Source of the DNA: an uncultured Chlamydiae bacterium
Lineage (GTDB): Bacteria; Chlamydiota; Chlamydiia; Chlamydiales; JAJFMA01
Assembly (NCBI GenBank): GCA_963713615.1
Contig: CAVQMM010000001.1
Span: forward strand, 698,708-762,707
Direction of reading: 5' to 3'
Length of the DNA stretch: 64,000 nt
Shown here: in pieces, positions 1 to 64,000 of the stretch
Numbering within the stretch: the stretch's first letter is position 1
Layout of the letters: each line of letters begins with the position of its first letter
Translations under genes and position numbers: made by a program
Notes under the pieces: generated by a model
Database searches by the model: none
The model's input: the letters and a program-made list of their open reading frames with translations, nothing else
Told to the model about the DNA's origin: nothing

Positions 1-7
1 TGTTTGC

Positions 8-766
8 ATGAAGTGCCAAACGCCTTTGATGGATGGGGAGCAAATGAATGTGTTACGAAGAAGTGCTGCCGATAAATATCGAAAGCAGCACAAACTTTTG
101 ACATCTGAAGAGATTATCAAATATCGCGCATCGCTTGGAATGTCCCAGGCTGCTTTTGCCAACTATTTAAAAGTTGGAGAAGCGAGTATCAAACGTTGGG
201 AGACCTATTTCGTACAGGATGTTGTTCAGGATGATCATATTCGTTTGAAATGCGATGAGGCTTATGCCGAACTTAATGCCCTTGAAGTTCATTGGAAGAG
301 CCAATCCTCTGACATTTACAGCGGCAATAGGCCGTTTTGTTTAGAGCTGTTTAAACAAGCTGTGCGCTATTTGATAGGATTTACGAAAAGTCCTCTGTTT
401 TTGAATAAAGCCTTATTTTATGCGGATTTTAAGCATTTTCAGAAATACGGAATGAGCATTACGGGAGCTAGATATGTTCATTTAGAATATGGTCCTTGCC
501 CAGATCAGTTTCAAAGCATTTATCAGCTATTTCTCTCTAAAGGGGTGTTGATTTCGGCAGGACATCATATCTTGAAAAGCACCGAAAAGCCGGATCTAAG
601 CGTTTTTTCTGATTCAGAAAAAGAAATTTTAGAATTTGTTGCAAAAACTGCACACAAAGATGGGGGTCAAAAGCTTTTAAAAGCTTCCCATGAGGAACAA
701 GCATTTAAGAAAACGGAGCCTTTACAACTCATCAGTTATGAATTTTCTAAACAGCTAAATATATAA
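8..766 (+). CDS. HTH (XRE/MqsA-like) + DUF4065/Panacea (SocA-like) antitoxin-type protein; true start may lie upstream of the window
   Basis: N-terminal LTSEEIIKYRASLGMSQAAFANYLKVGEASIKRWE is a typical XRE/MqsA helix-turn-helix. FLNKALFYADFKHFQKYGMSITGARYVHLEYGPCP matches the DUF4065/SocA signature. The ORF starts 7 nt from the window edge. Confidence 0.7.
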   Translation: MKCQTPLMDGEQMNVLRRSAADKYRKQHKLLTSEEIIKYRASLGMSQAAFANYLKVGEASIKRWETYFVQDVVQDDHIRLKCDEAYAELNALEVHWKSQSSDIYSGNRPFCLELFKQAVRYLIGFTKSPLFLNKALFYADFKHFQKYGMSITGARYVHLEYGPCPDQFQSIYQLFLSKGVLISAGHHILKSTEKPDLSVFSDSEKEILEFVAKTAHKDGGQKLLKASHEEQAFKKTEPLQLISYEFSKQLNI

Positions 767-775
767 CCAGAGGAT

Positions 776-1684
776 TTAAATGTTAGATAATACTGAACAG
801 CGTTCAAGAGGTTGCCAGGAAAAGGTTTCATCCGATCGATGAACATATCCTAATCCAGAGAGAGGAAGATGTGCACCGCCTACCAATAAGTGTTGATCAG
901 CGGCTTTTGCAAACAAGGTTTTTCTGCTGTTAACAGCCTGTTTACCATCGACATCATAGATGATATACAATTCGGGATTGGAAAATTGCATGCCTGTGGT
1001 GTGAACTATATCGCCCCAAAGGAGTAAACCCTCATTTTGTGAACAACAAACGAATGCCATATGTCCCAGGGTGTGTCCAGGTGCCGCTATAGCGGTTATT
1101 CCTTGTATAATTGATTCACCTGAATGAAACAGACGAAGCCGATTGTTACGTTCATAAGGTGCCAGCATCTCCCGTGCAATATCGAAGAGAAAACGTTTTT
1201 CCTCCTTTGCCCTTGATTCTTGCACACGGTCTCGCCAATAGGTTGCATCAATATCAGACACGCATAGAGTTGCATTTGGGAAAGTTGGAATTCCATCGGT
1301 ATCCAACAACCCACCAATGTGATCAGGATGAATATGTGTAATAAGCACTAACGATATCTGCTCGGGGTTGTATCCTACACATCGTATTTGATTAATAAGA
1401 TTCCCGGTTGCAACTCCGTATTTCTTGCCGCAGCCGGTATCAACCAAAATGACATTTTTACCGGTATCAATGAGGTATCCGTGTACCTCGGTGCGAACTG
1501 TAAGGTCATCCACACAAGGTACGTTGGCTTCGGTCAGTAGGTTACGCAATGCTTCAGGGTCAAGCCCAACAAACATTCTCTGATCAAGATCTAGGTACCC
1601 ATCGCTCAGGGACCATATTGTCCAATCGCCTAACGAAACTCTTTGCACAGGTTGAAGACTTGTTTCCATGCACCTTTCGCTCAT
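776..1684 (-). CDS. MBL-fold metallo-hydrolase
   Basis: HxHxDH zinc motif in LVLITHIHPDHIGG, plus later conserved His (APGHTLGH) and a WGDIVH segment, typical of the metallo-beta-lactamase fold. Confidence 0.8.
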   Translation of the reverse strand: MSERCMETSLQPVQRVSLGDWTIWSLSDGYLDLDQRMFVGLDPEALRNLLTEANVPCVDDLTVRTEVHGYLIDTGKNVILVDTGCGKKYGVATGNLINQIRCVGYNPEQISLVLITHIHPDHIGGLLDTDGIPTFPNATLCVSDIDATYWRDRVQESRAKEEKRFLFDIAREMLAPYERNNRLRLFHSGESIIQGITAIAAPGHTLGHMAFVCCSQNEGLLLWGDIVHTTGMQFSNPELYIIYDVDGKQAVNSRKTLFAKAADQHLLVGGAHLPLSGLGYVHRSDETFSWQPLERCSVLSNI

Positions 1685-1778
1685 TTAATACTCCAACCAT
1701 AATGACATTTTACAAAGCTAGGATCGGGATACAAAACAAGGTGAAAAATCCTCTTTGCAGAGACTTTGTCGGGTGAAA

Positions 1779-1860
<82 letters not shown>

Positions 1861-1928
1861 TTGACGACACATACATCATAGCTTTCTAAGACCTTTTCGT
1901 CAAATAGTATGCAGTGTGTGCCTTTTTT

Positions 1929-2095
1929 TAACGCGAAGACGCAAAAGACGCAAAGAAGCTCTGGATGGACTAAAGGGACGAAAAGAACCTAAGGGACGAA
2001 AGGGACGAAAGGGACCTAAGGGACGAAAGGGACATAAAGGACTCAGGAATAATCTATAAGTCCTTTATGTCCCTTAGGTCCTTTAGTCCATCCAG
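1929..2095. repeat. Intergenic repeat block: taacgc(g/a)aagacgcaaa word, degenerate short tandem (a)aagggac(g) units, and inverted repeat ctggatggactaaagg / cctttagtccatccag
   Basis: Direct reading. Arms at about 1960-1975 and 2080-2095 are reverse complements. The taacgcaaagacgca word recurs at 10244. Confidence 0.6.
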
Positions 2096-2108
2096 CACAT
2101 CTTTGTAG

Positions 2109-3833
2109 TTATTCCGACCACCAACCGGGTCGCTCGGCCTTGAGCATCTTCTCAGTAGTGTCTGAATGATGAAATGGAGAATCGAGACTGGTAATCAAGT
2201 CATTCCCTTTGCGCCAAAGAGATTCACCAGCATCGCGGTTACCAGTCCGTTCGACCACCAGTTCAGCAAGTTCTTGGTACTCTTGTGGTGTTGTGGGACC
2301 GGCTTTTATGGTCAAGGCGTGCTTGTAGATGGTAGGATCGCTCATGGTCCAGGCCCATTGCTTAAGCAGATCTATGAAGCTTGCCGTTTCGATGGCAGCT
2401 GCAAAGGGCTCTAAGCTACGAATAGGAAGGGGATCTTGCAAATAATGCTGACTGCGTTCAGGCGATAACACACCCTTTTTTTCATATTCTATGACCGCAT
2501 CATAGTAGGTGTCGAGATGCACCAGGGCCTCTTCCCATTTTTGCAAGGCCAGGGCTAGTGAAGCAGAGGCCAAAAGGTTGGCTAAACGGCTTTCTTCATC
2601 GAGGCGTGCTCGCAGCAGACGGTCTTGATGTTGCAATTCTAGGAGTGTGATATAGGCTTCACCTAATGCCACAGCGAAGTCACTGGGTTCGCCAGAACGA
2701 TATAATTCACGAACACTTTGGAAGGCCCCCTGTGCTCCTAGCAGTGCTATAGCGAGGTCTTTTGGATTTTTGACTGGAGAGGCTGTCGTAGGATCAAGGA
2801 GAGCTTGCACTAAACGGTATTGGGTTTGATTGACCTTGCGCCTGGCCACCTTCTCTGGCGTGGGTGTTTGGCCAAAAACTCGGTAAACCTTGCTGTAGTC
2901 GTGGTTGAATAGTGTGGAGTGAATCTCAACTTCGACAAACTCTCCCGGTGCAGGAATGGGCACTCTGACGGGGCATATTCCCCACCACTGAGTATCTAGG
3001 GCCTTAACCTGTCCCTGCTCTGGCCGGTAATTTTTTGGGCGAGGATGACAGGACCAGAATTCTAGATGTCCAGCGCTGGAATAGACCTCGAAGGGTTGTG
3101 CAGGGACAATACTGGCATAATTGATGCCGCCTAATCCGACAAAGAACGAGACATAGCTTCGACAGCCTTGCTTAAATGAGAGAGAGGTCCAGGGGCCTGG
3201 TTGATCTGCCCATACTTCGGTGCTATCAAAGTGGGGAGGAGGGACATGCTTTTTAGCAGGGTCTAAACGGTAGGCTAAGATAATGCCTAGTTGACCTTGA
3301 AAGGGCTTTGAGAAGACGCCATCGTTATCTTCAGGTCGAGATATAATCCTAGGCGTACGCTTCCGCTGCTCACCTGCTACTCGAAGTGTCTGTGCAACAC
3401 GGAAGTAGGGGAGGGGCTGTTGGATAGGACGGCTTAAAGGACCCATCTCCAAACTAGCGATATCATCATTCTCAGACGATTTATGAACGTAAGCTCGGCT
3501 ACGTAATCGGGGGTGCTCCTGGGGCTTAGCAGGGACTTTTTTGGGTCTAACCTCAATTTCTCCTTTAGCCTTGGTTTTCCATGGACCGTCTAAGCCAGGC
3601 GCCCACTGTACCCATAGCCGCAGCCTTTCATCGGTCTGCAAACTGGTGAGTGCTTCGGAGCGAACCTTAATCCATGTGTGGGTATTGGCGGCATCGCTTG
3701 CGGAATAGACATTGTTCCAAGGGCCGCTTGCGAGGACTTCAGGCAATTCCTCCGGAGACGTCGTACCCGATACTACCGAGACCACGGTGATGGCAACAAG
3801 AGTTAGGACCGTACGCATGAAAATCATTGGCAT
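2109..3833 (-). CDS. Hypothetical secreted protein (N-terminal signal peptide), no recognisable domain
   Basis: Long uninterrupted ORF. Hydrophobic N-terminus MRTVLTLVAITVVSVVSG. GGGGGA Shine-Dalgarno-like run upstream. Confidence 0.55.
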   Translation of the reverse strand: MPMIFMRTVLTLVAITVVSVVSGTTSPEELPEVLASGPWNNVYSASDAANTHTWIKVRSEALTSLQTDERLRLWVQWAPGLDGPWKTKAKGEIEVRPKKVPAKPQEHPRLRSRAYVHKSSENDDIASLEMGPLSRPIQQPLPYFRVAQTLRVAGEQRKRTPRIISRPEDNDGVFSKPFQGQLGIILAYRLDPAKKHVPPPHFDSTEVWADQPGPWTSLSFKQGCRSYVSFFVGLGGINYASIVPAQPFEVYSSAGHLEFWSCHPRPKNYRPEQGQVKALDTQWWGICPVRVPIPAPGEFVEVEIHSTLFNHDYSKVYRVFGQTPTPEKVARRKVNQTQYRLVQALLDPTTASPVKNPKDLAIALLGAQGAFQSVRELYRSGEPSDFAVALGEAYITLLELQHQDRLLRARLDEESRLANLLASASLALALQKWEEALVHLDTYYDAVIEYEKKGVLSPERSQHYLQDPLPIRSLEPFAAAIETASFIDLLKQWAWTMSDPTIYKHALTIKAGPTTPQEYQELAELVVERTGNRDAGESLWRKGNDLITSLDSPFHHSDTTEKMLKAERPGWWSE

Positions 3834-3926
3834 TCCCCCAAACTGCTACGGTGCCCTGTTTACCGAAAATTTGTCAAAAGTTCGTTATTAATATATATAT
3901 ACCACACATGGGAAGGAGAACAAAAT

Positions 3927-5285
3927 ATGCAGTCTGACACGAATTCTATGCCTTCAGGGTTTCTGCGCGATCCTGCCATTTCTACAGTACAGGATCGCTT
4001 GAGGCGCGAGCTTAGAAATATAATTTTTGGCAATGCCTACGCCGGAGCGGGTTGGGGTTGCTTAGTATTAGTTCCTATGGCGTTGGTTTTATGGGAGCCA
4101 GGTACACATGGAGCGGAAGTTCGTTGGTTTCTAGCCATGTTTCTATGCTTACTAAGCAAACTCGTTGTTGCGATATTTTATAGGGTGCGAGGTGGAGTTT
4201 ACGAATCTGTCCAAGCATTTCCCTTTTGGACCTATTATGGGCTAACCTGTTTGGAGGCCATCGGATGGGGATTATCGATTTTTGTGCTATTCCCGGCGGA
4301 GCCGTTACAGCAGTCTTTTTTGATGGTCATTCTTGTGGGGATTACTGCAGCGGGGTTGTCTCTGTTTTCCGGTTGCATGTCCCTTCACGCTATTTGGGTT
4401 ATCGCGATCATGGGGCAAATGTTTCTCAAGCTGGAACTGCTCAACTCAGATGTTTATGCTGTTCTAGGAGCATTAATGTTGTTTTTGGGTGGCATGTTCC
4501 TGATGATTGCCCGTTATATTAACGTGCTTCTTCTGCGCAACCTTCAGTTGCGATTTACCAATGAACAGCTGGCTATGATCGAGACAACATCCAAGGAAAA
4601 TATTATAGGTTATTCAGAAAAGCTGAGTGATAAGACGATAGAGATCGAACACATGACAAAGCGTCTGCAGTCTTTGGTAAGCCTCTTGTCGAATGATCTT
4701 CGAACTCAGCTGATCACGATCTCACAGTTTTCGCATTTTTTGAGAGAGGGCAAAGGTTCGACACATGATCAAAAATTCATCGTTGAAACGTTATCCAATT
4801 CGGCAGATTCAGGGCTGAGGCTTATAGCCGAGCTTCTCGAACTTGCAGGCATAGAATCATCGGGTATACAGCTCAATCTGGGCTCTGGTTCTATTCAACA
4901 AGTTGTTGAGGGTGCCGTCGGGAGCACTAGGCTCTCCGCGCAGAGGAAGAACGTCCGCATTAACCTGGCGATAGATGAACCACGGCCGGTGCGCATGGAT
5001 TTTAAAAAGATAGAGGAAGTGCTGACTAATTTGTTAGACAATGCCCTGATCTATAGTCCACCAGAAGGATCGGTAACAGTACAGACAACACCGACCTCGC
5101 GTGGACTACGTGTTGAGGTGATCGATATGGGCATAGGTATTGATCAGACTGGTGCTACCTTTGCAACTTCACAGGAGATCTTACGAGCGCACGACAGCCA
5201 TATAGAGGTTCAGAATAACCCCGAGGCGGGGTGTTGCTGTTCTTTTGTGTTGCCCTGGGCTGACAGAGAGGGGTCACGGATCTAG
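3927..5285 (+). CDS. Polytopic membrane histidine-kinase-like protein with degenerate H-box and truncated ATP lid (probable pseudokinase)
   Basis: About 6 predicted TM helices, then a DHp-like LLSNDLRTQLITISQFSHFL (canonical SHELRTPL), N-box LTNLLDNALIYSP and G1 box VIDMGIGI. No GxGxG G2 box before the C-terminal strand SFVLPW. Confidence 0.7.
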   Translation: MQSDTNSMPSGFLRDPAISTVQDRLRRELRNIIFGNAYAGAGWGCLVLVPMALVLWEPGTHGAEVRWFLAMFLCLLSKLVVAIFYRVRGGVYESVQAFPFWTYYGLTCLEAIGWGLSIFVLFPAEPLQQSFLMVILVGITAAGLSLFSGCMSLHAIWVIAIMGQMFLKLELLNSDVYAVLGALMLFLGGMFLMIARYINVLLLRNLQLRFTNEQLAMIETTSKENIIGYSEKLSDKTIEIEHMTKRLQSLVSLLSNDLRTQLITISQFSHFLREGKGSTHDQKFIVETLSNSADSGLRLIAELLELAGIESSGIQLNLGSGSIQQVVEGAVGSTRLSAQRKNVRINLAIDEPRPVRMDFKKIEEVLTNLLDNALIYSPPEGSVTVQTTPTSRGLRVEVIDMGIGIDQTGATFATSQEILRAHDSHIEVQNNPEAGCCCSFVLPWADREGSRI

Positions 5286-5489
5286 GAGGATTTAGGAGTA
5301 ACACGGATGAACACGGATCTAGGAGGATAGGATTTTAGAAAATTAGCACGAATTTTTCCCACGAAACAATTAAAATGGGTTTAAGATGGTTTTCGAGATT
5401 TTTCACTCCTATCCTCCTAAATCCTCCTAGATCCGTGTGCATCCGTGTTACTCCTAAATCCGTGTCACTACCAAATCTGTGTGCATCCT
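5275..5489. repeat. Family-1 long palindromic intergenic element, copy A
   Basis: Left arm cacggatctaggaggatttaggagtaacacggatgaacacggatctaggaggatagga. Right arm is its near reverse complement ctcctatcctcctaaatcctcctagatccgtgtgcatccgtgttactcctaaatccgtg. The left arm supplies the last codons and stop of the 3927..5285 CDS. Confidence 0.85.
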
Positions 5490-5495
5490 GCTAAT

Positions 5496-8111
5496 TCATG
5501 CTCGACACTTGGAGACGATCTCAAACACATTCTGAGAGAGCTTTGGTACGGCTAAAATACGATCGAGTTCTGCTTGCATTGCTTTCTTTCTCAATACATC
5601 CATCTTTCCAAACTTCTTGAAGCCACCAGCAAGTCCTGCAGAGACCTGAGGGTTAATTTTATCGAGTTTGATGATGGTATCAGCCAAGTAAGCGTAGCCT
5701 TCACCATTGTTTGCATTGAAGTGGATATTGTTGTGAATGAATGTTCCGTGTAATGCACGCACAAGGTTGGGTATGGTGAAATGGAAGATGGGGTCCTTTT
5801 CGAGCTGTTGAACAGTTTTGAGCGCATCGTCGAGCTTTGTCTGAGCTTGCACAGCAAACCACTTGGTCATGACTAGGTTGTCGCCTTTCCACTCTTTATA
5901 AAAGGCATCCAAGACCTCTTGCCTCTCTGGATGATCAAGATCTGCCAAAATTTTGAGAGCCGCAAAGCGATCCGTCATATTATCAGCATCATGATACTGC
6001 TTTGCACACTGCTTGATGATGTCGCTCTCGCCAGTATAGCTCAGCATGAAGAGGCAGGCATTTTTTAATGCTCGTCTGCCTACAGCCTTTTGTTCAAATT
6101 CATAGGATTCTTTAGTATTCAGCTGCTGGTAGAGGCTCCAAAACTTGTCCTGATGTGCCTTAGCAAGCTGTTGGCACGTGTATTCGCGGATGACGTGATT
6201 GCCATCAAAATCAATGATGTTCTGACGTTGGCCAAGGGCATCTTCGGTTGGGGGGATCAGCGCCATAGCTTTTAGAGCCTGATCGAGTTTATGGTCACTC
6301 AATAGGACTCCGTAGGCATCTATGTAGCCTGGATCTACATCGAATTCGTCGCCGTCATCGAGCTGAGCAAGCATATGCAGCATCAGTTGGCACCCAAGTT
6401 CTTGGCCAGCTTCCCAGCGGTTAAACTCGTCGGAATCGTGGGCCATCAGAAACATCAAATCTTGATGTGTGTAAGGGGTGTGGATGCGGACAGGAGCGCT
6501 GAAGTAGCGGTTGATAGAGGGAATAGGCGCTTCAGGAATGTGATCAAAGACAAAAGTCTCGATATGCTTTGTTACCTCCAGCACATCTGGACGGCTAAGG
6601 CGAATATCGTTTCCACTTTTGTCAAGAAGTCCAACCCTTAGCGGAAAGTGGAATGGCTCCTTGGGACTATTGTCCGCCGTAGGTGCACACGATTGTTCGA
6701 CTGTTAAGGAAAATGCCTTCTTATCCGAGTCATAAGCGAAGGATACTGTCACATCTGGCGTTCCCGCTTGGTGATACCAACGCGCAAATTGGGAGAGATC
6801 GCGTCCGGAAGCCACCTCCATGGCATGGAGAAAGTCATTTGTTGTTACCGCCTGTCCATCATATAATTCGAAGTACTTGTCAATGCCCTGGCGAAAGGCT
6901 TTCTTGCCGATAAGGCTCTGGATCATGCGAATAACTTCGGCACCTTTTTCATAAACGGTTGCTGTATAGAAGTTATTGATTTGGATGTATGACTGCGGTT
7001 GTATCGGATGGGCGGTGGGACCGGCATCTTCATCGAATTGCTTAGAGCGGAGAGCTCGAACATCATCAATACGTTCAACAGGACGAGAGTTCATATCGGC
7101 GGAAAATTCTTGGTCACGAAAGACCGTCAGACCCTCTTTGAGGGTCAGTTGGAACCAGTCGCGGCAGGTGACCCTATTGCCCGTCCAGTTGTGGAAGTAT
7201 TCATGGGCGATGACTTTTTCTACTCTCGCATAATTGATATCTGTAGCGGACTTGACATCAGCTAAGACGCAGTTCGTATTGAAAATGTTAAGACCCTTGT
7301 TTTCCATGGCGCCAAAGTTGAAGGCATCTACGGCGACAATCATGAAAATATCCAGATCGTATTCGAGACCGAAGACCTCTTCATCCCATTGCATGGATTT
7401 CTTAAGGGATCGCATGCCATGCTCACAGCGGGATTCTTTACCCTTATCGCAGTAGATTCGCAGATCGATCGTGCGTTTCGATCTGGTGATAAAGGTGTCT
7501 GAGATGCTGCCGAGATCTCCGGCTACAAGGGCGAAAAGGTAACACGGCTTGAGGAAAGGGTCTTCCCAAACGGTCCAATGGCGGCCATTTGGAAGGTCGC
7601 CTTGGCCAATGCAATTACCATTGGCGAGCAGCACAGGATACAGCTTTTTGTCTGCGATGATTTTAGTCGTGTATTTTGACATCACATCAGAGCGGTCCAG
7701 GAAGTAGGTGATGTGACGAAAGCCTTCAGGTTCATTTTGAGTACAGAAGATGCTACCCGATTTGTATAGCCCTTCGAGGGCTGTGTTAGCCTTGGGATTG
7801 ATGAGCGTCTCGATTTCCAGACTAAAGGCCTTCGGGAGAATTCCAAGATCGAGAGAATGATCTGTCAGGGTATATTCTGAGGGCTCCAGTGGTTTGCCAT
7901 CTAGACGAATCGATATCAACTCGAGTTGCCGACCATCGAGCACCAGCGGTTGGGGGGAGTTCCCAGCCGCTGGATTTTGGACGAGGGACATTTTGGAGGT
8001 CACTCGAGTTTTTTCGTCCTCTAAATCAAAACAGAGATCAATGGTGTTGATCAGGTGTGATGGAGGGCTATAATCTTTAAGAAAGATGGGTCTTGGTACT
8101 GTAGCCTTCAT
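5496..8111 (-). CDS. pepN: Aminopeptidase N (M1 family)
   Basis: GAMEN exopeptidase motif (FNFGAMENKG), zinc motif HEYFHNWTGNRVT followed by WFQLTLKEGLTVF, and a size of 871 aa typical of PepN. Confidence 0.95.
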   Translation of the reverse strand: MKATVPRPIFLKDYSPPSHLINTIDLCFDLEDEKTRVTSKMSLVQNPAAGNSPQPLVLDGRQLELISIRLDGKPLEPSEYTLTDHSLDLGILPKAFSLEIETLINPKANTALEGLYKSGSIFCTQNEPEGFRHITYFLDRSDVMSKYTTKIIADKKLYPVLLANGNCIGQGDLPNGRHWTVWEDPFLKPCYLFALVAGDLGSISDTFITRSKRTIDLRIYCDKGKESRCEHGMRSLKKSMQWDEEVFGLEYDLDIFMIVAVDAFNFGAMENKGLNIFNTNCVLADVKSATDINYARVEKVIAHEYFHNWTGNRVTCRDWFQLTLKEGLTVFRDQEFSADMNSRPVERIDDVRALRSKQFDEDAGPTAHPIQPQSYIQINNFYTATVYEKGAEVIRMIQSLIGKKAFRQGIDKYFELYDGQAVTTNDFLHAMEVASGRDLSQFARWYHQAGTPDVTVSFAYDSDKKAFSLTVEQSCAPTADNSPKEPFHFPLRVGLLDKSGNDIRLSRPDVLEVTKHIETFVFDHIPEAPIPSINRYFSAPVRIHTPYTHQDLMFLMAHDSDEFNRWEAGQELGCQLMLHMLAQLDDGDEFDVDPGYIDAYGVLLSDHKLDQALKAMALIPPTEDALGQRQNIIDFDGNHVIREYTCQQLAKAHQDKFWSLYQQLNTKESYEFEQKAVGRRALKNACLFMLSYTGESDIIKQCAKQYHDADNMTDRFAALKILADLDHPERQEVLDAFYKEWKGDNLVMTKWFAVQAQTKLDDALKTVQQLEKDPIFHFTIPNLVRALHGTFIHNNIHFNANNGEGYAYLADTIIKLDKINPQVSAGLAGGFKKFGKMDVLRKKAMQAELDRILAVPKLSQNVFEIVSKCRA

Positions 8112-8134
8112 GGTGTCCCTTTATCCAAAGTGTT

Positions 8135-8869
8135 TTATTGCATGCTCATATCATAACGTCGGTAGTCACCTTTGCGAGGCACCTTAGCTACCAAGATATC
8201 CAAGAACTCACGCCAGTTATTCTGTTGATACAGGCCTTGCACTAGATTGACATTGAGGCCAACTTGGTTACAGAAATCCACGAGATACTCTGGCTTCATA
8301 TTATTAGCAGCTTGTTCGTCGGTTAGGCTATCGGCAATGCCACCACGGAAGCGTTTCCAAACCAGGGATTTCTTGCGGATGTTACGAATACCGACCTTGA
8401 GTTCCTCGTCACAAAAGATAACGGATAGAAACTTGAGGGGGTGAATATGCTTAACACTATCGCCTGCGCTTTGAATGGCGCTGCTATAAAGAAGCAATGA
8501 GATCTCATTCTTGTTGGCAAGCGTCTTGACGACGTAGCCGATATTGGCTTTATCATCAGCCGTTGGACTATAGTAAAAATCACGCGCTCCTAGGTTACCA
8601 TCGCGGGAATAGCCAGGTTCGGCAGCACGGGGGCTCATTGGTGATGAATTATTATCGCGCGCAGCCATTAGGAACCATTGACCTTGGTCGGGTGCAGCTA
8701 AGCTTCCAAGGTGTTCTTGAAGTTCTTGCAGCGTTACTGTATCAGCTATATCGATAACCAGGGGTTTACCATCGCCGGCCATCAGGACTAATTCCATGCC
8801 ATTGACGATTGGGCATACAAGTTGGGTAACTGCCGCAGCAGCTATAAACCATTGCATTTTTGCGTTCAT
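8135..8869 (-). CDS. Hypothetical secreted protein
   Basis: ATG at 8869 is preceded by AAAGGAG. Signal-like MNAKMQWFIAAAAVTQLVCPIVNG. No recognisable domain. Confidence 0.55.
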   Translation of the reverse strand: MNAKMQWFIAAAAVTQLVCPIVNGMELVLMAGDGKPLVIDIADTVTLQELQEHLGSLAAPDQGQWFLMAARDNNSSPMSPRAAEPGYSRDGNLGARDFYYSPTADDKANIGYVVKTLANKNEISLLLYSSAIQSAGDSVKHIHPLKFLSVIFCDEELKVGIRNIRKKSLVWKRFRGGIADSLTDEQAANNMKPEYLVDFCNQVGLNVNLVQGLYQQNNWREFLDILVAKVPRKGDYRRYDMSMQ

Positions 8870-8978
8870 CGCACTCCTTTCACGTTGGAGTAATTTTTGG
8901 AAGACCAGAAACATCGAATTCTGATAGTCTGCCGTTTTCTTGGTGTTGGAAGAAAATTCACAAGATACACTACTAAAG

Positions 8979-9824
8979 ATGTTACTACAAGGGTTTCTTC
9001 AAGCTAGCAGGGGATCACCATTGTTTAAGAAATTTCACTTCGGAATGGCAGTATTGGTTGCCTTAATGAGCCTGATAGGGTCTGACTTACAGGCGATGTC
9101 TTGGCCATGTTTTAGGCTAGGTGAGCATCGTTTATGGATTGCTCCTGAGGTCTATAACACGAAAAGGCTTCGTCAGGGAGGCACTCATCAGCAAGGTTGG
9201 CTTGGGGGTATACGGGCCTGCCTGGAGCGTAATGAGATCAATGCTCTGTATTGGGGTGTTGAGGGTGGTTGGGCCAAAGGTCCCCTGGAAGGGAGAAGTT
9301 TCAGTGGTGGAATCATTAGACTGAACATGACTGACGCTGATGTAGAGGGGCGTTTGGGCTTTACATTGGGGTCATACGGGTGTGTTAACATCTCCCTCAC
9401 CCCCTTTGTTGGTGTGGGTTGCTACAAGGGCGAGATGCGTTTTATACCTCCAACCCCGCTCACATTGCGGTTTTGTGACACCTACACGTTTGCCAGCGCT
9501 GGATTATTGGCAAGGGTATGGTGTGATGAAGGTTTTAGTATGGGTATAAATGTAAAAGCTCGTCAAATGTACAATGGTAAAGAGCGTATTACAGACGATC
9601 CTGACCTTCCTGACGTGATCCTAATGATGAAAGATGAGCTATGCTGGCTTTTCGAGCTGCCTCTCAGCTGGCGTTTTTGCTATGAAGGGTGGCCGGCAGA
9701 GGTTGGCATCATGCCTTTCTATGAAAACAGGCATTATGGAGGGCGGGAAGGGTTTCCGATGGATTTCGTAGACACCCAGTATTTTGTCTATGGCCTCAGG
9801 TTTACGCTAGGAACTTCCTTCTAA
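8979..9824 (+). CDS. Putative outer-membrane beta-barrel protein
   Basis: Signal-like MAVLVALMSLIGSDLQA. Alternating aromatic/Gly-rich strands. C-terminal ...YGLRFTLGTSF ends in Phe as in many OMPs. Start codon uncertain (8940/8979/9045). Confidence 0.45.
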   Translation: MLLQGFLQASRGSPLFKKFHFGMAVLVALMSLIGSDLQAMSWPCFRLGEHRLWIAPEVYNTKRLRQGGTHQQGWLGGIRACLERNEINALYWGVEGGWAKGPLEGRSFSGGIIRLNMTDADVEGRLGFTLGSYGCVNISLTPFVGVGCYKGEMRFIPPTPLTLRFCDTYTFASAGLLARVWCDEGFSMGINVKARQMYNGKERITDDPDLPDVILMMKDELCWLFELPLSWRFCYEGWPAEVGIMPFYENRHYGGREGFPMDFVDTQYFVYGLRFTLGTSF

Positions 9825-9835
9825 TTGGTGGTTTA

Positions 9836-10237
9836 ATGGTCTTTGATTTATGCCCTTGTGGCAGCCAAAAGGTCTATGAAGTTTGCTGTGGACGGTATCA
9901 TCAGGGGATTCATCCTGAAGATGCGCTTGCTCTGATGCGTTCTCGTTACAGCGCCTATGCTAAGCATCTCGCCACTTACATTATCAAAACGACTCATCCC
10001 GCAAACCCTAGAACGTTGTCAGATGAGTTTGCCTGGGCTACCGAAATCCTTGCCTTTACAGCAAATACGCATTTTGACGAGCTGGTTATTCACGACTTTC
10101 GCGATGGTGAAAAGGTCGCTTATGTCAAATTTACTGCTCACCTGCGTCAGGGAGGGGGTGATGCATCCTTCACCGAAGAAAGTCGTTTCGAGAAAGTCAG
10201 TGGCTGGTGGTTTTACCATTCCGGTGTCGTGACTTGA
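9836..10237 (+). CDS. ychJ: YchJ-family (UPF0225) protein with SEC-C motif
   Basis: N-terminal CPCGSQKVYEVCCGRYH SEC-C-type zinc motif, then an NTF2-like domain, about 130 aa. Confidence 0.8.
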   Translation: MVFDLCPCGSQKVYEVCCGRYHQGIHPEDALALMRSRYSAYAKHLATYIIKTTHPANPRTLSDEFAWATEILAFTANTHFDELVIHDFRDGEKVAYVKFTAHLRQGGGDASFTEESRFEKVSGWWFYHSGVVT

Positions 10238-10243
10238 TCTTTT

Positions 10244-10365
10244 TAACGCAAAGACGCAGCGGTTCGTGAAAAAGTTTAACGCAAAGGCGCAAAGAAAAGC
10301 TCACACTCTTGCTTCACAACATCATTGATTGGAAAATTCGTTCGCTTTAAATTTTCACGAACCGG
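10244..10365. repeat. Intergenic repeat (taacgcaaagacgca word twice) with inverted repeat cggttcgtgaaaa / ttttcacgaaccg
   Basis: Direct reading. Shares the taacgc.aagacgcaaa word with 1929-1958. Confidence 0.5.
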
Positions 10366-10490
10366 ATTTGAGGCAAATCTGGCTCAATTCTATCTCATTA
10401 CTTATTTATCATACAATCGCCTTGACAATCGCCCTGCGATAGCTTGAGCTAATATTGACAAATATTTTCGAATGAAAGAAAATTTTTGGC

Positions 10491-13400
10491 ATGGAAAAAA
10501 TTAAATTGAACATGCACAGAAACTCGAAAAACGAGGGCTTTCCAAATGGGAGCTGGCCAGGGTATATGCCGACTCATTTTTCTTTTTCATTAGCCTATGA
10601 AAAGTTGCAAAATTGGCAATCGCGTTTCCCCTCTCTCCAGGATGAGCGTATTTTCAAAGATTTGAATCTGCTCTATTTGTCAGCCTCAGAGAAATTCCTG
10701 GATCACCGCAACGCGACGCATCTGGCTCGGCTAACACTGTCAATTCACTTTGTTCAAAAATCGCTTCAGAGGTCCTTTGCCCTTTCTTCGCATACCCGTC
10801 ATCTTGAAATCAAATGGATTCCTGCCGACCTCTCCTTTCCATTTTCTTCTAAGGCTGTCTTGGGATGTTTGGTAGGCTTTAACGTGATCAATCGATATGA
10901 ATTATTTGATGAAGAAAATGTTAGATTGGTAATCAAAAAAAATTACCCATGGTCAAAGATTGTTAAAGATAGCTTTTATAGCCATGTTCTGACTAATAAA
11001 AATCTTAAAATTATGTACTTTGAGATTGAGAAAGAAGATGCTTCTTTTTTTTCATTAGCTGAACGCCATGCCTTTGCTAGCAACTTGAAGAGCCAGATCA
11101 GAGGGAGCTTTCAAAAGCTTGCTCCTACTGTCTTCATGAGGCGTAACGAAGAAGAAGTCTACAAGACGATACTGACCTTGAGTCGAGAAATTCATTCAGT
11201 GGGCGATATGCCGCAGGTCTGGATTTCTTTTGAGCAACGCATAGAAGACGAGATCGTGTTTCTCGTTATTCTAGTTTATGTATCCTCTAATAGTGACCCC
11301 ATTTTGCCTGAACCTTTCACCTCTTCTGGAGATTACACCCTTGTTTCGGAGCGGCAGGTTAATGTGAAGCGGATGGAAGAGCACTTTATTAGGGCGCATG
11401 TGCTTCGTTTACATCTTAAGCGTACTTTGCCTTTCCTGAGGTCTGACAGCTCGCTCAACTTCTACGCGTGCAGGCAGAAGGCTGTCTCGATTATGACTTC
11501 TGCTATTGGAGAATTTCGTGACTACAATGGGGGCGCTCTCATAACACAACAGGAGCTACTGGAGAATTTCAAGAGAAGCTTCCCATTACTTGCCGCTAAA
11601 GATCCTGAGCTTATGGAAACGTTCTTCTATGGACTCACCCCTTTGGAAAAGCAAGCTCTGCTACCGGATGTCACGCTTGCCACACTTTTCCAGTATTTTT
11701 TGAATCATCAGTCGAGAAAGCTACCGACAAACCAGCCCTTTATATTTGAATTTTTTAGGAACGAACATGAAACTTACATGACCGTACAAGGGGTGGATAA
11801 ATCTTGGAAAGAGCTTATTTTAGAGACTCTTGAGAGGCGCGAATTTAGAAAATGCGATCTTGCATACACGGCTGTTACTAGCTCCGATAGTTTCTTCTTC
11901 CAAGCTGTGTTTTCTCACCAAAAAGATGGTGAGATTTTGATACAGGAAATAGAAAAACAGCTGGAGGAGCGATGCAAGGCAGTCAAAAGGAAACGGAGTC
12001 TGCGTATCGGGGGGGAATATGCGCTGGTTTCTCTAGACCCTCGAATAGGTGGAGACCTGGTTTCCAGCCAGACCTTAAAGCTGCTCTTTGAGGGCCTAAT
12101 GCGTATTGGTAAAGGTGGCCAATTGGAAAATGGCATAGCCGAATCAGTGAGTGTTTCCGACGACTTTAAACAATATATTTTTAAACTTCGTCCTGCGCGA
12201 TGGAATGACGGAACCTTCGTTACAGCTCACGATTTTGAATATTCTTGGAAGAAGATTCTCTCGCCAGCTTTTGAGACAACGTCTGCCTGCTTGTTTTATC
12301 CGATTATGTGCGCCAAGGAGGCCAAGGAAGGAAAGGTTTCTCTGGATCGGGTAGGTATTGCGGCTCTTGATGAACGTACGTTGAGGGTTGACCTCGCTCA
12401 CCCCACACCCTATTTTCTAGAACTGACCGCTCAATCGATTTGCTACCCTGTGCATCGAGGGATGGATCTGAAATCTCCTCAATGGCCGTATCAGGTAGGA
12501 CATAGTTATCCTTGTAATGGACCCTTTCAGCTAGCAATCAACGACCATAATCACCAGACCTATCGCTTGGTAAGAAATCCAGCCTATTGGGATGCTAACG
12601 CAGTTATTCTGGATGAAATCTTCCTGACACAAATGAACCCTCACCAAGCTTATCGCGCCTTTCAAAATGGAGAGCTGGACTGGATCGGTAATCCTTATGG
12701 AGGTTGGCATCCGTTTTATGTACCTCAGCAAGATGAGCGAATCATCTCTATTCCGAACGCATCGACCTATTGGCTTGAGTTAAATACATTAGACCCAGTG
12801 CTTAGACATCCTAAGGTGCGCCAAGCATTAGCTCGGGTGGTTGACCGCTCGCAATTAATTTCCGATGCCTACCTTTCCCTGACCCCGGCTTACTCTGTGT
12901 TATCAGAGAATGCATACTATAGTCCGCAAGCCTCTTTTCCACAGCAGGACGTGGAGGTTGCCCTGCAGCTTTTGCAAGAGGGTCTTCACGATCTAGGATT
13001 ATCCAAAGCAGAACAAGTATCATTGCAGCTGACGTTTCATCCTGGTGGATTTCAAGAAAGGATAGCCCTGCTTTTAACGAAGCAATTTCAGGATCTTTTG
13101 AACATTGAGTGTCGCCTTTACCCTTTGAGCTGGGATCTCCTTTTTTCTAAACTGGCTAAGAATGAATTTCAGCTGAGTTTGACAGGTTGGATACCTCGAA
13201 CTAGCGATCCCATTACAACCCTAAACCACTTTCAAAAAAAACTTGATTTTACGAATTGGGACGATCCTCTATTTCACCAATGGCTAAGCTTAAGCGACCA
13301 AGAAATCAATCACTCTCAACGCCTGATCTATCTGATGCTTGCAGAAGAAAGACTGTGCCAAGAAGTGCCAGTAATTCCGCTCTTCCATCTAACTTATCAG

Positions 13401-13496
13401 GCCCTTGTTAGAAGAGGTTTTCAACTCACTCACTTCTATTCAACAGACTTAGCCAGTATCGACAACCAAGAAACCTGTGGCATAAAAAATGGGTGA
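10491..13496 (+). CDS. Family-5 (OppA/DppA-like) solute-binding domain fused to a ~500-aa N-terminal domain of unknown function; no N-terminal signal peptide seen
   Basis: C-terminal half (from about LRIGGEYALVSLDPR) has SBP_bac_5 hallmarks: TLKLLFEGLMR, ARWNDGTFVTAHDFEYSWKKIL, YRLVRNPAYWD. The N-terminal half is unrecognisable and hydrophilic at its start. Confidence 0.75.
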   Translation: MEKIKLNMHRNSKNEGFPNGSWPGYMPTHFSFSLAYEKLQNWQSRFPSLQDERIFKDLNLLYLSASEKFLDHRNATHLARLTLSIHFVQKSLQRSFALSSHTRHLEIKWIPADLSFPFSSKAVLGCLVGFNVINRYELFDEENVRLVIKKNYPWSKIVKDSFYSHVLTNKNLKIMYFEIEKEDASFFSLAERHAFASNLKSQIRGSFQKLAPTVFMRRNEEEVYKTILTLSREIHSVGDMPQVWISFEQRIEDEIVFLVILVYVSSNSDPILPEPFTSSGDYTLVSERQVNVKRMEEHFIRAHVLRLHLKRTLPFLRSDSSLNFYACRQKAVSIMTSAIGEFRDYNGGALITQQELLENFKRSFPLLAAKDPELMETFFYGLTPLEKQALLPDVTLATLFQYFLNHQSRKLPTNQPFIFEFFRNEHETYMTVQGVDKSWKELILETLERREFRKCDLAYTAVTSSDSFFFQAVFSHQKDGEILIQEIEKQLEERCKAVKRKRSLRIGGEYALVSLDPRIGGDLVSSQTLKLLFEGLMRIGKGGQLENGIAESVSVSDDFKQYIFKLRPARWNDGTFVTAHDFEYSWKKILSPAFETTSACLFYPIMCAKEAKEGKVSLDRVGIAALDERTLRVDLAHPTPYFLELTAQSICYPVHRGMDLKSPQWPYQVGHSYPCNGPFQLAINDHNHQTYRLVRNPAYWDANAVILDEIFLTQMNPHQAYRAFQNGELDWIGNPYGGWHPFYVPQQDERIISIPNASTYWLELNTLDPVLRHPKVRQALARVVDRSQLISDAYLSLTPAYSVLSENAYYSPQASFPQQDVEVALQLLQEGLHDLGLSKAEQVSLQLTFHPGGFQERIALLLTKQFQDLLNIECRLYPLSWDLLFSKLAKNEFQLSLTGWIPRTSDPITTLNHFQKKLDFTNWDDPLFHQWLSLSDQEINHSQRLIYLMLAEERLCQEVPVIPLFHLTYQALVRRGFQLTHFYSTDLASIDNQETCGIKNG

Positions 13497-14851
13497 ATAT
13501 GACTAATTCTGAGTCCAAGTACTTTACTGGAGAGTTTAAGGAAATCTGCATTCTGTTTCTGCCTATTGCTCTTACCACGCTTTCAGGCAGTCTTGTGCTA
13601 TTAGTAGAAAGGTTGTTTTTTGCGCTCAGTTCAGTGGAGGTCATGGAGGCTGCAACCGGCGTGATCTATATCTACTCTATCTTTCAAACTTCCTGCGTGG
13701 TCCTAGCCATGATGGCTCAAGTCTTTGTAGGTAGGCACCAAGGAGCTCAAGATGTTGCGGTGATAGGAAGCGTCATTTGGCAATTTATTTGGTTTTCCCT
13801 ACTATCTACAGCGGTTACCGTTCCTCTAGGCTATCTTTGTGGCCAATGGTATTTCGTAGGTACAGTAATCGAACAAAGCGCCTTACCTTATTTCCATTTC
13901 CTGTTGTTCATCAATTTTTTATACCCTCTTGGTGCTAGCCTTTCCTCCTTTTACATCGGTAGGGGAAGAACTCAGCTCATTTTATTAGCCACTCTAGGCA
14001 GCAATGTACTCAATTTGCTGCTCGCCTATGTGTTGATTCTCGGGATTGAAGGCATCATTCCGCCTCTAGGATTGATCGGGGGCGCAATCAGCAACCTTGT
14101 GGCACAGGGTCTATTTTGTCTTATTCTCTTCTGGATTTTTCTATTGCCGAAACATGCTCGAATTTATGGGACATACAACTGGCACCTCTGCACAAGCCTT
14201 TTTTGGGAGTGTGTTCATCCAGGAATTCTACGCGCTTTAAATCGCATTTCGGTCGATTTTTGCTGGGCCTCTATTGCCGCGTTAATGATTGCAAGACAAG
14301 GCGATTACCTTTTGATTTGGTCGCTCGGAAGTACAATTGGGCTTTTTTTACCCTTTGTTGGTGAAGCTGTTTGCCAGGCCTTGACGACAGTGTGTTCCAA
14401 TATTGTGGGTACTAAGAACTTTCAGCTGCTCTCAAAGGCTAGCTTATCAGGCTTTTCACTGGTCTTTATTTTTATCGTGTTGTTGGGAATTCCACTGGTG
14501 ATTTTTCCTGAGGTTACATTCAAAACGTTGTTTCCACAGATTGTTCTCGCTGAAGAGTCGGTGAGGAATGTCTTTTTTGGGCTATGGCTCACCTTTAACT
14601 TTGCGACTCTAGCGTATATTCCGGTCAGTCTAATATTGGCATTCAAAGACACCAAGTTTTTTTTGATCACCGGCCTGTCCAGTTGGATCAGCAGTTATTT
14701 GATCATGTATCTCGCCTTGGAGGAATTTGCGCTGCCCGCTAATCAATGTTGGACTGTACTGAGTTTCTCCAATCTCGCGCACCTACTGATGTACCTTTGG
14801 CGTGCTCACTGGTTAGGTTCTCAGCAAGGAGTGCTGCATTATAACACGTAA
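13493..14851 (+). CDS. MATE/MOP-superfamily polytopic membrane transporter
   Basis: About 12 predicted TM helices in 452 aa, with a MATE-like N-terminal lobe (FKEICILFLPIALTTLSGSL...QVFVGRHQGAQD). GTG 13493 / ATG 13499 overlaps the stop (13494-13496) of the upstream gene. Confidence 0.55.
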   Translation: MNMTNSESKYFTGEFKEICILFLPIALTTLSGSLVLLVERLFFALSSVEVMEAATGVIYIYSIFQTSCVVLAMMAQVFVGRHQGAQDVAVIGSVIWQFIWFSLLSTAVTVPLGYLCGQWYFVGTVIEQSALPYFHFLLFINFLYPLGASLSSFYIGRGRTQLILLATLGSNVLNLLLAYVLILGIEGIIPPLGLIGGAISNLVAQGLFCLILFWIFLLPKHARIYGTYNWHLCTSLFWECVHPGILRALNRISVDFCWASIAALMIARQGDYLLIWSLGSTIGLFLPFVGEAVCQALTTVCSNIVGTKNFQLLSKASLSGFSLVFIFIVLLGIPLVIFPEVTFKTLFPQIVLAEESVRNVFFGLWLTFNFATLAYIPVSLILAFKDTKFFLITGLSSWISSYLIMYLALEEFALPANQCWTVLSFSNLAHLLMYLWRAHWLGSQQGVLHYNT

Positions 14852-15043
14852 CGATGTCCTGCAATATACCGTAACTTTTTTGAGAGGCATGAAACATGAG
14901 AGCTCCATAACGTTAAACCTAGAATGGACAGTTCAAAACATCATTAATACCGATAAATCAAAACGTCAGTACTTTTGACGGTTTTGAACTGTCAGATAGG
15001 CCTCAACCTAAGAAGCCCTTTGGGCATATATTTCAGTGCTTTA

Positions 15044-15345
15044 GGGCCTCACAATTATCACTCGGCGCGCAGCGCTTTGGAGTGCGTGTCGCTCGCGACC
15101 GCTTTGGATTTGGGTGAACTAGGCATTGCAAGAAACGTAACCTTTCGCTCTAGGGGTAACTGTGGGGGTTTAAGCCTCCAAAGAACGGTGCGCGATTCAA
15201 TAGGCTCGCCCAAATCCAAAGCGGTCGCGAGCGACACGCACTCCAAAGCGCTGCGCGCCGAGATACGATTGTGAGGGCGCAGTTAGTTGCTTAAGTTGAT
15301 GCCTATGACTCCAAAGCGCTGCGCGCCGAGATACGATTGTGGGGG
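15044..15345. repeat. Family-2 palindromic element (~70-bp arms) plus an extra direct copy of the terminal word ctccaaagcgctgcgcgccgagatacgattgtg
   Basis: Left arm cctcacaattatcactcggcgcgcagcgctttggagtgcgtgtcgctcgcgaccgctttggatttggg. Its reverse complement lies at 15208-15278. The word is repeated at 15309-15345. Confidence 0.85.
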
Positions 15346-15374
15346 CTTAGGAAGGGGTAAAATCTGTGTCTCCT

Positions 15375-16589
15375 TTATCCTAGCCATTCCTTTAGGCGTC
15401 GTGCGGCTTCGACGATGTCATCGCGTTTACCGAGGGCGCTCATGCGCACAAAGCCTTCGCCACTGGGGCCAAAGCCTACTCCTGGGGTCGTCACGAGTTC
15501 TAATTTATCCAGCAGTAGTTCAAAAGTCTCCCACGAACGCTTACCCGCAAACTTTACCCACAGGTAGGGAGCATGGTCGCCTCCATAAACTTCACGCCCT
15601 TCTTTAAGGACAGCAGCCTTAAGAATTGCGGCATTTTCCATGTAATAACGCAGAATGGTCTGCGTTTGTTCCATACCTTTATCTGTCAGTAGAGCAAAAG
15701 CCCCCTCTTGGGCGATGTTGCAAGCTCCGTTAAATATCGTACAGCTCACACGTTCCCAGTCGGCATGCACGGAAAAGCCTCCGTCGAAAGTGAGTTCTTT
15801 GGGGATGATGGTCCATCCTAACCGGACTCCTGTAAAGCCTGCCAGCTTGGAGAAGGATCCCACCTCTATGGCTACTTCACGGGCCCCAGCGATCTCAAGG
15901 ATGGATCGAGGGTATTCGTCGCCCTGAATAAAAGCTGCATAGGCGCTATCATAAACGATAATGGAGCCATTTTTTTTGGCGAATACGACCAAGTCCTCTA
16001 ACTGTTTTCGTGTTGCCACAGCCCCTGTAGGGTTGTTAGGGGAACAAAAATAGATGAGATCCGTTTTTGGAGCTTGCTTTAAGCTAGGAAAGAAGGAATT
16101 GGCTGGCGTACAGGGGAAATAGATAATCCCTTCATAGCCACTACTAGCGGCGTCGTAACCACCTGTGATGCCGCCGATGACCGCGCTGTCGACGTATACG
16201 GGATAGGCAGGGTCTTGCAACCCCACGGTCACTCCACGTCCAAATAAGGCCTGTAGGCGACCCAGGTCGCACTTGGCACCATCGGAGATGAATATTTCGT
16301 CGGCATTCACGCGTCCCTGGTAGATTCTATCGGCAATACGTTCGCGCAATGGCGCCAAGCCCTTCTCAGGGCCGTAGCCAGTGTAGGTGGCGGGGTTGCC
16401 CAGGTCACGCGCTGCCCGGATGAACCCCTCGATAGCGGCGGCAGGAATGGGCTGGGTGGTATCACCGATTCCTAGGCTGATGAGCTTAGCATCGGGCCTT
16501 TCTTGAAGAAAGGTGCGCTTGCGTCGATTGATCTCTGGAAAGAGGTAGCCACCTTGGAGTTTAGCGATATCGGGATTTCTTTTAACCAT
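15375..16589 (-). CDS. dapL: LL-diaminopimelate aminotransferase
   Basis: N-terminus NPDIAKLQGGYLFPEINRRK, the PLP-lysine context GSFSKLAGFTGVRLGW, and a ~400-aa class-I aminotransferase fold. Embedded in a lysine biosynthesis operon. Confidence 0.9.
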   Translation of the reverse strand: MVKRNPDIAKLQGGYLFPEINRRKRTFLQERPDAKLISLGIGDTTQPIPAAAIEGFIRAARDLGNPATYTGYGPEKGLAPLRERIADRIYQGRVNADEIFISDGAKCDLGRLQALFGRGVTVGLQDPAYPVYVDSAVIGGITGGYDAASSGYEGIIYFPCTPANSFFPSLKQAPKTDLIYFCSPNNPTGAVATRKQLEDLVVFAKKNGSIIVYDSAYAAFIQGDEYPRSILEIAGAREVAIEVGSFSKLAGFTGVRLGWTIIPKELTFDGGFSVHADWERVSCTIFNGACNIAQEGAFALLTDKGMEQTQTILRYYMENAAILKAAVLKEGREVYGGDHAPYLWVKFAGKRSWETFELLLDKLELVTTPGVGFGPSGEGFVRMSALGKRDDIVEAARRLKEWLG

Positions 16590-16601
16590 AGTAGCTACTC
16601 C

Positions 16602-17903
16602 TTATTCTAGACAAGATAATGGGATTTCGCGACCACGGAGTAAGTCTTCAGTGGTTTCACGAGCTGTAATGAGTTCTGCTTTTCCATCGCAAACAAGCAC
16701 TTCAGCAGATTTTGGTTGTGTATTGTATTGACTGCTCATGACATGGCCATAGGCACCCACATCGGTCAACACTAACACATCTCCGACGTCTATGCCTGCA
16801 GGAAGAAGGCGGTCTTTAGCGAGCATGTCGGTATTTTCACAGACTTGTCCCACCACATGCACAGGCTGATCACACACAGCATGAAGATTCTTAGCGTAAT
16901 AGATGTGGTGATAGGCATCATATAGGGCTGGACGAAGCAACGTGTGCATTCCCGCATCTATGCCAATGAACGTTTTTTTGGAACGTTTAACCGCTGCTAC
17001 ACCTGTTAGCAGGAGTCCCGCATCTCCAACGAGGTAACGTCCTGGCTCCTGAAGAAGCCTGGGCTGCCCAAGGCCATATTCTTTCACACGGTCGACGAAG
17101 GTTGTCACAACTTGTTCGGCTACAGCGTTGATGTCTAAAGGTTCCTCATGGGGTCTGTAGGGAATGCCCAAGGAGCCTCCGATATCGATGAAGTCGAAGG
17201 TGATGTCCAGCTTACGTGCAATCGGTCCCACAATATCTAGAAGGTGTCCGACAATAGCGCTGAAGTATGCTGGAGACAAGATATTTGAACCTGTCATCAT
17301 ATGTACGCCAAAGCGACGCACCCCAAATTTCTTGGCTATGGCATAGGCTTCTTCAGCTTGCTCCGCACAGATGCCAAACTTGGCGTCTGGGCCTGCGAAG
17401 ACTAAGCCTTCCTGCCCTGAGCTAGCCTTGCCCGGATTGATACGTAGGCAGAGGCTGTCCAAGGGAGCTAGGCCTTCCAGACGAAGGAGCTGGCTGATAT
17501 CGTCTACGTTCAGCATAATGCCTTGGCGTACGACTGCCTCCATGTCTTTAATGGATTGGTAGACGCCGGAAAAAAGCATGTTGTGAGGTTGAATGCCGGC
17601 ACGTTTGGCCACGGCGATTTCATGGACACCGGCGCAGTCGGCTCCGACGCCTTGATTAGCCAAGATCTTGACTATGGCTGGATGGTTATTGGCCTTGACG
17701 GCATAGAAAAGATCAAAGCGGGGATAGTGCCTTCGATAGGCTTGCAAAAGGCGCTGCGCATTGTCTTCGATGCGGCGACGGCTATACACATAGGTTGGTG
17801 TGCCGAAGCGGTCCGCTAGCTCATTGATGTCGCAGCCGTCGAAATATAGGCGAGAACCTCGCTCTTGTAACTGAGGAATATTGTGCCAGATAGGTCTAGT
17901 CAT
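16602..17903 (-). CDS. lysA: Diaminopimelate decarboxylase
   Basis: FGTPTYVYS, FYAVKANNHPAIV (PLP Lys), and GGSLGIPY are fold-III decarboxylase motifs. Start chosen at ATG 17903 (MTRPIW...), overlapping the asd stop by 8 nt. Confidence 0.9.
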   Translation of the reverse strand: MTRPIWHNIPQLQERGSRLYFDGCDINELADRFGTPTYVYSRRRIEDNAQRLLQAYRRHYPRFDLFYAVKANNHPAIVKILANQGVGADCAGVHEIAVAKRAGIQPHNMLFSGVYQSIKDMEAVVRQGIMLNVDDISQLLRLEGLAPLDSLCLRINPGKASSGQEGLVFAGPDAKFGICAEQAEEAYAIAKKFGVRRFGVHMMTGSNILSPAYFSAIVGHLLDIVGPIARKLDITFDFIDIGGSLGIPYRPHEEPLDINAVAEQVVTTFVDRVKEYGLGQPRLLQEPGRYLVGDAGLLLTGVAAVKRSKKTFIGIDAGMHTLLRPALYDAYHHIYYAKNLHAVCDQPVHVVGQVCENTDMLAKDRLLPAGIDVGDVLVLTDVGAYGHVMSSQYNTQPKSAEVLVCDGKAELITARETTEDLLRGREIPLSCLE

Positions 17904-18993
17904 TGTGCTGCTCTCCCGACTCTGCGATATAGTGATGTTTAGCCAAGAGTTCGGCGATGAGTACTCCTCCACCCGCTGCACCGCGTACTGCATTGTGTGA
18001 CAGACCCACAAAGCGATAGTGGAAGAGAGGGCAGGGGCGCAGGCGTCCAACAGTTACTGCCATGCCATTGCCAGCATTCCTGTCTAGGCGGGGCTGAGGG
18101 CGGTCCGGATTTGCATCGTAGACGATGACCTGGGTTGGAGCCGTTGGAAGGTCGAGCTTTTGGGGTTCGCCACGAAACTCCAGCCAAGTTGTTAGTATAT
18201 CCTCGGGAGTGGGCTTGCGCTTAAACAAAACCGACACACAAGCCATATGGCCGTCGCATACCGGAACACGGTTGCAATGAGCGGAAATGACAACGTCGTT
18301 AGCATTGACAATGCGGTCTCCTTCTATCTTACCCAATACTTTTAAGGGTTCCCATTCGGATTTTTCTTCCTCACCGGAGATGTAGGGGATCACATTGTCA
18401 GTGATGTCCAGGGCGGGTACACCGGGATATCCAGCGCCACTAACAGCCTGCATTGTGGTGACGACGACTTTATCCAATCCAAATTTTTGGCAAAGCGGCC
18501 AAAGGGGAATCAAATAGCTTTGGATGGAACAGTTTGGTTTTACAGCGATAAAACCAGAGTTCCATCCGCGTCGGCGTTTTTGGGCTGCGAGAATATCGAG
18601 ATGGTTGGGGTTGATTTCGGGAATAATCATCGGGACATCGGGGTCTCTTCGATGGAACGATGCATTAGAAACCACCCCGAGGCCAGCCTGAGCGTAGCGC
18701 TGTTCGAAGGCTTCGGCAATGTCACTGCCTACCGCCGAGAAAACTAGGCGGCAGCGCTGCTTTGCCACATCTAGGGCATCTAAAGTATGAACCGTTAATT
18801 TTGCGATATTCTCTGGAATGGGTTGTGGCTGGCGCCATCGTCCTGCTACAGCGTCACCATAGCATTGATTTGCTGAACGCTGTGACGATGCTAGAAAAGT
18901 CACTTCAAACCAGGGATGGTCAGCCAAGAGTTGTATATACTGCTGTCCGACGACGCCTGTGGCTCCTAAAACTCCAACGGGTATTTTAGTCAT
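17896..18993 (-). CDS. asd: Aspartate-semialdehyde dehydrogenase
   Basis: Rossmann motif VGVLGATGVVGQ and active-site region IAVKPNCSIQ. ATG 18993 is preceded by AAGGAG and overlaps the dapA stop by 8 nt. Confidence 0.9.
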   Translation of the reverse strand: MTKIPVGVLGATGVVGQQYIQLLADHPWFEVTFLASSQRSANQCYGDAVAGRWRQPQPIPENIAKLTVHTLDALDVAKQRCRLVFSAVGSDIAEAFEQRYAQAGLGVVSNASFHRRDPDVPMIIPEINPNHLDILAAQKRRRGWNSGFIAVKPNCSIQSYLIPLWPLCQKFGLDKVVVTTMQAVSGAGYPGVPALDITDNVIPYISGEEEKSEWEPLKVLGKIEGDRIVNANDVVISAHCNRVPVCDGHMACVSVLFKRKPTPEDILTTWLEFRGEPQKLDLPTAPTQVIVYDANPDRPQPRLDRNAGNGMAVTVGRLRPCPLFHYRFVGLSHNAVRGAAGGGVLIAELLAKHHYIAESGEQHND

Positions 18994-19891
18994 GGCAGAC
19001 TCCTTGGTGAGCAAATGTGAGGTTTAGACTTTCCATAGCTTGTATCAGAGACTTCCTGGTCTCTTGGCGCACACTACAGAGGGGTAGACGGCATGGGCCG
19101 GCTGCTTTGCCAAACAATTGCATCATCTCTTTGATTGGCATGGGATTGGTCTCCGCACACGAAGCCTCAAAGAGTGGCATGAGGGCTAGATGCAGCCGCT
19201 GTGCTTCTGCTAGGTTGCCGTTTAGTATCGCATTGGTCAGCGCAAGCATTTGCGTAGGAACCAAGTTGCTGACCACAGAGATAGCACCATGTCCTCCCAG
19301 AGCCATCATGGGTAAGGTAAATGAGTCATTACCGGTGAACAAGCTGAAGCGGTTGCGATCCATAACTTTTAGGTAGTTAGAGACCTGATCTGTGCAACTT
19401 GTGCAGTCTTTAAGGCCAACGACCGTATGGACTTGGCTCAGATGCGCAAGTGTTTCTGGCAGCAAGTTGGTGCCCGTCCTTCCTGGGTGGTTATATAAGA
19501 TAAGAGGAAGATCTACGGCATCAGCAATGGCTTCGATATGCAGGATTAGCCCCTTCTGAGATGGCCTGTTATAGTAGGGCATGACCACCAAAGCATAATC
19601 AGCTCCTAATTCCTGTGCCCTAATGGTATTTGCTATGGTCGACCGTGTGCAATAGTCTCCTGTGGCAACGATGATCGGCAGTTTACCTTTTGCTTCAGCC
19701 ACCGTGATATTGATGATGAGTTCGCATTCTCTATCAGTCAACGTGGGAGCTTCGCCAGTTGTTCCTAGAGCTACCAGTCCCGATACACCTGCAGTGATCT
19801 GGTCCTGGATATTTGCTGAAAGCCCCTCTTCGTCAATACAGTTCCCTTGGAAGGGTGTGACGAGGGCTGTGATTACACCTTGTAAAGGCAT
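18986..19891 (-). CDS. dapA: 4-hydroxy-tetrahydrodipicolinate synthase
   Basis: GVITALVTPF, GLVALGTTGEAPTL, YNRPSQ and GLKD (Schiff-base Lys context). ATG 19891 is preceded by AAGGAG. Confidence 0.9.
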   Translation of the reverse strand: MPLQGVITALVTPFQGNCIDEEGLSANIQDQITAGVSGLVALGTTGEAPTLTDRECELIINITVAEAKGKLPIIVATGDYCTRSTIANTIRAQELGADYALVVMPYYNRPSQKGLILHIEAIADAVDLPLILYNHPGRTGTNLLPETLAHLSQVHTVVGLKDCTSCTDQVSNYLKVMDRNRFSLFTGNDSFTLPMMALGGHGAISVVSNLVPTQMLALTNAILNGNLAEAQRLHLALMPLFEASCAETNPMPIKEMMQLFGKAAGPCRLPLCSVRQETRKSLIQAMESLNLTFAHQGVCHD

Positions 19892-19940
19892 GATGTTCTC
19901 CTTGTTTGCGTTAATTATCCATATTTTTGAGTTCATTTCG

Positions 19941-21266
19941 TTATATATCTTCGATGCAGAGATCGTGTAGCCGCTGAAGACAGCGCGTTGTATCGCTGTC
20001 TTTTATAATCAGACTAGTAGTGACCTTTGAGGCCCCATGCGAAATCATGTGCACCTCAACCTGTTGATCACATAGGACGTCGAGAGCCGTACGGAGGAGT
20101 TGCGACGACCGACGCGTATCCCCAATGAGGTTAAGAATCGTCATATTGGGTTGGACGCTTACATCCGCGTAGGGCTTCAAAGCGAGACGTAGTTTCTCCA
20201 GCTGAGGAGAGGGACTCACTGTTAGAGAAACGCTCACCTCACTAGTTGCTATGACATCGACAGAAAGTTGTAGTTCTCCGAAAACCTGGAACACCTTACC
20301 TAAAAAACCAGCCTGTCCTAGCATTCGAGTAGACACAATGTCTACCAGAGCTTGACTAGACTTGGCGGTAATCGCAGTAATCAGCCGATGAGAGGCTGTA
20401 TGATTTGCACCAATCCGAGTGCCTGGTTTGGAAGGATCGAAGGCGTTGCGAATGCTTACTACAGTGTTGGCTTGCATAGCCGGTAGAATCGACGTGGGGT
20501 GTAACACCTTGGCGCCAAAGAAAGCGAGCTCTGCAGCTTCCTCAAAGGAGAGATATTCGATTGGACGAACTCCCTCAACCCTTCGCGGATCGCCCGTGAG
20601 AATTCCGTCAACATCCTTCCAAAGCAGGATCGCGGATACATCTAGGGCGGCGCCGACAACAGATGCTGTAAGATCACTGCCACCGCGTCCTAGGGTAGTA
20701 ATGTTTCCCTGATGATCTTTGCCAATAAATCCTGGAATGATAGGGATGACACCTTGTTCTATTAGAGGATGCAACGTCTCGCGTAACTGAGCATAGCTTT
20801 CTGGCAAAACTTCAGCACTGCCATGCTGGCTGGTGGTGAGGATGCCGGCATTCCAAGCCTCTATTGCCTTTGCAGTCAAGCCTTCCTGATTCAGGTAAGC
20901 AGCGGTGATTTCAATGGAAAGGCGCTCACCAATAGAGATCACAGCGTCACGAGTGCGTGGTGTCAGCTCTTGTAGCAGCGCAATACCGCGAAGCAGCAGC
21001 TCCAGTTCCATTAGCAGTGGATTGACGACTGCTTCACTGAGGCTCAGTTCCCTGCATGTTTGACAATGCAAGTTAACCACTTCGGACAGATGGGTCTTTC
21101 CACCTGTTTTGGACTGCGCAGCTTGCAATAGTAAGTCTGTGGTATTGCCTAGGGCTGACAACACAACAATAGGCTGTTGTGAACTATGCTCACCAATGAG
21201 CCATCCTGCATTGCGAATGCACTCTGCATTTGCGAGGGATTTTCCCCCAAATTTCATGACAATCAT
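19941..21266 (-). CDS. lysC: Aspartate kinase
   Basis: MKFGGKSLAN kinase N-terminus, TTLGRGGSDLTA motif, and a C-terminal ACT-like tandem region. Confidence 0.9.
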   Translation of the reverse strand: MIVMKFGGKSLANAECIRNAGWLIGEHSSQQPIVVLSALGNTTDLLLQAAQSKTGGKTHLSEVVNLHCQTCRELSLSEAVVNPLLMELELLLRGIALLQELTPRTRDAVISIGERLSIEITAAYLNQEGLTAKAIEAWNAGILTTSQHGSAEVLPESYAQLRETLHPLIEQGVIPIIPGFIGKDHQGNITTLGRGGSDLTASVVGAALDVSAILLWKDVDGILTGDPRRVEGVRPIEYLSFEEAAELAFFGAKVLHPTSILPAMQANTVVSIRNAFDPSKPGTRIGANHTASHRLITAITAKSSQALVDIVSTRMLGQAGFLGKVFQVFGELQLSVDVIATSEVSVSLTVSPSPQLEKLRLALKPYADVSVQPNMTILNLIGDTRRSSQLLRTALDVLCDQQVEVHMISHGASKVTTSLIIKDSDTTRCLQRLHDLCIEDI

Positions 21267-21684
21267 GATCGATACTCCTGGCCAAAAATAAAATAAAATA
21301 GAACGTATAGCGTTTACAGCTAGGAGATCGGGCGGGAAATGCGCAAAAACAAGCGCAACCGGATTACCTAGTTAAGGGACGCTGAAAGCTGTAAAGGAAA
21401 TTTACTTACGTTTGGACGTGTCTTTGCGTTTCAAAGAAGAGCAAAGCGTGGAGGAGAAAGAAGGGTGGAGGGAAATAACTGCTGCGGCTAAATAACTATG
21501 CCGAGCTTCCTCTAATAGTGGTAATAAATCCATGATACTGACCTATATGGTATTGGCCGCTAACAACGGCGTTGCATGTAATTATATAGCTTTAGGAATT
21601 ATTGTCAAGGCCATCCTGTTTTTCCTCAGGGCAATCGCATTCCATTAAATAGTATGTTAAAATCTAAAAAATGTTTTAGATACG

Positions 21685-21880
21685 TCTAAAATGGTTCTTG
21701 GGAAGAATTGGGGCGCTTTGGAATCACAATCGTCAATCGGCGGTGAAAATTCCTAATTCTTTTTTAGCGTTACTTTCGGATATTGGCGACGCAGTCGGTT
21801 GGGGCTCCAAAGCGCTTCGCGCCGATTGACGATTGTGATTCCAAAGCGCCCCAATTCTTCCCAAGAGCCTCTAAAATGGA
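21685..21880. repeat. Family-2 related palindromic element
   Basis: tctaaaatggttcttgggaagaattggggcgctttggaatcacaatcgtcaatcggcg pairs with cgccgattgacgattgtgattccaaagcgccccaattcttcccaagagcctctaaaatgga. The inner segment gttactttcggatattggcg.cgcagtcggttggggctccaaagcg is shared with 26984-27030. Confidence 0.8.
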
Positions 21881-21966
21881 CTTTAATACGATAGGCAGGA
21901 TCGCTTCGCGGCATGATATTTAGGATACTCCATAGAATCCTCCAAACAGAATTGGTTCTCTTTTCC

Positions 21967-22126
21967 GGCCTTATTCACCTTTGCGGTCAGTTTTCGGTGG
22001 ACTGCAAAAGGATCGTCTGTCGCGTTTTGCTCCTCGGACATAGCTGGCGCTATGCCCTCGTCACAAACCACGACATCCGACCTTTTTCGTCCGACCGAAA
22101 TTCTGACCGTAAAGGTGAACAAGGCC
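21967..22126 (-). mobile_element. MITE (160 bp, ~35-bp terminal inverted repeats), copy 1, flanked by 8-bp direct duplication TCTTTTCC
   Basis: TCTTTTCC lies at 21959-21966 and 22127-22134. The interior is identical (as reverse complement) to copy 2 at 51493-51653 except in one terminal ~35 nt. Confidence 0.85.
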
Positions 22127-22301
22127 TCTTTTCCTTTATCATGCATATCAGGCGTATCCCATTTATGTTTTTTGACTCACGCCAGCCTGTGTAGTCAAGT
22201 CCTACAAAACCGGATGAGCCTGAAAACTAAAACAGATTCAACACAAAAATAAATCATTAATTAAAATAAACAATTCAATCTACGTTATTAATTACAATGT
22301 T

Positions 22302-22310
22302 TGGTATAAT
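22302..22310 (+). promoter_or_regulatory. Putative extended -10 promoter element TGGTATAAT upstream of the RasGEF gene
   Basis: TGnTATAAT consensus in an AT-rich leader. A second TAGTATAAT lies at 22314-22322. GTGAGG SD-like sequence sits 5 nt before GTG 22347. Confidence 0.35.
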
Positions 22311-22346
22311 AACTAGTATAATTGCAGTATTTTTTGTGAGGCTGCT

Positions 22347-24722
22347 GTGGAAGCTCAAAGTTTTAACCCGAATCTATCTTCATTGAGGCGATCAACCGAT
22401 GTGCCTCAGCCGTCCATAGAAAAAAAACAAGTAGAGCAGAGCGAAAACGTAAAAAAGACCTCAAGCCTGAGCCGATCGGGAATAGGAAGCTTGGGCAAGG
22501 CATTCTCAGATAATGTAGGCAAGAGGATGGCTAGTTTCCCCTCGATGCGGTTGCCGAGCAAACTCTTTTCTTCAAATAATGTTCAGACACCCAGACCAGC
22601 GGCTCCCCCGCGTCCCGCAAGTCTTCCCTCGCGTCCTGCAAGTGCGGAACTTGGACCAGCACGTACCCCGCCCCCCAGACCAGCACTTACCGCGCCATCC
22701 AGACCAGCACCTAACCCGCGTCCCGCAAGTCTTCCCTCGCGTCCTGCAAGTGCGGAACTTGGACCAGCACGTACCCCGCCCCCCAGACCAGCACTTACCG
22801 CGCCATCCAGACCAGCGGTCCCCCCTCGTTCCGCAAGTGCGGAACAAAAGCCAGCAGTTCCAGCCAGGCCCAATAAATTGCAAATGGCATTTTCAAAGAA
22901 TCCTGTGCGAAGTCAAGAACGCTACAAGACGATTGAACAATTAGGGAAAATCAAAAATGTATTGAGTGAATGTGTAGAGAAAAACAAAAAGCCCTATGTC
23001 GGTAGCGATGGTAAGTTATCCGCCCGTTCTGCAGGATCTGGTTTGATCGGGCAGCGTGGCCGTTCCGAAACAACCCAAGCTGGAATGGATCACATTCTAT
23101 CGGTCATAGACAAAGCCTCGCAAGCAGGTATGTCAGATGTTAAAGGCGGAGGAAAGACGTTGGACCTGCTTGCCAGTTTACGAACCTTACCGCAGGTTGC
23201 GGCTCGCATATCAGTTGATCGCGAATTTGCTGCGCGGTTTCAAGCTGTTACGACAAACGCCACAATGGCGACAGCTAATGAGGCAGCTGGTGCGGCAGCG
23301 TTAGCAAAACCCAGGAGCACCTCGCAGGTGATAAGTGATGTGTTGCAGGAGGGGGATACAGCTACCGCTGATCTGCTCATCACCTCGCATCGCAATAATG
23401 ATGAAACGCTCGATCTATTTGGAAAGGTATTGGCTCATATTGACAGCATGCCGGAGGGGCCAGCAAAGACCGTAGCCTTAGAAAGTGCGATTGCACTTGC
23501 AGAACGCTACCTTGCTGACGGGAGTAGTGTCCCATTGCAGGGAAGCGAACGAGAAAAGCTTGGAGCACAGCTAAAAAAACTATCTGACAAGGCGGCAGCT
23601 AGCGATGATCCCTATCTACAGGCTGGGGCGCAACGACTTAACCAAGCCGCTAGCGTTGCGCTTACACCTCCTTCACCAGCCCCACAGCCTGGTCAAATGC
23701 TGGATGCTGTGAATAACCTGAAAAAAGCTCCCACCGCAGAAAACGCTCGTAAAGCCTTGGCAATGCTAAACCATCCGGCTGCACAGGCCGCTACACAGGC
23801 CCTCGTCAAAGAGCTTGAGAGTCTTGAGGCTAGCCTTAAGCAACCTCATACGAAAGAAGAAAAAGCAGAGATTGGCGCTCAAATTAAAAGTCTTGAAGCA
23901 GATAATCCTGCTTTACAGCTGCGTGCGGAGTTATCAAATTATGCTAATAGAAACCCGCCACCAATGGATTTCAACAAAATGAGTTCCAGTGAGATCTCGA
24001 AGGCTATTTGCAATTCGATGGCTAGCAGCTTCAGTCGTATTAAACCGGCTGAAGCAGATAGGCTGGGTTGGTCCAAGGAAGCGAAAATGGAGACCTCGCC
24101 AAATCTTATAGCGCACATAAAACTGTTCAATGATGTTTCGACATATGCGGCACATCAGATTCTGCATGCCCCCCCAGGTAAGGAACATGAGGTCGCTACA
24201 AAGATAATCAACGCAGCACATGAAGCGATGCAATCCGGTAACTATGATGCTTCTATGGCCCTTTTATCAGCTTTAAATTCAACCCCTATTTTTCGAATGA
24301 AAAACAAGGTAACTGAGAAGCTTTCTCCAGAAACGAAGGCAAAATTGGAAGAAATAAAGGGGATTACTAATAATACCAAAAGCTATTCCCTGTTGCGGGA
24401 GACAATGGGAAAACACAAGGGACCCGTTACTCCCTATGTCGGTATGTACCTCACCGACCTCACCTTTATGATGGATGGTAACCCCAATACAAAGAAAGGA
24501 GCTCTACAGGATGGAGGGGATGCCGTTTTCCTGAACAAGAATCAAATGGCTGGCGGTGTAAAGAACAAAATCATGGACTTTCAGGGTAGCCAGGCCGACC
24601 AAACGTATGAGACTAATTCCGATTTTGAATTAGCAATAGGTTTGGTTTCGCTACGTAATGACGCAGATGCAGATTCATTATATAATCGATCGATGCAAGT
24701 AGAACCCCGACCATCATCGTGA
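22347..24722 (+). CDS. Eukaryote-like RasGEF (Cdc25-homology) domain protein with N-terminal Pro-rich tandem repeats; putative secreted effector
   Basis: The C-terminal ~230 aa carry RasGEF hallmarks: FSRIKPAEADRLGWSK, PNLIAHIKLFNDVSTYAAHQIL, NYDASMALLSALNSTPIFRMKN, and PVTPYVGMYLTDLTFMMDGNPN (consensus P.IP..G.YLTDL.F..EGNP). GTG start. Confidence 0.8.
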   Translation: MEAQSFNPNLSSLRRSTDVPQPSIEKKQVEQSENVKKTSSLSRSGIGSLGKAFSDNVGKRMASFPSMRLPSKLFSSNNVQTPRPAAPPRPASLPSRPASAELGPARTPPPRPALTAPSRPAPNPRPASLPSRPASAELGPARTPPPRPALTAPSRPAVPPRSASAEQKPAVPARPNKLQMAFSKNPVRSQERYKTIEQLGKIKNVLSECVEKNKKPYVGSDGKLSARSAGSGLIGQRGRSETTQAGMDHILSVIDKASQAGMSDVKGGGKTLDLLASLRTLPQVAARISVDREFAARFQAVTTNATMATANEAAGAAALAKPRSTSQVISDVLQEGDTATADLLITSHRNNDETLDLFGKVLAHIDSMPEGPAKTVALESAIALAERYLADGSSVPLQGSEREKLGAQLKKLSDKAAASDDPYLQAGAQRLNQAASVALTPPSPAPQPGQMLDAVNNLKKAPTAENARKALAMLNHPAAQAATQALVKELESLEASLKQPHTKEEKAEIGAQIKSLEADNPALQLRAELSNYANRNPPPMDFNKMSSSEISKAICNSMASSFSRIKPAEADRLGWSKEAKMETSPNLIAHIKLFNDVSTYAAHQILHAPPGKEHEVATKIINAAHEAMQSGNYDASMALLSALNSTPIFRMKNKVTEKLSPETKAKLEEIKGITNNTKSYSLLRETMGKHKGPVTPYVGMYLTDLTFMMDGNPNTKKGALQDGGDAVFLNKNQMAGGVKNKIMDFQGSQADQTYETNSDFELAIGLVSLRNDADADSLYNRSMQVEPRPSS
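22591..22850 (+). repeat. 108-bp (36-codon) tandem repeat, 2 full copies plus partial flanks, encoding RPASLPSRPASAELGPARTPPPRPALTAPSRPA
   Basis: cgtcccgcaagtcttccctcgcg... starts at 22611 and again at 22719, and the copies look identical over about 100 nt. Confidence 0.9.
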
Positions 24723-24894
24723 GCTCTTTCTTTCTCTGAGTCCATAATGAGGTAACTGCAAAATTATTTGAGCCCTTGAGGATTTTTCCTAATAGCATTC
24801 CTTGAATTTGAGTTTTGTTTAATCAAGAGACACCTCTTATTTTTTTAAAAAAAGTAAAAGTTTTAACAGCATGTATTAATATTTATTAAACTAA

Positions 24895-24903
24895 TGTTAT
24901 AAT
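24895..24903 (+). promoter_or_regulatory. Putative extended -10 element TGTTATAAT upstream of coiled-coil paralogue A
   Basis: TGnTATAAT match 36 nt upstream of ATG 24939 in a very AT-rich leader. Confidence 0.35.
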
Positions 24904-24938
24904 TAAATATATTATTATTTAGTTATAAGGTGATTTGT

Positions 24939-26075
24939 ATGGGCATGGACTATAGCACTTCACATCACACTTCACATCTTCCGCAGGGTGAGTATAGTAG
25001 CGCCCATAAACAAGACCTTCCTGAAGTTAAAAAACTTAGAAGCGAAGCTGAAAGCAATTTAAAAATAAAACACGCTTCATTAGAAAAAAATAATCAAAAG
25101 ATGGATTATTATAGCAATAGATTGAGTGAAGTGAATGAAACAATAACAATAGTCTCACGATCTTTAAATGATAAGCAAGCTGAAATTGATAGAACACAAA
25201 AAACTTTAAAAGGTCTCAAGTTCACTGCTTTTGGCAGTAAGTTAATAGCTAAGCATAAGATAAAAAAATATACAGCTGAATCTAATAAAATTAAAGACAG
25301 TCTAAGATCTCTTGGTGTTTCTAGAGGTCAATTAAATTCAAAGTTATCGTCTGTAACAAATAAGAGTTCTATTGCAGAGTCTGAGATAGAATTGATAGAT
25401 AAACATATAAGCGACATTGATGAACTTGGAAAGTCAATTTCAAATGAATTAGATTCAGAGAAGAATGAATTAGATGACCTTGGTGGTAGGGTAGATAAAT
25501 CCGACTCGGAATCAGCAAAACGACTTTACAGCGATTATAAGGAAACGTATTCGAATTATAGTGACACTAAACTAGAGATTGTAGAAAACAAGATTAAAAC
25601 GTCTTCAAAAGAAATAGAAATACTTGGCAATGCTATTAGCATGGAAAAAACGCGTGGTGAAATAGATGTATTAAAAGGAGGGATTTCCAATTGTGAAATT
25701 AACATAGCAATAAATATAGAATTCATGAAGTCAAAAAAGAAAAGCGACCCTGCTTATGCCGCTGCCAAAAAAAAGATAGAAAGCTTCGAATCGCGGCAAG
25801 CAATTCTAAAAGAGGGATTAAAGACTAAAGAACAGCAATTAAGTGAGCTAAAATTAAATAACAATAAATTAACTGGCGAGCTTGACCAGCTAATGGGCAA
25901 GGCTGGTGATCTTAAAACAAAATTTGATGACTATAAATCAAAATTACCTGCAATTAAATTGCAAATAGAAGAAGATATAAAAAAAAATAGTGTCGATTCA
26001 CAAAAGACTCCGGAGAAAACAGCTGCAGCTGTTTCTGGTTTCATGCAATCCATCTTTAGTTTTTTTTCGAAATAA
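24939..26075 (+). CDS. AT-rich coiled-coil protein, paralogue A (short hydrophobic C-terminal tail)
   Basis: Heptad-rich, Lys/Glu/Asn/Ser-rich sequence, collinear with the 27220..28338 product (for example KFTAFGSKLIAKHKIKKYTAES vs KFTDFGQKNASKEKIKKFAGES, KKSDPAYAAAKKKIESFESR vs KKSDPAFAITQQKIDHFEDR). ATG 24939 is preceded by AAGGTGA. C-terminus AAAVSGFMQSIFSFFSK. Confidence 0.7.
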   Translation: MGMDYSTSHHTSHLPQGEYSSAHKQDLPEVKKLRSEAESNLKIKHASLEKNNQKMDYYSNRLSEVNETITIVSRSLNDKQAEIDRTQKTLKGLKFTAFGSKLIAKHKIKKYTAESNKIKDSLRSLGVSRGQLNSKLSSVTNKSSIAESEIELIDKHISDIDELGKSISNELDSEKNELDDLGGRVDKSDSESAKRLYSDYKETYSNYSDTKLEIVENKIKTSSKEIEILGNAISMEKTRGEIDVLKGGISNCEINIAINIEFMKSKKKSDPAYAAAKKKIESFESRQAILKEGLKTKEQQLSELKLNNNKLTGELDQLMGKAGDLKTKFDDYKSKLPAIKLQIEEDIKKNSVDSQKTPEKTAAAVSGFMQSIFSFFSK

Positions 26076-26110
26076 AACTATTTAGAGTTTCCAGGCGGAT
26101 ATACCAGGCA

Positions 26111-26119
26111 TGGTATAAT
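26111..26119 (+). promoter_or_regulatory. Putative extended -10 element TGGTATAAT upstream of msrA
   Basis: Exact TGGTATAAT, the same 9-mer as at 22302 and 27178, 137 nt upstream of the msrA ATG. Confidence 0.3.
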
Positions 26120-26255
26120 TCCTCTTGCACCCAACAAGCCTTTTGTTATAGTGGGCTTTAGGGACAAAGAAACGGGGGTGAGCTATGCCATCAGCAACAC
26201 ATGAGAAACTTGCGTCTAGTCAAGTGCTTCGAAGCCATCTGAGTGAGCAATAGCA

Positions 26256-26711
26256 ATGACGAAGGCAACATTCGGAGCTGGTTGTTTTTGGCATGTCCAA
26301 GACGTCCTTGCTGAGGTCAAAGGTGTGAGGAAAACCACTGCTGGCTACGAGGGTGGTGATGTCATCAACCCAACTTATAAGGATGTCTGTTCAGGACGTA
26401 CAGGTCACATAGAGGTGGTCGAACTGGAATTCGACCCCTCTGTTATTAGCTATGATGAGCTCTTGGAGGTCTTCTGGTCTATTCATGATCCGACCACACC
26501 AGATCGTCAGGGCCCAGACATTGGACACCAGTATCGCAGCGCGATTTTTTGTCATGACACGTCTCAAGAGGCAGCTGCGCGAGCCATGATGGAGAAGCTG
26601 CAGGAATCAGGTCAATTTCGCGATTTAATTATCACACAGATACGCCCCGCGATGCCTTTTTATCAGGCGGAAGAGTACCACCAGTGCTACCTCAAAAAGA
26701 AGCAAGGATAG
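26256..26711 (+). CDS. msrA: Peptide-methionine (S)-S-oxide reductase
   Basis: Active-site GCFWHVQD (GCFW motif), GYEGG, HDPTT and QYRSAIF, the classic MsrA signature blocks. Confidence 0.9.
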   Translation: MTKATFGAGCFWHVQDVLAEVKGVRKTTAGYEGGDVINPTYKDVCSGRTGHIEVVELEFDPSVISYDELLEVFWSIHDPTTPDRQGPDIGHQYRSAIFCHDTSQEAAARAMMEKLQESGQFRDLIITQIRPAMPFYQAEEYHQCYLKKKQG

Positions 26712-26840
26712 AATCCGAGTTCGAGCCCGAGCTCGTGCCCGATGCACTTCTCCCAATTCCGCTCCCTCCTTCCTTCCTTTGTTACGAATTTGTACCCCCA
26801 CTAACGCCTTGTTACTTGCGATCGCTTTTCGTTCCTTGCG

Positions 26841-26913
26841 ACCGCACTTCTAAGTAACTCAAAAGGTTGGCTGGCGCAATTTCCTATGTGGCGCAGATCA
26901 TTCCATGACTGCG
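26841..26913. repeat. Family-4 repeat (partial copy)
   Basis: accgcacttctaagtaactcaaaaggttggctggcgcaatttcctatgtg matches 48207-48258 with 2-3 differences. Confidence 0.75.
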
Positions 26914-26983
26914 AGAACGGGTGAAACAGATTCCGTTTGCATCACATGGGACGTTGTTTTGCACGTCTCCACAATTGGGCCTT

Positions 26984-27052
26984 GTTACTTTCGGATATTG
27001 GCGGCGCAGTCGGTTGGGGCTCCAAAGCGATGCGCGCCGAGATACGATTGTG
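26984..27052. repeat. Family-2 repeat (partial copy)
   Basis: gttactttcggatattggcggcgcagtcggttggggctccaaagcgatgcgcgccgagatacgattgtg shares its first half with 21770-21815 and its last half with 15241-15273 and 15309-15341. Confidence 0.8.
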
Positions 27053-27177
27053 AATCAAGAAATATATCATATTTACTCCATACAAAACTTCACTAAGACA
27101 TAAATCCAATCTCTCGCATTTTAATTGCTAATTCTCTAGGTAATGTTAAAGACACTGAAAGAATATTTATTATTAAT

Positions 27178-27186
27178 GGTATAATA
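27178..27186 (+). promoter_or_regulatory. Putative extended -10 element TGGTATAAT upstream of coiled-coil paralogue B
   Basis: Exact TGGTATAAT 34 nt upstream of ATG 27220. GAGAGG SD-like sequence at 27209-27214. Confidence 0.35.
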
Positions 27187-27219
27187 ATGTTATTGGTATT
27201 TATTTACTGAGAGGCTTCT

Positions 27220-28338
27220 ATGGGATTAGAGTCCAGTACTCCATATGCCCCCAAGAGTATTAGTTCAGGTCAAAGCGAGCCGTTGGGGATCAAAAATTTT
27301 AGAGATGAAGCTGAAAAAAAGATTAACGTGAAAACTGCGTCAGTAGAGAATAATAAACAACACATTGAGACCTTACAGAATAAGCATGATCGGATAGATG
27401 TCGACATAAGTATGATATCTAGACAGTTGGCTTCAACAGAGTCATTACTGGTTAATAATCAAAAAAAACTTGCTAGTTGTAAATTTACTGACTTTGGCCA
27501 GAAGAATGCTAGTAAAGAGAAGATTAAAAAATTTGCGGGTGAGTCCGTTAATTTAAGAAGGATTATAAAAGAAAATGGTGATGTTAAAAGAAAGATAGCT
27601 TCAAAGATGTCATTATTAAGTGCTAATAGTTCGGTAGAAACTGCAGAAATAGAGTTGCTAAAGAATCAGATAAAAGATATCGACGGTATGTCAAAGTCAA
27701 TTACAAGTGAAGCGGAATCCGAAGCTAAGGTATTGGACAGTCTTTTTGATAAGGCTGACAAATCAGATTCCACATCGGCAAAAATCTCTTATAATGAATG
27801 CTTGGATATACATTCCAAGATCGAAGATGCTAACGTGAAACTGTTAGAAAGTAAAATAGCAACATCTTCGAAGCAGATAGATTTAACTGTTGCTGACATG
27901 AAGATTGATAATGTTAGTTCGGAAATAGAGGCATTAAATGGAGCAATATCACACAGTACTGTTAATATGTTGCAAAATAAAGCTTTTTTGACAACGCTGA
28001 AGAAAAGTGACCCGGCTTTTGCTATTACTCAACAAAAGATAGATCACTTCGAAGATAGATTATCTAGCTTGTCGAACGAATTAACTGTAAAAATAGAAGT
28101 GTTAAGTAGGCTAAATGAAAATAGATCTAATCTAAATATAGAGATGAAACAGCTAGCTAATGAAGAATCAGAAATTACGGCGCATATAGATGATTGTAAG
28201 TCAAAGTTATCCATCAAGAAATTGGAGCTAGACGAGGCTGTAAAAGCTGCTGATCTCGCGAAGTTAGAAAAGAACTCGGAAAATACAGCTTCATCTGTTT
28301 CTAGTGTCATCAAATCGATATTTGGAATATTTTCTTGA
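27220..28338 (+). CDS. AT-rich coiled-coil protein, paralogue B (short hydrophobic C-terminal tail)
   Basis: Collinear similarity to 24939..26075 along the whole length. Same MG(L/M) start and the same hydrophobic C-terminus style (ASSVSSVIKSIFGIFS). Confidence 0.7.
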   Translation: MGLESSTPYAPKSISSGQSEPLGIKNFRDEAEKKINVKTASVENNKQHIETLQNKHDRIDVDISMISRQLASTESLLVNNQKKLASCKFTDFGQKNASKEKIKKFAGESVNLRRIIKENGDVKRKIASKMSLLSANSSVETAEIELLKNQIKDIDGMSKSITSEAESEAKVLDSLFDKADKSDSTSAKISYNECLDIHSKIEDANVKLLESKIATSSKQIDLTVADMKIDNVSSEIEALNGAISHSTVNMLQNKAFLTTLKKSDPAFAITQQKIDHFEDRLSSLSNELTVKIEVLSRLNENRSNLNIEMKQLANEESEITAHIDDCKSKLSIKKLELDEAVKAADLAKLEKNSENTASSVSSVIKSIFGIFS

Positions 28339-28351
28339 TGATGAAGAAATA

Positions 28352-30418
28352 TCATTTGCGTTTGATCTGAGTGGGGTCAACAGCTAGGAAGCCTATGGCC
28401 AACAGGAGATAAACGTTAATCAAAAATGGATAAGTGATGTCCCATGGACGGCGATATGTCGTGGGCATATCTGCTTTTAAAGTAAGGGCCTCTTGAACTT
28501 GTTTTACAAGCGCCTGATGGCCTTCCAAGTTCTTTGGTAGTAAATAGTCCACTAGCATTTTCAACTCGCTCTCCATCGTCAATGTGTCTTCACTAGTGGT
28601 AAAAGAGACGTAGCAATCCATAAACTGACTTAAGAAATGCTTGATGATAGGTGGGCCTTCAGTCCATATATGACCTGGAGCTATGATGTTGACGGTCTCT
28701 ACAACATGAAAAGGATATTGTAGCGCTATTGGTGTTCTACGTTTACCGCGTATCTTAGGCGGCTGCAGTGCGCAGTAGATTGGATGAACAGAGAGAAGTT
28801 TCAGACGGCCAGACTGACTAATCTGCCAGATATTTTCCGCACGATAATGAGCCTTAATGTAGATGGTATTGGCATGCCGGTCATCTCGAATTTCCGGAGC
28901 AGCAACTTTGATCGCTGCGTGAGAGCAAAGGTAGGGTTCTTCAATGGCCTCATCATTATTTAGACGTAACTGTCGCCGTAATCGATTAGCAGTATCGCCT
29001 CGGATCACTGTTTCGAGCAGGATTGAGGTCTCCAGTTTATCCGGCCAGAGATAATAAGTCGTTGTGGCGGTTATCTCAGGGATACCAAGAGGCATTCCAA
29101 GACAAATAAATTCATGAGCGTTTCCATCTAGTAGCAAGGCTCGCTGATATTGAGAACAGAAACTAGCATGAAGATCGCCTCCCTGATCTGTGGAAGCAGG
29201 GTCTATCCAGTAGGTTATACCATCTAGCGTCAATTGAAGAATGACATGGTCAAATGGTGCTGGCGAAGGGTGCCATTCCGAAACCGATTGACGCAGTCTA
29301 CGGCTAACAGCAGCCGGAGTAGCCTCGATGTTCATAAGACGTAGCAAGGAACGCAGCAACTGCGCCTTATCGGAGGAGCTTCCCACCCGTTGCTCTAGAA
29401 TGGACTCAGAGTCTTTGGGGAAATATAATTCTTCAGTGTAGTCCTCGACTAAGGTGATATTGTCTTGAACGAAACGCAGGGCGGCTAAGGCTCGGGCATT
29501 ATCGGTGGTATATTGGCTATTCCACTCTTTGACTAGGGCTAGGGCCTTGGGACCTGGCGGATTTTGTTGCATGAATAGTCTGTAGCCCCAGCGTGATACA
29601 TCTGCCCATTCTTCGAATTCACTAATTTGGATCCATGCGGCTTCCTGATACCAGCTAGGCTGATTATTTTCTTGAGTGTATCCAGGGATGGAGATGCCGT
29701 TCCATACCCATTCCCAGCCATCGGGTCCAAGTTGCTGGCGTGTGGGCTGCAATCGCGTGTTGTGCTCTTTAACGAAAATGCCGCAGGGATTGAGGCCGAT
29801 CACACGATAGTAGATGCGCTCTACTGGGTAGGGATAACGAAATACGCATTCATCGATGATGCGATCCATATGTGCGGGGTTTTGTCCCTTAGTGGAGTAG
29901 CTATATTCGATGATGTCTCCTTCTCTGACATCATCTAAAAGTGTCATGAGTGACCAACGACGTTGGGCTGTCTTTTCACAAGCCTCGCAGGCCAACGCCA
30001 GGTGAAAATCATCGCTGGCGACTCGATCGAGGCGAACACCATTTCGACGCAGGCAAAGGCTGTGAAGGGTAATCTCTTGAAAGGATGGGTCAAAGGGTAA
30101 TTCAATGAGCGAATGTTGGCGGATAGCTTCCGGCTCTATGACACGTTTGGCGAGGTGATAGTATGTTGTTTGAGTATCGACATTGACCTGTTTGTCGATC
30201 AGGAGGATTTGAGCATCAGGCGATCTTGTGGGTAAGGCGCCTTCTGGTACCGATAACACGGCAACCCATCTGGGTATTGCTTCCTGGTAAAGCGACATCA
30301 CTGGCGCCTGATCATGCAGTGCGATAACAGGCACCTTGGCGCGCACCCTGACAGGTGACTCGTCGGCGTTCAGAAACGAGGTCAACAGCAAAAACAAGGT
30401 TAGAAAATACTTTATCAT
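28352..30418 (-). CDS. Secreted DUF3857 / transglutaminase-like superfamily protein (nucleophile position appears to be Ser)
   Basis: Signal peptide MIKYFLTLFLLLTSFLNA. Core RVGSSSDKAQLLRSLLRLMNIEATPA ... FDHVILQLTLDGITYWIDPAS resembles the G-x-C-x-D ... H ... D-P-T transglutaminase-like core. Confidence 0.5.
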   Translation of the reverse strand: MIKYFLTLFLLLTSFLNADESPVRVRAKVPVIALHDQAPVMSLYQEAIPRWVAVLSVPEGALPTRSPDAQILLIDKQVNVDTQTTYYHLAKRVIEPEAIRQHSLIELPFDPSFQEITLHSLCLRRNGVRLDRVASDDFHLALACEACEKTAQRRWSLMTLLDDVREGDIIEYSYSTKGQNPAHMDRIIDECVFRYPYPVERIYYRVIGLNPCGIFVKEHNTRLQPTRQQLGPDGWEWVWNGISIPGYTQENNQPSWYQEAAWIQISEFEEWADVSRWGYRLFMQQNPPGPKALALVKEWNSQYTTDNARALAALRFVQDNITLVEDYTEELYFPKDSESILEQRVGSSSDKAQLLRSLLRLMNIEATPAAVSRRLRQSVSEWHPSPAPFDHVILQLTLDGITYWIDPASTDQGGDLHASFCSQYQRALLLDGNAHEFICLGMPLGIPEITATTTYYLWPDKLETSILLETVIRGDTANRLRRQLRLNNDEAIEEPYLCSHAAIKVAAPEIRDDRHANTIYIKAHYRAENIWQISQSGRLKLLSVHPIYCALQPPKIRGKRRTPIALQYPFHVVETVNIIAPGHIWTEGPPIIKHFLSQFMDCYVSFTTSEDTLTMESELKMLVDYLLPKNLEGHQALVKQVQEALTLKADMPTTYRRPWDITYPFLINVYLLLAIGFLAVDPTQIKRK

Positions 30419-30492
30419 TAGAAGTCCCACTATTAAAGGACTACCAGTTTAACGAATTGTAAGTTTATCGCAAAGATGCAAACGGGGTAGTT

Positions 30493-30521
30493 CGTGTGCA
30501 TCCGTGTTATTCCTAAAATCC
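30493..30521. repeat. Solo arm of the family-1 element
   Basis: cgtgtgcatccgtgttattcctaaaatcc matches right arms at 5436-5460, 44490-44514 and 63642-63665. No partner arm nearby. Confidence 0.7.
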
Positions 30522-30536
30522 CCACGAGCTATATGC

Positions 30537-31385
30537 TCAAAGACTATTGATTTGCAGCATCCAATGCCTATCATAGGCACCTTGTACGGGCGACGAAGGA
30601 TCTAGGCGTCGGAACCCTTTGATCGGGACTTTTTCTAGACGAACGATGTGATCAGACCTGACATGATGCTGACACAATAGCCATCCAATACGCTTGGCTG
30701 ATGCGGCATCGGACTTTACAGCATAATCAACAAGTTGGGCGACGTTGATCTTTTGAGCCGCTGCGGAAAAAGCAGACTGAACGTTGGCCCATCCCCCGCA
30801 ATACTGTGGCATGGCTACAGCATCGAGCAAGGTGCGTTCTAAGTCAGTGATGGCGACCTTGGCGCCTTCTAGGTCAAGGATTTGAATACCATAATAGCGC
30901 TCGGGTTTGATTTGCACAAAATCGTAGAGCAGATCGCCGACAGGGTAGATCCGCCCGCGTGCATCGTTTTTTTTGCGAATTCTGGGGAAGGAGCTGCCGG
31001 TATGGGTAAGAACATAGATATAGGAAGAGCTATTGGTAACGAGTTCATAATGTTGAAGGGCTGTCCAGAGGCTAATGGCAGCGGGAGAAGCTAGTGCCAT
31101 GGCGATTTCAAATGGATGAGCTGCCGCCCCAGGAGGCAAGGCGCACCGAATGGCAAAGACACCTCGTCTGATCGGAATGATCCATCCTTCTAGTTCCAGC
31201 TGGTCTAAGGTTGCTGGCAAATCTTTTGGTGCTAGCCCAACATCTTTTGTTAGACTATTTAGGTGTTGTGTAGTGAATACCCGATGGCCCGAATCACTAA
31301 GACGCCGGAGGAGCTCCAAACCTAACACCTGTTGCTTAATCTGGCGCATCGGAATAATCGTAGTGATTTGGTCTGTAGAGTCCAT
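30537..31385 (-). CDS. AbiEi-family (COG5340-like) antitoxin/transcriptional regulator, no cognate AbiEii toxin gene adjacent
   Basis: N-terminal wHTH ending in IPIRRGVFAI, then AAISLWTALQHYELV, and LERTLLDAV with AKRIGWLL in the C-terminal domain. This is the typical AbiEi layout. Confidence 0.65.
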   Translation of the reverse strand: MDSTDQITTIIPMRQIKQQVLGLELLRRLSDSGHRVFTTQHLNSLTKDVGLAPKDLPATLDQLELEGWIIPIRRGVFAIRCALPPGAAAHPFEIAMALASPAAISLWTALQHYELVTNSSSYIYVLTHTGSSFPRIRKKNDARGRIYPVGDLLYDFVQIKPERYYGIQILDLEGAKVAITDLERTLLDAVAMPQYCGGWANVQSAFSAAAQKINVAQLVDYAVKSDAASAKRIGWLLCQHHVRSDHIVRLEKVPIKGFRRLDPSSPVQGAYDRHWMLQINSL

Positions 31386-31388
31386 GTC

Positions 31389-32201
31389 TTAGGGCTCCTC
31401 GGGTTGTGCAACTTCTGATTCAGCAGGGGGGGCTGCTGGCTTGTTACGCCACTCAATTAGCGCTGTAGCGGCATCGACTATAAGTGTCGGGTTGGTGACC
31501 GCATTGGAAATGTAGTAACCTTCGCAAAGAGGTGCTGTGGCATTCACAACCTCGGTCATATTGGAGACATGATTAGGTAATGCTACGATTACTGGAAGCG
31601 TAGTTCCTTGATTAGTCAGGACGTTTTGAAGTACCCCTAGGCATTTATGCAGGGTTTCAGGAAGTCCAGATAGTTGAAAGAAGGTGGGCCAGGGGCCCTG
31701 ATAAACGATAGTCAGGTGTTGGAGCTGTTCAGGGCTCAAACCTTGTAAACAAGTGCTAAGCTGCCGTTCCAAGGCACTAGCTGACGCTCCATGGGCATAT
31801 TCGGCGGCTGTTTCTCCAACGCAAAGCATTGTTTTTATGGGAGTTTGCGTTGCGCAGGCCACTTTGCTGGCGATGCTTGTATCATCCTCATTTAAAAGAT
31901 ATCGTGATTCGCTCTCACCCACAATAACAAAAGTCGCATTGACCTGTAGCAACATCGTGGCGGCAAAATGTTCCGCATAGCTTCCTTCTCCGGCCTGTAA
32001 CATATTGTCTGCGCCCAATACCGCTGTTTCGGGAAAAGATCCAGGCTGGATATCCTGTAGATAGGAGTAACATAGTGCGGCATAAAGCTTAGGTCCATTT
32101 GGATCTAAGTTCGCTACCACATCAGTGATGACTGGTATGGTGTCTGGCTGCGCATAATAGGGCTTCCAATGTGTTAGAAGAAGGAAATTTTCAATGGGCA
32201 T
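31389..32201 (-). CDS. Triosephosphate-isomerase-like protein with substituted catalytic residues (probable non-catalytic paralogue)
   Basis: Collinear with TpiA blocks: LLLTHWKPYY (vs GNWKLNG), VLGADNMLQAGEGSYAEHFAATML (vs LGAQN...GAFTGE.S..ML), FVIVGESESRY (vs YIIIGHSERR), MLCVGETAAE (vs VLCIGET..E), TIVYQGPWPTFF (vs VIAYEPVWAIGTG). Confidence 0.7.
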   Translation of the reverse strand: MPIENFLLLTHWKPYYAQPDTIPVITDVVANLDPNGPKLYAALCYSYLQDIQPGSFPETAVLGADNMLQAGEGSYAEHFAATMLLQVNATFVIVGESESRYLLNEDDTSIASKVACATQTPIKTMLCVGETAAEYAHGASASALERQLSTCLQGLSPEQLQHLTIVYQGPWPTFFQLSGLPETLHKCLGVLQNVLTNQGTTLPVIVALPNHVSNMTEVVNATAPLCEGYYISNAVTNPTLIVDAATALIEWRNKPAAPPAESEVAQPEEP

Positions 32202-32237
32202 AGTAGGCTCTCTTGTGTGGGCTAGCTTTTTTTCATT

Positions 32238-33080
32238 CTAAAGGCCCGGAAGTTTTTCGCGGTAGCGCCAGAATGCTTCACCATAACTAAAAGTCAGATG
32301 CGTACCTCGGTCAATGGCTTCCTTAGCGCGCAAGAAAAAGTATAGAAATCCCCGGTCATAAAGGCATTCAAGGTCCAAGTTTGGAGTATCGCTGTGATTA
32401 ACGAACCGAATTTCATTCCCACCTTTGTTGGCATCAATCACAAAAATGCTCCATGACCAAAAGCGTGTTGGGTAATGCAGGCAATAGGCATTGTGATCTG
32501 GACGCCGTCGCGAGAGGGGACGGACTACGCCGGTGTAGGTTCCGACGAATTCACCCTTAGCAAGGTCGGTATTGGTGAAAAGACCGTAACCCAGCTCTTC
32601 GCTGATCCAGGCCACAGTAGTATTGGCAACAGCTCCGTTGAGGATCTTGTGGCGATAGAATTCATAGTCGTTATCTCTTTCCATGCCTAGGATGCCCAAA
32701 CGGCATATCCATGGACACTGATGTACTACAATTTTTAGGAGATCATAGCTTGTGAAAGTCAAATACGGAAGGTAAGGAACGCCAAAGAGTTCCTCAAATT
32801 CATGTGGCAAATAGCTCTTTGCTACAGAGTCACCTCTGCGCACAACCTTAGTAGTATGAGGTGCAGCTGATGTAAGTCGTGGTAGCCACGTTGTACGATT
32901 TAGCAGTCGGGCCAGTTCTAGAGGTTTTAAGCCTAATCCATTGGTGGTGTCACATAAAGCCGGATCATAAGGTTCGTTTAAGTCGTTGTCGATGATCGCC
33001 TGATGCAAAGGGCTTTCACCTTTTGCCAGTCGTTCCCTGAGCTGTTTTGTTCTTTGCGTGAGCATCTGTAATATTTTCAT
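32238..33080 (-). CDS. SET-domain protein-lysine methyltransferase (eukaryote-like)
   Basis: GGNEIRFVNHSDTPNLDLECL ... GTHLTFSYG are the SET NH(S/C)xxPN and post-SET-proximal ELxF/Y-type blocks. Upstream GYGLFTNTDLAKGEFVGTYTG. Confidence 0.8.
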   Translation of the reverse strand: MKILQMLTQRTKQLRERLAKGESPLHQAIIDNDLNEPYDPALCDTTNGLGLKPLELARLLNRTTWLPRLTSAAPHTTKVVRRGDSVAKSYLPHEFEELFGVPYLPYLTFTSYDLLKIVVHQCPWICRLGILGMERDNDYEFYRHKILNGAVANTTVAWISEELGYGLFTNTDLAKGEFVGTYTGVVRPLSRRRPDHNAYCLHYPTRFWSWSIFVIDANKGGNEIRFVNHSDTPNLDLECLYDRGFLYFFLRAKEAIDRGTHLTFSYGEAFWRYREKLPGL

Positions 33081-33173
33081 GCATTATATCCATAACATAC
33101 TGGATATTCTCTTTCCTCACTTAAAGTTCTTGCCGGATCAATAGGAAATATTTAAGATCACGAATTTATCAAA

Positions 33174-34022
33174 ATGCGGGTGAATATGATACTCCAGAAG
33201 CTTCGGCTGCTTTTTTGGACCTCTTTAGGTTTCGCCGGCACAATAGCTGCTGAGCCGCAGCGGTGGGTGGTTTATTACAATAACCAAGCCACATACGAGG
33301 ACCTTCGAGCGTATAATCCTTTAGTTTTTGATAGCGAGACCCATCCTCCATTAAAGCCCTTTCTAGCTAATGACAAAACGACATTAGCCTATATCAGTCT
33401 TGGAGAAGCAGCCACGCATAATTCCTACTTTGCCGATGTTAAGGCGCAGGGGTTGTTGTTAGGGGAAAATTCTAGCTGGCCAGGCAGTTATTTCATCGAT
33501 CTACGCAATCCGCTATGGACGAAGAGAGTTATTGAAGAAATCATTCCTTCAATCCTGTTTCAACGGTTTAGTGGACTGTTTCTCGATACTCTTGATGATG
33601 CTGACTATCTTGAGCAAGAGGATCCGGTAAAGTATAAAGGAATGCGTGAAGCGGCTATAAAGCTCGTTAGAACCATTCGTAAAAATTACCCGATGATTCC
33701 TATCATGATGAACCGTGGTCTCGATATCGCGCCTGCTGTCGTTCATGATATTAACATGATTTTGGCAGAAGCTACCTGGTCATTCTATGATGTTAAGAAA
33801 AAGGCCTATGAACACGTTCCCCAAAAGGAGTATCAGGCATATGCTGATCGTCTTAGGCTTCTGGAGCATGACAACCCCACTTTAACAGTCTATACCCTTG
33901 ATTATTGGGACCCTACCGATGCCAAGGGCATTAGTGCTATCTATCATCTCCAGCGCGAAAATGGCTTTATTCCTTACGTGTCAACGCGAGATCTCCAAAA
34001 GATCATACAGGAACCCAAATAA
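33174..34022 (+). CDS. pelA: Secreted PelA-N-type glycoside hydrolase (TM1410/GH114-like TIM barrel), stand-alone
   Basis: Signal peptide, then WVVYY...LAYISLGEA...WPGSYFIDLRNPLW...FSGLFLDTLDDADYL...IMMNRG. This is the pattern of the endo-alpha-1,4-polygalactosaminidase-like / PelA hydrolase domain. First gene of the pel-like cluster. Confidence 0.7.
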   Translation: MRVNMILQKLRLLFWTSLGFAGTIAAEPQRWVVYYNNQATYEDLRAYNPLVFDSETHPPLKPFLANDKTTLAYISLGEAATHNSYFADVKAQGLLLGENSSWPGSYFIDLRNPLWTKRVIEEIIPSILFQRFSGLFLDTLDDADYLEQEDPVKYKGMREAAIKLVRTIRKNYPMIPIMMNRGLDIAPAVVHDINMILAEATWSFYDVKKKAYEHVPQKEYQAYADRLRLLEHDNPTLTVYTLDYWDPTDAKGISAIYHLQRENGFIPYVSTRDLQKIIQEPK

Positions 34023-34026
34023 ATCT

Positions 34027-36300
34027 ATGCTGCGTTTGATTCTGACATTTTTCTTGCTCGTTACCAACTATGGGTGGAGTGCTTCAGTTGCTGAAGATAG
34101 GGCTGAAGTGGTACCTAGGACAATTATTACCTTGTACGACAGTAAGAAGTACAACGATGTTAGTGATGCAGCTGTTCATCAATTCCTTGAAATGCCTCTA
34201 AATCACTTGGGGTATCGCGTCTGGTTCCATGATATCCTGAACGGTCTTCCTGACCTTACCGATCATAAAGATGTTGTAGGGGTCCTCACCTGGTTTCCGG
34301 GAGGAATGGTCGTTCCAGATCCTAAAGCCTACCTAAAGTGGGCGCAAGCTGTTATAGATATGGGTAAGCGCTATGTGGTCGTTGGTAACCCGGGATTTTA
34401 CCCCGCTGATGGAAGTGTTTCACCAGACCTTATGAATGCCTTCTGGACAAAGCTAGGGTTGTATGATCAGGCAGTTTTTGTTTCCGCGACTTATGACGTT
34501 AATCTGATTAAGTTGGACCCCAAGATGCTTGACTTTGAACGTCCCTACGGGGGTGTTCTGCCAGGCTATCATATGATCAAGAGCCAATCGGATACTGTCA
34601 AAGTCTATCTAGCGGCGCGAGTTCGTAATGACCCAGGCAGTGACGCTATATTGGTAGCTACCAGTCCAGTCGGTGGTTTTATTGCCGAAGAATACGAGGC
34701 TTATTGGGACAATATTCGTGATAACCATCGACAATGGTACGTCAACCCCTTTCATTTTCTTCGCGTCGCTTTTGGCGATTCGGGCTTTCTCAAGCCCGAT
34801 ACGACGACATTGAATGGAAGGCGTATTTTTTATCATCACATCGACGGCGATGGATGGATTAGCCGTACGCAGATCGCGGAATATAAAAAGACTCGAGCCT
34901 TATGTGCAGAGGTTATTTATAGAAATGTTCTAAAACCTTTTGATGACCTTCCCTGTTCCGTGGGCCCTATTGCGGCGGACCTGGATGATAGTTGGGTAGG
35001 AACGGCAGAGTCGCGGCATTGGGCAAGAGAGATTCTGAGCTTACCAAATGTTGAGGTAGTGGTTCACACGTTAAGTCACCCCTTTCAGTGGGGATTTTTC
35101 GCAAACTATACGATGGCTGAGGAGGAACCCTTCCTATATTTATATCCGTTTGGAAGTTGGGAGGGTTCTGGCATTTGGACGCGCATAAAGCACTATTGGA
35201 TGTTGCTGTTGCACAAGCCTAACGAAGAAAATAATGATGGTGGCAAGCCCCTTGACGAAGGATATGACTTACCTCGTGCTTACGCTAATAAGCCCTTTAA
35301 CCTCCACGATGAGGTGTATGAAGCCGTTAATAAAGTTAATGAGGTTGCTCCTCCTGGGAAGAGAGCCACTTTATACACATGGTCAGGTGACTGCGTTCCT
35401 TTTGAAAGTGCAGTAGAAGATTCACGAAAGGCTGGTGTTCTGAATTTAAACGGTGGCAATACCCGCTTTGATTCTGAATCGCTGTCCTATGGATGGGTCA
35501 GGCCTTTGGGACGCCAAGCCGGTAACCAGCGGCAAATCTATGCTTCTAGCAGTAATGAAAATATCTATACCGAGGACTGGACCGCTAAGTTCTACAACTA
35601 CAACATGCTGCCGCAGACATTCAAAAATACTGATGTTCCCGTCCGCGTCAAGCCAATGAACCTCTACTACCACATGTTCTCGGGTGAGCGCCGTCCAAGC
35701 CTTGATGCTCTCTTGTCCAATGTGGCTTATGTGCGATCGCAGGAGATTATTCCAATCACTGCAACCGCCTTTGCTAGGATTGCGGATAGTTTTTATAACG
35801 TAGAGATTATTGAGCTGAGCGATGGTCGCTGGACGGTAGAGAACAGGGGGACGTTGCAGACACTGCGGCGGGATCACAGTACACTTGATTCTGTTGATTT
35901 TGGACGGTCTGTGGGGGTAATTGGGCAGCGCCACCTATTAGGTAGCTTATATGTGGCTTTAGATCCCGTTGTGGAGAACCCCATTGTCGCCTTTAGTGCC
36001 TGTACGGATTGTGATGAAGAGCCTCATGCTAATCGACCATACGTGATTGAAAGTCGCTGGCAGATTCAAGACGTAAATACCGACGAGCGGAATGTCCTTT
36101 CCTTTCTAGCTCATGGCTATGGACAAGGAAGTATGACGTGGCGGGTGCCACAGCCAGGTACATACGTCATTCAAGTGACCAAGGGTAGCCAGACACCTAC
36201 AGTGCAACGCGTGCATACCGATTCTGTTAGGCTTAATTTTGTTGTGGGCGATGGTACTACCCTAGAACCCGTCATTGTGACCATAGTGAGGGCTTCATGA
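34027..36300 (+). CDS. pelA: Secreted PelA-C-type polysaccharide deacetylase (CE4-like metal motifs), stand-alone
   Basis: Own signal peptide MLRLILTFFLLVTNYGWSA from ATG 34027, 4 nt after the upstream stop. FYHHIDGDGW (Asp-x-Asp motif) and VVHTLSHPFQW (H-x-x-x-H) fit CE4 motifs 1 and 2. Position matches the pelA deacetylase half. Confidence 0.65.
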   Translation: MLRLILTFFLLVTNYGWSASVAEDRAEVVPRTIITLYDSKKYNDVSDAAVHQFLEMPLNHLGYRVWFHDILNGLPDLTDHKDVVGVLTWFPGGMVVPDPKAYLKWAQAVIDMGKRYVVVGNPGFYPADGSVSPDLMNAFWTKLGLYDQAVFVSATYDVNLIKLDPKMLDFERPYGGVLPGYHMIKSQSDTVKVYLAARVRNDPGSDAILVATSPVGGFIAEEYEAYWDNIRDNHRQWYVNPFHFLRVAFGDSGFLKPDTTTLNGRRIFYHHIDGDGWISRTQIAEYKKTRALCAEVIYRNVLKPFDDLPCSVGPIAADLDDSWVGTAESRHWAREILSLPNVEVVVHTLSHPFQWGFFANYTMAEEEPFLYLYPFGSWEGSGIWTRIKHYWMLLLHKPNEENNDGGKPLDEGYDLPRAYANKPFNLHDEVYEAVNKVNEVAPPGKRATLYTWSGDCVPFESAVEDSRKAGVLNLNGGNTRFDSESLSYGWVRPLGRQAGNQRQIYASSSNENIYTEDWTAKFYNYNMLPQTFKNTDVPVRVKPMNLYYHMFSGERRPSLDALLSNVAYVRSQEIIPITATAFARIADSFYNVEIIELSDGRWTVENRGTLQTLRRDHSTLDSVDFGRSVGVIGQRHLLGSLYVALDPVVENPIVAFSACTDCDEEPHANRPYVIESRWQIQDVNTDERNVLSFLAHGYGQGSMTWRVPQPGTYVIQVTKGSQTPTVQRVHTDSVRLNFVVGDGTTLEPVIVTIVRAS

Positions 36301-39300
36301 AGCGCTCATCGACTATGGGGATTCTTATTTTTGTGGTTGCCCTTGCGGTGGCGGTGAGCATCCTTCTGTTTCCTTTTTACGAACAAATATCGTTGATGTT
36401 GGCTGATGAAGGTCACTATAGCGAGGCGTTACAGCGGTATCAGGGTGAGCTGACTGGTGGAGAAGATACCTTGCCAGTCTTAGTATCAACTGTAAAAATG
36501 CTCGACGAACTATCTAGAAGCCAGGAGGCTATGAATTTAGCCACCAGCTTTGTAGCCAACCATCCTGATAATCCCCAAGCCGTTGCTTTCTTGCTGCAGC
36601 TATACAAGGATTCTAATCGTGAAAACCAGTTTCTTAACCTATTCTTGAGCCATGGTCCCAAGCCTGCTTCGGAGAGCTTATTGCGTGTAGCACAGCAAAT
36701 TTGTGAATCCTTAGGTGATGTTAGGGCAGAAATCCCTATTTTAGCAGAGCTTGTTTACCAACACGATGGGACCCCTAAAGAGCACTTTCGTCTTGCCTAT
36801 TTCCTAGCGCGGGAAGGCAACACCGAGAAGGCCGCCGATGCTATCCAGGCCATGATCAATAAATTTCCTGTCGATGCCCTCTCGAATCTTCAGATAGACC
36901 TAGCCGTTCGTATTCTGATCAGACAAAACCGAATAGATGAAGCGAATAAACTAGCTGCGAGGGTATTGAAGTCTACAAAGCATCGGTCTGAGTACTTTGA
37001 TATCGTGTCTATTTTTGTTGAGGAAGACCATCCACGCGAAGCGCTAGCTATTTTGGATATGCTACCTGAAAAAGTGCGCGAAAGTGAATTGGGGTTGGAG
37101 GTACGTCTTTCGCTTTTGGACTCATTAGGAGAAAGCAAAGCCTTCTATGAGCTACTGACTAGACTGATAGCTACCCACCGTCTCACGCCTCGCTTGTTTG
37201 CCGATGCCTTGCCTATTGCGTTGGATGAAGCTCCCACAAATTTGCTGCTGCAAATGGTGGGGGCTATAGATCTTCACAAAATCAACCCACAAAATCTTGA
37301 AGAGATAGCAACCCGATCTGTGGATAAAGATGAGCCTATAGTCGCTAAACAGATTTATAATAAACTAGGCACCACCTATCTGGAATCCTTTCCAGCCCTT
37401 CTGCTCGCGTTGGCCTTGGGCATGGGCGATATGACTGAGGTGGATGCGACTCAACGATATGACTCTATAGCTACCCGACTGACTGATCGAGAAAAGGCCT
37501 TTTTGGCGCCTCTTTTTGAAATTCGTGGAATGGACAAGCTTTCCCATGCCACATTGGCCTCTATCAAGTCCTTGAAGGGCTTTACTCCTCAAGAGGTCTT
37601 TGCCCTAGGCCTAAAATATGTCGGCTTTGATATGGTCGATCAGGGACAGGTACTTATTGATGCCTATGCTAGTGGCCTTGCGGTTCCTCCTGAAGAGGTT
37701 AAGGCAGCTACCGTAATATTGAAAATCGGTAAAGGGGATGTACAACCTGTTGTCGATTGGATGATCAGTGAGAAAGAAATCTCTGAAGCGATCCTCAAGG
37801 GCTTTTTCTCCATCGCCTTTGAAAAAAAATACGCTATTATTGCTCAGATGTCTGCAGATCGGTTGCTAAAACATTGGCCATCGGAGCTCTACCGTTCCTA
37901 TGTAGCAGCTGCACAGGCTATTGGCGACCATGAAGAAGAAGGGCTAAAGACATTACGTGAGATGTTTGCAGCAGGAGAACCTGTAGCAGGCCTTTACGTG
38001 GATGCCCTTGCCTATCGCGAACGCAACCAGCCCAATCTTGAACCTGAGCTTGTTTATGTGGTGACCGAGGAAGCGCATAACCCCACCGTCTCTCCCCACT
38101 TGCTTCGTCGCCTCGGGTACATGCTTATCAATGAGCATCTCATGGGATTAGCCTCTCCACTCTTTGAACGACTTGCCGAACATGGTTCATTAGTCAGCGA
38201 TGACGTTCAAGCTCTGTTATATACCTGGGGAACACATCCCACACCTGTCCAGCAGGAATGGATGGTAAAGCGCGCCGCTGCAGCTCCCTCCAAGGAAGAA
38301 ATTAAATGGCTTACCTATTTTGCTGAGGCCGATAAACCCCAGCTGGTGCTGGAGACGATTCATAGGTCTCCAGAGGGCAATCGTGGAGATAGAGATATTC
38401 TAGACATGCATTTTCAAGCCCTTGTCACCTTAAAGTACAAGGAAGAGGCCACCAAACTGCTTGCCTCTATGCTAGAGGATGAGACGGATATCAAGCGTCT
38501 TAAGTCTCTGGGAGCTATTGCCCAAGGCGGTGATCTGACTGAAGGCGCTGAGTCCATTTTTAAACGTATCTTGGAAGTAAATCCCGATGACCTCGATACA
38601 CTAAAAACGATGGGCATCTTGGCGTATGGACGTGGTGACGTCATCACCGCGCGCGAATATTTGGAGCACTATCTCGATCTTGCCGAAGGCGATTACCTTG
38701 TCAATTTCTATTATGGTGAAGTCCTAGAGTATTATGAGCGACGTTGTGACGCTTGGTGCTTTTATGAGGTTGCTCTTGAGCAGGTAGAGAGCCTTCAGAC
38801 GCCTACTTTTGATGAAAACCTCATGCGGGCCCACTTATTGGTTCGTCTAGAGTACTTTCAATCGGCGATCGACTGGTACTTTCGTCTTATTGATGAGCAT
38901 CCGAAGCAAATCGGCCTGTATAACGACCTAGCAGACCTTTATATCGATCGCGAGTGCTACTATAAGGCGGGTGCCATCATCGCTCTCGGGCTACAAGAGG
39001 CTGAAGATCCGGAGTTACCACCGGGAGAGCGTACTGCTGTAGTGCTTCTTCTCACGCAAAAGGTACGCTTGCTGAAAGAGAACAATTGCATCTGTGAGGC
39101 CTTGGCCTTAGCGGCCGAACTTGTTGAAGAATACCCCGAAAACTCTGAGGTGCTTGAGGTAGCTGCCGATCTTCAAGTACGCATTGGAAATTGGGGCGAA
39201 GCGCTGGATCTTCTTGATTCCGCCATCGATGTTGCCTCTGAGCGCGCCATCTTGTGGGATGAACGCGATACTGTCCTAGTCGATCACCAGCCCTACTGGA

Positions 39301-40211
39301 TTGCTGGTGTGGAGTATCGTGTTAGTGGTGGTCAGCGTGAAACTCTGGCAAGATACCACTTCGAGAATGATATTCTCCCTTGTTACCGCTTCTATACCGA
39401 TCTAGAACTAGACTATGGCTCGATCACAGATTTTGCTCTTTTTCCATCGGGAAATATCGTCTTGCTCAAGCGTGCTCGAGAGCGTGGAGCTTTTGGCGTA
39501 ATTCGTCAGTGGGGATGCGGTAGTACTGTTCAGGGCGCTTTACTGCTGTCCCAGGGCATTGTTGGTGTTGGTGTCAAGGCCATTAAGCTCGATTCTTATG
39601 GCTCCTGGGTTGTAGAGGGAGCCTATCATGAACCGTGTTGGGATCTGGTGCAATCCACCTTCCAGGAAGGCGCTCGCAATCGTATTCAAGGAACAAGGAT
39701 CTGGCACCCACTTCAACGTACTGAGTTAGTTGGAACTCTCGGATATAACCAATATAACCTGATGGCTAATGATCGTATGGCAACTTCTTACCTGCTCCAA
39801 GCGGGTTGGGGCTACCACCTTTCCCCCAATAATTGTTGGGCACGTGGTATAGGATATGGCACAGATCTTGCCCTTGCTTGTGCTTTGGATAAAGAGCATG
39901 TCTTATCTCAGGTAACGATCATTGGCGATGATGGCACTCCCTTTCAACCTCTGGGACTTGTCAGCAGAGAAATTTATACGGGTAGTTTGCTTCTCACAAG
40001 GAGATTTCACGATTGGCTATCCGTTGATGGCAGCGTAGGAATGTCCTACGACCGCGTAGCAGGCCGAGGTGGACCTGAGGGATCATTCGGCCTTACAGTA
40101 GGAAGAAAGTGCGGTTTTCAAGGACGTCTTTTGTACACACATACTCTTAGCACCACAGGGTTGGTTACTGCAGAGGATGCCATTAGATTCGATCTTCGTA
40201 GCCCATTGTAA
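36297..40211 (+). CDS. pelB: PelB-like export scaffold: N-terminal TM helix, long TPR-like solenoid, C-terminal beta-barrel-like porin region
   Basis: ATGA overlap with the upstream gene. TM GILIFVVALAVAVSILLFPFY, then about 950 aa of helical repeats (for example AESIFKRILEVNPDDLDTLKTMGILAYGRGDVITAREYLEHYL). The last ~330 aa have an alternating strand pattern (YWIAGVEYRVSGG, GTLGYNQYNL, GSFGLTVGRKCGFQGRLLYTHTL). Confidence 0.75.
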   Translation: MKRSSTMGILIFVVALAVAVSILLFPFYEQISLMLADEGHYSEALQRYQGELTGGEDTLPVLVSTVKMLDELSRSQEAMNLATSFVANHPDNPQAVAFLLQLYKDSNRENQFLNLFLSHGPKPASESLLRVAQQICESLGDVRAEIPILAELVYQHDGTPKEHFRLAYFLAREGNTEKAADAIQAMINKFPVDALSNLQIDLAVRILIRQNRIDEANKLAARVLKSTKHRSEYFDIVSIFVEEDHPREALAILDMLPEKVRESELGLEVRLSLLDSLGESKAFYELLTRLIATHRLTPRLFADALPIALDEAPTNLLLQMVGAIDLHKINPQNLEEIATRSVDKDEPIVAKQIYNKLGTTYLESFPALLLALALGMGDMTEVDATQRYDSIATRLTDREKAFLAPLFEIRGMDKLSHATLASIKSLKGFTPQEVFALGLKYVGFDMVDQGQVLIDAYASGLAVPPEEVKAATVILKIGKGDVQPVVDWMISEKEISEAILKGFFSIAFEKKYAIIAQMSADRLLKHWPSELYRSYVAAAQAIGDHEEEGLKTLREMFAAGEPVAGLYVDALAYRERNQPNLEPELVYVVTEEAHNPTVSPHLLRRLGYMLINEHLMGLASPLFERLAEHGSLVSDDVQALLYTWGTHPTPVQQEWMVKRAAAAPSKEEIKWLTYFAEADKPQLVLETIHRSPEGNRGDRDILDMHFQALVTLKYKEEATKLLASMLEDETDIKRLKSLGAIAQGGDLTEGAESIFKRILEVNPDDLDTLKTMGILAYGRGDVITAREYLEHYLDLAEGDYLVNFYYGEVLEYYERRCDAWCFYEVALEQVESLQTPTFDENLMRAHLLVRLEYFQSAIDWYFRLIDEHPKQIGLYNDLADLYIDRECYYKAGAIIALGLQEAEDPELPPGERTAVVLLLTQKVRLLKENNCICEALALAAELVEEYPENSEVLEVAADLQVRIGNWGEALDLLDSAIDVASERAILWDERDTVLVDHQPYWIAGVEYRVSGGQRETLARYHFENDILPCYRFYTDLELDYGSITDFALFPSGNIVLLKRARERGAFGVIRQWGCGSTVQGALLLSQGIVGVGVKAIKLDSYGSWVVEGAYHEPCWDLVQSTFQEGARNRIQGTRIWHPLQRTELVGTLGYNQYNLMANDRMATSYLLQAGWGYHLSPNNCWARGIGYGTDLALACALDKEHVLSQVTIIGDDGTPFQPLGLVSREIYTGSLLLTRRFHDWLSVDGSVGMSYDRVAGRGGPEGSFGLTVGRKCGFQGRLLYTHTLSTTGLVTAEDAIRFDLRSPL

Positions 40212-40229
40212 CAAGAGGGAGAGCCTTTA

Positions 40230-41615
40230 ATGAGAAGTCGCAGCAAGGCTGTCAAAGCTAAAAAACTTCCCGAACCAAGACCACAAAGACCCCACAAACT
40301 ATTAGGTATCCGCTTGGCGGCATTAGTAGAGATGGTCCTGATGTTTGCTGTGATGCTTATTGTGGGAGATGCTTTGGGGGCGTCACACCGTCTTATCACC
40401 GTTTCACCGCATCCCTTTTGGATCGTTGTGTTGCTGATCAGTGTGCAGTATGGATGCGTTGAAGGCATTATCGCCTGCGTATTGGCTACCCTCTGTCTGT
40501 ATGTTGGGAATGTCCCCCCTCAGGAATTCAGGGAAACCTTATTCGATTACCAAGTGAGGCTGGCTGCCTTGCCCTTTATGTGGTTTGTGGCAGCTTTTGT
40601 ATTGGGGGAGATGCGTCTACGAGTGGACTCTCAGAAGGAAGAACTAGCGGATCAACTTGATAATTTAACTGAAGAAGCGACCACGATTTTTGCCGCCTAT
40701 GAAAAGCTGAAAGATACCAAAGAGCAGCAAGATCGCTTACTCGCTAGCCAGCAACAGACTGCTGCTTCAATCTATCAAACCTTTAAATATCTGCAGTCGT
40801 TGGCCCCCACGCGTATCCTTCTGGACCTTGATAAGATCTTTGCCACGGCATTAGATCCTAGGAAATTCTCTGTTTATGCCGTAGGCCCTAATGGTTTGGA
40901 AGTAGCAACCTCGCATGGATGGCAAGATAACGATACTTTCATGCGAAGGATTCCTACCAGTCACCCTCTCTTCAAGGCTATCGCGGAGGAACGTCGTCTG
41001 GTAGCCATCATTAATCCTCTTGATCAGACGATTCTGCAAGGACAAGGCATGCTAGCCGCGCCCTTGATTGATCCAGAAAATAACCATCTTTTGGGTATGG
41101 TCAAAATCGAGGACATGGAATTCTTAGACTTTAACAGAAATACGCTCCAAGCTTTCCAGGCGCTGTGCGAGGTGATAGGCCTTGCCTATGCGCATGCCCG
41201 CCGCTTCCGGGCCCTGGATAGACAAGCTATTTTCGCTCCTGAAGCACCGATCTATTCCTCTGCATTTTTAGCCCAGCAAAAACCCTATATGGAAGAGCTA
41301 TCACGCCGTGCCAGACTACCTTTAACCTTAATTCATGTGCGAGGGTTCGAGGAACAACAGGACCAGGTACATGAACTTACCATGGGAGAGCTCTTAAAGT
41401 CAGCTGTACAACCGTTGGGCATGGTTTTTAAGGCGAGTCGAAAGCCTCTTGATTTTGTTATTTTGTTGCCCAATACAGACAAGGCTGCTGCAGAGGCATT
41501 ATCAGGGGAAATTCTCGAAGCAACACAGCGCGATAAACTTCTCTCTATGGTTAAGCTATCGCAAAAAGTCGAGATACTCAATAACCCGATTTCAGTGGGA
41601 GCAAAGCGATCATGA
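40230..41615 (+). CDS. pelD: PelD-like inner-membrane regulator: 4 TM + coiled coil + GAF-like + degenerate GGDEF-like domain
   Basis: TM segments (LAALVEMVLMFAVMLIV, FWIVVLLISVQYG, IIACVLATLCLYV, LAALPFMWFVAAFVLG), coiled coil QKEELADQLDNLTEEATTIFAAYEKLKD, GAF-like middle, and C-terminal ...GMVFKASRKPLDFVILLPNTD resembling a degenerate GGDEF strand. At 461 aa, about the length I recall for PelD. Position after pelB. Confidence 0.7.
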   Translation: MRSRSKAVKAKKLPEPRPQRPHKLLGIRLAALVEMVLMFAVMLIVGDALGASHRLITVSPHPFWIVVLLISVQYGCVEGIIACVLATLCLYVGNVPPQEFRETLFDYQVRLAALPFMWFVAAFVLGEMRLRVDSQKEELADQLDNLTEEATTIFAAYEKLKDTKEQQDRLLASQQQTAASIYQTFKYLQSLAPTRILLDLDKIFATALDPRKFSVYAVGPNGLEVATSHGWQDNDTFMRRIPTSHPLFKAIAEERRLVAIINPLDQTILQGQGMLAAPLIDPENNHLLGMVKIEDMEFLDFNRNTLQAFQALCEVIGLAYAHARRFRALDRQAIFAPEAPIYSSAFLAQQKPYMEELSRRARLPLTLIHVRGFEEQQDQVHELTMGELLKSAVQPLGMVFKASRKPLDFVILLPNTDKAAAEALSGEILEATQRDKLLSMVKLSQKVEILNNPISVGAKRS

Positions 41616-42676
41616 AGCTGGGAGACCCCGCAAAAGGGCAACCAAAAGATGCAATATTTGCGTTTTTGTTGCTAGCAACGCCCTTATTGGCTTTGGATTC
41701 CTTGCTGTGGTTTGAAGCTGTTCCCTCAGGTTTGCATTGGGCCTTTGCAATCATTGTCCACCTTATGCTTGTCTCGATAAGCTATCTAGCTATTGTGTGG
41801 CATCGATCACACAACTACGATTTGCGCTTTGTGGCCATTAATGCCCTCTTTGGTACCATGATGGGGCCATTTGGGATGATGACGACGATATTTGCGGCCT
41901 GCGTATCCAAGCTGATGAGGACCGATGGAATCTACTTCGAAGAATTGCTACAAGAGTTGCTCCCCGAGCTTCATGAACATCGTATTACGGAAAGTGCCCG
42001 CCGCCTACGTTCTGGCTTGGAACGAGTTGATGTGAATACCACGCCAGTTCCTTTTTTGGACCTCATGGCTTTTGGTTCAATGGATCAGAAGCGTGCTGTT
42101 ATTGGGGCGGCTTTGCGCTATTTTTCGCCGGAACTTACAAGGATTCTTCGAGCAGGTCTCAGAGATCCTGCCAACAGCATTCGAGTATTAGCTGCGACAG
42201 CTTTGGTGACTCTTGAGGAAAAATATCATTCGCGATTCGTAGAACTTCAAAAAGAAGTTGTAACGCACCCCGACGACAAGGAAGTCTTAGAAGCCTACGC
42301 CAAGCATTGCTCATATTTTGCTTTTTCAAATATCCTTGGAGAAGAACGTGCAGCTAAAATGCGCCAACTTGCTATAAGCGCTTACGAGGCTCTTCTCAAG
42401 GACCAGGGGCCTTCTATAGATTTATGCTGTGACCTTGCACGCCTCTATATCGCCGAAAATCAATTTAGTGAGGCCCTGAGTATCCTTGACAAATGGATGA
42501 ATTCCGGTTCCTCTTCGCCTTCCGGTGTGTTGGATCTCTATTCCGAAGCCCTATTTCGCTTAGGGCGTTATGAAGAATTAAGGCTCTTAGGCGAGCAGTA
42601 TGCTGCAGCCCTTGAGAGCCCCTTGGGAGCCGTTCAAGCCCCCAACCCCTTAGGGTTGTGGACCCAAAGTGTATAG
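41612..42676 (+). CDS. pelE: PelE-like inner-membrane TPR protein
   Basis: ATGA overlap with pelD. N-terminal TM helices (AIFAFLLLATPLLALDSLLWF, WAFAIIVHLMLVSISYLAIVW) followed by TPR-like helices (AISAYEALLKDQG...LARLYIAENQFSEALSILDKWM). Confidence 0.65.
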   Translation: MKLGDPAKGQPKDAIFAFLLLATPLLALDSLLWFEAVPSGLHWAFAIIVHLMLVSISYLAIVWHRSHNYDLRFVAINALFGTMMGPFGMMTTIFAACVSKLMRTDGIYFEELLQELLPELHEHRITESARRLRSGLERVDVNTTPVPFLDLMAFGSMDQKRAVIGAALRYFSPELTRILRAGLRDPANSIRVLAATALVTLEEKYHSRFVELQKEVVTHPDDKEVLEAYAKHCSYFAFSNILGEERAAKMRQLAISAYEALLKDQGPSIDLCCDLARLYIAENQFSEALSILDKWMNSGSSSPSGVLDLYSEALFRLGRYEELRLLGEQYAAALESPLGAVQAPNPLGLWTQSV

Positions 42677-42688
42677 AAGGACTGACTA

Positions 42689-44212
42689 ATGGTAAACACG
42701 ACACCCATGGCTGACATATGCATTATTCTAGAGGGAAGCTATCCCTATGTCACTGGTGGCGTATCCACATGGACTCATGACTTAATTCTATCCCAGCCAG
42801 ACCTCACGTTTCACCTCGCATGCATGGTAGCGCCACAAAGCAAACTCACATCCAAGTATGAGCTACCCGCCAATGTCGTCGGTGTTACAAATGTTGAGTT
42901 GCAGAAGCTTCCCGAAGGCGTTGAGAGCATTAGTAAAGCACAGGCTGTGCAGTTGTTTCAGACCTTAGAGCTTCCCTTGCTGACAATACAACATCGAGCT
43001 TCACTTCGAGGCCTTCAAACCATCATCGACGCCATTAGGCAACCGGGAGTGCCATTGGGTAGTGCCGTGCTTCTAGATTCGGAAGCAGCGTGGACTATGC
43101 TAATTCGAATGTACTTGGAGACCATGTCGGAGAGTAGCTTTCTTAACTATTTCTGGACCTGGCGTGGAACCTTAGCAGCGATCTATTCCGTATTGCTCAG
43201 CGAGCTTCCCCAAGCACGCTTATACCATACAGTATGCACAGGCTATGCGGGACTATTTTTAGCACGCGCTCACTTAGAGACAGGCAAACCAGCACTAATC
43301 ACCGAACATGGCATATACACTAATGAACGACGTATTGAAATCACCGCCGCGAGCTGGCTCGATGATGATAGAGGAGTTAATCTTAACATCCGAAAACCGC
43401 GCTATGAACGCGACTTAAAGGATTATTGGATCGATAGCTTCGGGGGCTTTTCAAAACTGGCTTATGAGGCTAGCAGCAAAATCCTCACGCTGTATGGTGG
43501 CAACCAGGAACTGCAGCTATTAGATGGTGCAGACCGCGCTAAGATGATGATTATTCCTAACGGTATCGATTATCCACGTTTTGCCGCACTTGTGCGTGAT
43601 AAACAGCAAAGGCCTACAATCGCTCTGATTGGTCGTGTTGTTCCTATCAAGGATGTAAAGACCTATATCCGAGCGTGCGGTATGCTTAAAGAACGCATAC
43701 CTAATCTGAATGCCTACATGATGGGGCCTACTGATGAAGATCCTGCCTACACCCAAGAGTGTGTGGCGTTGGTTAACCACTTAGGACTTCAGGATACCAT
43801 TACCTTTACTGGCAAGGTCAAGATCGTCGATTACCTGCCAAAGATCGATGTCATCGTCTTAACAAGTATTAGCGAAGCTCAGCCTCTAGTGCTTCTTGAA
43901 GCAGGTGCCGTGGGTATTCCATCAGTAGCCACCGATGTCGGAGCATGTAGAGAGATTATTTTTGGCATGTCTACAGAGGTTCCTCCACTAGGTCAGGGGG
44001 GGGATGTGGTATCCCTCTCAAATCCGGAGCAGACAGCACAAGCACTCTATAGACTACTGACCGATCAGCCCTATTACGATAGCTGTAGCAAAGCAATCAA
44101 AGAACGCGTTGCTCGCTACTACCGCGTCACCGATCAAACAAAGGCTTACCGAGACATTTATGATTCGTTATTGCTTGAAAGCACCGCAAACGCTTATACC
44201 ACACGTGGTTGA
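42689..44212 (+). CDS. pelF: PelF-like GT4 glycosyltransferase
   Basis: N-terminus ICIILEGSYPYVTGGVSTWTHDLI (PelF-type), ITEHGIYTNERRIE, LIGRVVPIKDVKT, and E-x7-E motif SEAQPLVLLEAGAVGIP. 507 aa. Confidence 0.85.
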   Translation: MVNTTPMADICIILEGSYPYVTGGVSTWTHDLILSQPDLTFHLACMVAPQSKLTSKYELPANVVGVTNVELQKLPEGVESISKAQAVQLFQTLELPLLTIQHRASLRGLQTIIDAIRQPGVPLGSAVLLDSEAAWTMLIRMYLETMSESSFLNYFWTWRGTLAAIYSVLLSELPQARLYHTVCTGYAGLFLARAHLETGKPALITEHGIYTNERRIEITAASWLDDDRGVNLNIRKPRYERDLKDYWIDSFGGFSKLAYEASSKILTLYGGNQELQLLDGADRAKMMIIPNGIDYPRFAALVRDKQQRPTIALIGRVVPIKDVKTYIRACGMLKERIPNLNAYMMGPTDEDPAYTQECVALVNHLGLQDTITFTGKVKIVDYLPKIDVIVLTSISEAQPLVLLEAGAVGIPSVATDVGACREIIFGMSTEVPPLGQGGDVVSLSNPEQTAQALYRLLTDQPYYDSCSKAIKERVARYYRVTDQTKAYRDIYDSLLLESTANAYTTRG

Positions 44213-44218
44213 ACGATC

Positions 44219-44530
44219 AACGATTCGTGCCGTTTTTAGGAGTAACACGGATGCACACGGATCTAGGAGGATTTAGGAGGATAGGATGGAAAAAACTAGT
44301 TCATCATTCTAAAACGATAAAAAATGGTTTTAGGATGGAATGGATCAACAGGAATTCAATTTCCCATCCTTATTTTAGGAGTAACACGGATGCACATGGA
44401 TTTATGGAAGTTGAACTAAAATCATTTTTTACCGTTTTAACATGTGGATTTAGTTCTTTTCATTCTATCCTCCTAAATCCTCCTAGATCCGTGTGCATCC
44501 GTGTTGCTCCTAAAAATGGAACGAATCATT
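44219..44530. repeat. Family-1 long palindromic element, copy B, inserted between pelF and pelG
   Basis: Left arm aacgattcgtgccgtttttaggagtaacacggatgcacacggatctaggaggatttaggaggatagga. Right arm tcctatcctcctaaatcctcctagatccgtgtgcatccgtgttgctcctaaaaatggaacgaatcatt. An internal extra half-copy ttttaggagtaacacggatgcacatgga lies at about 44374. Confidence 0.9.
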
Positions 44531-44622
44531 ACCCACTTGCGATTTTTGAATCTCTTGGCTTTGGCGCGGTCCAAATTCCAAATTTATGATCAATTGTGGT
44601 ATAGCAGCAAAAGGAGGCTTTA

Positions 44623-52956: not shown

Positions 52957-53886
52957 ATGGTCACCTCAATTTTACCTGTGCGGCAATCCCCTTACACGCC
53001 GATAATGAGTTTTCTGAAGCCCATACGTGAGCACCTTGATCTTATAGCCTCCACTGTTTCGACCATCGCAAATACCTTGTACCTCGCGGGTAAGTTGTTT
53101 TCTTCGGTTCCGGTGATGGTGATGCGTTCAGCTTTCGTTGCTGTCAATACGGTCGGCTTTCTGTTTTTGGATTGGCAGATCAGCTTTACGCTCAAGACCG
53201 CCAAAGACTGTTCAGTGGCGATGTGTCTGCGGAGCTGGAAAAGGTTCATGCTGGCAGCGATTAGTACAATCAGCGCTGTAAGCGATCTTTTTTTAATGCT
53301 CGGTGGTTTGGCAGCTTCCATAGCTTTGTGGATGCAGCGTCCTGCTGTATCCGCTGCTCTCTATACCGTGATGCGTCCTTGGGGAGTACTCTTTTTGTTT
53401 GTGGCCATTACCCTGGATGTCAGCTACTATTATGCCAATCGACATCTTGTGCAGCAGCTCGATGCAGTAGGTCATTCTCGTGCTACATCGGAACATGCAC
53501 GAAACATTCTTCGTGTACTCTCCACACAGTCTGCTGAAGGTATTCCAAGGCAAGATACCCTACTGGCCGTGAGCATTCGCTGTACAATGGATAAATATAC
53601 GCTTGAAAAGCTGCTCGAGAAAGTTAATGCATCGACGATATCCAAACAGACCTCTCTAGTCCTGCTCAGGCAGATAAGGGCTAATGTAGCCACCCAATTG
53701 GAGTCAGATGGTAACAACCTTGGCTTGCGCGCGCTTGGCTATATAGGGTTGTTTTTGTGCAAAGCTTATCCAGATAGCTTGGTGCAGGCTACCACACTCT
53801 TTGTAACGTCGTTACTTTATACCGCGAACCGTGCGGATAAGAAATTCCAGGAATCGGTTCAACGTTCGGCGATTCAACACGCGTAG
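52957..53886 (+). CDS. Hypothetical polytopic membrane protein (paired hydrophobic segments; Inc-like is only a guess)
   Basis: Hydrophobic pairs VPVMVMRSAFVAVNTVGFLFL, FMLAAISTISAVSDLFLMLGGLAASIALWM, WGVLFLFVAITLDVSYYY. No recognisable domain. Confidence 0.45.
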   Translation: MVTSILPVRQSPYTPIMSFLKPIREHLDLIASTVSTIANTLYLAGKLFSSVPVMVMRSAFVAVNTVGFLFLDWQISFTLKTAKDCSVAMCLRSWKRFMLAAISTISAVSDLFLMLGGLAASIALWMQRPAVSAALYTVMRPWGVLFLFVAITLDVSYYYANRHLVQQLDAVGHSRATSEHARNILRVLSTQSAEGIPRQDTLLAVSIRCTMDKYTLEKLLEKVNASTISKQTSLVLLRQIRANVATQLESDGNNLGLRALGYIGLFLCKAYPDSLVQATTLFVTSLLYTANRADKKFQESVQRSAIQHA

Positions 53887-54055
53887 TCATCAGCGAGAAG
53901 TGCCGGTAGTGGAGAACCTGGTCTCAACGGCATATCGTGACATTATATGGGATACTGCAGTACAAAGGATGCCATTAGAAGCGAACAATCCGAGTGTTCT
54001 AATTTTCAGTATCGCAGAAGACCAAGAATGAATCTGATATGAAAAGGATGGCACC

Positions 54056-55744
54056 ATGGTAAGTTCGTTATATCAGCTAGAATTACCCAGCCGGAATGAT
54101 CAGCTCAGCGAGTCTTTAGGGATTTTTAAGATTGCTAACCGCTGGATTGAGCATCTGCCTAAAAGTGCCAATCTCATCCAATTGCCGGATGACTTTCTTT
54201 CTAATCGTATTCGTCCAAGATTGTTATCTCCAGATACCCTGGAGACGCTCTGGAATCATGATCCTGAATGGAGTCGCTGGAATAATAACGCCAATGTCAC
54301 TCTCGAAAATCGAATTGCAATGCTATTGAACAAGATGAGCCTTGTGAAGCATCTATGGATCGATTCTCTGAGGGAATATAAGGAGCCCTCATCACTAGAG
54401 CAGATTGCCGGCGAACTACTCGCTAGCTCACAGGATGCCTATCAAGAGAGTCTGGCAAAGGGTTTTGATCAAGACGATTTACTGCAGCGTCTCAGTCGAA
54501 AGGCGGTCAGGCTTTTTGCTCTCATTGCGTTAAAAAAAGGTAAAACAAATCCCAGCCTTAGGCCTCCAGCCTTCACTAAGGAAAGGCATGCGGAATGCTA
54601 TAATCTTTTCAGCGACAATATGGGTCTTCATCCTGAATTCTGGAAGGATAGGATACGCCTGGCTTTTGATCGCGAAAGTGTTTTGAGTGCGAACAATGTT
54701 GAACAGAAAGCTCAGAGAAATGTCGCTTTGGTGAATTCACCGATAACCAACGATCAGGCCAAACATTATCGACAAATTGCGGAAAACGTAGACGGTCATC
54801 TTAACCAATGGAGTAAGCCCCGATGGCTTGTAAACAATGCCCCACCCCTTCCACTAGACTTTCCCTATAAGGTTGGTGTAGCGCGCAGCAAGGGTGGTCG
54901 ATCGGTCCAGCAAGATAAAATCCTCCTAGATCAGATTTCCACATTGCTTAACTCCAAAACCGTGAAGTGTCCCGTCTTTATGCTTATGAATGGCCATGGT
55001 CCGAACAATAACTGCCTAGACCTCTTTTGCCGGTCGATAATGCCCCTTCTTAAACAGAAGCTTAGCGCACGTGCAGATGATTCACATGCCGCCATCTATC
55101 AGGCTGTGGCAGGTGCTTTGTTGGATATTAATGAGAAGTGGGATCCAGAAGATGCTAAAGATGATTCTGGTTTAGCCGTTTCTTTAGGGATAGTCTTTAA
55201 CGAACATGCCTATTTCTTTGGGATTGGTGATGTAAGGACGATGATTGCATTTGAGGATGGACGCTTCGCACAGTTGCTGCCTTTTCATTGTATTCGTCCT
55301 GATGAACACGGCGATAAGCTGACGCGAAAGGTCTTTGCCTATGGGGGAAGAACTTGGCTTCCTTCCGGAGAGCGGAGCTATCGAGTACAGGGTACTTTGG
55401 AAAGTCTGAATTTGACAGGCGTTATTGGCGATGTGTCCGTATCAGGTCTAACTTCGGTGCCGTTTTTTCAAATGATTCCTCTTGCAGATGCCGCTGGAGG
55501 CAGAATCATCTTGTCTTCAGAAGGTGCGGAACTACTGCCTCCTGGGGCAATAACTGCCTACCTGCGCATACAGGAGCCGGATGTAGACCTTAGCAAGGTA
55601 GCGGAAACTCTCATGAACTGGGCCTACCTTGCTGTGGTGAGGGCTACGCCGATAAATCGCATCCCGCGCACCAAGAATTCAACCGTTCTCATCGTTGAAA
55701 TGCCACCTGCAAAAATTGAGAGACTAGATAAAGAGCAGCTTTAG
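54056..55744 (+). CDS. Protein with C-terminal PP2C-like phosphatase fold (several metal-ligand positions substituted) and unknown N-terminal ~270 aa
   Basis: ARSKGGRSVQQDK (vs G.R..NED), FMLMNGHGP (vs DGHGG), FFGIGDVRT (vs VGDSR), ILSSEGAE (vs SDG.WD), TKNSTVLIVEM (vs DN.T.ivv). Confidence 0.5.
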   Translation: MVSSLYQLELPSRNDQLSESLGIFKIANRWIEHLPKSANLIQLPDDFLSNRIRPRLLSPDTLETLWNHDPEWSRWNNNANVTLENRIAMLLNKMSLVKHLWIDSLREYKEPSSLEQIAGELLASSQDAYQESLAKGFDQDDLLQRLSRKAVRLFALIALKKGKTNPSLRPPAFTKERHAECYNLFSDNMGLHPEFWKDRIRLAFDRESVLSANNVEQKAQRNVALVNSPITNDQAKHYRQIAENVDGHLNQWSKPRWLVNNAPPLPLDFPYKVGVARSKGGRSVQQDKILLDQISTLLNSKTVKCPVFMLMNGHGPNNNCLDLFCRSIMPLLKQKLSARADDSHAAIYQAVAGALLDINEKWDPEDAKDDSGLAVSLGIVFNEHAYFFGIGDVRTMIAFEDGRFAQLLPFHCIRPDEHGDKLTRKVFAYGGRTWLPSGERSYRVQGTLESLNLTGVIGDVSVSGLTSVPFFQMIPLADAAGGRIILSSEGAELLPPGAITAYLRIQEPDVDLSKVAETLMNWAYLAVVRATPINRIPRTKNSTVLIVEMPPAKIERLDKEQL

Positions 55745-56359
55745 GCTTAAGAGCACCAGCATGCTTCCCATGACTCGATCGATGTAGATGCGAAAACGAT
55801 CTATTCGTGAGGTTAAGAGCTCACCTGAAAGGATATACGACAAAAAGAGAAACCAGGTAAGTGTCACAGCCCAATTTACAACACCATATTCTAGGCGTAA
55901 AGCTATAGAGGTTTCGGGGGTGATAAACTGTGAAAACAGGCTGACAAAGAACACAGCACACTTTGGGTTCAGGAGATTAGTCAGAAAGCCCTGTCGAACC
56001 ATCGTCCAAGGGGATACTTCAGTAGGCACTGTCTTGCAGGTGATATCTAGCGAGGCAATATTCTTGAAGGAGCTGATCACCGTTGTGATGCCCAGATAAC
56101 CCAAATAGGCTGCTCCGGAGTACTTCAGAATGTTATAGGTCATCGGAGACTCTATGATCAGCACTGCTAAACCCACCAATGTGTAGGTGAGGTGAATCAA
56201 TAATCCGAAAGAGATTCCAAGCGCCGTCATAAAGCCTGCTTTCCTAGAATAAGCAAGGCTATTGCGTGCAACTACGACAAAATCGGGTCCTGGGCTGATA
56301 GCTGCAAGTAACGACACAAGGCCAACCATCAGTAAGCTTGATAGATGATATTCGTCCAT
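55724..56359 (-). CDS. LysE/RhtB-family amino-acid exporter
   Basis: 211 aa with 6 TM. N-terminal LLAAISPGPDFVVVARNSL is the LysE-family signature. The 3' end overlaps the convergent upstream gene by 21 nt. Confidence 0.8.
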   Translation of the reverse strand: MDEYHLSSLLMVGLVSLLAAISPGPDFVVVARNSLAYSRKAGFMTALGISFGLLIHLTYTLVGLAVLIIESPMTYNILKYSGAAYLGYLGITTVISSFKNIASLDITCKTVPTEVSPWTMVRQGFLTNLLNPKCAVFFVSLFSQFITPETSIALRLEYGVVNWAVTLTWFLFLSYILSGELLTSRIDRFRIYIDRVMGSMLVLLSLKLLFI

Positions 56360-56424
56360 TTTTAGGCCTTTGGTTACTGCGAATAGGAAAATAATATCAG
56401 CCTAAGCAGTTCTTGTCGAGTGAC

Positions 56425-56710
56425 GAAGAGGATTTAGGAATTAGGAGTTAGGATTTTTACCGCCGAGGCGCCGAGACACCGAGATAGGAGAGAGGGGATT
56501 AGGAAAGACTGTGCCGTTTGTGGGGCTTTGGGCAAAATTCTGCCTAAGGGCCTCTTGAGAGGTTATCGTCTTGGTAGAGCCCTTAGGTAGAATTTTGCCC
56601 AAAGCCACCAGTAACTGAACATTCTCTCCTAAATCCTCTCTCTCCTATCTCGGTGTCTCGGCGCCTCGGCGGTAAAAATCCTAATTCCTAAATCCTCTTC
56701 CTCTCTTTAT
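56425..56710. repeat. Family-1b nested palindromic element
   Basis: Outer arms gaagaggatttaggaattaggagttaggatttttaccgccgaggcgccgagacaccgagataggagagagg pair with their reverse complement at 56630-56710. Inner arms ggctttgggcaaaattctgcctaagggc / gcccttaggtagaattttgcccaaagcc. Confidence 0.85.
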
Positions 56711-56725
56711 TCCTAGCTAACTACA

Positions 56726-59700
56726 TCACACTTTGGTGTTGACCTTGTGGCCTGTTTGGCGAAAGCCCTCTCCCTCAGCATCGCGAATATTAGCGAATGA
56801 CACACGATTCAGGAAGGCATAGAGAACGGGACAAAAGCCCAGAGTTAGGCCTGTGGATATGGATAGACCAAAGATAATAGCGATAGCCATGGGCTTAAAG
56901 AGATCCCCACCGCCTAGCCACAATGGCAATAATCCCCCGATAACTGTGATGGTAGTCAGCAAAATAGGGCGCAAGCGGCGTTGAGATGCTGCAATGATGG
57001 CTTCCTGAGGGGTCTTACCCATCTCATATTGTTCTGTGACCATGCGGTCAAGCAAGATGATTGCATGGTTAACGACAATCCCAGACAGTGACACCACACC
57101 CAACAGGGCCATGAAGCCTAGTTGTGCGCCTGTTACCAATAGTCCTATGACGACGCCAATGATTCCCATGGCGATTGTCGAGCCGATCACAATAGGGATA
57201 ATGAATGAGTCGAATTGAAGAATCAATATTAACGCCATGAGCAAGCCGGCGATGGGGAGCTGTTCGAAAATAGAGTCACTGGATTTTTTGGCAGTCTCTA
57301 CCTCGCCGCCCATCTCCCAATAGAATCCTGGTGGCCAATGTTTCTGGGCTTCTTGCAGGTAGGGGACTAACGCCTCTCCCACCCGTGGTGCTGTGTAGTT
57401 TGGCAACAAATCGGCTTTTACGGTAACCGTTTTTACGCGATTACGTCGAAGGATTTTACTGGGCTCCCACACTAAATCGAGATCGGCAACCTGCTTTAAG
57501 GGAACCGTTTGCGATCCACCAACCTGCGAATGCACATTGACTCCTTCTAACCGGTCGAGGTCTTCACGGTCTGAAGCCACTGAACGCAAGATAACGGGTA
57601 TCACCTGATCTCCTTCGCGATACTGTGTGGTCACAAAACCACTCAACCGCGTCTGTAGGGAGACTGCTACGTCACGACTGGTCACACCAGCGGCAAGAGC
57701 GCGCTGCTGATTGACTTTTACCAGGAGTTTTTTTGTGCTATTTCCCCAGTCGTCGCGAATATTATCGGCTCCAGGAATTTGCGCAAGGTGGACTTTGACA
57801 TCATCCGCGATGGCTAGGAGCTTAGCTTGATCATTTCCGGAGAGGCGGAAGCCGATGGAGGAATCCACTGGAGGGCCATAGTCAATGGAACGGACTGTTA
57901 CACGTAATTCAGGGAAGTGTTCTATGCAAAAAGCCTTAAACCGTTCACGCATTTCCGGAATAGCGCTAGTTGTCGTGGTCTCGATCATCATGAAGGCACT
58001 TTCCGGTAGGATGGGCTTTGGGTTAAAATTAAGAATATAACGCGGGGCAAACCCTCCGATAAAGGTGATCGTTTTTACCACGCCGGCCTTTTTATCGCCT
58101 GGGTTCCCTTTGAGATTTTTGTTTAGGTAGTCCTCAATGGCATAGGCCATTTCTTCAGTTCTTTCTATGCGCGTACCTACCGGCAGATCGAGTTCAACTG
58201 TAAACATGCTGTGATCGGTTGAAGGGAAGAAGTTCTCTGGAATAATTAGAAAGGCACTCATGGCTAGGCCAAAAGTGGCTAAGAAGCAACTGAGGATAAG
58301 TTTAGGTCGCTTCAGCATCGCCAGCAAAAAGGCTCGATACCAGCGGTATACGCGAGCGTCAGTGGTGCGTGTGACGTTTGGGGTCAGCTTAAGAAAATGT
58401 ACGCATAGCATGGGTATCATCGTCAACGATAGGAACCAAGAACAGAGTAGCGTAATCGTAACGATTTCAAACAGAGCAGCGGTATATTCCCCGGCTGCTG
58501 AATGTGCTAAAAAGATCGGGAGAAAAGCCACTGCTGTTGTTAATGATGACGTAAGCATGGGAATGCGCAGCTCACGGGTTGAATCAATCGCCGTTTGCAG
58601 CAAGCCCTTAGCGTGCGTGTATTCGGTCATGATCGACTCAGAAATGACGATGGCGTTGTCCACGAAAATACCGAGGGCAATGATCAGAGCGGCGAGGGAA
58701 ATCTGGTCTATGCTGATACCAAAAAGACCCATAAAGGCAAAAGTCATGAAAATGGTCATGGGGATTAGGCTTGCGACGACAAGGCCGGTTCGAAATCCAA
58801 GGATGACCAGGGTGACTCCGAGTACGATCACGAGTGCTTCGATGAGGTTTTCAACGAATTCACCGACTTTGCGAGAGACTTCGCGGGCCTGAAAGAGGGC
58901 AAAGTCAAACTGGATACCGATCGGATAGCGCTCCTCCATATGCTTTACAATCGCTTCGGCTTGCTCTCCTAAGGCTGCGATATTGCCATCATCGCGCAAA
59001 GAGATAGCTAGAGCAACACAGCGTTTTCCAGAAGCATGCATGAGCCTTTCCGGAGGATCGATGTAGCCTCTAACGACAGTGGAGAAATCCTTTAGATAGA
59101 CGAGTTGGGTTTGATCAGGCACTCGCAAGAGGGTGTTTTTGAGGTCGTCGACGGAATTGAAGTTACCTGAGGGCTCTAAGATGATACGTTCATTTGGCGT
59201 CGTCACCGTGCCACCAGGAATGAGAATATTGCGTGTCGCCAAGATGGCCTGAAGCATGGTTGCTGACCCTCCCAGCTGTGCTAGGCGAGTATCTTGATAT
59301 TCTATATACACGCGTTCATCTTGAGCTCCGAAGATATCAATCTTAGAAACTTCTTTGATGTCTAGGAGCTGATCTCGTACCTCATCGGCGATGTCTTTAA
59401 GCTCGCGATAGGAAAAGCCCTCTCCCGTGATTGTCAAAACGGTTCCAAAGACATCGCCGAATTCATCGTTAACAAACGGTCCTACAATGCCATCGGGTAA
59501 TTCTCTGCTGACGCGTTCTACCTTGCGTCGCAAGGTATCCCAAATAGGGCGCATGTTATGGTAGCGTTCTTGGATGTGGATGGTCACAATGGATAGGCCA
59601 GGATGGGATTCGCTGGCGACATAATCCAGTTCAGGAATTTCTCGAATGGCCTTTTCAAGTTTATCGGTGACCAGGTTTTCGATGCGCTCAGGGCTGGCTC

Positions 59701-59860
59701 CAGGAAAAGCTGTGGTGACGCGAGCGATACGTACGACGAAGCCAGGATCTTCCGCCTTGGGGAGTTTGTAATAGGCCATTAAACCGAAAATGATGATGAG
59801 CGCCAGGAACGTCAGTGTTAGTCGTGTTTTTTCGATGGCAAAGCGTGTAACATCAAACAT
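56726..59860 (-). CDS. RND-family efflux pump inner-membrane permease (AcrB/HAE1-like)
   Basis: 1044 aa, 12-TM plus two large periplasmic loops layout. N-terminus FAIEKTRLTLTFLALIIIFGLMAY...LPKAEDPGF. Confidence 0.9.
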   Translation of the reverse strand: MFDVTRFAIEKTRLTLTFLALIIIFGLMAYYKLPKAEDPGFVVRIARVTTAFPGASPERIENLVTDKLEKAIREIPELDYVASESHPGLSIVTIHIQERYHNMRPIWDTLRRKVERVSRELPDGIVGPFVNDEFGDVFGTVLTITGEGFSYRELKDIADEVRDQLLDIKEVSKIDIFGAQDERVYIEYQDTRLAQLGGSATMLQAILATRNILIPGGTVTTPNERIILEPSGNFNSVDDLKNTLLRVPDQTQLVYLKDFSTVVRGYIDPPERLMHASGKRCVALAISLRDDGNIAALGEQAEAIVKHMEERYPIGIQFDFALFQAREVSRKVGEFVENLIEALVIVLGVTLVILGFRTGLVVASLIPMTIFMTFAFMGLFGISIDQISLAALIIALGIFVDNAIVISESIMTEYTHAKGLLQTAIDSTRELRIPMLTSSLTTAVAFLPIFLAHSAAGEYTAALFEIVTITLLCSWFLSLTMIPMLCVHFLKLTPNVTRTTDARVYRWYRAFLLAMLKRPKLILSCFLATFGLAMSAFLIIPENFFPSTDHSMFTVELDLPVGTRIERTEEMAYAIEDYLNKNLKGNPGDKKAGVVKTITFIGGFAPRYILNFNPKPILPESAFMMIETTTTSAIPEMRERFKAFCIEHFPELRVTVRSIDYGPPVDSSIGFRLSGNDQAKLLAIADDVKVHLAQIPGADNIRDDWGNSTKKLLVKVNQQRALAAGVTSRDVAVSLQTRLSGFVTTQYREGDQVIPVILRSVASDREDLDRLEGVNVHSQVGGSQTVPLKQVADLDLVWEPSKILRRNRVKTVTVKADLLPNYTAPRVGEALVPYLQEAQKHWPPGFYWEMGGEVETAKKSSDSIFEQLPIAGLLMALILILQFDSFIIPIVIGSTIAMGIIGVVIGLLVTGAQLGFMALLGVVSLSGIVVNHAIILLDRMVTEQYEMGKTPQEAIIAASQRRLRPILLTTITVIGGLLPLWLGGGDLFKPMAIAIIFGLSISTGLTLGFCPVLYAFLNRVSFANIRDAEGEGFRQTGHKVNTKV

Positions 59861-59864
59861 GGGC

Positions 59865-60950
59865 CTACTTGTGCTCCGGTAGTCTTACGCGTTGTCCATC
59901 TTCAAGGAATTGAATGCCTGCCGTGGCAACGACATCCCCATCGTTTAGGCCATCTACTATCCGCAGACCATCTCCGACAAAGCCTGCTACTTTGACCCCT
60001 CTTTTTTCAGCCATCCCAAAGCCATCGCCAATGTCTTTGATGACAAAGACGTACTGTTGTCCGGCCATATCCGACACAGCATAGCTTGGTACAACAATGA
60101 CCTGGTCATCGTCTGCTGACCCAAAGTTGAATTGGACTTCAGCACTCATTCCGGAACGTAGGTCGGAGATTTGATGAAGGAGCTGAACCTTCACTGGATA
60201 GGCAGGTTGCATCTGACGTGATACTCCTACTTCGGTTACGATGGCAGGGAAGGCTTCGTTAGGGTGGGCATCAAAGGTGACGGTAACAGGATCACCTGAA
60301 TGAACCCTAGCGACTAAGCTTTCGGGTAGCGCGATGATAACCTCGGAGATTCCACCTGCATTAAGTTGTACGACAGGCTGTCCAGCGGCAATATTTTCAT
60401 TTGCTTCCACGGGAACTGCGGCGACATCACCATCTTCGGGGGAATGTAGAATGGTATAGGCTAGTTGGGACTTAGCCAACTCCCACTGCTTCTTGGCGGC
60501 TGTACGACTTGCCTTTGCCGATTCCGCTTGGGCGCGAGCGGCGTCGAGCTCGGCCCTTGAGGCACTTTCTGTCTCATACAACTTACTAACACGGTCATAT
60601 TGGGAAACAGCTTGACGCTCTTGAGCTCCTGAGCGTAAGACCGCGGCTTCGGCCTGTTCCACTTGAAGTTCATAGTCATGGGTATCGAGTTTGGCGATGA
60701 CATCATCTTTGTGAATTTGATCACCAACCTTGACGGGGAGCTTAGTAATTTTCCCTGGAACGCGGAAACTCAGCTTTAATTCAGCACCGGCCTTTGTTAC
60801 ACCGGCGAAAATACGTTGATCGTTGGCATCACTAAGATGAACAGTCATTGTTCGCACAGGTCGAATGACCGCTGCTGGTGTTTTGTCTGCTCCACAGCTC
60901 GAAAGTAGCCAGGTTGTTGTCAGTACAGCTAAAGCTGTTCGCACATACAT
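59865..60950 (-). CDS. RND efflux periplasmic adaptor (membrane-fusion) lipoprotein
   Basis: Lipobox LLSSC, coiled-coil hairpin (ELQVEQAEAAVLRSGAQ...AKASRTAAKKQWELAKSQL), beta-barrel C-terminus. 4 nt upstream of the permease. Confidence 0.85.
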   Translation of the reverse strand: MYVRTALAVLTTTWLLSSCGADKTPAAVIRPVRTMTVHLSDANDQRIFAGVTKAGAELKLSFRVPGKITKLPVKVGDQIHKDDVIAKLDTHDYELQVEQAEAAVLRSGAQERQAVSQYDRVSKLYETESASRAELDAARAQAESAKASRTAAKKQWELAKSQLAYTILHSPEDGDVAAVPVEANENIAAGQPVVQLNAGGISEVIIALPESLVARVHSGDPVTVTFDAHPNEAFPAIVTEVGVSRQMQPAYPVKVQLLHQISDLRSGMSAEVQFNFGSADDDQVIVVPSYAVSDMAGQQYVFVIKDIGDGFGMAEKRGVKVAGFVGDGLRIVDGLNDGDVVATAGIQFLEDGQRVRLPEHK

Positions 60951-63304
60951 GAAGAGTCCTTTCTGTTGTCCACAATATATTCATTCAGTCGACCTGCCAG
61001 CTCATCGCGTTCATCACATGTCATCAGAAAGTCGAACCGGCCTACAATGCTTTGGAGTTTTACGAGGTCGATCAAAAAGTCATACTCGGCATTAGCAGAT
61101 ACCGAAGCGGCTACGAGGGCTTGATTTTGGGCATCGAGAAGATCAACGACAGTAGCATTACCCTCCGTATAGGCATCAGCGACCTGATTACGGCTCTTGT
61201 CAGCAGCTTCGGCCGACTCTCTCGACAACCTAATGGCTGCGTAGGAGGCGGTGGCACTATTGAGTCCGGTGCGGATGCCTTGTTCCAGCTGCTGCTCGAC
61301 GGATGATAGCTCACATTGCAGGCGGAGCAGTTCATCGATAGCTTGCTCTTTCTCAGCGATGCGTGCCCCACCGGTGAAAAGCGGATAGGTGACGGTGACG
61401 CCCACACTGAAGTTCGTCCGATTGAAGGGAAAGAGGGGAACGATCGGTGCTTGGCCTGCTCCGCCAGCTGCTGCGCGTTCTCGAACATCGGCGGCGAAGT
61501 TGATATCTGGCGTGTAGAATGATCGCTTGGCAACATTTACAGCTTCAGCTTGCGCTTCGATAAGGGTGCGAAGCTGGCGCATCTGTGGTGATAGACTTAG
61601 CCCTTCCATCAGTTCAAATTCGCTAAGCAGGTCTAGTCCTGTAGTATCGGCGAGGTTATGATCAAACCAAATCCCATTAAGGATCCAACAAGGATCATCG
61701 GAGGAAATGTCTTCGACACTGATCGACTCACACTGGTCTCTATTGAGAAGACGGTTGAGAGCCACCATAGCTGAGCGCATTTGGTATTGGGCACGGATGG
61801 CATTAGTTCTATTAGTGGCGACTTCGCTTTCCCAGCGAAAGACCTCTGTGGACCTGGCTTCCCCGATAGCTACGCGATGGCGAGCCGTTTTTAGGTTGGA
61901 TCGCGTCAGGCGCAGGTTAGATAGCTGAATATCGTGCAGCGTTTTAGCGCGCAGCATATTAAAATAGGCTGTGGCAACATTGAAGACGGTCTCATTGTGT
62001 GTGGAGACGAAGCCTTCCCAACGCGCTATCTGCTTACGTCTTTCTATGGATAGGTTACCCCATAGTTTGTTGGAATAGAGTACCTGGCTAGCTGATGCTG
62101 TGCTAAACAGTGCGGCCTGCGGTTCAGTGCCTAAAGCAATAATCGCACGATCCCTATCAATAATCCGAGCTAATGCTCCAACCTGAACCTGCGGAAGTAG
62201 TGGTGCCGCAGCCTTGCGCACTTGCTGTAGTCCAACGGCCAATGCTTGACGCGCCGCGGCTAAATCACTATTGGCGGATAAGGCTTCATCGACAGCATCC
62301 AACAGAGTCAAATAGGGCCCTGGTAGTGATCTATTTTCGTTGACTACATCCGCGTCGATAAGCAGATCCCAGGAAGGCACCACACCAACTTCACTAGCTG
62401 TTTCCATGTTCAGGATTAGCTGTTCTTCGGTTGTCATCACGACAGGCATGGTCTCTAAAGGTTGTCCACCTAGATAGCGCTGGATATTCAAAGCAATTCG
62501 ACGGGCAAGACGCTTTGTAGCGAGGTCTGGTGTCAACGTAGCCATGATGCCACTTTCAACCAAAGAACGACTAGAAAAGGCAAAGGTTGGTATGCCGCGG
62601 CAATTGAGTCCATCAATGAGTCGTTCAACATTCTGCAAAGTTATCTGTGGCAAGGGAAGAAGGTAGACTGCCTCAGTGTTTGAGGGCAGGACTTTGAGTG
62701 TTTGGTCTACCGAGTCTTCGATGGCAACGACTTGCACATCTAGCTTTAAGCGTTTGCCAAGGGCTACTAGTCCTGGCTCCAGCGTATCAACAGCTCGCAG
62801 AACCGTTGCATTGGACAGCATAGCGAGATGTCGAAAGGGTTTAAGTTGCTGGAAGACACTTATGTCCCTCTCCAGGTGAGATGTAAATGCGATGTAGTTG
62901 AGATTTCTGACGCCTGAGGTGCCAGCGGCATAGGGGAGTCGTTGCACCTGTGAGTCTAGGATATAAGGTGCAAATGAAGGTTTTGGCAGCTTCTTGCGCA
63001 GGCTAATATCATTGGAAACGATGGGTCCAATGCCCACTACAAGACTGACACTGTTGGAAGCAAAAGCTTCATCGACAACGCGGTGCGCACCTTGGTCGGT
63101 CCAATCACCCAAGAAGTCCCTTATCTGAACTTCATTTTCAGGGGTCAACAGATCTTTTATTTCATGCTCAAAGCTGTTGCGAATATCCTGCAGAGATGTG
63201 GATGGGCCATCAATGACAAATCCTATGCGTATCAATTCGCCACGGCAAAGCAATGGTAGCAGAAGCAGGCACAACAGAAGTAGGGAGGCATAGGCCCGAT
63301 GCAT
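60929..63304 (-). CDS. TolC-like outer-membrane factor fused to an N-terminal periplasmic ABC-substrate-binding-like (COG2984-type) domain
   Basis: Signal peptide from ATG 63304 (MHRAYASLLLLCLLLLPLLC). N-terminal ~330 aa RIGFVIDGPS...SLVVGIGPIVSND...NLNYIAF...VQVVAIED...AVYLLPLP...IPTFAFSSRSLVESGIMATL...IALNIQRYLGGQP. The C-terminal ~440 aa have two TolC/OEP repeats. 22-nt overlap with the adaptor gene. Confidence 0.7.
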   Translation of the reverse strand: MHRAYASLLLLCLLLLPLLCRGELIRIGFVIDGPSTSLQDIRNSFEHEIKDLLTPENEVQIRDFLGDWTDQGAHRVVDEAFASNSVSLVVGIGPIVSNDISLRKKLPKPSFAPYILDSQVQRLPYAAGTSGVRNLNYIAFTSHLERDISVFQQLKPFRHLAMLSNATVLRAVDTLEPGLVALGKRLKLDVQVVAIEDSVDQTLKVLPSNTEAVYLLPLPQITLQNVERLIDGLNCRGIPTFAFSSRSLVESGIMATLTPDLATKRLARRIALNIQRYLGGQPLETMPVVMTTEEQLILNMETASEVGVVPSWDLLIDADVVNENRSLPGPYLTLLDAVDEALSANSDLAAARQALAVGLQQVRKAAAPLLPQVQVGALARIIDRDRAIIALGTEPQAALFSTASASQVLYSNKLWGNLSIERRKQIARWEGFVSTHNETVFNVATAYFNMLRAKTLHDIQLSNLRLTRSNLKTARHRVAIGEARSTEVFRWESEVATNRTNAIRAQYQMRSAMVALNRLLNRDQCESISVEDISSDDPCWILNGIWFDHNLADTTGLDLLSEFELMEGLSLSPQMRQLRTLIEAQAEAVNVAKRSFYTPDINFAADVRERAAAGGAGQAPIVPLFPFNRTNFSVGVTVTYPLFTGGARIAEKEQAIDELLRLQCELSSVEQQLEQGIRTGLNSATASYAAIRLSRESAEAADKSRNQVADAYTEGNATVVDLLDAQNQALVAASVSANAEYDFLIDLVKLQSIVGRFDFLMTCDERDELAGRLNEYIVDNRKDSSCMCEQL

Positions 63305-63385
63305 TGCGATGATACCCGTCGTAGTCAACGGAACATGTATAGCAAAATTATGAATTTGATCGCTAACCCTACGACGGCTTGAATT

Positions 63386-63680
63386 AGGATTTAGGAGTAA
63401 CACGGATGCACACGGATCTAGGAGGATTTAGGAGGATCGGATGGTTGGGTGTGGCCTATCCAGCGCGAAGGTTTAGGAGTAACACGGATGTAGGATGATG
63501 GGATGGAAAAACTAGTTCACCATTCCAAAACCGTAAAAATGGTTTTAGGATGAATGAATCAAAATAAATTTTAATTTCCTAAATCTTCGCGCTGGATAGG
63601 CCACACCCAACCATCCGATCCTCCTAAATCCTCCTAGATCCGTGTGCATCCGTGTTATTCCTAATTTTCCTAGATACGTG
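63386..63680. repeat. Family-1 long palindromic element, copy C (with nested second palindrome)
   Basis: aggatttaggagtaacacggatgcacacggatctaggaggatttaggaggatcggatggttgggtgtggcctatccagcgcgaag pairs with cttcgcgctggataggccacacccaaccatccgatcctcctaaatcctcctagatccgtgtgcatccgtgttattcct. The interior resembles copy B. Confidence 0.9.
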
Positions 63681-63760
63681 TTAGCCCAAAATCTAAATCC
63701 GTGGCCCGATTTCCAAAAGTGTGCTACACTCTATCTTTATCATTTTAAGCGTGTGATACG

Positions 63761-64000
63761 ATGTTTAGCAAGTCTGGTCCCTATTCCATTCGAAAGTCGC
63801 GTCAAATCCTGCGCGAGCGTTTTCAGTGGTACAAGAACCACTGGAAGCAACTGGATCAGCGAATGCTATCGCGCGTTGAGCAGCTCCTCAACGACCTCGA
63901 TCAGGCCACGCTTGCTAAAGAGCGTACCCGCGCCGATTTGCTGGCCCGCGAGTTGGAATCGATAGAGGCACTGAAGCCCAAAAAATCCATCTTATGGTAC
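63761..64000 (+). CDS. 5' part of an ORF running off the window; N-terminus resembles the extended N-terminal region of chlamydial signal peptidase I (tentative)
   Basis: ATG 63761, open to the window end (80 codons): MFSKSGPYSIRKSRQILRERFQWYKNHWKQL.... The similarity to the LepB N-terminus is from memory only. Confidence 0.35.
   Translation, partial: MFSKSGPYSIRKSRQILRERFQWYKNHWKQLDQRMLSRVEQLLNDLDQATLAKERTRADLLARELESIEALKPKKSILWY

Follow-up and report, generated by a model that had tools for sequence, protein, structure and literature searches.

Why does a gene lying among bacterial genes encode a protein that ends in a Ras activator domain, and what might such a protein do? The question arose in a DNA window of 64,000 nucleotides (the whole stretch analyzed here), in which an earlier note had recognized a RasGEF (Cdc25-homology) protein and proposed it as a secreted effector targeting host small GTPases. 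We found that the C-terminal part of this protein is a genuine eukaryote-type Cdc25/RasGEF domain, and we consider it fairly probable that the whole is a multidomain, eukaryote-derived candidate exchange factor in an uncultured peat bacterium related to Chlamydiales. Features of the locus are collected in Table 1.

Table 1. Positions, in window coordinates, of features in and upstream of the RasGEF gene
Feature	Position	Strand	Basis
MITE-like palindrome, 177 bp, 50-nt terminal inverted repeats, 98% complementary, upstream intergenic	21693..21869	.	Repeat search
Second MITE-like repeat, end 220 bp upstream of start codon	21965..22126	.	Repeat search and peat contigs
TGGTATAAT, extended -10 consensus match, putative promoter element	22302..22310	+	Read from sequence
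GAGG, Shine-Dalgarno-like, 5 nt before GTG	22338..22341	+	Read from sequence
Complete CDS, 791 aa plus stop, GTG start	22347..24722	+	ORF listing
Predicted disordered N-terminal region, aa 1-189, Ser-rich in first 70 aa	22347..22913	+	AF2 pLDDT, composition
Proline-rich tandem repeat, 108 nt (36 aa) x 2.3 copies	22591..22838	+	TRF and repeat search
Module A, family-specific, aa 190-320: long helix, beta-hairpin, helices; motif VL.EC..KKP.L..DG.L	22914..23306	+	Family alignments, confident AF2 model
Module B, aa 321-441, motifs HRNN..T.NL..DL and YL..G.SVPVGG, probable divergent REM (RasGEF_N-like)	23307..23669	+	hhalign, fold search
Helical, coiled-coil-like linker, aa 442-545; AF2 helices 448-535	23670..23981	+	AF2 and gapped, variable alignment region
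Cdc25-homology (RasGEF) catalytic domain, aa 546-788, C-terminal ~245 aa	23982..24710	+	Pfam, PDB sequence matches, Foldseek
Predicted helical hairpin, aa 698-748 (helices 698-711, 729-748), carrying YLTDLTFMMDGNP	24438..24590	+	AF2 and SOS1 alignment

Database searches upheld the RasGEF assignment. Pfam RasGEF (PF00617) matched aa 549-717 with E=3.5e-33 and 115.4 bits against a cut-off of 23.1, covering profile positions 1-171 of 181, and phmmer against PDB sequences returned the Cdc25 domain of RasGRF1 (7.8e-20), RalGPS1 (1.1e-17) and SOS1 (1.8e-13), the last spanning aa 548-788. All four sequence blocks quoted in support of the original assignment (PVTPYVGMYLTDLTFMMDGNPN, FSRIKPAEADRLGWSK, LFNDVSTYAAHQIL and NYDASMALLSALNSTPIFR) are present in the translation. 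The predicted AF2 structure, with pLDDT mostly 85-97 over aa 546-790, shows the Cdc25 fold, entirely helical and with a helical hairpin projecting from it, and Foldseek comparison with isolated Cdc25 domains gave TMt 0.84 for 2ije and 0.85 (rmsd 3.2 A) for 3qxl.

In SOS-type GEFs, the helical hairpin levers the nucleotide site open. The hairpin motif of the window protein aligned without gaps to SOS1 929-945. Residues identical to SOS1 comprise W809, K814, S818-P819-N820, I825, N879, P882, R885, T935 and G943-N944-P945, with conservative changes at R826K, Y884F and E942D. From SOS-Ras structures we take W809, K814, N879, T935, L938, E942 and G943-N944-P945 to be Ras-contact or hairpin residues, and by this alignment the Ras-contact residues and hairpin motif are largely kept. 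The earlier note had staked its reading on a significant RasGEF match and on the presence of the key hairpin residues, and the reading withstood both checks: T935, G943, N944 and P945 are retained, position 938 is T (invariant across the whole family described below) and position 942 is D.

L938 and E942 are the SOS1 residues usually quoted as catalytic, and their replacement by T and D would suit a secreted Ras-family binder that does not catalyze exchange: a decoy, a scaffold, a sequestering protein or one that has drifted to a non-Ras target, with the Cdc25 fold serving as a binding surface. Such a role would also fit the wide variation of Ras-contact positions R826, N879 and Y884 among family members and the long branches of the family, whose catalytic domains show a mean identity of 28% to one another versus 37% among non-family matches. 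However, among active GEFs RasGRF1 carries V and RalGPS1 carries I at position 938, with S at 942 in the latter. Within the family, both the TDLTF..[DE]GNP hairpin motif and the W/K/SPN block are conserved, and the residue table shows that most relatives retain fewer canonical residues than the window protein does. We regard a non-catalytic binder as quite unlikely and favor an exchange factor.

A search for the RasGEF_N (REM) domain that precedes the catalytic domain in SOS, RasGRF, Cdc25 and Epac, suggested by the earlier note, had a divided outcome: Pfam RasGEF_N was detected in 0 of 12 family members, even at E<=10, whereas profile-profile comparison and fold search suggest that module B is a divergent REM domain with weak but registered similarity. 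With the sequence preceding the Cdc25 domain in 67 RasGEFs from outside the family as target, hhalign aligned aa 321-441 to residues 694-820 of P0031, in which Pfam places RasGEF_N at 693-795, a start one residue off. The score of 20.5 compares with 11.9 +/- 1.9 (maximum 15.9) for 40 column shuffles and 14.0 for a reversed control; the E-value was marginal, at 0.04, or 0.008 with module B alone. In Foldseek, the full AF2 model matched SOS REM-Cdc25 structures over ~500 aligned columns with TMt 0.62-0.71, and TMt was about 0.68 to the REM-Cdc25 units of SOS1, SOS2 and yeast Cdc25. The REM assignment is not firm, because aa 185-545 alone gave no meaningful match to PDB sequences and none in Foldseek (best E=0.055, TM <0.3). 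REM is also not universal among RasGEFs, being absent from RalGPS1. For annotation, the lesson is that a REM-like part can escape Pfam. Module A gave no Pfam, PDB-sequence or Foldseek match, and the length of the linker that follows module B differs among aligned family members.

Modules A and B place the window protein in a family of RasGEF proteins comprising at least 14 clusters at 50% identity. A middle-region HMM detected the modules in 14 among the best 150 representatives, and the window ORF scored 300.8 bits (E=1.6e-91) against this HMM, which was built from an alignment that includes the window protein. With aa 180-791 as query, phmmer aligned P0005, P0007, P0008 and P0017 over the middle region and catalytic domain, and E-values between the window protein and the family across these regions ranged from 5e-77 to 1e-23. 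In two alignments the window protein and the family alike have module A followed by module B, both ahead of the Cdc25 domain, and PF00617 was matched by all 12 aligned members. The shared architecture consists of a variable disordered N-terminus, modules A and B, the helical linker and the C-terminal Cdc25 domain, and the host lineages are related. Three other members were traced to larger contigs, all among bacterial genes and one in a Chlamydiales-labelled MAG. P0003, encoded on a 161-kb contig of MAG GCA_030679955.1, is MDP1836780.1, which NCBI lists as 'RasGEF domain-containing protein [Chlamydiales bacterium]', and P0011 is surrounded by ordinary bacterial genes on a 143-kb contig. Candidate effectors with a RasGEF domain are already known, and the window protein is a further one. 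The annotation of MDP1836780.1 is automatic, and our literature search found no paper on a Chlamydiales RasGEF-domain family.

The window protein is nonetheless a distinct member, merely 22-35% identical to any other. Its locus also differs: other loci share an order that starts with one or more RasGEF genes and continues with genes for a secreted-looking 365-471 aa protein of unknown kind, a 2-phosphosulfolactate phosphatase-type protein (2-ph_phosp) and a Na+/H+ exchanger, whereas this gene order is absent at the window locus, where lysC (lys operon) lies on one side and a coiled-coil ORF and msrA on the other. The downstream 381-aa coiled-coil ORF was considered as the conserved partner gene of other family loci and rejected, the sequences being unrelated. 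The differing locus and unrelated downstream neighbor suggest that the window gene is a paralogue or relocated copy; membership of a protein family is not defined by locus. Broader searches added little: the identical protein is absent from an assembly index, a scan of metagenome contigs with the window protein as query recovered no relative, and a word-indexed homologue search returned only one fungal RasGEF for the full-length protein, probably with repeat words crowding the candidate list, and none for the C-terminal domain alone.

The N-terminus further separates the window protein from its relatives. AF2 pLDDT was <50 across aa 1-189, and no hydrophobic signal peptide or transmembrane segment was detected (the highest Kyte-Doolittle 19-residue score was 0.92 for the whole protein and 0.04 within its first 70 aa). 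The SH3-ligand-like PxxP tandem repeats originally described here were confirmed, with 11 PxxP motifs in aa 84-175 and SH3-ligand consensus matches of class I (2, RTPPPRP) and class II (4, PxxPx[RK]). The copies are 91-95% identical and, judged from sequence, the repeat is a recent duplication. In the family alignment the 36-aa unit occurs only in the window protein, without counterpart in other members, and thus lies outside any conserved family mechanism.

What organism carries the gene was addressed through its neighbors. The DapL, ASD and PepN proteins of the window are 67-70% identical to those encoded in the Chlamydiales-labelled MAG GCA_030679955.1, in conserved gene blocks, and neighboring genes and synteny tie the window to that MAG. 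The best named relatives of window genes carry the label Chlamydiales, and with protein identities of about 45-70% these MAG labels make a chlamydial identity probable; against it, the window contains a Pel operon, which is atypical for known chlamydiae. The window also includes a SET-domain gene, and a scan of a genome collection with aspartokinase gave distant matches only. Beyond the family, the next-best matches of the RasGEF protein were to Filamoeba, Anaeramoeba, Stygamoeba, Planoprotostelium and a fungus. The synteny, together with closest non-family matches to amoebal and other protist GEFs, agrees with the bacterial, intracellular-lifestyle context that had been proposed. In a neighbor-joining tree of the catalytic domain the family was monophyletic with 45% bootstrap and the eukaryotic sister group was not resolved; thus, the donor lineage cannot be named. 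The family also serves as a dated case of a domain passing from eukaryotes to bacteria, which then innovated upon it through new modules, tandem paralogues and a newly arisen proline-rich repeat.

Given a genuine eukaryote-type Ras activator domain, the protein is most likely injected into a protist host, and the designation candidate secreted effector is a reasonable one. Its predicted role would most likely be to switch on Ras-family GTPases of that host. A type III secretion system is generally attributed to all chlamydiae, and the protein may be exported by this route without a Sec signal, using its disordered N-terminus. In the protist cytoplasm, the Cdc25 hairpin would displace GDP from a Ras-subfamily GTPase, for which sequence similarity leads us to rank Ras or Ral above Rap. 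The resulting increase in the GTP-bound form would perturb Ras-controlled macropinocytosis, phagocytosis or membrane traffic to the benefit of the bacterium. SOS binds Grb2 through its proline-rich tail, and the proline-rich repeats could similarly dock the window protein on host SH3-domain adaptors. We hold this model, export plus host Ras-family activation, to be somewhat better than evenly supported. A bolder version, tentative and rather unlikely in full, is that environmental chlamydiae long ago captured a complete protist REM-Cdc25 unit and added a new N-terminal module, founding an effector family, and that the relocated copy of the peat organism gained SOS-like SH3-docking repeats by recent tandem duplication, becoming an 'SOS mimic' that would engage host adaptor proteins and switch on Ras at membranes for uptake or vacuole remodelling. 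In that event no earlier chlamydial effector would have been shown to act directly as an activator of Ras-subfamily GTPases.

The 64-kb window contains no gene for a secretion system (type III genes included), chaperone or small GTPase. The lack of secretion genes there, together with the Ras-superfamily GTPases that some bacteria encode, would be compatible with an exchange factor acting inside the bacterium on a Ras-like GTPase of a eukaryote-like pathway rather than with an effector. Against this, Ras, Roc or Arf-type genes were found neither among the scanned window ORFs of at least 150 aa nor among the called genes beside family members in three other genomes. Moreover, a long disordered N-terminus with SH3-ligand motifs would make sense only with eukaryotic partners, and every contig to which the family was traced is bacterial and tied to a Chlamydiales-labelled MAG, the nearest relatives of the family being protist GEFs. 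An intrabacterial function appears very unlikely, and activation of host GTPases by a secreted protein remains our preferred reading.

The gene itself is organized as a bacterial gene. The proposed GTG start was upheld: it opens the ORF listed in Table 1, and is backed by the N-terminal residues SFNP, which the window protein has in common with family member P0017 in alignment. The leader (22195-22346) is AT-rich, as had been noted, at 27.6% GC, and contains the extended -10 match; a scan found no -35 match. Eukaryotic DNA misjoined to a bacterial contig, as an assembly chimera or host contamination, was rejected as extremely improbable on gene structure and context, since, although RasGEF domains are overwhelmingly eukaryotic and no single public contig was found to cross the two junctions of the gene, the ORF runs unbroken from a GTG start preceded by a Shine-Dalgarno-like motif and a sigma-70-type -10 element, its GC content of 49% is near the 46.6% of the window, the lys operon and msrA flank it, and specific relatives with the two shared non-catalytic modules sit in 143-161 kb bacterial contigs. 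Fragments of the gene with 0 mismatches were present in 4 of 4 peat RNA runs, as metatranscriptome contigs to which carried-over DNA may have contributed.

Relative to eukaryotic exchange factors, the protein shares its catalytic fold and hairpin motif with SOS1/2, RasGRF1, yeast Cdc25 and RalGPS1, and a proline-rich segment with PxxP SH3-ligand consensus beside the catalytic module with SOS; a REM-like module probably also precedes its catalytic domain. In contrast to these factors, it lacks DH-PH, histone-fold, PH and IQ domains and any further regulatory domain of eukaryotic type, its REM-like module is too divergent for Pfam, its REM-Cdc25 linker is longer, its proline-rich segment is N-terminal, unlike that of SOS, and its gene structure and context are bacterial. 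Among bacterial GEF effectors that have been characterized, Rho, Arf and Rab proteins are the usual targets. In amoebae, Ras-subfamily GTPases control macropinocytosis, phagocytosis and chemotaxis, processes that an intracellular bacterium must exploit or evade. The conserved chlamydial family, intact-looking predicted catalytic unit and peat transcript fragments offer a tractable entry point for standard tools.

Among named bacterial proteins, Legionella LegG2 comes nearest as a precedent. A table that sets the effectors of L. pneumophila beside those of L. longbeachae gives this protein (lpg0276) the annotation 'Ras guanine nucleotide exchange' (PMC2824747), legG2 is among the genes run through an Icm/Dot translocation assay (PMC2475511), and PMC8442362 describes RasGEF PF00617 as a Legionella secreted-effector family. 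Compared by annotation alone, LegG2 and related Legionella RasGEF-domain effectors resemble the window protein in having a eukaryote-type PF00617 domain in an amoeba-associated intracellular bacterium (PMC2824747, PMC8442362); they differ in bacterial phylum and presumably in secretion system, type IVB versus type III here. RalF, an Arf GEF with a Sec7 domain that is cited in PMC8442362, likewise pairs a borrowed eukaryotic GEF domain with activation of a host small GTPase, as may the window protein; it differs in GEF fold and GTPase family, and is experimentally characterized whereas the window protein is known from sequence. Our literature search found no functional study of RasGEF-domain effectors such as LegG2. 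In PMC5451489, the only paper found to combine 'RasGEF' with 'Chlamydiae', the former term is absent from the searchable main text, where the sole mention of Ras concerns host Ras signalling genes. PMC4103550 was set aside as a RasGEF source, its mention being the citation of a Dictyostelium paper.

Two MITE-like repeats lie in the intergenic region upstream of the gene. The more distant palindrome has a partial related copy at 26984-27056. The nearer, reported earlier as a MITE 220 bp upstream, was recovered with its end at 22126, and its segment 21992-22126 matches, at 99% identity, an inverted copy at 51493-51627 that is itself a portion of a 163-bp palindromic element (51492-51654). In contigs from the peat runs, the 21966-22126 repeat occurred with several differing flanks and at higher depth.

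Sequence and predicted fold together identify the product of the ORF as a RasGEF. Each RasGEF block quoted in the earlier note was found in its translation, and Pfam RasGEF (PF00617; cut-off 23.1 bits) matched aa 549-717 with 115 bits (E=3.5e-33). Among PDB sequences, phmmer best matches were the RasGRF1 Cdc25 domain (7.8e-20) and RalGPS1 (1.1e-17), with SOS1 matched over aa 548-788 (1.8e-13); yeast-type Cdc25 and RasGRPs were also matched, and Epac2 more weakly. An AlphaFold2 model built from a 12-sequence family alignment was confident over aa 190-791 (catalytic-domain pLDDT mostly 85-97) and disordered over aa 1-189. By Foldseek, the model matched isolated Cdc25 domains with target-normalised TM of 0.84-0.85 (rmsd 3.2 A) and REM-Cdc25 of SOS1, SOS2 and Cdc25 over ~500 columns (TM 0.62-0.71). 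In a gap-free HMMER alignment to SOS1, with numbering verified on the chain, hairpin residues T935 and G943-N944-P945 were unchanged, as were W809, K814, S818-P819-N820, I825, N879, P882 and R885, bearing out the original domain call. Conservative substitutions were R826K, S881T, Y884F and E942D. SOS1 L938 is replaced by T, invariant in 12/12 aligned family members; the residue is V in RasGRF1 and I in RalGPS1, and position 942 is S in RalGPS1, and therefore these positions vary among active exchange factors. The reading of the protein as a non-catalytic binder is not favoured.

An exhaustive HMMER search of 1.84 billion representatives with aa 180-791 gave 4310 matches, 8 with E<=1e-30. The top group comprised proteins of 590-890 aa aligned over both middle region and catalytic domain; a middle-region HMM recovered 14 such representatives among the best 150 and no second copy of this region in the window. 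The family alignment defined the architecture listed in the table. Module A had no detectable relative, and the middle region alone gave no meaningful PDB match by sequence or by fold. The RasGEF_N search proposed earlier came back negative, with Pfam RasGEF_N matching 0/12 family members even at E<=10 and RasGEF matching all 12. The target for profile-profile comparison was an alignment of 67 hits from outside the family, the named ones eukaryotic, taken over the 300 residues that precede their Cdc25 domain. Module B aligned to residues 694-820 of P0031, a non-family RasGEF with Pfam RasGEF_N at 693-795, so the match begins at the domain boundary. The family motif LL..SHRNN..T.NL..DL was paired with the REM core FLLTYRSFTTP..LL..L..RY, and the score was 20.5 versus 11.9 +/- 1.9 (maximum 15.9) for 40 column shuffles and 14.0 for a reversed control. 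This score and the Foldseek match over the REM-Cdc25 unit suggest that module B is probably a divergent REM domain.

RasGEF domains of eukaryotic type have been catalogued in bacterial proteins before. An effector table of L. pneumophila versus L. longbeachae gives Legionella LegG2/lpg0276 as 'Ras guanine nucleotide exchange' (PMC2824747), and a screen for Icm/Dot translocation included this protein (PMC2475511); PF00617 is listed among the secreted-effector families of Legionella (PMC8442362). At NCBI the chlamydial family carries automatic annotation, and the literature searched yielded no paper describing a chlamydial RasGEF protein. With both on record, the window protein is therefore best regarded as a new, divergent family member (<=35% identity to others). 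It adds a probable cryptic REM domain, module A and a proline-rich repeat that the family alignment confines to this protein. Demonstrated exchange activity and SH3-mediated targeting would raise its significance.

Amoebal RasGEFs are among the best matches outside the family, which come from Filamoeba, Anaeramoeba, Stygamoeba, Planoprotostelium and one fungus. Neighbour-joining on 147 catalytic domains gave a monophyletic family with only 45% bootstrap; no sister group was resolved, and the donor lineage cannot be named. Family members sit on long branches (mean identity 28% inside versus 37% among other hits), and their shared non-catalytic modules argue for a single origin more strongly than the tree. 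The RasGEF locus is conserved in three other genomes, one with two tandem paralogues, in the order RasGEF, unknown 365-471 aa protein, 2-phosphosulfolactate-phosphatase-type gene and Na+/H+ exchanger. The unknown protein has a hydrophobic N-terminus, always follows the RasGEF gene at these loci and is 43-50% identical between genomes. The window gene lies away from this locus beside an unrelated downstream neighbour, and is therefore a paralogue or relocated copy.

The GTG start and AT-rich leader described earlier were both seen: the ~150 nt ahead of the start are 27.6% GC and contain TGGTATAAT, a match to the extended -10 consensus, and GAGG lies 5 nt upstream of GTG. The SH3-ligand-like N-terminal repeats likewise held up, the region being 28% proline with 11 PxxP motifs; two class I (RTPPPRP) and four class II consensus matches are among these. 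The reported MITE 220 bp upstream corresponds to a repeat whose last base is 22126. It shares 99% identity with an inverted copy (51493-51627) that is part of a 163-bp palindromic element; in public peat runs the upstream repeat has several differing flanks and greater depth. The sequence-level observation was thus confirmed completely. Short intergenic palindromic MITE-like repeats of at least five families occur in the window, a high density for 64 kb, several with inverted arms of 40-115 nt that are 82-99% complementary.

Type III secretion is established for chlamydiae. The window protein has no Sec signal or transmembrane segment, and would be exported through such a system; none was seen in this window. 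Its hairpin would displace GDP from a host Ras-subfamily GTPase, and the repeats would dock on host SH3 adaptors, a role modelled on that of the proline-rich tail in SOS. The ranking of PDB matches (RasGRF1, RalGPS1, SOS, then RasGRP, then Epac) weakly hints at a target of Ras or Ral type rather than Rap. A function inside the bacterium is not favoured over this host-directed role. In 4/4 peat metatranscriptome runs, assembled fragments with 0 mismatches covered parts of the gene, and the adjoining lys operon was almost without coverage. The pattern is suggestive of transcription in situ, but contig depth measures it poorly and DNA carry-over is possible.

The window is bacterial in gene organisation, and placement of the RasGEF gene by an assembly artefact is not favoured. 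Best matches of the LL-DAP aminotransferase were 67-69% identical, the named one from Chlamydiales bacterium MAG GCA_030679955.1; further matches fell to ~59% in scattered taxa. This MAG also encodes family member P0003 (NCBI 'RasGEF domain-containing protein') and shares with the window the blocks dapA-asd-dapL and orf294-orf259-pepN-histidine kinase (PepN 70% identical). Another close DapL is from a sample that encodes family member P0011, and sequence words of the locus are present in many peat and soil metagenomes. From MAG labels and 45-70% protein identity, not marker phylogeny, we concluded that the source is probably an uncultured organism related to these Chlamydiales MAGs.

Other genes deserve mention. 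The window encodes one more eukaryote-like domain, in a SET-domain protein; proteins with this domain are known as type III effectors of pathogenic chlamydiae. The coiled-coil ORFs flanking msrA gave only weak, below-threshold matches to coiled-coil families, and both are covered by metatranscriptome contigs; the first is 33% GC versus 46.6% for the window. They could be further effector candidates. A Pel operon, unexpected in an otherwise chlamydia-like genome, encodes a GH114 domain ORF, 1304-aa TPR PelB-like, GAF PelD-like and TPR PelE-like proteins, a PelF equivalog (456 bits) and PelG. Its GH114 ORF (33174-34022) overlaps an 800-aa ORF (33898-36300), which could mean that pelA is split or frameshifted. 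Over 945 aa, the 1001-aa protein shares 34% identity with a gene close to aspartokinase in a Chlamydiae MAG (L008). The 824-aa ORF, an unusual fusion, adjoins HlyD- and AcrB-type efflux genes.

Features of the window, of the RasGEF protein (aa) and of family loci in other genomes
Feature	Position	Strand	Detail
SocA/Panacea antitoxin domain	8-766	+	toxin-antitoxin type
MITE-like repeat family	5281-5461, 44219-44530, 63387-63665		
1001-aa protein	10491-13496	+	family-5 solute-binding domain in C-terminal half only
MITE-like repeat family	15042-15349		
Lysine/diaminopimelate operon	directly upstream of RasGEF gene	opposite	lysC, dapA, asd, lysA, LL-DAP aminotransferase
Second MITE-like element	21693-21869		paired with 26984-27056
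MITE-like repeat pair	21965-22126, 51492-51654		
TGGTATAAT	22302-22310		within low-GC leader
RasGEF ORF	22347..24722	+	uninterrupted, GTG start, 791 codons
Proline-rich tandem repeat	22591-22838		108 nt (36 aa) period, 2.3 copies, 91-95% identity
Transcript-run coverage of RasGEF gene	22486-22739, 23181-23409, 23470-24019, 24502-24652		
Coiled-coil ORFs flanking msrA	24930-26075, 27220-28338	+	
msrA	downstream of RasGEF gene		
MITE-like repeat pair	26838-26890, 48205-48257		
AbiEi antitoxin C-terminal domain	30537-31385	-	toxin-antitoxin type
SET-domain protein	32238-33080	-	Pfam SET, E=1e-16
Pel-type exopolysaccharide operon	33174-46014		
MITE-like repeat family	56436-56696		
824-aa ORF	60929-63403	-	ABC-type substrate-binding domain and outer-membrane efflux (OEP) repeats
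N-terminus			variable across family
Module A	aa ~190-320		VL.EC..KKP.L..DG.L
Module B	aa ~321-441		HRNN..T.NL..DL, YL..G.SVPVGG
Linker	between module B and Cdc25 domain		helical, length variable
Cdc25 domain	after linker, last part		
Tandem family paralogues P0008, P0005	L017 1592-3820, 4025-6271		
Conserved-locus family genes	L011 and L012, 10001 onward		of the L011, L012 and L017 contigs, one is from the Chlamydiales-labelled MAG
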